Shown here piece by piece: positions 1 through 64,000 of a DNA stretch of 64,000 nucleotides. The notes under the pieces were generated by a model that saw only the letters and a program-made list of their open reading frames with translations, searched no databases and was not told where the DNA came from. A program made the position numbers and the translations under genes. The DNA is from Ascidiella aspersa (Eukaryota), in NCBI GenBank assembly GCA_963924565.1, contig OZ004608.1:4526001-4590000 (forward strand). Direction: 5' to 3'. Every line of letters begins with the position of its first letter. Position 1 is the stretch's first letter.

Positions 1-343
1 AAACTATTAGAGGACGAAAATAGCGACTCTGTAACCAAAAACTGCCAAGGTTTTTTTTTATTATTCGGGAACGTAGTTTAGAGAGTAGGAAATGAAACTC
101 AGCATATTAACGACAAGGTATATAAACTTTTTTTCAATGACGATGTAAAATAATTACACAGCGAGGTAAATAGTATGACGGTATAACAATTTACAGTTCT
201 ACACTTATCATCAAGCCAAAAAATTATCTTTTAAATTACGAGTGACACTAGAGATTTGTTATATACACATTTTACCAGCAGATGTTTTTAAGGTTTTTGT
301 GAAATTAAAATATAAAACGGGACACAACTCCATGTTCACTTAC

Positions 344-3300
344 TTTAGCACTCCTGTAGTAGCCGACCTGGGGTGCCTTCTTGCTTTGGCCATCCTTAGT
401 CGGTCTCCTTGCGACAAACCAGTAGTCCCAGATCGACTACGAGTTGTTACTCCATGATCCTGTCAATTAAAATAGAACATTACGTTTTGGTGGTGGCCGT
501 ATTAGTCTAGTTTTACTATTACTTGTTTAAAAACTATTAGTTCCAACGTTTAAAATGCTTAACCTGGAAAATGAGTTTTGGTACACAGTTATTTTCGAAT
601 CGACATCCAACTTAAGAAGACCAATATGGCGAATATACTAAGCGTGAATATTTATCGGTGTCATAAAAACATTATTGAAATGTGGTGAACTTGTGCTATG
701 TGCAGCTTTAATGAAAAAAATAATCAAAAAACACCAACGATAAAAACGCGATATTCTAAACTCTTAGTATGCTCGTTTATTCCCTTAACTTCCATAAATG
801 TATAGGACTAACGAAGCCCATTTAAACCCGTCGACAACAGGTCACGGTTAAGGCGGAATTAGGCGTCAATCAAAACGCTTAAGTATACAAAGCTTTCTGT
901 GGGCCATTTGGCAAGTTTAAAGGCAGCAGTTCATCGTGAATTGTTGCTACAAGCGCTGTTTATAAAAGGACATTTGTGCTGCGATCTGAAAAGGTCGCAT
1001 ACCTACAACGCCTTGTAATGATGACAAAAGCCTGGCATGTGCTACTGGACTTGAGCTACATTTTAACTTGATGTCACGTTGAAATATCGACATAAGAAAA
1101 TTTAAAGGCCAACACAATGGGACTTTGACAACACTGCGGTATCAGAAAAAAGTACAATCGTCTTGCAAGAGTGCTTCTCAATCAAAATACCAAGAGTAGG
1201 CCGCAAAATAAAAGCAATAGTCCCAATTTTTGAAAATACTTTCAACCAGTGACTAAAATGGTCTTAACATTTTAGTGGTCTCTCAAAAATTCACCCATCT
1301 ATATTAAACAGCTATTGTTATTCTTACACACTTATGAAAATAGTTTTGGTCTTAAAAATTTCTTGGCAGTCACCAAGGTCAATTAAAAAAAAAAAAAACT
1401 ATCCGCGACTACGAAAGACGCCACGATAAGAATTTATTTAAAAGTTTTTTTATATATATATATTTTTTTAATTTCTTACACCACAAAACGTTCGTTAACC
1501 AAACAGTTCGGATTTTCTGAAAAAAAATATTTTTACAAATTTAAATCAACCACCATTGTTACCTTTTGTTTGTCAACAATCGAAAACAAAGTGGATCCAT
1601 TCTCGGTTCTGTCGTCACCGGCACCTACGTCATCACTGTTATTGTTGCGATCGCGGATCGTGATGTCATCGATGTCTGACGTCACGCGTCGCATGGCCGA
1701 CGAGCGGTGCCCGTTGCCACGGATACGGTTCTGGTTGAGTTCGGCCCGCTGGATGTCGCCCTGAACCCACATGCTGTGCTGCTTCCTGTTTATAGGGGGA
1801 GAGAGGGGAGAAAATAGTAAATTTTGGGGGTGCAAGAAATAAGCAGGCAATTGTGAGGTAAAGAGCGTTGGAAGCTTGAAAGCAATTCGTCAGACATCTG
1901 CTTTATAGGTTTTTAAAGCAAGTCCAACGTAACTTGTTGATAGATGAAAAAAATCACTCTGAAATAAAACTAGAAATAAATCGCACGGGGAAAATCGGGT
2001 TTAGGGAGTGCAAGCAAATGTTTGATGGATTTAGGGGGACCAAATCGGTTATTTTTCGGGGGGGTGTGGGTGTAAGCATTGAATTGGCACAACGAAACGC
2101 AGAGTATCAAGTATAAATACAAAATTAGTAAACAGCAAAGCTTACCACACCAACAACAAAAACTGCCACTTACTCTTCGAGGTAGTGCTGCTGAGGTCCG
2201 ATGATGGAACCTGGTCTTGAGATGCGAATCCATGCGATGCACTCTGCTGCCGTGAAGCGGTAGTGCTTCATCATGTAGCAAGCTATCAAGGTACCGGTGC
2301 GACCCAGGCCAGCTGTGGATGGAAACAAGCGTTAACACACGGTTTTAGCGACTATACTATTGGCATACTTAGGTCGCAACCCATAGTTGTTAAAGCTTTC
2401 TCAAAAATGATAACATTTTAACGGAGGCCACAGGAAAATTTATTAAGTATTATTTTCGTTTTTGATAATCGATAATATTTATGGCGTTTAACTAAACCAT
2501 AAATAGATGTGGCAACCAAAGGCGGTTGACATATTTTTTCGTTATTGAGAAAGCGATAACTTTTATGCTGTTTTTTTTTACTATCCACTTAGTTACTTGT
2601 CAACGGAGCAAGTGGTTGTTATAAACAGTTTCTTTTTTTTGCAGTCTAGATGCAGGTTTCTGAATAGGCCCTTTACTGGTACAATAAAATGTATATCCAG
2701 CCCGCTATTGTCAATCCTTACAGTTATTCAGCCTTTTGTAAAAAGTTAGATGACGCCTGGTCTGGAGAAATCTAGATCAACACGTTCAGGTCGTTTAACC
2801 TTGTTCCTTCCTGTTCTTGTGAAATTTTTGAAACTTTTGTAAACGTATTTGAACTTAGGTGTGTAATACAAGCGCTACAAATGTAAGACGTTGTTTACTG
2901 GTGTGGCGAGATATATACTCATGTATATGGCAAAATAGTTAACACTGTATTCGCCTTTGACTGTGGTCAATAGACAAAAACAGCAACAACAGACTGGTGT
3001 TTACTGGGTATTTTATCCGGCTGATGGGCAGTAAAAAGACGTAAACATGGTAAAAAACGCCTGCTGTCTTTAAGCGATCATTTCGGTATCACACAGAAGT
3101 TTACAAATAATAAAGTGGCGTTAAAAAAATCGAGAATTGATCATAATTTCATGGTTAACTGTATTTTTTTTAAAGTGCTATGCATTGCCTAAAGTAGGGG
3201 GGGGGAAGATACCAAAACCTCGTCAAAAACGCGGTTCTCAGTTTGAAAGGGCTGTATAAACTTAGGGAATGCAACAACACCACGGTCAAATAAACAACCA

Positions 3301-6300
3301 CTAGCAAACTATTTAACGTGGTGCTGTTGCATTCCCTGATGAAGGCAACCTGTTTAGCTAGCCAAAACGTTGGATTAAACAATAAAGTGCCGGAATAGCT
3401 TTATTTTTTAGCATACCATGTCTGTCTGGTACGTCAGCATATTTATTGCAAGCTTTTTTGACATTGTGGATCCATAAAACATCGTAAAATTCAAATATAA
3501 TCAAAGAAGAATGCTTTAGGCGAAGCTGAACACAGAACACAAGGAAACGTTAAACAGCGGGTAGCAAGCTAAAATATCTCTTACAGCTGGCACAACAGCA
3601 GGTGCTATCTTACACGATAGTAAACCCTATTTGATTAAATGCCCTAATACGCCGATTGCCCACTATAGCACGATGGTCGATGGCTTACAAAAATCAAGTC
3701 ATTTTATATTTCCGTTTAATACATTTAACTAAAATAAAACACCACGAATTGACTCGAAACAAAGCTATTTTTATAGGACTTCAAATTATTATCTAGTGCA
3801 GTAGTTTGTAAATTGTGGTTAATAATATCAACAAAAGGATAATTTGGCGTTTTTAGGGAAGTGACTGTGACGTTAAGACCAGAAAAAGGTAGTAGAAGCC
3901 CTACGGTTTTGCATTATTCGTTGAAAAATGCAGCTAATTAATTCATTTTCAATTTTAATATTTATATGTATTGTTGATCGTAGCCGATAAAATTTGCTTT
4001 TTAAAGGGTGAAAAAGTCCATCTCAAAGGTAACGAAACTTGAAAAAACAAACACTAAATGTTTTGGGAACTAGACAGGTTTTATGTATAAAAAACATCGC
4101 CTAGTGTTGGACAAACCCAAACAGCCTTGGTGGGTCGCATTTACTTTCAAGGATTCGAAACCGCATTTCGCCAAGGAAGGGTTTGGCATGGAAGTTAATC
4201 TCACTGCACCTCGATATATGAGATAGGTGTGTTTTAATAACAATCACCCTACTGTGTCTGTCACAACTGAGCATATCTTGAGCTTGGACAGCATTACGGG
4301 GACTATAGTTAAATCGATTCAATGCATTGTTTCGTATTTAAAAGTGGAACCATACCACATTGATTGTTTGATGAAATTATATATTTTTCTATGAAGCTAA
4401 TATTTCTTTTTATACTGAATAAAGATAAATTATTTATGTAAAGGAGAAAAAAGGGTCAAAATGTTTCATCTTTTCCGCCAATAATACATAAAGTCCCATA
4501 ACAAAGCAGCCTGCAAAAAAAGCCAAATTCATCAATTATTATGCTAGTTTAGGGATTATATAAACAGAACTTTTACGTGATATCATCCACTGCGAATACT
4601 CATGTAAAACACACACACACACAAACTTTCAACCACTTTTCCAGATATTTCAATTACACGAAAAACCATTTGTAAAATGTTTAGCATTCTAGGAATGTGT
4701 TCAAAGTTGACGAAATTTTTCAACGCAAAAAATAAATAAAGTTTTTGGAATTCCAGTGACGCTTGGTCACTCAGCAATACAATGGAACGTCAAATAGATA
4801 ACAACCCAATGCGGTCTTATCGCGCTGAAACTTTCACAGCGTTGCCATCAGCTCTCGTACAAACACACATCACGATTTTGGGGAGGGCTACAACAATACG
4901 AGCGTGCCTTTGCGAATAAGCAACGCTCGGCGGAATTTTCGACCAGCTCATCAAAGGCAATTTTACTTCGTTTTTACATCTCTCTATTGCGATAATGAGA
5001 GAAATTCAGGTAAAAAACGAAAGTACAATTTTATTTTCGTGAAATTTAAAATCTTTTTAAAAACTAAGGGAAAACCTAGAATACTCAAATTGATGTGGAG
5101 CATAATGGTTGTAGGTTGTAGTAAGACGTAGTAACAATATAAAATTCTTACTATGTTGAAAGTTCATAAAAAGATCTCCGAAACGTTCAAAATGATACCT
5201 TCTTCCGTATGGGCTTTAAAATTGATGTGTTTTTAAAAAATCTCCTATTTTTCCAAAGTAAGGGAAAATGTAATGAAGACGAAAAAATAGGGCGAAATAA
5301 ACACACATTAAAAAACAAATATCTAATCGTGATTTGCTGATAAATAAATTGATTTCCAAATTGTGAAAGTGGAAAAAAAGTAGGCCGGTTGTTTTTATAG
5401 GGTCTATCTTCTTCCACCAATTTTCCCAAAGTACGATTTACACGGGGATATCTTTCGCTTTACAAAGCACAATTTTGTTCGTTTTGCGTCACATTTCCAA
5501 CCTCAGATGCGGTTGCCATGGGCACCAGAAATGCACCCGCTGTGCCAATAAACAACAAGCGGCAAGTGTGACGTCAGAACGGATGTAGTTACACGTTCGT
5601 ACAAGCCAAAATATTACTCCTCGTCCAAAAACACGCGTCACAGAGTAATGAGCGTGCAAACATAGGTCGAAAGAAAATGCCTTTATTGGCCCATTTCAAC
5701 AACCGCATGGCCCGTTTATTTACTGTGTCCTTATAAGTTCTTTTTCATCCGTAGGCTATTGCATTATTAGTTTGCTTTACTGCAGTAAAACTCGTTCAGG
5801 TAAAACAAAATGATTAAACGCATGTAAAAATCGACTACATTTTTACTCGCCTTGTCATTCTTACACAGCAATCCTTACTTAACTTTTTTTGTTAAACCTT
5901 GGAAGGCTTTAGGTTACATTATTATCTTAGGGTAGATCTCGAACGAATTCGGGATTGCTTAAATAATGGCGTGGACAAACCACAAAGAAAACACTTTATT
6001 GTTAGGGTGGAATAACAAGGGTAAACTACAACCACGTATATCAACCGTTAGGGTGGGATTTACACTTGTTGTGCTGAGCAGAAAACAGTATATATTTTAA
6101 GATGATAAGTCACTGAAACAGAACTAATTCCCTCCTATACAATTTGCAGTTTACTGTTGCCAAACTAGCACAAACAGGTTGTAAAATAGGAACCCTGCTG
6201 ATTTTAAAGGGGCCGAGAAATGACCAATTATTATTCCCTTCCTACAAAACTCTAGGCGCCCTGTGGTGAAAACATCGTCATATATTGGCGATTTTGAGAA

Positions 6301-9300
6301 AGTGATTATCGGTGTTTCGCCAGGGGTTGGCGGCCCGGAGCCGGTCCCGCCGTGCCCTAACCTGTCCCCCTGGCCTTCAAAGCCCCTCTGTTTGTTTAAG
6401 CGCGCGCAACAATCGCCTTGGTGACGTCACAGCGGTGCTAGTGTGACAAAAGCGACGCGGCGTCGGCGATGGCAATTATTAACGCGAGTATCGGCGCGTT
6501 TTAAAGCCAAACAAATCAGGATTTTGCGGCGCCTCTATCTGGAATACTGGAGTATGTGTTGAGGTCGATTTTACGTTGTCACCTGCGCTAGGCCAGCGCT
6601 TCTCAAGTGGCAACTAAGCACCATTTGTTTCGAAGCCATAACCTGTTTGAAAGTACAATTTTGATTTACGTGAATTGGTATAACGAAGTAAAAATATCAA
6701 AGCCTATAGAGAAGTTGGTTTAAACTTTTAACTTTTAGGCTTTTGATATTCTTACTACGTATTACTTTACTACAATCTCCAACAATTAAGCTGCAAAGTG
6801 ATTGGTACAGGAGTTGACGTTTTTGCTAATTCCTGAACACCGCATACATTGTCCATGCTAAACATGAAACGGTTTTCCATATCGGATAAAATAGCATTCG
6901 TTAGTTTAGTTCAGATTAAAACTGGGCTGCTAGGTTAAACAGTCTGTAAAGTAAGTCGCGACTAAAAAACGGTTAAGATGCAGAGCGTAAGTCTCCCCGT
7001 ATATTCCCGAAAACATGGGGATTATATGGCGCGTTTCGGCTTTTGTTCGTTAAGCTCATGCCGCTATCGCTTTAAATGACGGGGTTACGATAGGAAATCG
7101 AAAGATGCAATTTGTGGCGTACAAAACCAAACCGCTGCTCTATTAAACCTGTACCTCGTATCGGCACTTTGAGTAAAAAATTCATTTCGGTTCGTGCGTT
7201 TTAGACCGTTAGAAATGCCCTTGCCAATTGTTTTGGCGGTTAAGCAGTAAAATGTAAACGACGATGCTTTATACTGTTAAATTTTTTTCCATTTCAAACA
7301 ATAGTAGGATGTATTTATCATTGTATATGTGCCTCCCTTCAGTATTAAACTTGGAAAAAGATTGCGGTTTATTTTTGTTAAATCAGGCTTGCATAAGGCC
7401 CACGCAATCATCATTAAAACAAAATTATGACCTTTTTCGACTATTTCTTTGATTTTAAATTGAAGTGCGGACTAGCTTTTGGATTGTATGGTTTTACAAA
7501 TAAGACATTGATAATACGTTTCTTCTAAGGTTAAGGAAAGCTGGTTTAATTTTCTCTATTATTTAATACCGCATTGTATAAATATTACAAAGGCTATACA
7601 ACGTTAAATATACGAAAAAATATATTCTTTTAGTGGTCAGTGTGTCATATTTATTATGTGCAAATATATTAAGCCATGTTAAAACAATTTGAAAAACACA
7701 TATTTTTAACAGTGAATTTAACATCATGTGCATACAACAGCTAACCCATCGCTCTTATTAAGGCTATTGAAATCTGTTAGTTTTGTTGCGTTAAACTGAG
7801 TACACGAACACAAGCACACACACACAGTAAAATTAAAGGAACTGATACAAAGGCTTCTGAGTTGGGGATCAACAAATATACTCAAGGCTCGCACTATTGA
7901 AAAAACGGCGCAAGAAAAGTTTCACTGGAATTAAACAATTGTAACTAAGTGCGTGGGATGAAAGCGGAAATAGAGGAACGTGACATTTCAAAGGGCGTTT
8001 TTTCTACTATTAGAAGTGGACAAACAGTTGCGGGTGCGAATTGAAAAGGTATGTCCACACCACTTCGCTCTGTATAAGAATCTGAGTGTAGCACAACTTT
8101 AAATTTCAATCATGCACAAAAACTACGTGTGGTATTGTTGAATGAATTATATCTATTTTTATAAGCTGGGTCAATTTTTTTTAATCGGGAACTGTACTTT
8201 TTCTAGTCACCAACGGTTTGCAAAAGTTTTGCCTTAAACTTAAAAGAAACGTACCTTCGCAATGCATGGGTTTACTAAAACATACAGCAGGACTTTTTAC
8301 GTATTAGTTGGCTTACAAAACTCAGTAAATACTCTAGCATAGACTTGGACTAAACGTACCTTTGCAATGCACGGCTACACCGCAGTCGTTACTCTCGCAA
8401 ATGTCCAGGAAGCGTTTGAGGATGGCATCTGATGGAGTGCTCCCGTCCACGAAAAAGAGGTCGTGGTGGTCGAACCCCGCATCCTGGTCGAGGAAGAAAA
8501 TACGGGGTTAGGCGAGTAAATACAAGGCTTGGCTGTTGCTGGTCAAAAAGGTGTTGGCCTTGGAGTCTTGGACACTGTTTATGTTAAGTCAGGTGGCACT
8601 GTTAAACGACCCATTGTATTGTAATGGTGACAAGATTTCACACAATCGTATACTTAATGAGGTAAAAGAATAAATCTTGTTAATTTTACAGTTTGTCGTT
8701 TAAGAGTGTAACCTGATTTTGACTTTTATTCCTTTTTTCCTTGCTTATTTATAGAAATAAAACTTAATAATGAAACTGCGGTGAATAAATAAGTTTTGTT
8801 CTCAACTTCAATTGATCGTATACGGACTATATAGGCGAAAAATGAAAACAAGGCAAATAGCTTAAATATAAAAAAAAAAATTTAAGCTAGAAACAGCGTT
8901 AAAATAATTATCTCATCGCAAACGAGTTGGTGTCAACAACTGAATCGCAGAAACGCATGTTCCCAACAAAGCAAACATAAAACGTGGATTGCATTCTCGC
9001 CTAAATCCGTTGCCTTTTAAATATTCGCCCGTAGTCGGCACCAGGCAAGGTAAATATTAACCAGGTTGTACGAAGGCGCCCTACTTAGGGCTTTGTTGTG
9101 ATAGCACGAGGACTGCTTTAATCTTGAAGGCGATATGAAACCACATCACTTACAATATGGGGATACTTTGCATTGCTTTCCTGATTTTGGTCGGCGTTTG
9201 CAATATTACGGCACGTTTATTCCGTTTAGTGTTGACTGTACCATTAAATAGGCACATTTCAGGGTGGTTATCTGCCCTAAAAAAACACTTTAGCTGGATT

Positions 9301-12300
9301 TAAAGTCACAGGTCATATTAAATGAATACTTGGCTATTTTATCTTGTTTGATCGGTGATTATTGTTTATTTGGTCTAGTGGTGTGAACACTGTAATTCTT
9401 AGGTGATTTTTTTTACTCACCCTTGGATATTGGAACTTGCAATCGTTTTAAATGAAAAGGCTTTTCTGTTATATAACTAACAAGTGCTATTGAATAGGCA
9501 CATTTTAGAGTCATTATCAGGCCCGTAAAACACTCTTTAGAGAGGTTTCAAATAGTAGGCTTTATAATATATACTTTGTTTTGTTGTATTAATTTGGCCA
9601 GCGATTACCATTGACAAGGTATTTTGTGTGGTGTGGTCATTGTAGAGTATAAGCATCTGAGAATTTTTTTCATATCTAAGCTTATAATCGTTTGCACATG
9701 ACCGCATTTTCTTTCTAACTGACTAATGCAAGAGTCCAGTTTAAGCACTAGTTTTCAACATATTTACTGCTTTGCTTGAATGCCGTTGAGTAAAAGCCAG
9801 ATATACAAGCGATAAAAAGTCGTACAAGCCACATAAAGCGCGTTATGTGACAATTGCATTTGGGTTGCACGTTCACAAGCTTTTTGTGTAGGCAATGGCG
9901 ACCATGCGCGGATCTGTATTGTAGGTAAAAAATGAATTTCAAAGCCAAATAGGTCCGGTAAATCGACATGATCTTTAAAAATACGTTTTGGTACGCGCTT
10001 GTACTTTAAGTGATGATGATACAAGTGCGTATTGGAACGTCCATATACTCGACCTATTTGGCTTGACGTTTATTTTCAAAGTATTGGCTCCTTATGTCAA
10101 AGATGTATCATGATTCATTAGTAGCAGATTAAACACATAAATGAAAAAATCTCGTACACCGAAAGCCATCGCAGACTCACCGAATCTGTTGATCATGATG
10201 CAAGCACTCTGAGCCCGTGTAGCTCAGTTGGTAGAGCGACGGTCCCGGTGTGACCGGAGGCCGTGAGTTCTAACCTCACTGCAGGCTATTGTATTTCTAG
10301 CCCGCACTGCTTGCATCATTGATCAACAAATTCGGTGAGTCTGCGATGGCTTTCGGTGTACTAATTATACGTAAGCCGTAATCGTTGGTCAAAAAGCAGC
10401 TTCAGAAGGGCCAGGTCACAGTTGTAAACACACATATGTGTGGGCATGTTCATTGAAAAAATCTTCCCATAAAGCAACAACTATAGTTGCAGTGTTGTCT
10501 GTCCCTTCTTACCTGAAACCTCCTCGCGTCATACATCTTCTTGTTGAGTCGCACAATGCATCCGATCCCGTGTTTGCGAAAGTAGGGAAAGTATGCTTCT
10601 GGGGCGTGCAGGGGGTAACCTGGTGGGGCAACAAAGGGGTGAAGTTAAACTAGGGGTGTCCAATAATATCAGATCGGCGCCGATACTTATAAAAAATGTC
10701 AGTACTCGTACGATAGTAGGATCCCAAACTGATAAAGGCATTTAAATCATGACTTGCGATTCAACAGAACGCTTTTCTACCTTGAAAGGTAAATTTCTCA
10801 TAAAATTGTGAATCAATATTCGTAGGCCACTAAATTGCTTAACGCAAAAGCATTTTTTTATTTATAATTAACGAGAAAACTTTTTATCAAGTTCGTCTCT
10901 TTGACTATAGTAATGACGTCATTTCGTAAATAAAAGTATCATTTTTTGCTTTTAGTAATGAAAGTATCATTTTGTTACTGCGTCGTTGTAAAGCTTTTGT
11001 TTGTACACGTTTCACTATCAGGTTTTTATAGTTATATGTTTAGGCTTTTTTTGTACTAAAGGTTTTTACATATCAGTGATTAGCGCTCTCCAACTAAGTT
11101 ATATAGCAATGAGCAAAACTTAAAACCTGGTTAAGGTACTTTGTGCAACTTCGCCGCCATTGCTGTAAATGTTCCGTGAAAATAAACGTTTTAATTAATA
11201 ATAGGAAATTAATAGATCAATTGTTCTCAGGCGAACCTCATTAAAAATCTATTTGAAGGGATTACAAAAAGTTTGACGTTTTTTATTGTGACGTCATAGC
11301 GACGCAAACGGGGTTTTCTGCGCTGATGGATAAATTACATCGTTTCTAAAAAGGCAGGATGACTGGGCTTTAAACGGTAATTCTACGGTTAAAGTTCACG
11401 TTGTGTCCATTTCTAGGAAAGTTGTCACCTTTTTAGTTAGAAGGGCTACGCACAGGAACCGTTTTGTTGGTTTCCTCTGCATACAAATGAAACTTTTCCC
11501 TCAAATAAGTTTAATATTTGCCCAAATACTCTATGGACGTTCATATAATAGATGTGTGTGCCTATTTTGGTAAGAACCAATTTTAACCTGGTAGTGCAAA
11601 CCGGTTTCATATTTTTAATTTGTCAAAATACATTTAAGCCTAATAAGCCAAACCATCATACACGTAAAGGTTTACATCGGCCTGTGCTTGTTAAAAAGGA
11701 CACAAACCCTTATTAGTTTAAATCCACATTGAGCCGGGAAGTGGAGTGGAAAATGTGAAAAATTTAAGACAGGCTTTAGTTCGTATTTTAACGAGCACCA
11801 TAAACACAACCTTTAGACAACCTTGCCACAAGATTAAGTTAAACTTTTGAGAAAACAGAAATTGTAAAAAAAATGTTTGCATAAATGGTGTCACTCGCGA
11901 GCTACCTTTACAAGGAAGCTAATTATTTATATCATGACAGCAAAATGAGTTGAGTCACTGAACTAACTTGGGGCTTGAATTATTCAACAGGCAATTAGCA
12001 ACGAATCCCACAAGGCCTCGGCGTGCAAATTACAGTTTTCGATTTTGCACTTGGGGGTCCCCTGAAAGTTACTTATCAAGAAATAAACAACTTCTAGCTT
12101 TGCTTTTGACATTAAAAAAGATAAATAAGGCACAAGTCCTACGGTGGGATTCGAACCGACGACCCAACTACTTGTAATTTAACAGGCAATCAGCAACAAG
12201 GTTTTGGGCAAATTACCGTTTTCGATTTTGCTTTTGGGATGGGGTCCGCTGAAGGCGAGAAACTTTTTCGGCAAAATCCAGTTAAAGTCCCCATTTTCGA

Positions 12301-15300
12301 CCCTTTCATAATGCTCGTACTCCTCGGGGTCAAAGGTGTCGGGGTCGTAGAAGCGATGGGTCAGGGCCCGGTCGACCGCATGAAGACAATCGAGCAGGGT
12401 GAGGTTGTAGGTGCAGGGGCCAAACGATGCATCCCTAAACCATAAGAATGCTATGGTGAACAAACCCTATACCCCAATTAGATAATAAATGTTAAGGTTG
12501 TGTATTAACCAAGCTTAGCCAAAATAATACTTATTTAAATAGGTCAAGGATATTTTAATTCATTAAGTTTTAGTACAAACGGTCAGGGAGATTTAGTTAC
12601 ATTACAATACAAAATTAAACAAAAACAAAGTTTACAGGGTTTTACGTTTATTTTCATAAATATTTATTACTTATTTTACAAACCTGAACGGAAGGTACGG
12701 AGGACTGCTCCCTGCCACTAGAGGGCGATATGCCTCCTCCGGAGTCCGTTTTAAGTGGATTATCTGTTGGAAGAAAACAAGATTTCAACAATAAGCTTTT
12801 GCAGTTGTAAAATCAAGGACAACAAATTTATGTATGTTTGTGTCAAGGAAAATAGAAGAATATTTTAGTTTAAATTTGGAATATCCAATAAAATTGTATT
12901 TTATTTTATATGAAGATTAGAAATACTTGACCAACTTCTGTGATATGAGCAACACATCTTAAACGGACTAAAAAACTACTGATAAGGCACTGAAATGATT
13001 TAAAAGCATGAGTCTTAGTATGTGATTTACATTAAAAATTCCTGATTAAATCAGATTAGTAAAGTAATGTGGTTTTACATTGTTATAAAGTGGTCCAATA
13101 CCAGAGCAGGACTAAGCAACCATTGTGTAAAAAAACTTGAACAAACCTGGAAAGCGCCAACAAGAAATGCAGCATTTGCCCTTTTCCTGGCATCAAACGA
13201 CGTGTAGTGAACAATCTTCTTCTTGGCCAGCGATATTGACTGAAAAATGAAATAGTAAACCCCATGTAACAAAATCAAACAATCAAGTGACAATGCAACA
13301 TGGTCAGGTTGTAAGGAGGGTGGTACATTTGTTGGTACATAATTGAGCGAAAGTGTGAGCGTCCACAATTACCAGGTGCTACATTGAAGGCAGCAATGTC
13401 ACTTTCCGGTGACAAATATTGTCACAAAGGGTCAAAGAAAGAAGTATGACGGCGAGTATCAGAATTATATAAAATGTAACAACTCAATATTCTGCACACA
13501 TATACACATATCGAGTTGTCGGGCAAATAAAAAAATCAGGGAAACATGAGAGAGCCGGGTTGGTGTGTTTGCTTGCCTTTAGCGGCGCTAATAAAGCCTC
13601 CACTCAAACTGAACACAGAACAAACAAAAGCCCGCTCCTGGTCGGCCAACAAAGCACAAACTGGGACCGAACAAAGGCAGCACACTTGGCAAGGTTACAA
13701 CCCCAGCCGTCGGCATCATTCACAAACGAATGGGCGGCTCATTTGCCCGGTTCTGAAGTGAAACAATTTGCGGCTTTGTTGTAACACTAGTCGAAATTGG
13801 CTATGATATGCCAAACTACCAGGCGCGATGTTTAAATGAAATCCAATCTGATTTGCTTTTGTTTCGTCAATACCAGGCATTCTCCACAGATGGTTTCTGG
13901 CATGCCACCGATGCTCCGAAAATAGCCATGGCTGCAAATAGTCCAAATCTTAATATGGAAACCTTGCTTCGTATTTGATTAAAAAAAACTTCAGGGCAAT
14001 TTAACAAACCAGCATTTCCAAACAGATTTTAAATTCAGTTACACCATTATTAAAATTTTTTTAAAGAAAATCATTACTTTATAAATCTATCTCCGGTTTA
14101 TTTAAATTGCAATTGATGTAAAAAATACATATCCCTATCCCTATGACAACAATAATTAATTTTACTCTAAGCTGTTTTTCTGAATTTCTGTTCGAAAGCA
14201 ACTCATAAACTATAGTTGAAGAAAACAACACCTCTTCGAATTTATTTTCAGAATAGTACCATGTTGGATAAATTTGTAATTAAGCATGCTATGTTGAATA
14301 AGTTTTTACTAAAGGAATTAAAATATATCTAGATTGTTCTAAGCAAAAACAGCTTTGTTATAAATAAAAACAAAAAAAATAAACTAAAGCAATATAATTT
14401 GCTATATAAACATTGCACCAAACTTGTAGACAAAGAATAAATAAAAACTTTTCTTGTTTTAAAAAACATAATAAACGTAAATAAATGAGGGGGTATAAAA
14501 AGGTTTCCCAGTAAACTACCAATAGTGAAAGATAAACAACCTAGATTTCCTTTAAACATAAAAAGGGGAAGGAAGTTTGTGTGTTATCGATCTCCTGCTT
14601 CCAACTACAAACTCAAGACCACTTAACATGGGACAAAACCGGGCAGGTCTTATCCACTTTTGATCAGCACAAAAGCCACAAAATTCAGGGCCACAGGCAC
14701 TTTAAATGCCAAACTGACTGGTCTGAGGGCCTACAAGTAGAGTTAAGGGGCACTGGAAAAAAAATTACCACTGGTTTTGAAGTAATTGTAACAGGGTTTA
14801 GCGCATTACTTTGGTATGTATGTGTGTGTGTGATATAGTTGCCGAACAATGCCGGCGCAAGACAAAATCGATACTTTTAAAGTAATCTTGGCACAATTGA
14901 TTTTGGGTTTAAATATTCATGAGTCCTTCCATTTATCACTTTGTTTAGAGTTCGCTGCTTTACTTCACAGTGAATTATAAATGACACCAAATTCTGAGGT
15001 TAGCATAATGAAAAAATTCCACCAAAATGTAGGATTAGCATTTGTTGCTAATCTTACATATAAAAAAAAAATGAATTTGAACATTTATAGATAATACTTA
15101 CCTTCAACTTTCGGTTCACTTTGCTGCAGTATCGATGTAATTGGGCAAGGTTTAGAGGTCCAAAGTCAGCATAAAAGCTAAAACAATTAATAAACCAAAT
15201 TTGCATAATCTCATAAAATGATCCGAAGAACATTGGTGACAAAAAATGATAAGCTTCCATAGTGAAATAATGACTTTGGGTACTAACACAAAAAATGAAT

Positions 15301-16827
15301 TTTGAAAAATATTGACTTAAACAAGGGGATCAATGTAATGAAGACATTCTGTTGGAACTGGGTTGTCACACAGTTTTATGAAAAATATCAAAAGACATTA
15401 AAAAAAAAGATTTTTTAAAGAAAATTTATAGATTTTGCAAGGATCTTTAATATAATTTGAAAACAATAGAGTAAAATACCATGGTCAACACAATAAAAAA
15501 TAGTTATCATTGTTTTTTCAACTACAATTACTGAATACATAACTTTAAGCTAAACATAAAATAAATTCACAGAACATATGTTTTTTTATAGACTTTTAAA
15601 TACACAAACCAAACTTTGTGGCAACCCTATAGAATTTGTACAATAACAGTTCCACACATACAGTGTATACGATCAATACAGCAGCTTACTTTTCATAAAT
15701 GAGCTCATCATCGACTGAGAAGTAGTGAGTGTGAGTTGTGCTCTTTGGTTTGTTTCTCAGGGTGGCCAGGTAAAATTGATCTGAAAAGTATTGTATTCAT
15801 TTATACTGAACTTTCCACAATTGTAACTTTTGTCAGATAGACTTTTACATTTCATCCAAGTAAAAACAAATTTAAAAATGCCATATCAAAATTTTCATTG
15901 AGCCTAAAAATTTCCTCAGCTTCTAATATTTTACAAGCACAATTAAAAGTCATAATCCCAACTAAAAATATTTTAATACAACAATCAAGAACTTGAGTGA
16001 ACAATCTGAGCCGAGTACTTAATGGTTCAATAATAATAATAATAATGTGATATCATATAGTTGAACACAGACTACCCTTAGATGACCTTAATGATGTAAT
16101 GTATAATATCATAATCTTATTACCAAGTGATTAGCCATATAAACCAAGCAAAGAAGTGACATCATACATATCTAGCAATCAAGTAATATTGCTTAATAAG
16201 TACATACATTTACATACAACACTTGTTTCTTTAAATTTATAAAAACAACTTTAGCCCTTATTAAAATGTCTAAATGGTGTGGTGAAGAATACAATGGTTT
16301 CATGGTAACAGAAATTTTATGCTAAAAATTGCACACTTTTACTATAGATTCAAACGCAGTTTAGATAAAATTTCCAAACCCCGGATTTGGCTGAAATGTA
16401 ACCAATTATCCAACTAGAAGTATTAAGTTCGACAACAACTAAAGAGCAAGTCCAAATATACAAAAATGTGTGTTCGTACAACCGTCACATACGCTTTGAT
16501 ACCCTTATAAAAATATTTTAACAGTTATTTAAATAAAGCTAAAACCACTTTCATAGATAACCTAAAATTTTAATTTTAATTCAAAGATAAAGAATTAACC
16601 AACAGAAAAATCATCAATATATGTCAACCTTTAATAACTTCAGCGGCGCTGACTAAGTCGCTGTCATCGCTGCCGAAGGTATGGTTGTCCCTTCTGGCGA
16701 GCGCGGCAGAGGTGATGGTTTCCAAGGCGTCCCTCTTCATTGAGTACTTTGCATTCGACAGTTCGGTTGCAGTAGGCTGCTGTTGATCGGCGATGTGCAT
16801 ATGCTTCAGGGCAGAAGCCAAATACAT
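344..16827 (-). CDS. CDC14: CDC14 family dual-specificity protein phosphatase (CDC14A/B-like), spliced; 3' end runs off the left edge
   Basis: Coding exons in transcript order, all GT-AG and phase-consistent: 16827-16629, 15780-15690, 15177-15102, 13239-13147, 12763-12684, 12434-12217, 10619-10513, 8483-8360, 2312-2174, 1785-1563, 459-344. Motifs: [49 protein letters not shown], catalytic HCK|[24 protein letters not shown]. The start ATG at 16827 has an in-frame stop just upstream but is less certain than the internal exons. Confidence 0.95.
2174..2312 (-). CDS. CDC14: CDC14 exon carrying AGLGRTG, the second half of the CX5R catalytic loop
   Basis: cag|CT GGC CTG GGT CGC ACC GGT ... GAA GA|gtaagt; reads (A)[45 protein letters not shown]. 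Confidence 0.95.
8360..8483 (-). CDS. CDC14: CDC14 exon with the general-acid Asp (DGSTP) and catalytic HCK
   Basis: cag|GAT GCG GGG TTC ... CAT TGC AAA G|gtacgt; reads [41 protein letters not shown]. Confidence 0.95.
9248..9645 (+). repeat. Diverged direct duplication of ~150 bp (9248-9395 vs 9493-9645)
   Basis: Both copies begin aataggcacattt, share ttatc..ccc..aaaacac and end gtggtgtg..ca.tgta. Confidence 0.6.
10157..10358. mobile_element. MITE-like element with ~50-bp terminal inverted repeats enclosing a tRNA-like sequence
   Basis: TA|CACCGAAAGCCATCGCAGACTCACCGAATCTGTTGATCATGATGCAAGCA ... TGCTTGCATCATTGATCAACAAATTCGGTGAGTCTGCGATGGCTTTCGGTG|TA; TA flanks suggest a Tc1/mariner-type TSD. 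Confidence 0.75.
10213..10286 (+). pseudogene. tRNA-derived (pseudo-tRNA / SINE-head) sequence with A and B boxes
   Basis: GCCCGTG-TA-GCTC AGTTGGTA GAGC-GA-CGGTC CCGGTGT GACCG-GAGGCC-GTGAG TTCTAAC CTCAC-TGCAGGC. The D, anticodon and T stems pair; the acceptor stem is imperfect and there is no U33. Confidence 0.65.
12137..12166 (-). repeat. tRNA-like T-arm / B-box fragment (possible SINE remnant)
   Basis: Reverse complement reads gggtcgtcGGTTCGAATCCcaccgtagga; no recognisable 5' half. Confidence 0.35.
12217..12434 (-). CDS. CDC14: CDC14 exon (DSPn domain and acidic linker)
   Basis: Reads [72 protein letters not shown], with tag| and |gtaatt boundaries. Confidence 0.95.
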
Positions 16828-16888
16828 CGGATTCACAGGGCCTTGCTAACGGGTGAAGGCTCTCGGTTATTAGACTATTAAACGCGAC

Positions 16889-16908
16889 TGTGTGTGTGTG
16901 TGTGTGTG
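16889..16908. repeat. (TG)10 microsatellite upstream of the CDC14 start codon
   Basis: tgtgtgtgtgtgtgtgtgtg. Confidence 0.85.
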
Positions 16909-17552
16909 GCTTGACAGGACAAAACCAAAAATTGCACAAGTAAAATGTCTATAGCACCAGCAGCAGGCCACACCTATATTTGTCGATTGAAATAAAAAAG
17001 TAGCCTTAAAAGTCACTTATTTTGAAATTTGCTTACATTTAATTTGCCAAGCGGAATTCTGTTCTGTTAGCCTTAGCCATGGTGGATTTTTTTGTCCTGC
17101 TCTTTCATAAGTCGACTGGGATTAAATCAGGAATTTAATACAAATAAGGAACTAAAAATTAAATAATACCTCTCCTGATGCTGATACTACACTAACTCAA
17201 GTCTGTGGGGGGACGCTAGTGTTACCACAACCATGAAACTGCGTGAAATGCTGTAGCAATTTTTTAAACGCAGAACGAAAATGTATATTTACTCCGAACT
17301 CCGGTTTAATACGTATTTTTGCAATGTGCTGATTGTAATAAACGGGACAATTTTAAACGTTATAAATGAATTAATTGCACTTGCATTTAAAAAAAAACGA
17401 AATTCTTATCTCAAACAAACCGGCCGAACTGACTTGAATGCAAAGCTATTTTAAAATAGGCTAATACGTTTTTTAAATTTTTCGCAAACGCGCAAGCCAA
17501 TTTTTTTTAAACTTCTTACTGCACTAAATTTAGTTTTTTTGATTTAACTTAC

Positions 17553-17735
17553 CTGGAATTCATCATTCGATCTCACTTGCTCTCAACTCAATAACATTCT
17601 CTACTCATCCGCAAATTGACTCAACAAGAAATCGATAGAAGAACTGTATTTTTTAGGCCACATATTCAATTTTATTTTGTAGTGAAAGTTCATCAAGCGT
17701 GTCCACTATGTGGTCACGTGACAATTTAAACCAAT
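17553..17735 (-). promoter_or_regulatory. Candidate upstream first exon and promoter of CDC14
   Basis: Perfect donor CAG|GTAAGT at 17553/17552; palindromic E-box GTCACGTGAC at 17713-17722; CCAAT at 17731-17735. Confidence 0.35.
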
Positions 17736-18141
17736 CCTTGCGCTCCTTGAATACGTTTCTACAGCAACCGAGATTCCCACCACTTTCACTTGTAAAAGTT
17801 TCTATGTATTTAAATCATAGCTGGAATATATCAAGTTAAAAGAAAAAAAACTTTCCACCACATAAGAATTCACTGTTTTTTCTAAATCAAAACAACTTAT
17901 ACAACAAATCAAAACTAATAAAAGATAATTTTACATAACCCGGCGCAATTTTACACAACTTTTTACGCCTTGGGCGATTTATAGTTCATTTTGAATACGA
18001 CATGCATCACTCCGTTTTGAAAATCGTTCAACCTAAAGCGCAAACCGGTACAGGGCACCATCTAAAATTAAAAATTGCCCAACCTTAATTTAAAAAACGA
18101 TAAAATTTATCGCGGTTCTTAAAAATAGACTGATTAGTTAA

Positions 18142-18590
18142 CCTTTCCGAAGGCATTCGACGTACTATACAATGCGTAGCCTAGCGTCATATCTTTTTTA
18201 GACTGTAGGATTACCGGGATTTAATCACAGAATATACACATTGTGTATATGAATTTTTGCTAAATACGGCTATTCAAATAATGTTGTGTGTACGAACAGG
18301 GTGCAGTAGGCAACGGTGGTATTGTCGTTTCCCGGCCAACTCACACAGACCCTGCATACTTGGGTCGGTAAAGCGAAGTCCCGCGATGGCCGAGGACGTG
18401 AATTCGAACTACACAGCAGGCTAGTTTTTTTTCCGATCTTGGCTTTGCTTGCACTATAATCCTGACCAGGCTGATTGATTTCGATGAGCCTTTCGGAAGG
18501 CATCTGACGTAATGTGTAGCCTACTGCCTACCGTTATCGTTTATTTGTACGACATCAGAGGAAGTTGATCACAAATATACACATTCTGTG
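18142..18590 (+). repeat. Diverged direct repeats of ~100 bp (18142-18246 vs 18489-18590) in the CDC14-RPL37 intergenic region
   Basis: Shared cctttc.gaaggcat..gacgta, aatg.gtagccta and atcaca..aatatacacatt. Confidence 0.6.
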
Positions 18591-19612
18591 TAAAGTTATT
18601 TCGGTTTTTTAAAGTAGTTTATTTGCACCTTTTCGACGATCCTAATTTTATATTTGAAAAACCTTTTCTTATATTTGGGCTGGCACATTGAGATCTCTTA
18701 AATTCAGTCATAGGACTTTAGAAGGGCTTATTCACTATAAATACAAACTCTTTGTATGACTGTTTTGTTTTTTAAAAGTACTTTAAAAACACCTTTTCAA
18801 ATATTTTAAGTGTTGTTTTTCTAACATTTTCGCTTATTCTTAGGTTGGCGCAAAACTATCTATGAGATTGATTCTTGCGTTACTTGCGATCCTGGCCTAC
18901 CTGCTTATTTTAAAAGACATCAATTGATCTAATTTATTTGCAATCAGTAGGCTAGACTGTTTGAAACATGGCTATTATATTTGAAGGAAAACCAAGATGA
19001 ATGCAATGAATGTCGTTTTCGTTTACGTGAATTGTTTAACGTGGTTCCTGTCAACCTAAAACAGCTTTTTATCGCCCTGAAAACTTGTTTTAATTATTAT
19101 CAAATATCCTCATGTTTATATATTCCAATATATCAAGCAATGCGCAATTTTTTTTGTCTGTTGGGTTTGCATGTAAATTGAAAGTTGGTCATTTAAAACC
19201 TAAAAAAAATTGTTCTTTGTCGCTATCTACCGGAAGTATTTATACTCGGTTTTAGTTGCAATGGTGTTGTATTAATTCAACTAAAACAACAAGGTTTTAA
19301 GGTTGCAAACTAACATGCTGTATGACGACTCGTTACGACTTAATTTTGCGACGGTATTTCTTTAAGGCTTCTTGCCAAATAAAAATCATGGGTCTACACA
19401 TGACCTGAAACCGATTTACATATTATCAGTAATAAAAGTTATCTACATAAATACTATGAAGAAGTTTTATAGCTAAATATAAATATATCAAAACACAGAA
19501 GCGCCTTAAATTTACTTCTGTAAACCAATATATGTTTTTTGAGTGCAAGAAAAATGACATTTAGTATTAAGACCGGTTACCAGTAAACCGGTGACGAGAA
19601 ATAGAAATCTTG

Positions 19613-19651
19613 CTTCTCTGTTCTCTTTTTTTCTCATCCTGGCCAGTAAAC
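19613..19651 (+). promoter_or_regulatory. TCT-motif / 5'TOP pyrimidine tract at the RPL37 transcription start
   Basis: cttctctgttctCtttttttctcatcc lies just upstream of the ATG (19652); ETS/GABP-like CCGGAAGT at 19230-19237; both are typical of ribosomal protein promoters. Confidence 0.75.
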
Positions 19652-22091
19652 ATGGTACGTTGTGTAATTTCGGACAAAATCTGCAATAATCCTACTTATA
19701 TTACGATAAAACTGTATTTAAATGCTTTAGAATTGGTTCATAAGCATTAAGGAAGATAGTAATGTTGAAAATTAGCAGAAGGGATATTTGCAAAAGTAGA
19801 GAAATTTTATTTGGAAGTGTCAGCTTTTTACGTTACGATAAGCTAAGATTCAGCCAATATTGTTGGCGGATGTGTGTTCGTTATTATGTTTTTTAGTTCG
19901 TAAGGCTATTCAGCAATATGTTGTAGCAGTAATTTTTGTTCTAGTCGTACAAAATTTATCTAAAAGGTATTAGTTTGTAAATCGACAATTCGAAAAAAAT
20001 GTCTTCGTAGCTCGATTTACAATAACACAACTGTTAGATATGTTGTTGAAATATTGTATGCATAGTTAATACTCAAAAGAAAGATTTACAGTAATTATTG
20101 GTAAAAAGTTTAGATTAAATTTATTTAAATGTAAACAAAGGGCTAGAAACAGTAAACTTCAATTCCGTCACGTCACGTATTAATTTCTAAGAAGAGTTGA
20201 GCGGTGTTACAAGCAATGCAGACCTAAATAGCATGTGGAAACATTGTTGAGTAAAAAGCAATACTTATAGCTGTTTGCTTTAACAAATAGCATACTGTAG
20301 TGAAACTAAAGTAATATAAATATGTCATAAAAATGGGTATTGGCTAGAGTTTCTGCCTATTTAGTTACAAAAACTGAAGCTAAGTTGCTATAACAATAAA
20401 TATACACTGAACTATTTTTAAATGATAAGTTTTAAAATTATTGCCGAAACATATTGTTTTACAAAGTGAACACACATTTAACTTTGTTATGCATTTTTGT
20501 GCAGACTAAGGGAACATCGAGTTTTGGAAAGCGGCATAACAAGACACATACCTTGTGTCGCCGCACCGGTAGATCAAACTACCACATCCAAAAGAAAAAG
20601 TCTGCCAAGATGAGTGAATGTAAGTTATTCTGTTCATTTGTTCAAATTTATACAACAGGGCTTGTGATATCGTGGTTGCGCTCATTGGCATTATTTGTAG
20701 CAAGTGGCTCGTAGTTCCATTGTATACTCCAAAAATAGTATTGTAAATTCAATAGGCCATTCCATCAATATTTTACGCCAATTTGGTCATAGGCGATAAC
20801 CACACCAAGACATTTAACGGGAAGAAACTGGGAATGCATATTCAACTATGCTAGTCACATTTTGAATGTAGCTTGGGATTTGGATCGCATTCCACAGCCC
20901 TTTTGCCAAATATATCTTGGAGTGGAATGATTGCCCAAAACTATGCCATTAAGACCATTTGGCAGGAAATGTGCATTTACAATAAAAAATAAGCAGTCTT
21001 TTGCATGTATATGTAGTCCTATTTTAGGACTTTTTCAATCAAGTTTAGTAGAATATTTGGCCAAACAAAAGTAGGATTTTGACAAAAAAAAAGTTGGCAC
21101 AAATCTCTAGCGGCTGCAGGTTGTATAATGCATTTGTATGTTAGTTTGTGGCACTGGCAGATGTGTTGGGTACGTCTGTTAGATTGAAAAAAATATAGTT
21201 TAGAATTTAAAAGGTCTGACCAATACACTACAATCTTGTAATCTTGTTTCAGTCAATTGGTCTCGCAAGGCAAAGAGGAGACGTACAACTGGAACCGGAA
21301 GAATGCGTCATCTTAAACTTGTTAACAGGCGATTCCAGTAAGTAGCAGCTTGCTATTGAATTTATTTAATCAATTTTTCTCCTATTGCGTAACTATCTTA
21401 TGTACTTCAACCCTGCAAAAAAATTACATTTATTACTTAAATATTAAATATTACAATTTCCAATGTTTTTCTTACCTTTAATTTTTTTTGGTATAGCAAT
21501 TTGGAACACATTATCTTACAAGTATAGCAAGTCTTACAGCGGCAGATTAAATTTCCCTAATCGTAAACTGTTTTACAATTGCGCAGTTGACAAAAAGACT
21601 GCTTTCCAAAAACTCCAAAGCTAAAATTTGTCTGGCTCAAATGTAGAACACTGGTCTAGACCCTTTGGGGTACATGGACAAGTTTAATTAGGGTCTATGA
21701 AGGACCAATTAAAACGTTTAATGTGTAAATTGAAAAATGTAATTTGATTTTCAAGAAAAAACAAATTGACAGTTCTATGGCGCCTTGATGTATTTAGAGT
21801 TTAGACTACTTCATTTCTCTTTTGTTGGACTAAAAACAGCAGTTTTTTAGTCTACCCGTTTAATTATGTCATCTCCAAACACTGATCCACAGTCATGCGA
21901 ACCAACAAAAATGTTAATTGCAGCTGCGTTAAAATAATTTTAACAACCCCTGGTCTAGAGCAATTTAGTAGAATATATATATTCTCTCTTTATGTCTTTG
22001 TGTGATGTTCAAATGTATTATTTGCAGCAACGGATTCCGTGAGGGACAGACCCCCAAGCCAAGACAAAGCAAGTCGCAGGCAAAAGCATGA
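19652..22091 (+). CDS. RPL37: 60S ribosomal protein L37 (eL37), 88 aa, variant lacking the zinc finger
   Basis: Exons 19652-19654 (ATG only), 20505-20619, 21253-21337, 22028-22091 (TGA); 267 nt. Protein: [88 protein letters not shown]. Confidence 0.95.
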
Positions 22092-22137
22092 AACAGCAGC
22101 AACTCCAAGATGAGCAATGTTGATTCGTTTGATTGCC

Positions 22138-22143
22138 AATAAA
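22138..22143 (+). terminator. Polyadenylation signal of RPL37
   Basis: AATAAA 46 nt after the stop, followed by a GT/T-rich tract (ctctgttgttgt). Confidence 0.75.
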
Positions 22144-22524
22144 ATTTCAACCCTCATCTCTCTGTTGTTGTATTAGGACTTTTGAAAACCAGCGTGTGTA
22201 ATAACTGACACTTAAAGGCCATTTTGCAAAAAAGTTTGGCTTTGAACTATTATTAAAAATAAGGTTATTATAAATATACAGCAATTCACTCAAAGAAGGC
22301 GTCTTTCACTTACCAGCCAACAATACATTGAATGGAAAGTATTCCACCATATGCTGTTCCAAATTTACAGTTTGCTGCGTCCTCTAGGTTTAAATCTTGG
22401 TACTGCGTCCGCCGGTTTCGAATTGTCTTATAGCCCTGATTTACGTTATGATTGTTAATCAAATTGGTTCTAACGCAAACCCTTCATAATACTCGAGCAC
22501 GAATCGCAAAACCTCGTTTTAGTC

Positions 22525-23265
22525 CAGGAGTCGGCAACCTTATTCTAGTCGCGGGCCCAAACTAAACTCAGAAAGGTCTTTGCGGGCCGCACAAAATGAT
22601 AACTAAGAATTGTATTATTGAAATGTTAAAACAACTGTGAATCAGGTGGGGCTCGGGTTTTTTGTATTTAAAAACGTGCTTAATTACATTTACAGGGGCC
22701 GTAAAGCGTTGACGCAAAGCGCGAAAAAAGCGTTTGTTTGGTTTAAAATTTGAGTTCACACGTTCGTCATCCATACTACTAATAAAAAGTGTAATAAAAC
22801 TATTTTGAGGAACGCGATTACATTTAAAGTTAATTTAGCTCAGGGTTTGTTAACCTTTTCAAGTCTAGGCAAACCTGGCGAGCGAAGCGAGCGCGATTTT
22901 TTTGGGTGGTTACACCGGTATTTCTTTTAATTTCTAGCAAGTTTTTATTACAATGCAGAAAATAAAAATAAGAAAATGTTTAAAAATGTCCAATATTTTT
23001 TAATACGTTTTCGGTTTTTCGCGACACGGTAAAAATCGCTGGTCTAGTTACAAAGGCAGCATCTAAGCGTAAACAAACCGGACGTAGAATAAGCACTCGC
23101 GCGAAGCGCGAAAATTTTTCGCAATTAGGTAGTTTAAATAGTCGTTTGTGAAATAGAAAAGTTTGTGAAATAGACTTGTGTCTAATTTGTCAAAGAGGCG
23201 GCGGGCCGGATGAATTCCATCGGCGGGCCGGATCCGGCCCGCGGGCCGTAGGTTGCCGACCCCTG
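22525..23265. mobile_element. Non-autonomous hAT (Charlie-like) MITE
   Basis: TIRs CAGGAGTCGGCAACCT / AGGTTGCCGACCCCTG; perfect 8-bp TSD TTTTAGTC (22517-22524, 23266-23273); GGCCCGC subterminal motifs. Confidence 0.9.
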
Positions 23266-24231
23266 TTTTAGTCCATTGGCCCAAAATTGATTCGCCTGGC
23301 GGAATCACTCATCTCGTAATAATGGTATTTGTTTCCAAAAAGCTTTGTCGCGAATCTTGCGAGAATTAATAGTCTTACGATTATTTATAATTAGCTTCCT
23401 ACCAAACTGTGGAGTAAAATACCACTACCTGTTGTTACGCATACTTTTCCGTTAGGTGGTGTACCGGAGCAGTATTTGTTTCTTAATGAACCACATCTTT
23501 TTTCTAATAAATCTATTTAAATATAGCTATGAAAACATTCAGGGTATAAATGTCCATTAATAACGGATTGAAGCCGATACCCGACGCCAAGCGGTGGCAT
23601 CTGGGGCAATAACATTTTAATGGGAATTTTAACCATGATTTGCAAACGCATAATTTTTAACTTACAAAGTAAAATTACTAAAAACTGTAGTTTACGAACT
23701 GAAGGCAGCTACACTTTAAACTGAAGAAGATTTCGCTTTAATAACCAAACAAAAGTTACCTTTGAATGTTTCGCTTTTATCAATTTTTCCTATTTGAGCG
23801 TAGCAGTAACAATAAAATATCGGCTATATATGTATATATATATATATACGTATTTATATCGGGTATAGTTATCAGAATAAAATGTCGAGTATTGGACATC
23901 CCTATCGACTCACTAACACCAAAATGGTAACTTTACTTAGTTTAAGGCCAAGTGCGTAACGCGCGACAGCTGGCAGCAACCACAGCCAAATATTGGGTAA
24001 CTTTTTACAGTAATCGACAAGCTCCTAGAGCTAATATAGACGTGGCGCGACACTGCTTCTATATCGGTACTCAAACATTAGAGGATCACGCGATTCGCTT
24101 TAAACAATGTGGGACAAATAACTAGCCACACAGGGGCATAAATTAGGATGAGGGTAGGAGAAGGGTGTTATCTTATACGTTTCAAAAACACACAGAAATA
24201 ACCGCTTCAAGGTATTACATTCTTATATACT

Positions 24232-24339
24232 GTGACCAGGGATGACTTCTTATATAACGTGGTCAGGGGCGACTTCTTATATAACGTGGTCAGGGGCGAC
24301 TTCTTATATAACGTGGTCAGGGGCGGCTTCTTATATAAC
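24232..24339 (+). repeat. Minisatellite, 4 x 27 bp (GTGGTCAGGGGCGACTTCTTATATAAC)
   Basis: Four head-to-tail units, the middle two identical; no spacers. Confidence 0.9.
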
Positions 24340-24689
24340 GGCGGGTTGAGGGGGACGTGGCCCCGTCAAACTGCATTTTTGGTCCATTTTTATTACTTAA
24401 ATGCAATAATTTGCCTATTTTTTAACTGAGTGAATGCAAAAAACTATATGTTAAGAGAATGTCTTTAGGCCATTTTGATAAAATCGCTTATGCCCAAAGA
24501 CATCATGCGTCTTATTCAACCATCAATATTACAAAGTTTTGGCATCTCAAACGATACAAATGTTTTTTCAATTTGCGTAATCTGACTTTTGTTTGTTAAA
24601 GGAAACATCTATATAGCCTTCATTCTGAAACTTCCAATATTAACCCTAATAAAAATTAAACCAACTGTGTGGCGTTCTTAACTTCATTA

Positions 24690-24914
24690 TGACGTCACCT
24701 TTTGGCGTAATTTTCTGACGTCGCAGTATTTCAAATGGTTAATTGATTAAGATTAGTTCTGATCAAGAATATTGTGAAATTTGGAAAGCATCGCAAATGC
24801 ATGGTTTATTTGCCCCGTTTTCGTTTCACGAGCGTTATGCAACTTACCTGCTTTGTAAAAAAACGCCCCTTAAAAGTCAACACAGAAGGCCCTGGACAGT
24901 CGCCCTTATAATAG
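24690..24914 (+). promoter_or_regulatory. Candidate carboxylesterase promoter
   Basis: CRE palindrome TGACGTCA at 24690-24697, near-CRE at about 24716, and TATA-like cttataatag at 24905-24914, about 60 nt before the ATG. Confidence 0.35.
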
Positions 24915-24968
24915 ATACGGGTCGACATTTTACGAACCATACTATACAAGGCAATTAAGCGAGAAGGT

Positions 24969-34819
<9,851 letters not shown>

Positions 34820-35548
34820 ATAGTTCTTGATGACGTTCGTTTTGGTTTTGGTTTTGGTTATAGATTATAGAAGATGAATTCAAATTAGGTACACTATGCA
34901 CGGATCCATATAATGTAGCTTGAAAATTAATTTAAAAGCCAAAAATACCTGTTGGTTTTAAAACGTCTTAATCAATATAATGTCCATTTACTCGACCTTT
35001 TTGGCTTTAGAATTTAAGTTAAATTTACATAAGTTGAAAATTAAAAAAAAATCGAAATCCTGTTTAGGCGTATATGTTAATAAAGTAAGATCCTGCAATT
35101 TACAAGGTTTTTAACTTTATGAGTTTTGTGTGCGGAACAAGTAAAAATGCTGTCAATCACTTTTCCCTTCATCAAAATACACCTTTTAATTGCCAATTTG
35201 GTTTGCTTTCTTAACCATAACTAATCCCTGATGTGTTCAAGGAACTCGAAATTTGATTTAATTTCTTCGATTTACTTTTGAGACTAGCACGTCAAAATAT
35301 TATTAACACCGAACCCAATACTTAATTTATTTTACTTTGGACAAGTGTGATCCCACATACGGCCGCACCTAGTCTCGTTTTATCGGTCGTATAACTTAGT
35401 TCAAATATTAGCTCGGGTCTTCTTATCACCCGATTGCGATACAATTTAAACATACGTCATTTAAGAGAGGTTGTGGGAAAATGACAAGCTGTCCCAACAC
35501 CTTCAACATTACACGTATAGCCAGTAGGTCCTAGTTATTAGCCTACAC

Positions 35549-35663
35549 CAGTGCTTTTCAACCTTTTTGCTGAAGTGGAACCCTATGGAAACATTTCACT
35601 GGGAGGAACCCCAGTGTGATAAACACACCTCAATTAGCTGATAGCAATTTAGAAGAACCACTG
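35549..35663. mobile_element. 115-bp minimal hAT MITE
   Basis: Ends CAGTGCTTTTCAA ... GAAGAACCACTG; perfect 8-bp TSD GCCTACAC (35541-35548, 35664-35671). Confidence 0.85.
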
Positions 35664-35684
35664 GCCTACACATATAGCCACCAG

Positions 35685-36047
35685 TCGGTATTTGATATTT
35701 TGTTCCGATACCAATACCCGATATTTTGGGCAAAAAGTATCGCGATCCGATACCAAATGACGTCATTTATATTCTCAAAGAAATGAAATTGAAAGATTAA
35801 ACGGTAATATTTTCTAGGTTATTAGGCCACAATGTGCTTTAGCGTTAATAAGTTGAGCTACGGTACCTCTGAATTTGAGCCTACTACTATTTTTTCATAA
35901 CTTTACTTTCAAGGTAGAATCGCTGAATTGCAGATCGTGGCTGAAATTGCTATTTTAATTTAGTATCCGATGGCACTGATACCGCCCTAGTATCGGACGG
36001 TATCGATAATTACATTTGGCATCGGGTATCGGCTCCGATCTGATATT
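35685..36047. repeat. CCGATAC/GTATCGG-rich element (TAGGGATG-ended, Ac-like family)
   Basis: Multiple ccgatac / gtatcgg motifs; related segments at 10651-10690 (taggggtgtccaataatatcagatcggcgccgatac) and ~23541-23905 (ends ggacatcccta). Confidence 0.6.
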
Positions 36048-37461
36048 TTCGAACTTCCACAATAGTCAGCGTTGGTTCCCGCTTGTCTTACACGTTATTT
36101 ATAAAGCGGTTTTACCGTTCATGGTAGTATCATAGGCCTGTTTGGGTTTTATGATTGCTTCAGTCACCCAAAAAACCTTTCATTTAGATTTCCGACTAGG
36201 AATGTTTGCACATTTACTATTGAATAATAAAATTACACCAAATGACCTAATATATTAATTTGTATAGAAACGGATTTATCTACAAATAAACGCTAAGCTC
36301 GGGGCGAGTCCTTACTTATAGCCACACAAAAAGTTGCAAAGATTATGTTTATTTCCTATTCAGCCGGAAACTCAATTGTTTTGGCCTCTTAGCCTACTTG
36401 TTAAAATATATATTTTCTTAATTAGCGATATGCACATACTAAACGTAATTGCGCAAATGGTTTGGTGCTTCTGCTTATTTAAGTGACTGTGCACTTAGGC
36501 GGAACACTAGGCCACAGTACTAAACCCTATTACTTGATGTTTAACTTACACAAACATTATTTGCTAACAAGAACAGACTGACTTCATCTCAATTGTGATA
36601 ACAGAAGCTATGTCGAATTGCACTGATTAAACACATATTTGATTTCTTTTTTTTAATTCGACAATTCAACAGATAAGCTTGGACAGAATATGCCCGAAAA
36701 CTGACAAGTAACAGGACAAACATGGTTGAAATTGCAAGTATCAGGTGAAATGAAACAACAAAAACCTCTCCATTGCATAATACAACACAAATTAAAAGTG
36801 CGTTTTTAGCTGTTTTCAAGTAAAATTAAAAGTGTAACTTATTATTATAATCAGTCAGGTGTGGTTTTGCCGTAGAAAAGTGTAAGTTTTTTCAGGTATA
36901 ATTTTCGGTTATAACGAAATACTGTTTTTTGCGGGTATATGAAATAACAGTGATGTATACTAATTTCGGGACACGAAAAAAACACATTTCGGTGACCGCG
37001 AATTAGATAAAGAATTAAAAACAAACGTTAACAGAAAAACAAACATATAAAACAAAGACATGAAACGGACATGGTCAGCAACGGCTGCCATTAGTGCAAG
37101 AGCACTGGACAAACAAAACTGGGACAAACACTGATAGACAGGGACAGATAGACAAACATACAATTATGACAAGACAATGACAAGACAGACCGACAGTATT
37201 TTGTCACAAGGCAAGGCACAAATTATACAAAAAGAAAATAAACAGAAATAGGAGATAAACACACCTAAATTAGAACTAGTAGACGTACGACGGTTCAGAG
37301 CGTTAGTAGTTTCGTAAAGGGGGGCGTCCCGCGCTACAGGTGTGGTGTTTATGTACAGCAGCGCCTAACTTTAAGTGTAGATGGTAACTAGTATATACGA
37401 TGGTAAAAAGGCGAAGGACGCCGGCACCCTTTACAGCTAGTGATGGTGTTAAGGTAATGTT

Positions 37462-40400
37462 CTATCGCGGCGAACTTGAACACACAGAAGTGGCAACGCC
37501 TACGTCATTGACTTGACAGGTGCAGGTAACCCTTGACCCGGCGTCGGCGTGTTCGCTAATGTAGGTGCTCAAGCGTGTTTGGAAGTTGTTGTCGCTCTGT
37601 AAAATAAGTTAAAAGATTAGTATTAGTCGGCAAACTTAAAAAAACATATAGTTAATTAAAATCCCCCCAAAAAGTTAAAAAAAACTGTTAGTTAGCTAAA
37701 ATCTGGAAAGTAAAGTGGTCCAATGTTTTAAGGTTAACCATAAGTTAGTGATAATATGCGAAAAACTACTAGCAAGCGAAAGAGAAAATTTACTGGACGA
37801 CTTTAAGTTATTAATGTAGTAAAGTGATCGGCTACTATTTACATGGTACAGTTTATTATTTAGGTACACTTTGCATATATCTGTAATTAATGTAGCTTGA
37901 AAATGCATGTCAAAGCTGATTATAATTAACTGATAATAACAAAAGTGCGTTAAGAAACTTTATTTTAAAATAATGTCGATTTACTTAACCCATATATGTC
38001 TTTGACATTCATCTCAAGCTACAGTTTACCATGTTTTCGGTGTATAACTCACCATTTGGCTGGCATCCCACACAGATCCGCCAGTGACAGTCGCCAGAGG
38101 TACACACGCGTCGGTCTTGCTCGCCTTCACAACCGAACTTGCAACATCTTGTTTCGAGAAAGCTCGGTTCGTGTCAAATCCGTACATCTGAAGACGGATT
38201 TGGTTTGTTTAGGATTTTGTCAAAAACTCACGTGTTGGTGTTTAAAGCTCGCTTTTTTGAAATTGTTTTATTTTGCATCCAATTTGCTTGCAACTTGCAA
38301 GCCTTTTTTAAGGCAAACTAATAGTAATTAGAATATTTGTTAATAAAAAAAAACACTTTAAAACCCAAATTGTTAAGTCTTACAGTGTTCTAAACCATGT
38401 TAGTTTTTCCGTGAATCTTTAAAGTTAAAATAATATTTGCTTTAATATGATTAATAACTCATTATCCGCCTATATAAATTACCACTAAAGAACACTTGTT
38501 ATTTGACTAAAAATACTTTTCTTACCGATTTCCTTCCAGCTCTGATGGGGCTGTTTGGAATGTGGTGGAAATCGGCTCCCAGCTTCTTCACTTGCCATTC
38601 GACGTTGCCGAAAGAAACCTGGACGGGAAAAAGAGAATTTTTTAGCAAAATTTTACTGATAAGAAATCAAACAGAACTTGCGCCTCGCGTTTAACTAAGG
38701 AACTTAAGATGCTAAAATATTACCAAACATGCCATTTTTTACAGACAAAATCAATTTTGTTTAAGGTTGTTTATAAGATATTTCCAACTAAGGGAAAATG
38801 GTAATAGGCGAGATCAATTTACTTTTCAAGTAATTAACGATCTAAGTTAACATTGGAACGAAAATCCAACAAATCTATCCAAATCCTTTTAAAAACAAAA
38901 TGCTAACAATCTGAACCAAACGAACTGCCAAGGTTACCATATAATTATTTTAAACAACTCTTGTCTACTTAATGCACACGCAAAACGTTTGTCTACTTAC
39001 TGCGGTTTCCTGGCTACATTCTCCGCACGAAAGCAGGACGATGATCGGCTTTACTCCGGCCCTGAACTTAAGTGTAGTGGCGTAGGATACGGCGGCAAGA
39101 GCATCTCCTTCATTGCTGTCGGACACGTCCATCTTGCGAATAGCCTTAAACAGAGTTTTCTGCGAACAAAAATGCGAAAGTTTTAGTTTGGTCTCGCAGA
39201 AGCAAGAATTGGCCGAATTGGTATTTGTGTAAGACAGAGGCTTTGAACCTATGGGTAATTAACAAAATTATCGTCATAGGCAATCGTATTTTAGTCATGA
39301 TGGGTGTTGCAGACGTTTAGGAGTGATTCTAATTTCTTTGATATCTTTTTCTCGTAACCTATTACACACAGAAAAATAAATTGTCAAAGACCATTACAAT
39401 TTTATTGTGATATGCCAAAAACTGCTTGGTTGCCAAAACCTATAAATTGTGACTATTAATTTGGTTGTTCTCCTGTAAAATTAGATTTTTGAATCCGCCA
39501 TGTCTCGTGATTTATTATGTCCAGATTTTAAGTGATCATTGAGAGAAATAACTTGGGTCGAAATGAAGTGTTTTTTTGGTATTTTATTATAAATATTGAG
39601 CTATTTATTTCAAGTTTTGCACCAAAAAAAATTAGATTTGCAACCTGTCGATTAGTTATTTTTTGGTTGAATTATTATTGTTGATAATCGTACGAGTTTA
39701 CCAATTTTAATGGTCGTCGATTTATTATTATAAGAGTGATTTGACTCGGAGATGACCTGCTCTGAATGACTTGACTTGTTGATTTTAAAAACAAAATGTC
39801 TTCGAGTTAAGTTATTTCATAAATGGCTTGACTTGGACTTAAAACTGACTTGTTTACAACACTGATAGTTACCTTGTTGGTGGTGTAGTCACGTCCTTGC
39901 ATTGTGAAAGTGTGAGGAGCCTCGTCAGCTCCAAACCCAACCACGTAGAATCTGGAGTCACGGAGTCTGTCGCCGTGCAGTTTCGTGGCAAGTTTCTTGG
40001 TAAACCTCTTCATCGATTTCACGGTCCGTCTGACACGAACGTTAAACGCAATTAGCTTTTTTCTTCGCTTGGATGTCTTTATGCTTTTAGACTCTTGTCA
40101 AAATTAGGCATTGTTTCTGATTAGGTTTTTTTGCATTAAATGGAATTTTTTGTCACTTTAGAATTAAATTAAGATGATCCGAGTTTTACATTTTGTGGAA
40201 TAAAGTTAAGATGTGGTTTTACAAAATTACTGTTTGGCTAAAAATATCTGCCAATTAACAACTTAATCACATTTTGAAAAAAGGTGATTTGCAAATTCAC
40301 CTTAATTGAGGCAAGAGTATATACTGTGGGGAACAAATCGCCAACAGAAAGCATTTAACAATTCATTTCAATATGGCCGAAATTATCACCCTTAATAAAT

Positions 40401-43400
40401 GTTCTAAAAGTTCTATCCCAGAAATCTCTATTTTACAATTTATTTTCTTCGAGAGTTCAGTATCTTCCAAACAAAAATCGAAAAAAAATTCAAGTTCCGA
40501 CGGTTTTCAGACGTCGGGTTCGAACCCCACCTCAAGCAAGTGCTTTCTTGTACAACGAAGACGAGGTCGACTCCAGTGACGGACATGGCCCTGGTGCGTC
40601 CGGCGGCAAAGTGGTGCCCGTGGGCGTCCTGGCAGCTCTGGCACTGGTGGGGCATGACCAGGGGCGCACCGGCCAACTTACAGCGGTAAAGGTAGGCTGC
40701 AGAAGCGGCGCAAGACTTGTCCTGTGGATTAAATATTGTTGTAGTTAGATTTAGTATTTTTTGAAGTTATTTGATAGATTAGTCTTGGTTGATAGCCCTT
40801 ATAGAAAATACTGAAAACAAGTGGAACTTTGACAATTGTTTTCACTTTTGATTGATTAGACATTGCTTTGGGAGCACACTTGTTAACCTTAATATTCTAG
40901 ACTGGTCCTGTGGATTTAAATAGGATTGTAATGTTGCACTGAATATGTGATAATAAAAATTTGACCCTTGCAAGATAAATGTCGACCTCAATTTCTGATC
41001 AGTAACAGCAGAATAGACTAGCAAAGCTAGCAATTCAGGCCAGACACTATTAAAATATCTTTTAAGATATATATAAATTTCGCCGGCAAAGACATCTTCA
41101 GTATATGTTAATTCGAATAAATAATTCGAAAGATCTTTTAATAGTGTCTGACCTGAATTGCTAGCTTTGCTAGAGTACTCTGCTGAGATAGGGTTGTAGT
41201 TAGATTTAGTATTTTTTTAAGTTGTTAGAAATATTAGGTATTGCTTTGGCGTTTCTAATTCTTTTGAGCCCAAATTCGCAATAAAACATGTTAACGTTAA
41301 TATTATAGGGTTCGTTGTTAACGATAAATATGTAGTTATTAAAAATAGTTTTTTAGGTGTAATAAAGGGGGTTTAATTTTCGAGAGCGAATTTTTTTCTA
41401 TATGATCACGACTTCTTGTTGCATCTTATCGACTATAAATTACTGGCTTTTATCTAATATAAGACGAGATTCTCGGTTTAGCAAGAGTGGGTGTTTCTCT
41501 TCGCTTCCACACCGACACTCAATGTTGTAATGAATTAAGTCAATGACTTGACTTAAGTGCACTTAGGTCACTCTTTTCAAATGACTTGACTTAAGTCTTT
41601 TGCGCAAAATGACTTGTTTACAACACACTGACACCCACCCTGTTTCCACTGTCGCACACATCGTCCTGGCACATCCTCATGAACTCGGCGGGATCAACCA
41701 CCGGGAAGCAGGATCTAAATGGCGAAGATGAGCTCTTGAAGAGGTCGGCGCACGTCTCCGGGATGTTGTTGCTGGCACATGGGCGGTAGCTGTTGCGGCT
41801 GGCGCAGGAAACGCTGGAAGTCTGGGCAAAATGAAGGACAAAGTTTGTTATGATGTTTGGTCAGTTTTTTCAATTAACTGTATTTTTTTAGATTTAACAG
41901 GTCCTCGTTTACCTATCACTTCATTTACAAACTTAATAAATAGCGCTAAACGTGTGAAGAATACGATTATATACATAAAATTTACCTTCAGTACCTATGA
42001 TACTAATATGTAGGCTACATACGATTTAATATCAGTAGACATTTACATACAAATCAATATTATTCCATTAGAAACTTAATAAAACTCATGAACAATAATA
42101 AAACTTATAAAAAATAATAATAATCGCATTCTTACCTCCCATTCACTGGCGAGCTCAGCTGGGTCAGCGACCTGCCTGAGGTCAGGAGCCATAAAGTCAT
42201 CCGATGGTTCGTTGTTGAAGAGTCCCAGCATACCACCGGTGGAACCGAAGTAGTAGGGTGAGACATCGACCATGCAAAGCTCAGTCTTGAAGTTGCAAGC
42301 AACATCTACGTCGCCGTCCACGTGACGTAGGTGAACCACCTCGCCCTCCAAGGTCACTGCGATCTGTGAAGGTCGTTGTAGTTGTTGAGTTAAACAGGGT
42401 CGGAAAAATTACTAAAAAAAATAACTTAAAATGGCTACGTTTGGTGGAACTACGAACATTTATAATTATCTTCTTGTTTATTTAATCCCAAAAAAGAATG
42501 TGCAAGCTGGATTAGGGATTTATATTTAAAAAGAATCTTTAATTTGATTCCACATTACTTCTCAGGTTAAACTCACGTTGTCGATATGCAGAGGCGTGTC
42601 TCGTGCGTGTCCGTTCACTTGCACTGTGTAGTCGCTGAACACCGACACCTTGCGGTTGTCGACGATCAGCTCGATCGACGGTTTGGTGTCGCTAGAGAGG
42701 TCGCCGTAGGTCATGGCGACTGTGAACTTGTTGGTCCTGGTGTCGGTGACAAGCACAACGGTGCTGGGACAGTCGCTCGAATATTGGAAGTGGCGTTTGT
42801 CAAAGGTGCTGAAGTGGTCGAAACCGGATACAAAGGCGTGGCCCTGTGTGTGTGGAGAAAAGAGTAAGTTGGTTAACTAATGGCATAATGTTAGACTGCG
42901 TTTGGTCAGTAGGCATCAATTCGCCTTAAATATTCATCAATTCGCCTTAAATATTTCTACAAACAACCCTTACCTTGAACGGAGGAAGGAGTTCTTCGCG
43001 GCTCATGTAGACCACCGATCTGATCTTGTAGTACTGGTCGACATACGCGTACAGCTTGTTGACAGCTGCGTCCATCTGTACAGCAAGGGCAGTCTCGGCA
43101 AGCCAGGCCTTGATTTCGTCGATGGTTGGTACCGGGACGAAGTGATCAAGCTGCATTTAAAAATATATATACAGTTACCATTGGTTATACAATAGACTGA
43201 AATCTTGGCTCCGTAGTTCCATTCTTTACAGTGTTAAAGATACTGGATTTTTATGTTGAAATTGAGACAGGATTTCGCTATCCATTTTAATTGGAAAAGG
43301 TCGGACGGTGAAAATAACCACAACCAGAGTATTCAGTTAAAGCGCTTTGGGTGCACTGTAGAACCAACCAGAAATTTTACCTTTACTGCTTTTTCCACAA

Positions 43401-46400
43401 CTGGCGTTTGGCCGCTGTAGGTTTTTGATTGTTTCATATACATTATTCGTAATTTTGAACTAGAGAAGATAAGTGAAAGCACATAACAAATTTTTTCAAA
43501 GTTTTTATCGAATTTTTTTACCGATTTTTCACATGTTTGTAATTCGAAAAGGTCTAGTTTAATTTGAAACCTACCTCGAACTTAAGAGGGATGTTGATGA
43601 TGATTGCAGAATCGGTGATAGCGATCAGCTCCGAAAGTGGTCTCCTGCAAGCGATGAAGGTCGCTTCTCCGTTGGTGAGGATAAAAGCGGAAGTCTTTTC
43701 GATGACCTCATCAATCAGCTCGTTGAAGACCTCATCAGCGTTCACCTTTGCGAGAATACGAGCTACGAAGCTCAGCTGGGATTTAAACTCGGTTCCGATT
43801 TGTCTCAGGAAAGCGCCGTAGTGCTGGTCCACTACGTCAGCGAAGGGCTGCGCGACAGTGGACATCAGTTGATCAACAGCTTCCTGGAGCATAAGTACAG
43901 CGCGTTGCAGCTGGACTTGAACGATTGTGTGCGAGCTGTCGTAGTTGTCCGAGGCCCCGTTGAAGATGCTAGAAACCTGCTTCATGGATCCGACTCGCAT
44001 TTCGTTGATCTTAGCGATTGCGCGATCGATGGCCGCTGTGTTCATCTGGCGGACGTTATCACTTCCACTGACCGCTGAACGGCAGGACAAGAGGAAGTCT
44101 ACAAGCTGGTCAGCAAGCCAGTTGATCTTCCTGGTCACTTCGTTGTCGCAGGTGGACAGCATCTTGCGTAGGAAGTCGGTCACAACCGGGTATCCCTTAA
44201 ACTCGACCTGAATGAGCCTCTCGTCGACCAAGTTGATTGAAACCTTGCCGATCTTTGCCTGGCTCAGTCCGTCGCGTTGTACTTCCAGCAGGGCGTAAGC
44301 TGACTCTGCGTTCACTCCAACTAAGAGGTGAAGGGTGTGGATTGGTTCGTCGTTGTTCATGTATCCAATCCACATATCTAAACCGTCACGAGTAGTGCTG
44401 TAACCGTACACAAACTGCAGACCGGTGCTGGCCGCTTCGGAAGCTAGGGTCTTCATCAAATGACCGGCCTGGGTGATGATCTGGGTCAGGTCGCCGCTCA
44501 TAGTAGTCTCCTCCATGCCTGGGCTGTTCACAGTCACGCTAATCACTCGGCTCTGCTTGGCGTAGGCCAGTGCGAGCTTCCAGAGCTTTCTCTCAACGCT
44601 GTTGTAGTTCTTCACGATCACTTCGGTGGCGATGCGGTCATCTGCGTCCACCCCGCTGATGATAACATGGCTGTCAATGTTGGAAGCCGGGTAGCCGAAG
44701 CTCAGGGTTGCAGTCTTGTCGAAGCCGTTCTCGTTGCGAACAACCTCAATTCTTCCAGTGACGTCATCTGGCTCTCCGACCGGACTGTACTTGATGGTGA
44801 TGGATCCGTCCAGCATTCGGTCGCCTCCCGCCATGCGATATTGTGCCTGTGTCTTTACCTGTTCAATCAGCTCGTTGTCGTAGGTGAGGATGAGACGGAT
44901 GCCATTGGGCTTTGCGGTTAACTTGGCGCTGCCGGTGTTAACACGTGGCACGTGCATGCCGAAGATCTCAAGGTCGTGCGGGTGTGTCAAGGTCAGATCT
45001 CCCATGAAGCGCTTGTCGTGATCCAGGACTCGAACGTTGTAGTTGCCGTCCACGTGGTACTGGTTCCCGTCCAGGTCCATAGTTGCACTGAAGGCTGGGA
45101 TCTGTCTGCTTCCTTGCTGTTGGAAACTGTACCAAGAGGTAAGTCCAAGAGTACGGACAAGAAGCCACTTCGAAAGAGGTCCTGTTGTGATCATCGCCTT
45201 CATCGTCTTGTTGATTTGCTCGCCGTCATCCAATTCTCCTGCTCTCATTTCGAATCCCATCTTTGGCATGTCGTCGATCTGGAGGAACCCTCTTCCTTGT
45301 TTGACGCTTGCGGAATTGGAGGAGTCGGTGTCGATCTTAAGGTAACGGAGGAAGGGGACGTCGTAGTAGGCGAGCCTCCACAGGAGGTCGAAAGTGTGTC
45401 CGGTGGAGGTTGGCCTGTAGTTTTTCACCAGGGAAACCGCCTCTTCTCCCTTGACTAGGATGCGCCAGTCGCTCTCGTAGAGTCCAGAGGAAGAGATGGT
45501 CATCACTCCGCGGGTCGTGAATGTCTCAGGGATGGAATAGAAGAAGGGCTGGCGGATAACAACTGTAAGGTCGTGCTGGCCAAGAGCCTGGGGCAAGTCT
45601 CCAGCGTAACGAACGCCAATTCCGAACACGGAGCCGTCGAGGTCGACGCCGAAGTTGGTGATGAAGAGGTCAGGGGTTCTCTGGTCCTTGTCTGACTTCA
45701 CAGTTAGTTTGCCGAAGCCGAGATCCTTGGAGGGCTGAGTGAGCGAGATGGTGTGCTGTTCGCGGAGATCCTGCATCGTGCAGTTGGCCACAAACTCAAG
45801 GCTCTCGTCAGCGCTTCCCCACTGGACCTTAATGGTTTTCACGTGGTTGTCAGAACTGGTTACGTTGGAGCCCGAAAGGATCACAGTGCTGGCCGTTTCG
45901 CTCCATGGCTGTGTGAGTCGCACGTTGAATCGATTGGGCGCAAATTCACCGGCAAAGGCAAGGGTGCTGTCGCCGTACTCGGCCTGGAGCTTGCAGTTGT
46001 AGGTCTCGCGCTCGGCGTCCACGGAAGAGTTAAGCGACGTTGAAAAGGTGAAGGGCATCAGGTGCAGCTCAGAGAAGGCAAAGAGCCCGCCGTAGAAGTC
46101 GAAAGCGTCGTTGCCGGACGGACAAGCGTACAAGGAGAAGTGCATCTCTTCGTTTGTGTCGCGATCGGTCAGCATAAAGGTGGCGGTCGAGTTACCAGTC
46201 TTCTTCTGGAACATGGACAGCGATCCGACCATGTCCAGGTTAACCTCGAGCGGCGCGAAGATAACAGCCACGTTCATGTCCTTGGTAGGCTCGCTGGCGT
46301 AGGTGCCGGTTACCGAAGCAATGCTGCCCTGGGGCGAGTTGATTGCGAACTCGATCTGTCTGTTCTGGACGTTGAAGGTGAGGTAGTGCCTGTCGTCAGC

Positions 46401-49400
46401 CACAACACTGGCGCTCCACTGCTGCGGGTTGTAAACCACAGAGGCGATGCTCTCGGCCGGCATATCGGAGTTCATGTTCTGTGAAAGGCTCCATTCGGCA
46501 TCAAAGTTCTCGCGGTCCGGCATTGTATAGGAAGCAGCGCTCGTGATACGGTTTCTTCCGTGCGAGAACTTGAGGTTGTAGCCGTTCGAGTTAGTCGAAA
46601 AGGCGACTCGGCTTCTTTCATTGGTTGGGTCGAACTCGTTGAGCAGAGTTGCTAGAACGTTGACGAACCAAGAGTTGTACTTGGCCTTGATGCCGGCGTT
46701 GAGAGTTGTCTCATCCTTGGTGTAGCTAGCCTCAACAGACTGGCCCTTGAAACCTTCGGAGTCTTCTGGGATCGGCGAGGTTTCGAAGGTGGCGCTGTGG
46801 GTGTGTCCTCCGTAGCTAAACGTGTTGTCAACACTTAACCCGCATCCTCCTCCGCTCAATTGGTAGTCAAATTGCTGGTCAAGCTGCGTCTCGTAAAGAT
46901 CAAACTGGATTCTTCCGCTGCCGTGACCTTCTCCAAAGTTTCCCACGACGTTGAAGATATTGGCGTCTTGGTTGTCCAGTTTCACCAGGAATTCGAGGCT
47001 GTTTACTGTTGAGCTAAGGTTGGCGTCGAAATCGTAACCCATCTTATCGTATCGCCCAGTGTAGTGTATGTCGTTGTTGTTATAGTTGTACGTCATAGTG
47101 TAGTCTCCAGCTCTTACTTGATCAAGTTCGATGACTCCGTTCAAGGTCAGTACTCGGTCGACCACGTTGTAGCTGTAGGTCTCGTGGTAGTCCCTGTAGC
47201 CCAAGTACTCATCCAGTTGTGGCATATTGTGGCTCATAACCTGGCTCACAGAGCCTGAAGTGCTGAAAAGACGCTCGGTGAAGTTATACCAAATCGTGTA
47301 CTGGTTCATTTCAGCTCCAATGCTTGCGTCCAAGTTTGTAGCCTCATTGCTCATCTCAGTGTTGACGACGAACTTCTGAGCCAAGTGCGTAGGGACGCTC
47401 AAGTCGCTCAGGTAAGGCACGCTGTGGTCAAAGTAGACGTTCCCGATGGTGGATGTGGTCATCCTGGAAGCTTGGTGACTCCCGATCACACCAGTCGCCA
47501 CGCTCATGTCATCAAAGCGGAAGTTAAGAGACAGGTCGAGTCCGGATTGCACTGGCCTCTGAATAAAAGAGGCCTCACTGTTGGTGGGCACCCCATGGTC
47601 GCGTTGAAGCTCCTTGTTCTTAAGGCGCAGAGTAACGCGTGGGTTGAGGCTATCAGCGAAAATCACAAGCTTGAAGTCATCGTTAGCTTCCAAAGTGTTG
47701 GCGTGCGTCATCCTGGCCATGAAGCGGTCGTCGTTTCGGCTTCTGCTCAGCGTGAAGTTGCTAGATCCGTTCACGCTTCCCTTTTGCGGGTTGATAAAGC
47801 TGTAGGTGTCGAAGAGCTTGTAAGAGTACATGGGCTGCGACTCGATTCTAACGTCGTGCGATCCGTAGTACTTCTGCCCGTCCACGACGGCTCCGTGGCT
47901 TTCGCGCGCCTTCATGCTTTCAATGGATCCGTTAAACCTTCCTAAGGTGATGCTGTTTGGAACACCGGCATCTGTAAGCTGTGGGATGCTCTGTGTAGCC
48001 TCGAAGTCGACCTGGAAGCTGTAAGGTCCGTTAGTGCTGAATTCAACCGAAGGGGCAACGCGCAGGCGAATGTGCGCGTGGTCTGGTCTGCTCTGTTCAC
48101 CGTTAAGCACCAGCTGGTAGCTGTACATGCTGAAGCGCTTGAAGTCCATAGACCCTTGCACGGTTCTTTCCTGGCCGTTGTACGTGTGTGTGTAATCCGC
48201 TGTAAGCGCAACGTTGTTCTCCGTTCTGGTTGGAGTGATAGTAGCCACGCCCTGGTAGTCGTGGTCCACAATCAAGTTAAGCACAACTGCCGCCTCGTAA
48301 GATGCTCCGCTCTTGCGTCCCTTTAGCTCCACTTCCATGTTACTTGGGAAGTCCAGGGTCTGGTGCACGATGTCGATGTTGTGCTGAGCGCTGAGGGCAA
48401 TTCCGTACCAAGCGTCAGAGGTCAATCCGGTCATTACGTTGCCGTTTAGGTTCACGTAATGATCGTCATAGGTGGCCGCCGCCGTGAAGTTGTAGAACTC
48501 AAGGCTCCCGGAAAGCTCAAGGCCCACTTCCGACGGCATTTCCTCGCTCTCTAGGATGGTCTGACTAGCGTGGATGCGAACGTGGTTGGGGCTGAAGTTA
48601 ACCGATCCCTGGGCGTTCTTCGCGTTCCCCTGCTTAGTGTAGGACACTGACCCGTGCACCGACTCGGCTGTGAAGCCAAATGTGGCGCGAATGTCGTTCG
48701 GGATGTAGGAATCAAGCTCCGGGAACGAGTGGGTCCCCATAAATAATAGGCTCCTGGTGTTGATCTGGCCGGACATCTGCCTTACGACGTCGTCCATTGT
48801 AAGTGTAATGCTTCCCTCAAGAGGCTCCATGGTCCCGCTAACGGCAAGGGTTATGTTCTTAGGAAGATACTGAGGTACTTCTGGTGCGCTCTGGAAGAGA
48901 GATAACAAACCGCGGCGCCGGTTAACAGATCCTCCAACTTTGCGGACGAGTCCGTCGATCGAGATGTAAAGCTCTCCGCTCATCGGTTCCATACTTCCTT
49001 TGAGACCAACGATGATATCGCGTGGAATCAGGAGGTTGTCAAGCTCCACGGCGTTGTGGCTTACACTTCCGCGCATCGCAGCCAAATCCAAAGTGGCCGA
49101 AGCTTCCTTGGGGATTCCATCAACCGTGACGCGAACTGTGCCGCTGGGAGGCGACGCAGAGCCGCTCAACTCGATCTTCAAGGATCCAGGAAGAGGAAGC
49201 TCAGGGATGCTGTGCATAAAAGTGGCCACAAGGTTCTCAGGGTCCACGGAGGCGCTGGCGGATCGGCTGATCTCGTCCACCACCAGCTTAAAGGATCCCT
49301 GGAGAGGCTCGCGTGTTCCTGACATCTTTAAGGCTACGTGACGCGGTAGAGGCAGGATCTCGAAGTCATGTCGGATCTCGAACTCGAGCGCTGTGACGTC

Positions 49401-52400
49401 ACCCTCGGCTGTGAACCGCTGGGTGGTGCCCTCGTGACGGTAGCTAGCAGTGACGTTTGGTCTCGGAGTGAGTCTCGCTTCACCTGAGAGTCCGATCGAC
49501 TGCGGCACCAAGCTGGAAAGCTCTGGGATGTTGTGATCCAGACTCAGCGAGAAACCGCCCGGCACCAGGTTTTTGCGGAAGGTGACGCTCCTGCTGACGT
49601 CATCAAGGAGAGATGACGTCACGCGAAAGCCGTCGGAAAGCTTCTCGTAGCCGCCAGAGACTCCGAACTGCTTGGAATCGACAATAGCGTCGGCCGAGAT
49701 ATAAACGTCAGGAGTGAGGCGGAAACTTCCACCAAGGGTCATATCGTTAGGGATGTATGTGCTGTCAAATCTGTGCGAGATCTGGACCTGGCCTTGCTGG
49801 TTCTCGTAGTTTCCTGAAAGGGCAACGTCCTGCTCTACTCCGTCCAATGTGAGCACCATGGAGGCGCTGGGACCTCGCTTGGTGACCACCACTCGGATAT
49901 CGTTGGGCTGCTGATCGAGGTTGTGGTTGAGGTGGACTGACGCACGGGTTTCCTTGTCGCTGTTGATCTCTAGTACGACGTTCTTGTTGCCGTAGTGGCC
50001 GTGAGCGCTGCCCACGATCCCGGAGGCCCATTCGGAGGTAAAGGAGGCTCCCAGAGAAGCAGGAACGCCAAGGGCCTGGAGGTAACCGTCGTCGAGTATG
50101 AGGCTGAATTCGCTGGACAGTTCCTGGGGCTGTTTGTTGTAGCTTCCTTCAATCGCGTGGCGAAGCGTCACTTCGTCCATTGTGACGTTCACCTGGCCGT
50201 AGAAGGATTCCTGCGTCTTTCCGAGAAGAACATTTACGGCTCCGTCTCTAGGAACAAACGTTGGGATCTCTTCAAAGTCCTGAGTGTAGCTGACCTTGCC
50301 GAAGACCTGATCGTCGGTGTACGAGTAACTGACACTGGCCGTTGCCGTGTTGGTCACCCTTCCCCTCTTTATAACAGCGCGGACCATGTGGCTCTGGTCG
50401 GTTGCCACGTACGCCGTGTTGATCCTCGTGATCTTGGGGATGTAGGCGTTCTTTCTCCACGCGTTCTGCGAGTGTCGGAGCTCAAGGCTGGCGGTCATGT
50501 CTTCGATGTCGTATCTAAAGTCGACAGAGACCTCGAAATTTGGCTGCTCGCTGCGCTGAAGGCTCACAGAGGCCTGGAGACCGTTCTGAAGGCTACCGGA
50601 GGTGTCCAAAGTGATGTCGACTGGGAAGATGTCGCTGGTGACGAACTGCTGGTTGTTGGTGAGGTGCAGTGTGGTTTCCATGGCATTCATGTCCAGGTTC
50701 CCGGTAAACTGGGTGTGCAGTTTGAGTTCGCGCTCCAAAGACAACTGGACATTGCCGATGAGACTTGCATCTTCAAGAGTAAAGGTGCTTTCAAGCTGCG
50801 AAAGGGCGGGCATGACTTCGGTGTCAAAGTTTTGTTGCAAGGTGCATTCCAGCCCGTGCTCCGTATCGCTCCTGCCTGTCTTGGTGCACTGAAATCCGGC
50901 CCTACCACGAGTAGTGCGCAAATCAAGGCTGTATCCGTCGCTGTTGAAGTTGAGCGATCCTGCCAAGGTGATGTTAGGGAAGAACTCGTCGGTTGTGAAG
51001 TTGTGAACGATCTTGAGCTTGAAGTCCGGGATAGATGTGATTGAACTCCATCTTCCGTCCACCTTTCCGGTCCTGATCTCGTCGCCCCACTGGTAAGTAA
51101 GGTAGGAGTGCACGTCGCTGGAGCTGTGTAGAAACTGGCTCTCGAATCCGATCGCTTTTGGCACGCCGAACTGCTCAACAATCATATCAAAGTTGTGGTT
51201 GAAGTAGAAGATGAGCTTCTTCTGGTTCCCGTCGTAGTCCAGCTTAAATCCGACGCTTTTCTCTGCCGTATCGTAAACGATCGCCAAGTCGGCGTCGTAG
51301 TTGTCGTGTAGCTGGAAGCTCACTGACATGTTGCCCGGAATACCGTACTGCAAGATGGCCGACACGTTGTGGTGGGTTACCAGGTAGAAGCTGTTCCGGT
51401 CAAAGTTCTGATTCATCGTAACCGAGGCTACCTGCTTCACCTGGTCCAGGGTGACAGACATGGCCACGGACTTGTGGAGGATCGGAGAGCCGGATGCGGA
51501 GCCGGACACGACGATATCGTACTCGAAGGAGTGCGGGAAACTATTGATGTCAAAATCGTGGTTTCCAGCAAGGCTGATGTGCCAGTTAAAGAGCTCGATA
51601 ATGACCGTGGCGCCCGCCTGGTTTCGCAGCACGCTTTCAAGGCCGGTTTTCGGGTCGTACATGGTTCGCTCGAGGTTGGTAGCCAGCTCGAGTGAGCCGG
51701 ACATACTGGCCGGGTTCAGGAGCCCGTAGTTGATGGTGGTGACTTTGCGAATGCGACGCGGGACTCCGAATCCTACAAGAGGAGTGTGCTGCTGCCAGTC
51801 GGTGGTGATGACAATGTCGCTCTCTCCAAGAGCAACGTCCACTGAAGCGGAGGAAGTGTAGACATCGTCGTCCAACTGCAAGGAGCCATCAGCGTTCACA
51901 GTGTGGTGCGTCTCAGATCCTTCGTACGATCCGCTGGTGATGAGGGTGACGTTGCGGAATACTCCTAGATCTGTGAGTTCCGGGATGTCGTGGGCGAATC
52001 CAAGCTTGAGCGTGTTGCTGGTGGTGTCGAAGCCTCCGACTACAGAGAACTGCTGCACGTTGTCGTTGATGGTGGACGAGATGGTCACCATGTAACCCTC
52101 TCCGCTCTGGGCCACTGTTAGCTCCTCAATGATGCCTTGAGGAACTCCGAACTGCCTTAGCTGGACCAGGTTGTGGTTAAACCTTGCAGTAAAGGTGTCC
52201 TCTTGTTGGGAGGTTGCACGGTGAAGACGACTCCTCACAGTACGCTCGCTGTCGTTGCCAATCGTGTATTTGAGGCTGGTTAAGATGTCGGTTCTGTAGT
52301 CGGTCTTGCCGGCCAACTTGACGTGCACGTTTGGGATGATATCGGTGATGTTCTGCGCAAATCCGACAGTGACTGCGACAATTGCTTTCTGCTTGTTGAT

Positions 52401-55400
52401 TGGATACTCAAGGGCTGAGCTGATCGAACCGCCAACGCCATTGTAGTTTCCTGCCAGGTTAAGAGAGAAACTAGATTCCTCAAGAGTGTAGCTGATCATC
52501 GAGTGGCCAGAGTTTGGAATCCACCAGCTGTTTCTGTCCTCGAATATGTCTTGTGACCAAGTGGCGGCGTAAGTGTTGGAACTCTTATCCCCGTCGAACC
52601 TAACATTAGCCGACTTGGTTACTCCGTCCCGGGTGAAAGTAAGTCCAAAGGATCCATCGGTTGTTTGCTTCTGGATAGCGAGCTCGGCATTGCCTCCGAT
52701 CACAGGGCAGTTGGACACGTAGCGGATGCTGCATAATCGCTCGTTCGAGGTGACGACCAGTTCCGAGTGGATCAGATCAACGTCGGTGATGATCTGTCCT
52801 TGGTAATGGTCGCTGTCTCCAGGAGTGGTGTCTTTCATCAGGAGCTTGTTGACCCGAGGGATGTCATACGCGTCCAATTCTGAGATGCCGTGACGGATCT
52901 GGAAGTCGAGGCGATGTGGCTGCCACTGGAGTTCAGTGAAGGCAAGCTCGTCACTTCCAACTGTAACGCGGGCCTGGAGGTGTCCGTTGGTGGTTGCGAC
53001 GCGGTAACTGGTCATCGCGTCAATTCGTGAAGGCACAGAGGCGAGGGACCTGACGTTGTTCACGAAGAGGAACTGAACGCGGCTAGTGGCGCCTGCGTAG
53101 TACATCGCCTCTGCGTTAAAGTCCTCCCTATCGATGTCGGAGCTAAACCATAATCCTTGTCCTCCGTCACTGGACCTTTCGCCCCACTGCAAGTTGGCGT
53201 TGATAGCCCTCGGCACCTCCAGAGCTGCCAGCTGGTTAACGTTGTGCGACCAAGTGGCGCTCACAGAGCTGTCGCTGTCCTTTCTCAGGTTCAAAGAAGC
53301 CGATCTTCCGTTCATTGTAACGACGCCGTCGACGCTCGTCTGTCCGCGAGTGATGGTGAAGGAAAGGTCCTCCGGAATGTCTTCAGTAAACCGCTGGTTT
53401 GCGCTTCCTGTAAGTCGCGCAAAGTTGGCCGACAGCTCTACAGAAGAGGTCAGTTTGATCTGGTCGTTTTGCACGTAGTTTAGAGTGAGCGTGTGGCCGC
53501 TGTTCAGGGTGCTGGTCACCGTGGCCGTGGTCGCCATCTTGTGGGGCGCGTACGGCAAGATTTGCTGCCGCATGGTGGCCGAGACCGTGTTGACTCCGGA
53601 GTTGTCGTCTGTGATCTCGTAGGTGTGACCAAAGTCTCCTCCTAGAATCTCATCTCTGTTCATGGTAATGACCAAGTTTGCGCTGCTGCTTCCTAGGGAC
53701 TTCTCGAGATGAGCGGAGGCGCTGAGCTCCTGCACCGGGATGTTGGGACTGCTGGAGGTGAACGAGATGCTTCCGGAGTGTCTCATCTCGCTCTGAGCCT
53801 GCAGGGACTCTTTGTTGCCTAGCAACTGGAGGAAGCGCTTGATTCCGCGGTCGTCCTTGTAGTCGATGCGAGCTTTGCTCATGGCGGTCGTCTCATCGCT
53901 CTCAACGTCCAGGTTCATCTCCATGAAGATGCTGGGATCATAAAGGAAGATAGCGTTGGTCTCAAAGCCTCCTTCCTTCTGTCCTTGGTAGCGAAGACTT
54001 GCGTTCACTTGGCGGTTGTACTCGGACACACAGGAGTGGCGGGTCTCGAATCCTCCCTCGATGAAGTCGAAGGTTGATCTGTAGTGGAGGAGCGATGCTC
54101 CATTGGCTCCGCGAGACTGAACCTCCAGGCGCTTGTTGTCCGGAAGATTGTCGACGAAGATGTCGGTAATGATGTTGAGGCCTTGTGTGTTGTCCACTGA
54201 GATCTTGTGGTTTAGGTGGTACTTGTGAGGCGCAATCATGTCCAACTTGTCGTGGAAGATAATCTGGCCCCAAGGAGTTGGGAACTCTGTGCGCATCACG
54301 TAATCCCAAGTGGTCCCAGTCGCCTCACGCATATCATGGTACTCCATGAGCCATTGATACTGGTTGTAGTTAACGCTGGTTGTGAACTGCTTGGCGTTGT
54401 ACTCATGGCTTACGGCGGCTGTGTACTTGATCTCGTAAGATGGCAAAAGGAACTCAGCAGAGCCTTGGATGTTGTTCAAACCATCTTCAAAGGTCTTGAT
54501 GTAAGTCTGGTTGATCGACATGAAGTTGGTGTTGTCCTCATGCCCGGCGTGTCTTCCGACTCCCACTTTGACATACGAGCGGACCTCATTCGGTCCGTTT
54601 GTGTAGTTGTAAAGCACGTGGTGGTTTATCAGTGGGAACTGAGAGCAGACGAACTTCTGCTGTGCTTCCCAGTGGGTCACTGAGGAGCTGGTCGGGTTGC
54701 GCCGCTTGTGGACAAAGATCACGCTGCGGAAATGGAAATGTTTGATTTCTATGTGGGCCAAGTTTAACGAAAACAAAGTAGCAAAAACCATCATTTTTAT
54801 GTTTACTGAGTGGGAAAGAGTAAGAATCTAAATCAAAAGTTACCAAAATTAAAACACACAAATCGACTAATTTGTAGAGTCCAAATATTTTAATATGAAG
54901 TTATCAACACATAGTAAAAGTAAAAATATGCCTCTCTAATACCGAAAGTAGGATTTTATGGTAAGACACAACTAGAGTATCAAAGCCAGCATTTTTTTAT
55001 TTCCATAAGTGTCACCGGATTAAGCAAGAAAATTGAGTGGGCAAGAATCTAGATTGAAAATTAATAAAAAGTTGAAGCACACAAATCGATTAATTTGTAG
55101 AGTCTAAATGTTTTAAGGTCAACGAATTGGTCCCTAAGTTCTTCGGTATTTTTTTTTCTATTTTAATTTTTTTTGGATAAAAATCAAAGCGTGTCACATG
55201 CAACCGAAAATTACTTGATTTTCAAAGAAAAAAATAAATGATTTTTTTTATGTTTCGCTAAATATGCCTCTAATGCCGAAAGTGACGTTTCATGACAAAG
55301 ACACAATTAGAGTATCGAAGCACATACAGAAGTAGGTTGCATTTTTAACGTTTAGGATATCTGTTGATTTATTTGTAGGCAAATGTTGTTTAAACTGCTA

Positions 55401-58400
55401 CCTACTTCTGTATGGGCTTCGAAATTCTTGCTACGTCTTGCTACAACCTCCAAATATTATGCTACAAAACGGTCAGCCAACACTCACTGTTCCTCGTCTT
55501 GGTCAGTAAATGTATAATCGAGTCTAAAGCTGAATGCGTCCAACTTAGGCTTGATGCTCATGTCAAATCCAACCCCGCTGTCAACAATTCCTGGCAGCTT
55601 GAACATTGCCTTACCGTTGTAGCGAAGTCGGTTGTGAGCGGGTACACTGCTATCGGCCAATGAAACTGTTGGAAGAAGATATAATTGGCGTTAAACCTCT
55701 AATTGCTACTTTGAGATAAACCAGATGGAAATATTTTAAAAGTAGCTTCAGTGGCAGGGAGTTAATCACACTATTTCTTTATTTCTCTATCTACATTCCG
55801 TGAACAGCTGAAATGAAAATTACGTTAAAGCATAGTTTACAGATTGATGCGTGTTAAAGTCACGGTTTGTTGCTCAAATATTTAACGCGAAATGTTTTGG
55901 CGCTTTCTTTAGGAACTATGGTCAGTACAAAAAGGCAATTTAAAAACTATAATCATGTTAGAGTTGAAATTAGTGAATGCAGAATCCGGATGAAATATGA
56001 TGTAAATCAGATAAACTTAAGTTGGCTACTTTTTTTTCTTTTTAAGTCCAACGTTCCCATTTTTGTCACCCAAATCCAAAGCATTGTACAATGTTTTAGT
56101 ACTGTTAAAGTTTAAAAAGCGGCCGATTTCAATGTTATAAACCTTACCTTCAAGAGCGATCGGAGAAGGCATGAGGTTGTTGATTGTCATGTTGACCAGT
56201 GCTTTCTTGGATGGGTCAAGTATGACCATGGCCTGACCGGAAATGACCTTCTCAGGTGTTTGGAGGGAGCTCGTCATTTCCCATCTGCTTTCAGTCAACT
56301 CATTCTGTTTCTCCAAGGCAGCCTAAAAATAAATATGTAAAAAGTTATGCTTATTTACCAGAGAGGACTGTTTTTTGTTTTCTTTACCATGCCCACTGAA
56401 AAACTTCCTTTTCATAGCAAAACCTTTGTCGACAATGTTATAATTTCATTTAAAAAAATTCATTTTTATTTGAATTGTAGACTACGCGTCCAAAACAGCG
56501 ACAACTTTGACTTTATGTAAAGACTGGCGGTGGATTAGTTTAGCGAAATGCAAACTTACAGAGAATACGTTGTTTGCTCCATTTCTGTTGTATTGAACGT
56601 TAATCGCCTTGCGGTTCAGGTCGTTCTCTACGATGGCTGTAATTAAAAAACATTATTACAAACTAAAAATCATGCAAAATTAATGGTGGTGTTTTTTTAG
56701 GTTATCCTGTAAGATCTTAAATATGGCTAGTAAAGGTTTTGGGATCAGAAAGTTAAAAGCTAGTCAATTGTTTTCAAGAAAAACAAAACAAAAATATTTA
56801 CAGTAAGCAGCTTATTTTTTACTGAGATTTTTAATAGTTTATTGCTCAATATCGCGACTATACCATACTTTTATAATATAAAAATAGTTTATGGTATTAT
56901 ATTCGGAAAAATCGGTTTTCGGTGTCCCTTTGCGGTCGTGTCAGTTTAAAAGCAGTCTTTTTACCTGCCACTTGCAGTTGGTTGTTTGGTTGCGTCAGAT
57001 GTAGGTTGAACTTCATCGCGTTGACGTCATAATGGACTTCGAGCGAGCTTTTCCTGTTGACGCGGGAGTTGGGCGTATCCATGACAACGGTGGCGTTAAG
57101 TGCGGTCGGGATGTCACTCAGCTGAGTGGTAAACCGTTTTTATGGCTCAAGTTCGTAAATTAAGTGCACTTAACTCTAAACTTGACTTAGTTTAAAGAGA
57201 CAAAAAATATGAAAATTACTTGAGTCAAATAATAAAAAAAAAAAATATATATATATACAAATACCGAAATGTTCAAACAGTTTAATTTTACCGCGTTTGC
57301 TTTTAATTTAAATATTGGTAAAAGTAATTTAATTCAGGGATGTAAAAACAAATAACTTTAATCTGGTTAGCCTAATCCATGTTTTTTACTTGACTTAGGT
57401 ATTTTCGTTAAAACTACTTTACTTGAGTTCCACCATTTCGATAAAAGACTATACATGGACATAAGTCTTCTTTTTTTAAATAAAATACGTTTCATAGATG
57501 TTGCAGTATTCCCCTTAATTAAAAAAATCTAATTCCATTTTATGTAGGACGGTTTAAACCCAGGGCGCTTGCTCGACACTTCAAACTAAATACGAGTTTT
57601 TTGTTGTTTTAAGGATGTTACTATAGTAAAAACGTTTCATAGCTGTTGCAGTATTCCCACTGTTCCAAAAAATCGTATTCTATTTTACGGGAGACGGTTG
57701 GGCGTTTTACTCATCTAAGATACGAGTTACTCAGTTGAGTTTACCGGCGAGTATGTGCTGTCGTAGTTTGCGGTGAGCAAGTAGTGGTCAAATCCAGTGT
57801 CGGTCTTCTCCAAGTAGACTGTGATATCGACTGGTCCGTTGGTGGGGAGCACATAGCTAGCATCATCGTCCTACAAAAACAAAGTAAAAAATTAAGCAAT
57901 TTCGAACTTTTGATGGCTATTTTAAGTGTATTTGGCTAATTTGTGAATTTTTGCCATATTAAGTGTACGTTTTCTGATTCCTTATGCACTGATAAATATT
58001 AAACTTGGTACAGATCTTAGTAAAACCAAAAATCAGTTTGTTTGGATGTTACATGATAAATATATTTAGCTCTTAAAAGCATCATCGATATCTTAATTCG
58101 AATGAATTCATTGTATATTGCAAAGTTTTGGGACGGAGGTTATACTTTTTTCAGCGAAAGTTTTTAGTAGGTTTGTTTCCTAAGCTTGCGAAAACCGGAT
58201 TTAAGTTTTAAATTTTTGTCATTTAATAATAAGAAAATCAATAACAATATCTATATAAGCGTTGGTAAAATCGTAATATTAACCGACACTTCAGTTGTTA
58301 CTAAAGCCAGGGGGGAAATGTTGTTATTTTTGCATAAAAAGAAGGCTTGATTTTTTTTTTACTTTTAGTTTTAATTTTGTTATGCTTTTAGTTGTACGTA

Positions 58401-61400
58401 TTTTTATTTATTTTTTAAATAAATAGATATTAAAAAGGTTGTTTTCTAATTTGTTAAAAAAAATCACATCAACAAAGAAATGCAAGCAAACCTACTCATT
58501 TTCGATCAAAATCATCGCGTTCAACTCACCTCTGAGTAGCGACTCATTGAGTTGCTGATGCAAACTCGTTGTCCAGCGAACTCGGGTTTGCAATCGCTCT
58601 CAATCCTCGCCAAACCGAGCAGACCCTCGCGAGCCTCAACCTTCTGGTCGCCCACGATCTTCAGCAACTTGTGGCTGTGTGACGTAACAAAGACGGTTTG
58701 TTAAACGAAACAAGGGGCTGTGATTTGTTGTTGTTTGAATTTCGGATGGTTGTATGATCTTAAGCTAGTGGCTCTTAAACTGTTTTGTATCTTTACTGTA
58801 TAAATCAAATTTCATTATACAACCTGAAACAATTAGTAAATTTATAATCTGCAATCAATTAGCTGTAAACCAACACTTTGTGTAGTCCTTTGTGACGTAA
58901 TGTCTTAAGAGAAGTTAACTTAGAAAGGTACTCTTTACTACAAAGCATTTAAATATGTTGTATATGCTATTATTGTCAAGATTACCCCATAAACTTTGAT
59001 TTGGAGATTATTACCCACAGTTACAGAACAACTATTTCAATAAGATGCTGGACAGGGTTTATTTAGATTCTAGAAAGTTTGCATCCAGTTGTTAGTTGTG
59101 ATGCGCTTTGTATTTGCGCGTGTGTGCACGTGAGTGCGTGTATGTGCGGTCACGCGGGTCCGTTTCGAATTCGGTTGGCCCGGGTGTTCAATCAGTGCCT
59201 TCGGTTCAAGCGAGTGCAAATTGCCTTGAAAGAGTTGCACCAGGAATCAAATGCTGTGTGTTTTGCACGAACTGAATGTCTTGCCCAGTGTGAATTGAAA
59301 GGTGGCCTTTGTGTCTTGTTTACGAAAAGCTGTAAATACGACCGCAGATAACCTTTCCCAGGTGGGTAAATTTAACATTTGTGCCATTTTACACTATAAA
59401 ACTATAGAAGACTTTTGTTGTTTGGCAGTGTTCAATGTACCATTTTCAGTCCTCTTTTAGAGCTACTTTTCTAAGCAATCGCTTGCGGAACAAAATTCGG
59501 TTAAAATGTGCATTCGCCTTTCAAAATACGGCCACCAAGAGCTTCCAACGATTGTTTTAAAACTTACATGATGATTTAACATTACAAACGTCGTTATAAT
59601 GAGTGAATATTCGAGTGTTTTAGCGCTGTGTTGAAATAACTGAGTCAGATAATTTAGTTTGCCTGTTTAAACAGTCAATTCCGAAGTGTCTTTCGTGCTT
59701 TTTGCAGCCCATTTTTAGATCAATGTACTTACTCTATGAAGGCGTAGGCTGCTACGTAAGCTTACATTAAAAAAATACATAAATACAAAAAAATGAAAAA
59801 GTCAGAATCCTTAAAAACGTCTAACAATATTAGCCACTGATTTTTTCTCAAGCTTACTTGAAACTGAACACTGTGTTGCGTTCGTAGGGTGCGTCAAGCT
59901 TGACTTGCACACGGCTTCCGCGCTCAACCATGACCTTGCCTCCAAGGGTCCATGACGTAATGGCCGACGACTCAGTGGCGATTCCGGTCCTGGTCACGTG
60001 ACAATCGACGCTCATCGAGCCGGTTACCAGCACGACTCCCCTGGAAAGAGAAAGCGTTTTACGTTGTGGTAAGCGGTGGTACATTTATAGTGTTTGTCAC
60101 GGTTTTTGATTTATTGGATTCAAAAAACTTCTAAAAATGGCGTAAAATTTTATATTTTCTAATTAAATATATTTTGCCGTTTCAATCTTCTATTTTCTGA
60201 GTTTTCTGACTAGCCATTTCGTTCAAAGTGAAAATAATGTTTTTGTCGATTGTTTTCATAGAGCTTTTGCTATCAGGCTCCAATTAAAGTACAAACATGA
60301 CTTTTGATATTTCAAATAGATAGACAGCTGCCCTATTTTTTAAACTGTATTTCGATTGACGGTCGAAATCTTGAGAAAGAAGTAAGCAACATTCACAAAA
60401 CCCCAGCTAAATTGACGAAAAATTCGGTTTCGATATGGTCGAGTAGATTTCGCATTTAGTCGATCAAGTGTTAGTACCTCTTATCTTATATAAAAAAATA
60501 AATACCTCGGTGTAAGGGATCCAAGGATGTCAATAGACGGGGATGTTGAGAACATCTGTGTCATGTCCATTTTTCCGTTTGCGGTCACGTCAATGCTCGC
60601 AGTTCCGTTGAAGGCCAGTGTGAGGGGAAGTCCCGCCGATGTGGGGATCATATGAGCGCTGTTCATGAGCATCATGTCGTCGTGATACTTGTAGTTGGAT
60701 CCCTGTCATGTGAAAACGAGCAATGTTTAGGTAAACATAAGGTTGTATAATAATACTCCAACGTTATGTTAAAAGACTAATTCAGACAAATTAACAAACT
60801 CTTTTATAGGAGCATCTTTATCACCATGAAGGCGCAAAATAATACCTAGATACTTTTTTTATATTTAACGCACGAATTACCGTTGAAACGGGCATTGAAA
60901 AAGGAAATCTGTCGTGTGCATTGAAAACAAAATCTTTACTGTGCATTAAAAAGGCCTACTTCCATGAATAAAATGTTTTACCTGAGCAAGTCTTGCCAGG
61001 AATGGTGCAACGTCGATGGTTCCAACTTGAGCTTCGATCGCCGGCATTCCTTTGGTGTTCCAGTAGACCATTTCGTTACCGAAAAGTCGCATGTACATCG
61101 AGCCGCTCGGCTTGTCTTCCTTGGGAACCCGGTTGGCGTGCTACGCAAAGATTAAATCGTATTTTAAGCAGACTTTACTACGTCTTTACAAGGCAAGGAA
61201 AAGATGACTGCAGTAGACGAGTGCGCTATGTATATTTAATTTATTCCTTCTTAAAAATTTGCTACAAGTTTCGGAACGTACCAAAACAGTACAAGATGAT
61301 TAAACGCAATGTCTTTAAACAGAACTTACTTTTGCAAAAAAACTCGCATCTGCGTTTTTAATACGTAGATAAAAGTATTAGGCTGTAGAACCAAATTATA

Positions 61401-63946
61401 GTTTTGGTTTAAATGCTTTAAATTATTTTATTGAAAAAGCAACTGGGGAAAGCTTGCCAAGTGCACAAAAAATAAGCGCAAAACTTAGTTTAAAGCACTA
61501 AACAAATTTCAAAAAAACTATTACATGATCTATGGACTGTGGCTTAGTTTGAACAATATGCTAACAATAGAAAGAAATGTGATCGGCCAGTGCTACTTTT
61601 ATTGCTATTAACCTTCAACGTGATGCCTCTGTTTGGCAAATATAAAACTCCTAGGACTAGGTCATTACTGTTACTTAAGAAGCACTTAGGGTACAACAAA
61701 TACTTCTATTTCTGTATGGGCTTTGATACGTCTACTCTTATCATTGGTGAGTGTTAAACGAAACGGTAATATTTATCACCAAGGTTGAAAATTACCCATC
61801 AACTCCTTTTACCTGTGACTTGATGTCTCTCAGTCTGGAGTCGCTCGAAGATCTAGTGACGCGAACTGGAGGAATTTCTTCCACTTCATCATCATCATCT
61901 TCTTCATCATCGTCCTCAGCATCCGAGGAGAGGAGCTCACTGATCTTGTGGTTCTTAAGGAAGCCATCTGGACCCAAGAAGGATTTGAGAAGACTCTCTA
62001 CTCCCTCGACGCGTCCTCCCAACTCCAAGAGGTTGACCGCTTGTCCGAAGACATCCAAAGTGAGATCCACGGATCCACTGCGAGGAACAAAGGACTTGGG
62101 AGACCAGATCAGGGAGCTCTCCACGGTGGCTCCAGCGTTCAGCGAGTCTGCAGAAGGAAAGTGTTCGTTGATGTAATTAGAGAAAAGCAATCAGAAACGT
62201 TGATGAAATCAATGATAAGATTAAGGTGTTTACAAAAATAACTAAATTTGCTAACTATACGAAGAATCACTACTATTGGCAAGTTTGAAAACCCGGATCT
62301 GACCGGTATATTTCATGAGATTATCCTAATACAACCCTGAAAAAAGGCTATTTCCTTTGATTTACTGTTATTTGTACTTTTGATCGCATCTGACCCAGCA
62401 AAATGTTCTCCCTTAACGAAATATTTACGAAGTAAATTTACAAGGTTAAACTCTTTCGAATATGTTACTTCATCCTTTTAACGAACTTATGAGAAAAGCT
62501 GTTTGTTAAATTGTGTGGAAGCGCGTTTACGACATAACATGCATCACTGCGGGTTCTGATGCTTTCATGTTCTCAAATTAGAATCACCAACTCACCAGAG
62601 AAGATGGTTGCCTCGTAGAAGCGCGAGAACTTCCTTGGGTCAAGGTCGTACTTCTTGGCGAACTGGGCTTCGACCAGGAACGGCTTGATGTATCCCTTCA
62701 ACGGGTCGGTCGATTCCATTAGCTGGTTCATGTGGGTCCACACGAAACTGGCAACTGCAAGGCAAGTAAGCAAGTGTTAGGTAACGCGTTTTGACTTGCT
62801 AGTTTGAAAATATTTAAAAGGCCTAATTACTTCGGTGAATCCTGAACTGCATTGCTTGCTGGGCCGCAACACAGGTTTAATGCAGTTACCTATCGCTTAT
62901 AGCGTATGTAAGCATCTATAACCTTGTTTAAATTGTTGCACGACATTGGTGAACGGAAAAAAAAGCTTAATGTTTATATAGTTAAGAAAGGTTTTGTCAA
63001 GGATGAGCATACTTAGAACTGCGGCCGCATGATTTGCACCATACTGCCGAGCAAGCCGAAAATCAGTGTAACAAAGTTTTACTTAGTTTTATATGTGATT
63101 GTTCTGGATATTTTTTGTAAGCAACAACTTTTGTGGCGGTGGTTTTGGGTTTGTCCCCTCCCCCAAAAAACGCGGACCACACAAGAACGTAAGTGAGCCG
63201 GTCACCAACCTCTGGTTTATGTGGATTATATATATAATTATATATGCATTGCTAACCTTGTTGGATGGGTTCGTTGTCGAGCATGACGATGGCTTGCCTG
63301 ATGAAGCTGGGGGTCGGGCATTCCATCATTGCAAGGTAAGCTCCGATCCTCAGTTCAGAGTCCTCGGTGTTCTCGAAGAAGAGTTGTGAGATGGCCGATC
63401 TCTGCGGAGAAATTAACAGATTTTTAAACAAATCGTCTTAAGACAAGCTTAAAAGCGTAAAACGAGATAAAAGGAGTATTAGCCATTTCGTTGCGGGTTA
63501 ACTCTTTAGCTTGGAAAACAACAAACGCGTCGCAATTAACAGAGTAGCAATTTAAGTTAACAGCAAACGTAAATATTTTAATATTTTAGTGCTAAGTATC
63601 TTTTTTTTAACGATTTTTTTAACGATTTTATGAATCGATTTGTTAAGTTTGCAATGCTTTATTTGTTTTGTATTGTAATGTAGCCCAAGTTTCAAACCTT
63701 TACAAGCCAGTGTTAAAAGTCTAATTAAAGGCCGAAATTTCAGTCACATTATGATCTAATTTACGTCAGTGTTGTATGGTACAGTGCAGTCAAACTTACG
63801 TCAGTGTTGCATGGCATCCTTCTGTACGCTTGAACGGCGGCCACTCTGGTCTCCATGTCGTTTGCCACTTCGCTTGCACATTGGGCAAGGATGCTTGGGG
63901 TTGTGAAGCCACCGGCGTTACCGATCGCACGCAAGGCAAGGAGAAT
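37462..63946 (-). CDS. Giant apolipophorin / apoB-like large lipid transfer protein (LLT module, very long beta-rich region, vWD, C8, vWA-like); 5' end beyond the right edge
   Basis: 24 phase-consistent exons: 63946-63800, 63401-63257, 62754-62596, 62147-61813, 61140-60982, 60702-60506, 60040-59858, 58674-58530, 57870-57745, 57121-56965, 56636-56560, 56322-56148, 55665-55488, 54723-43575, 43150-42974, 42843-42577, 42363-42136, 41821-41639, 40721-40531, 40029-39873, 39159-39001, 38618-38526, 38187-38053, 37596-37462 (TAG); 15,057 nt. LLT motifs LRAIGNAG, DSELRIGAYLAMM, QVASFVWTHM, DPRKFSR, SFVPRS, NLLELGGRVEG, YMRLFGNE, IPTSAGLPL. vWD HFSTFDKRHF and TGGMLGLFNNEPSDD; C8 SPFRSCFPVVDPAEF; vWA-like VDLVFVVQES and FRAGVKPIIVLLSCGEC. 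Confidence 0.9.
41006..41185. mobile_element. Foldback / MITE with ~57-bp inverted arms
   Basis: cagcagaatagactagcaaagctagcaattcaggccagacactattaaaa... is the inverse of ...ttttaatagtgtctgacctgaattgctagctttgctagagtactctgctg. Confidence 0.8.
43575..54723 (-). CDS. 11,149-nt single coding exon of the lipid transfer protein
   Basis: Acceptor ttccgcag|C at 54723 completes the phase-2 codon CA from exon 55665-55488; donor GAG|gtaggt at 43575; open reading frame and exon-like GC content throughout. Confidence 0.92.
55309..55465. repeat. Palindromic short interspersed family (arm ...ttctgtatgggctttgatattcttactacgtcttactacaacctcc...)
   Basis: Inverted arms at 55309-55341 and 55396-55428; other copies or arms at ~5099-5225, ~6681-6785, ~27631-27680, ~31851-31900 and ~61711-61740. 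Confidence 0.7.
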
Positions 63947-64000
63947 CTGCAGTAGGAAGGAAAAGTTAATTTTTCACCCAAATTACCGTGTTCATTCTCA

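Follow-up and report, generated by a model that had tools for sequence, protein, structure and literature searches.

The window, which is the whole stretch of 64,000 nucleotides analyzed, raises the question of what builds the giant coding exon on its minus strand. A sequence-only reading had proposed a degenerate repeat of about 50-60 residues that makes up most of this exon and forms a modular lipid belt. All 14 repeat units quoted in that reading were located in one open frame (54827..43554, minus strand), and 13 of the 14 were also recovered by a motif scan. The exon amounts to 3,716.3 codons with AG/GT at both borders. RNA joints were found at both exon ends in a stranded RNA run (20 and 11 reads), and 30 of 30 bins over the exon were covered in one stranded run; hence, it is transcribed. 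Table 1 summarizes the features of the locus.

The giant exon aligned end to end with the Phallusia orthologue at 44% identity. Upstream, 19 exons were 42-82% identical to the same orthologue by tblastn; seven upstream exons lie beyond the window, and the first exon, expected to encode the signal peptide, was not located. Both PF01347 (Vitellogenin_N) and PF09172 (open beta-sheet) were present on the orthologues, and VWD and C8 domains were present at the C-terminal side. PF21013 was above the cut-off in three of six orthologous exon products and is listed for four of four full-length ascidian orthologues; no repeat units were detected in its stretch of the window. Residues 3530-3752 comprise the sole long helical stretch of the exon. 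The eight segments preceding residue 3530 showed beta moments above shuffled sequence, and no long helical stretch was found ahead of that residue in a moment scan of 220-550-residue segments, from which short inserts could escape. Judged by its sequence, the gene appears to encode an ascidian apoLTP/LOC400499-like large lipid transfer protein.

Table 1. Features of the giant-exon locus (positions in the window; residues numbered along the open frame).
Feature	Position	Strand	Evidence
N-terminal lipid-transfer module exons, upstream	55488..63949	-	tblastn with Phallusia orthologue; PF09172 on two
Giant coding exon, ascidian large lipid transfer protein	43575..54723	-	11,149 nt, 3,716 codons
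Partial PF21013 (LOC400499 family) match, profile positions 133-298	54213..54692	-	E 9e-6; exon alone 24.9 bits, below the cut-off of 27 bits
Three degenerate N-terminal units, residues 470-518, 520-576, 638-659	52851..53420	-	Held-out iE 0.003-0.008; paralog-only profile search
Two adjoining long-loop units, residues 877-998	51834..52199	-	Profile search; first unit matched by paralog-only profile (iE 1e-7)
Three adjoining long-loop units, residues 1083-1260	51048..51581	-	Profile search; last two units matched by paralog-only profile (iE 1e-4, 8e-6)
Degenerate unit, residues 1384-1439	50511..50678	-	Held-out iE 3.6e-4
Single clear unit, residues 1510-1563	50139..50300	-	Held-out iE 1.3e-8 and 5.6e-7
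Two short-loop units directly upstream of core, residues 1627-1728	49644..49949	-	Profile search
Core tandem array, 7 units of 52-55 aa, residues 1758-2133	48429..49556	-	Profiles and structure model
Dispersed C-terminal units, residues 2142, 2272, 2462, 2526	47199..48404	-	Profiles; last two weak
Amphipathic-helix end of exon, residues 3530-3752	43575..44240	-	Helical moment 1.22 vs 0.91 shuffled
Downstream exons: VWD, C8, C-terminal tail	37474..43150	-	tblastn with Phallusia orthologue; PF00094, PF08742

The motif scan found 17 matches in the frame, whereas 1,000 shuffles had 0.77 on average and at most 6; this test lacks independence because its pattern was tuned on the motif of the earlier reading. 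Self-comparison in chunks gave 17 off-diagonal matches (E<1e-3, best 3e-17) and 0 in three shuffles; the reversed sequence is no control for this comparison, as repeats survive reversal. The core units are 24-34% identical to one another, with E values down to 3e-17. A profile built from the core only, with the core masked, detected 8, 5, 7, 7, and 7 further units in five of five orthologues, whereas reversed controls gave 0-1 units and shuffled ones 0. Held-out profiles cross-detected units both ways and between paralogs, with 0-1 matches in reversed sequence. The degenerate repeat is therefore real. Its unit length is 52-65 residues across genes. The most regular copies had been placed at a period of roughly 155-165 nt, and the core array indeed showed a period of 52-55 residues (156-165 nt) with the pattern G-x-x-E-P...G...D-G-x-x-R. 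Across an alignment of 37 units, hydrophobic and polar positions alternated strictly; the Pro was invariant (37 of 37), and all but one unit had His/Gln (36 of 37). At the DNA level, tandem repetition with the unit period was not found, which indicates that the repeat is old.

With held-out profiles, the count came to about 20 units in the region of residues 470-2540. At iE<1e-3, none was detected before residue 470 or after about residue 2320; weak matches extended to about residue 2540, plus one at 2676. Together, these units account for 34% of the frame, and within the span 47200..53260 their share is 58%, so the proposal that the repeat builds most of the exon was overstated. The long gaps between units did not keep phase to a significant degree in this gene, as 127 of 2,000 nulls reached the same level. 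Pooling 15 tunicate sequences gave a profile that drifted to 116 columns, and its coverage values were rejected.

The suggestion that the unit belongs to no named repeat family held. All 20 scanned units lacked a credible Pfam match, giving only five single matches to unrelated families (E 0.02-0.14); none was obtained in the repeat region with the whole frame, and the paralog frames gave 0 matches. No description of this repeat was found in the literature searched, a search with subscription papers mostly outside its scope. The unit profile matched 16 proteins, of which six (P0038, P0041, and P0043-P0046) were rejected as relatives, being unrelated bacterial Ig/HYR/MBG-type repeat proteins that sum weak scores; a short motif profile also scored three of these six, so its specificity is limited.

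The unit was present in ten tunicate-type orthologues. Between fixed landmarks, 5, 6, or 8 copies were counted in 11 of 11 orthologues; units have been gained or lost whole, in agreement with the proposed tandem amplification of a beta-sheet module. A paralogous gene in the same genome has about 32 detected copies and a period of ~65 residues. The teleost LOC400499 protein of Antennarius striatus (XP_068195918.1) had four loop-motif matches; its reversed sequence and 30 shuffles had 0. Among equally beta-rich apolipophorins and insect apoLTPs, 0 of 21 proteins matched the unit profile at iE<1e-3, and the chordate loop motif had 0 matches in 17 of 17 protostome proteins. Several protostome apoLTP-like proteins of molluscs and arthropods are built of another ~55-residue repeat with a T-P-F loop. 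HHalign gave 16-39% in the expected register against 2-6% for reversed controls, and the profiles did not cross-detect; a common origin of the two repeats is no more than suggested. No shorter homologue was found among 7,998 scored candidates. In the ESM Atlas, all leads were below 0.9, with one chordate cluster at 0.85 carrying PF21013 on 18% of its members.

A structure model of the 376-residue, 7-unit core reached pLDDT 84.6 in one of five models (the others 64-67; pTM 0.45) and contained 28 strands, that is, seven times four. Each modelled unit comprises four beta-strands and one His/Gln...Pro loop. The loop was helical in only three of seven units, and short-loop units occurred without a helix, which contradicts the constant short amphipathic helix proposed for each unit. 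In 23 of 28 modelled strands the hydropathy difference between faces exceeded 2; the face difference was 3.4, against 1.7 (maximum 2.5) in 1,000 within-strand shuffles. As the earlier reading had suggested of an amphipathic extended sheet, the core is thus predicted, over these 376 residues only, to be a continuous single-layer amphipathic antiparallel sheet.

The Foldseek comparison recommended with the earlier reading returned nothing at E<=0.001 with the core model, but a separate fold alignment matched lipovitellin and apoB belt fragments. Lipovitellin 1lsh_B gave Z 9.5 and an rmsd of 5.8 Å over 127 residues, the lowest among the 50 matches listed, and the apoB-100 belt fragments 9bde_A and 9coo_A gave Z 8.4 and 7.8 at rmsd 25-28 Å. 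Outer-membrane barrels scored equal to or above both (Z up to 10.7); therefore, the fold match shows the sheet type and not the function. Curved sheets, including Rhs/teneurin shells, also aligned (Z 4-7). No VPS13, ATG2, or AsmA chain was among the matches listed (50 each in two comparisons), an absence that carries no weight. A first model of 571 residues, made from six sequences, had pLDDT 51, and both it and its Foldseek search were uninformative.

We consider it reasonably probable that the approximately 20 copies, with four strands each, form one continuous sheet, greasy on one side, that surrounds the lipid of a secreted lipoprotein in the manner of the apoB-100 belt. Per copy, the prediction is four further strands of this sheet and one His/Gln-x-hydrophobic...hydrophobic-Pro loop of 9-12 residues. 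As four is an even number, the strand count implies that the loops would all come out along one edge of the meander. Three to four conserved hydrophobic loop residues may hold on to the lipid surface like small clamps in a row, and these could replace the large helical insert that apoB-100 has in mid-belt and that is absent from this exon. Gain or loss of whole units would be expected if the register of both the hydrophobic side and the edge with the loops is to be preserved. Each unit would add about 2 nm; by extrapolation, the whole beta region, if continuous, would measure about 130 nm, twice the apoB-100 belt.

An unlikely alternative is that the sheet curls into a groove or tube and serves as the long hinged tail of an LTP-like transfer catalyst, moving lipid between particles and cells. 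In the N-terminal tree, the tunicate proteins fell on one side together with insect apoLTP and fish LOC400499, and six apolipophorins fell on the other (100/100); the tree has 21 rows of orthologues rather than the window gene, is unrooted, lacks apoB and vitellogenin, and has the fish row as a long branch, which weakens the argument. Insect LTP combines a spherical lipid head with a hinged tail and catalyzes transfer without being a bulk carrier (PMC4486166), and the insect apoLTP particle is described as dense (1.23) and lipid-poor (PMC3406001). The alignment with curved sheets such as the Rhs/teneurin shells would also suit a transfer tail. However, the four-stranded unit is unlike the RBG groove module, and the insect apoLTPs do not carry the chordate unit.

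It is more doubtful that the protein is mainly an ascidian yolk precursor, cut into lipovitellin-like pieces, with the repeat as an extra sheet storing lipid and amino acids. In Ciona eggs, the most abundant protein was called vitellogenin, with an apoB-like band of ~100 kDa, and 841 and 174 peptides belonged to two of three APOB-labelled entries (PMC10951915). In Halocynthia, the egg coat carries the VWD and C-terminal portions of vitellogenin, and its long mRNA is present in the hepatopancreas (PMC9265791). Two such loci exist in the genome, and the Clavelina orthologue is named 'Vitellogenin' in UniRef. Nevertheless, those Ciona and Halocynthia genes could not be mapped to this orthologue group, the invariant Pro and His/Gln are left unexplained, and a yolk role would be compatible with a belt in a circulating form.

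The earlier reading also proposed that repeat number acts as a ruler setting particle diameter, which we regard as improbable. Whole-unit copy variation exists, and the exon is about twice the apoB-100 belt by extrapolation; however, the variation spans three units, about 6 nm of the extrapolated ~130 nm. ApoB-100 holds particles of 17-70 nm by sliding, and half-length apoB48 resides on the largest lipoproteins (bioRxiv 10.1101/2024.02.28.582555). The dense, lipid-poor insect apoLTP particle (PMC3406001) also argues against a ruler. The literature searched yielded no particle sizes for ascidians. Finally, ordinary amphipathic beta periodicity without a true repeat is scarcely credible: HHrepID is described as finding ~28-residue repeats also in apoB-100 residues 1528-1944 (PMC9569473), and the unit profile picks up the bacterial proteins, but the identity among core units, the held-out cross-detection, and the silence of the equally beta-rich apolipophorins and insect apoLTPs refute it for the core and clear units, though not for the stretches between detected units.

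The belt reading offers a concrete route for the growth of an apoB-type belt, four strands at a time with the register kept. It also gives an initial structural interpretation to the middle of LOC400499-type proteins of tunicates and fish, a region that is unannotated. The belt architecture itself is apoB's and already known, and the orthologues are already in public databases. The 7-unit, 376-residue piece is small enough for expression and liposome work, whereas whole apoB-type belts are too large.

Both analogies of the earlier reading were compared with known systems, and only one stood. The RBG modules of VPS13/ATG2 (PMC9719229) are likewise head-to-tail beta-meander modules with one hydrophobic face and one longer loop each. 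However, they have five strands and a loop that crosses back over the sheet, against four strands in seven of seven ascidian units as modelled, and they belong to cytosolic bridges, whereas the ascidian protein is a predicted secreted LLTP. Lamprey lipovitellin (PDB 1lsh chain B) shares a curved single-layer lipid-binding sheet, but its sheet is short and closes a cavity, the identity is 6%, and it has no such repeat. The apoB-like amphipathic sheet stood as a prediction, without a sequence match: the unit profile against PDB sequences gave one irrelevant match at E<=10 and none to apoB-100, and the whole exon gave 0 matches. ApoB-100 reportedly was described in the 1980s as containing 25- and 52-residue proline-rich repeats. 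Its amphipathic belt has 120 strands and measures 61 nm (PMC11839476). Human apoB-100 (PDB 9bde, 9coo, 9e9r; PMC11839476) resembles the ascidian protein in its N-terminal LLTP module, very long amphipathic single-layer sheet, and C-terminal helical region. It differs in having nine irregular inserts of 30-700 residues, against one small loop every fourth strand; the ascidian protein has no long mid-belt helix, keeps VWD and C8, and would have a sheet about twice as long by extrapolation.

The vertebrate LOC400499 protein (PF21013; Antennarius striatus) shares the domain order, the PF21013 region, which spans the stretch ahead of the repeats and not the unit, and the loop motif. Unlike the ascidian protein, it has 3,545 residues versus about 5,450, its repeats are more decayed, and there is no full-length belt alignment; the fish protein matches apoB-100 in the N-terminal module only. 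Among the papers listed under the name LOC400499, none appeared to characterize the human family member. Protostome apoLTP-like proteins (Gigantopelta, Centruroides, Frankliniella, Penaeus; insect apoLTP) fall on the same side of the N-terminal tree, and several have a comparable ~55-residue beta repeat with one Pro-bearing loop, which is T-P-F, unlike the ascidian His/Gln...Pro. We tentatively suggest, as a possibility somewhat against the odds, that the four-strand-plus-loop unit is an ancestral block of apoB-family belts: the His/Gln...Pro and T-P-F loops would share one module, kept best in tunicates and eroded in apoB-100. If so, vertebrates would still carry a second repeat-built belt apolipoprotein, LOC400499.

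When the protein encoded by the giant minus-strand exon was compared with itself in chunks, 17 matches off the diagonal reached E<1e-3, the best of them 3e-17; 3 shuffles gave none. All 14 units quoted by the sequence-only reading were present in the minus-strand translation; the repeat is genuine. An iterated profile identified 20, 21, 19, 22, and 17 units in the five orthologues. As self-inclusion inflates the E-values of such a profile, held-out tests were performed. The core-only profile, submitted against masked proteins, gave 8, 5, 7, 7, and 7 matches outside the core in the five orthologues, versus 0-1 in reversed sequences and none in 100 shuffles. A distant-block profile gave 12, 7, 10, 7, and 11 matches elsewhere, including the core, versus 0-2 reversed. 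None of 21 other large lipid transfer proteins (LLTPs) matched the unit profile at iE<1e-3, and no DNA-level repeat of the unit's period was found.

The exon and its open frame are listed in the table. One stranded RNA run placed 1,490 reads on the exon region, covering 30 of 30 depth bins; both splice joints were supported by RNA reads (20 and 11), and a contig from another RNA run had exactly the exon's extent. At 43575-54723, all differences between the RNA runs and the window are substitutions, with no indel listed, and the G+C content is 53-56%, with 30-41% in the flanks. By tblastn, 30 exons were placed within the window or the adjoining 5 kb, and Pfam confirmed PF09172, VWD, and C8 on the window exons. 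The nearest named proteins are all ascidian (Clavelina, 5,509 aa; Ciona LOC100186072, 5,477 aa; Phallusia, 5,424 aa), accompanied by an unnamed 5,390-aa protein, and these proteins contain Vitellogenin_N, the open beta-sheet, PF21013, VWD, and C8. An unrooted 21-row tree built on the N-terminal module, with apoB and vitellogenin left out, grouped the tunicate proteins with mollusc, chelicerate, insect apoLTP, and fish LOC400499 rows and kept six apolipophorins separate. The C-terminal tail past C8 (window 37474-40100, minus strand) looks vWA-like; its tested exon had no Pfam match, and a fragment of the Ciona orthologue carries the name 'VWFA domain-containing'. Window ~300-12500 (minus strand) holds dual-specificity phosphatase exons, with PF00782 on one exon, which we take from their motifs to be CDC14. 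In the open beta-sheet exon at 61813-62151 (minus strand), an acidic segment precedes a basic site, and the arrangement resembles the region cut by furin-type enzymes in other LLTPs. Furin-type cut sites are described for apoLTP in PMC3406001.

Coordinates of the repeat-bearing frames and exon
Feature	Position	Strand	Size
Open frame around the repeat	window 54827..43554	-	3,757 codons
Giant exon inside the frame	window 54723..43575	-	11,149 nt
Second LLTP gene (same genome)	G000:C2 about 17,722,000-17,749,000; stretches L003 4109-10000 + L004 1-5850	+	~3,914-codon open frame

The claim that the repeat builds most of the exon was too strong for the window gene, where 34% of the frame lies in detected units, as does 58% of the span first proposed. 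Motif positions span residues 472 to 2531, and no clear unit was found in the first 470 or last 1,200 residues of the frame; beta-type alternation persists to residue 3530, and the final 220 residues are helical. The long gaps between units come close to multiples of about 56-64 residues, a fit that 127 of 2,000 nulls reached and that is not significant. In the paralog, units recur with a strong period of about 65 residues (reached by 0 of 2,000 nulls), so the phrase suits it better. It holds about 32 detected units of ~65-residue period, more regular than those of the window gene. An orthologue profile blind to the paralog identified 24 units in it versus none reversed, and the paralog-unit profile, whose units were initially chosen with the orthologue profile, identified 11-14 units in each of five orthologues versus 0-1 reversed. 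HHalign scored the two sets of units at 98%, and the paralog repeat frame had no Pfam match. RNA run X5 contained almost no paralog transcript (2 reads on L003 versus 1,490 on the window region), and RNA run X2 yielded spliced contigs at low depth.

A set of 20 window units submitted against 1.84 billion cluster representatives returned 16 matches: nine tunicate-type, one teleost LOC400499, and six bacterial repeat proteins, which were rejected as relatives. A short motif profile gave four matches in the teleost protein (Antennarius striatus XP_068195918.1) versus none reversed and none in 30 shuffles; none of the 17 protostome LLTPs matched this profile, and three of the six rejected bacterial proteins did. 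The best self-matches within the Antennarius protein are centred on the loop motif, which is retained at residues about 1650-2600; a single fish is thin support for vertebrates as a whole. Four protostome relatives have their own self-similarity, with a ~55-residue unit bearing a T-P-F loop, which also occurs in Penaeus and, weakly, in insect apoLTPs. Mollusc, chelicerate, thrips, and shrimp proteins (P0006-P0009, P0015) contain 13-20 T-P-F motif matches each, versus about 1-2.5 in shuffles. Profile cross-detection between the protostome and chordate units fails; with HHalign, alignments in the expected register scored 16% and 39%, reversed controls 2-6%, and the comparison with the core alone 4%. 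A common origin of the two repeats is possible.

Among 37 aligned core units, hydrophobic and polar columns alternate, with Pro in all 37 and His or Gln in 36. AlphaFold2 on the core with 12 sequences gave a best model of five with a pLDDT of 84.6 (64-67 in the other four; pTM 0.45); an earlier structure model from 6 sequences had failed. The best model predicts 28 strands over 7 units, 23 of them with clearly different faces, and places in each unit a single 9-12-residue loop after the first strand, with other turns of 2-5 residues. The proposed beta-sheet module was thus retained in the model, but not its amphipathic helix as a constant part, a short helix being predicted in 3 of 7 loops. 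In a fold comparison, the model aligned with meander sheets of a single layer. Outer-membrane barrels reached Z 10.7 with a high rmsd, lipovitellin had Z 9.5 with an rmsd of 5.8 A over 127 residues, and apoB-100 belt fragments had Z 8.4 and 7.8. These scores establish the sheet type only. The suggested RBG analogy was not borne out, as the RBG module is five-stranded (PMC9719229, in part) and the unit is modelled with four strands.

Between fixed flanks, six unnamed orthologues have 5 units (265-271 residues), the window gene, Clavelina, Ciona, and Phallusia have 6 (321-323 residues), and the 5,390-aa protein has 8 (422 residues). Since units cluster mostly by position across species, the array is old and alters by whole units.

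The apoB-100 belt round LDL is amphipathic, with 120 strands over 61 nm, and is held by nine inserts (PMC11839476, in part). At one strand for every 13.4 residues, as in the core, the exon would by extrapolation provide about 260 strands and about 130 nm, if continuous. We consider it probable that the repeat is a self-registering belt module. Because the strand number per unit is even, every loop would lie on one edge of the sheet, and the loop hydrophobic residues may grip the lipid surface, replacing a large insert. Alternatively, the repeat sheet could be the transfer tail of an LTP-like protein, as portions of PMC4486166 and PMC3406001 would allow, which we regard as unlikely. Slightly less likely again is a cleaved yolk precursor (PMC10951915 and PMC9265791, each in part); in the latter source, ascidian vitellogenin fragments on the egg coat derive from the VWD and C-terminal region. 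The idea that repeat number is a size ruler for the particle is highly improbable, being opposed by the small copy differences among orthologues and by apoB48/apoB-100 behaviour (bioRxiv 10.1101/2024.02.28.582555, in part).

As proposed, the unit stands outside named families: Pfam gave no matching family for the units, the window frame, or the paralog frames, and no PDB sequence matched the unit. An older report is said to describe 52-residue proline-rich repeats in apoB-100. Searches of an open-access library turned up no paper on the present repeat, and the accessible parts of PMC1783640, PMC12214520, and PMC12561791 held no description of it. For apoB-100, weak ~28-residue repeats have already been published (PMC9569473, in part). 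The protein with the repeat belongs to the LLTPs and probably works like an apoB belt; by sequence, the unit lies outside the apoB-100 belt family.
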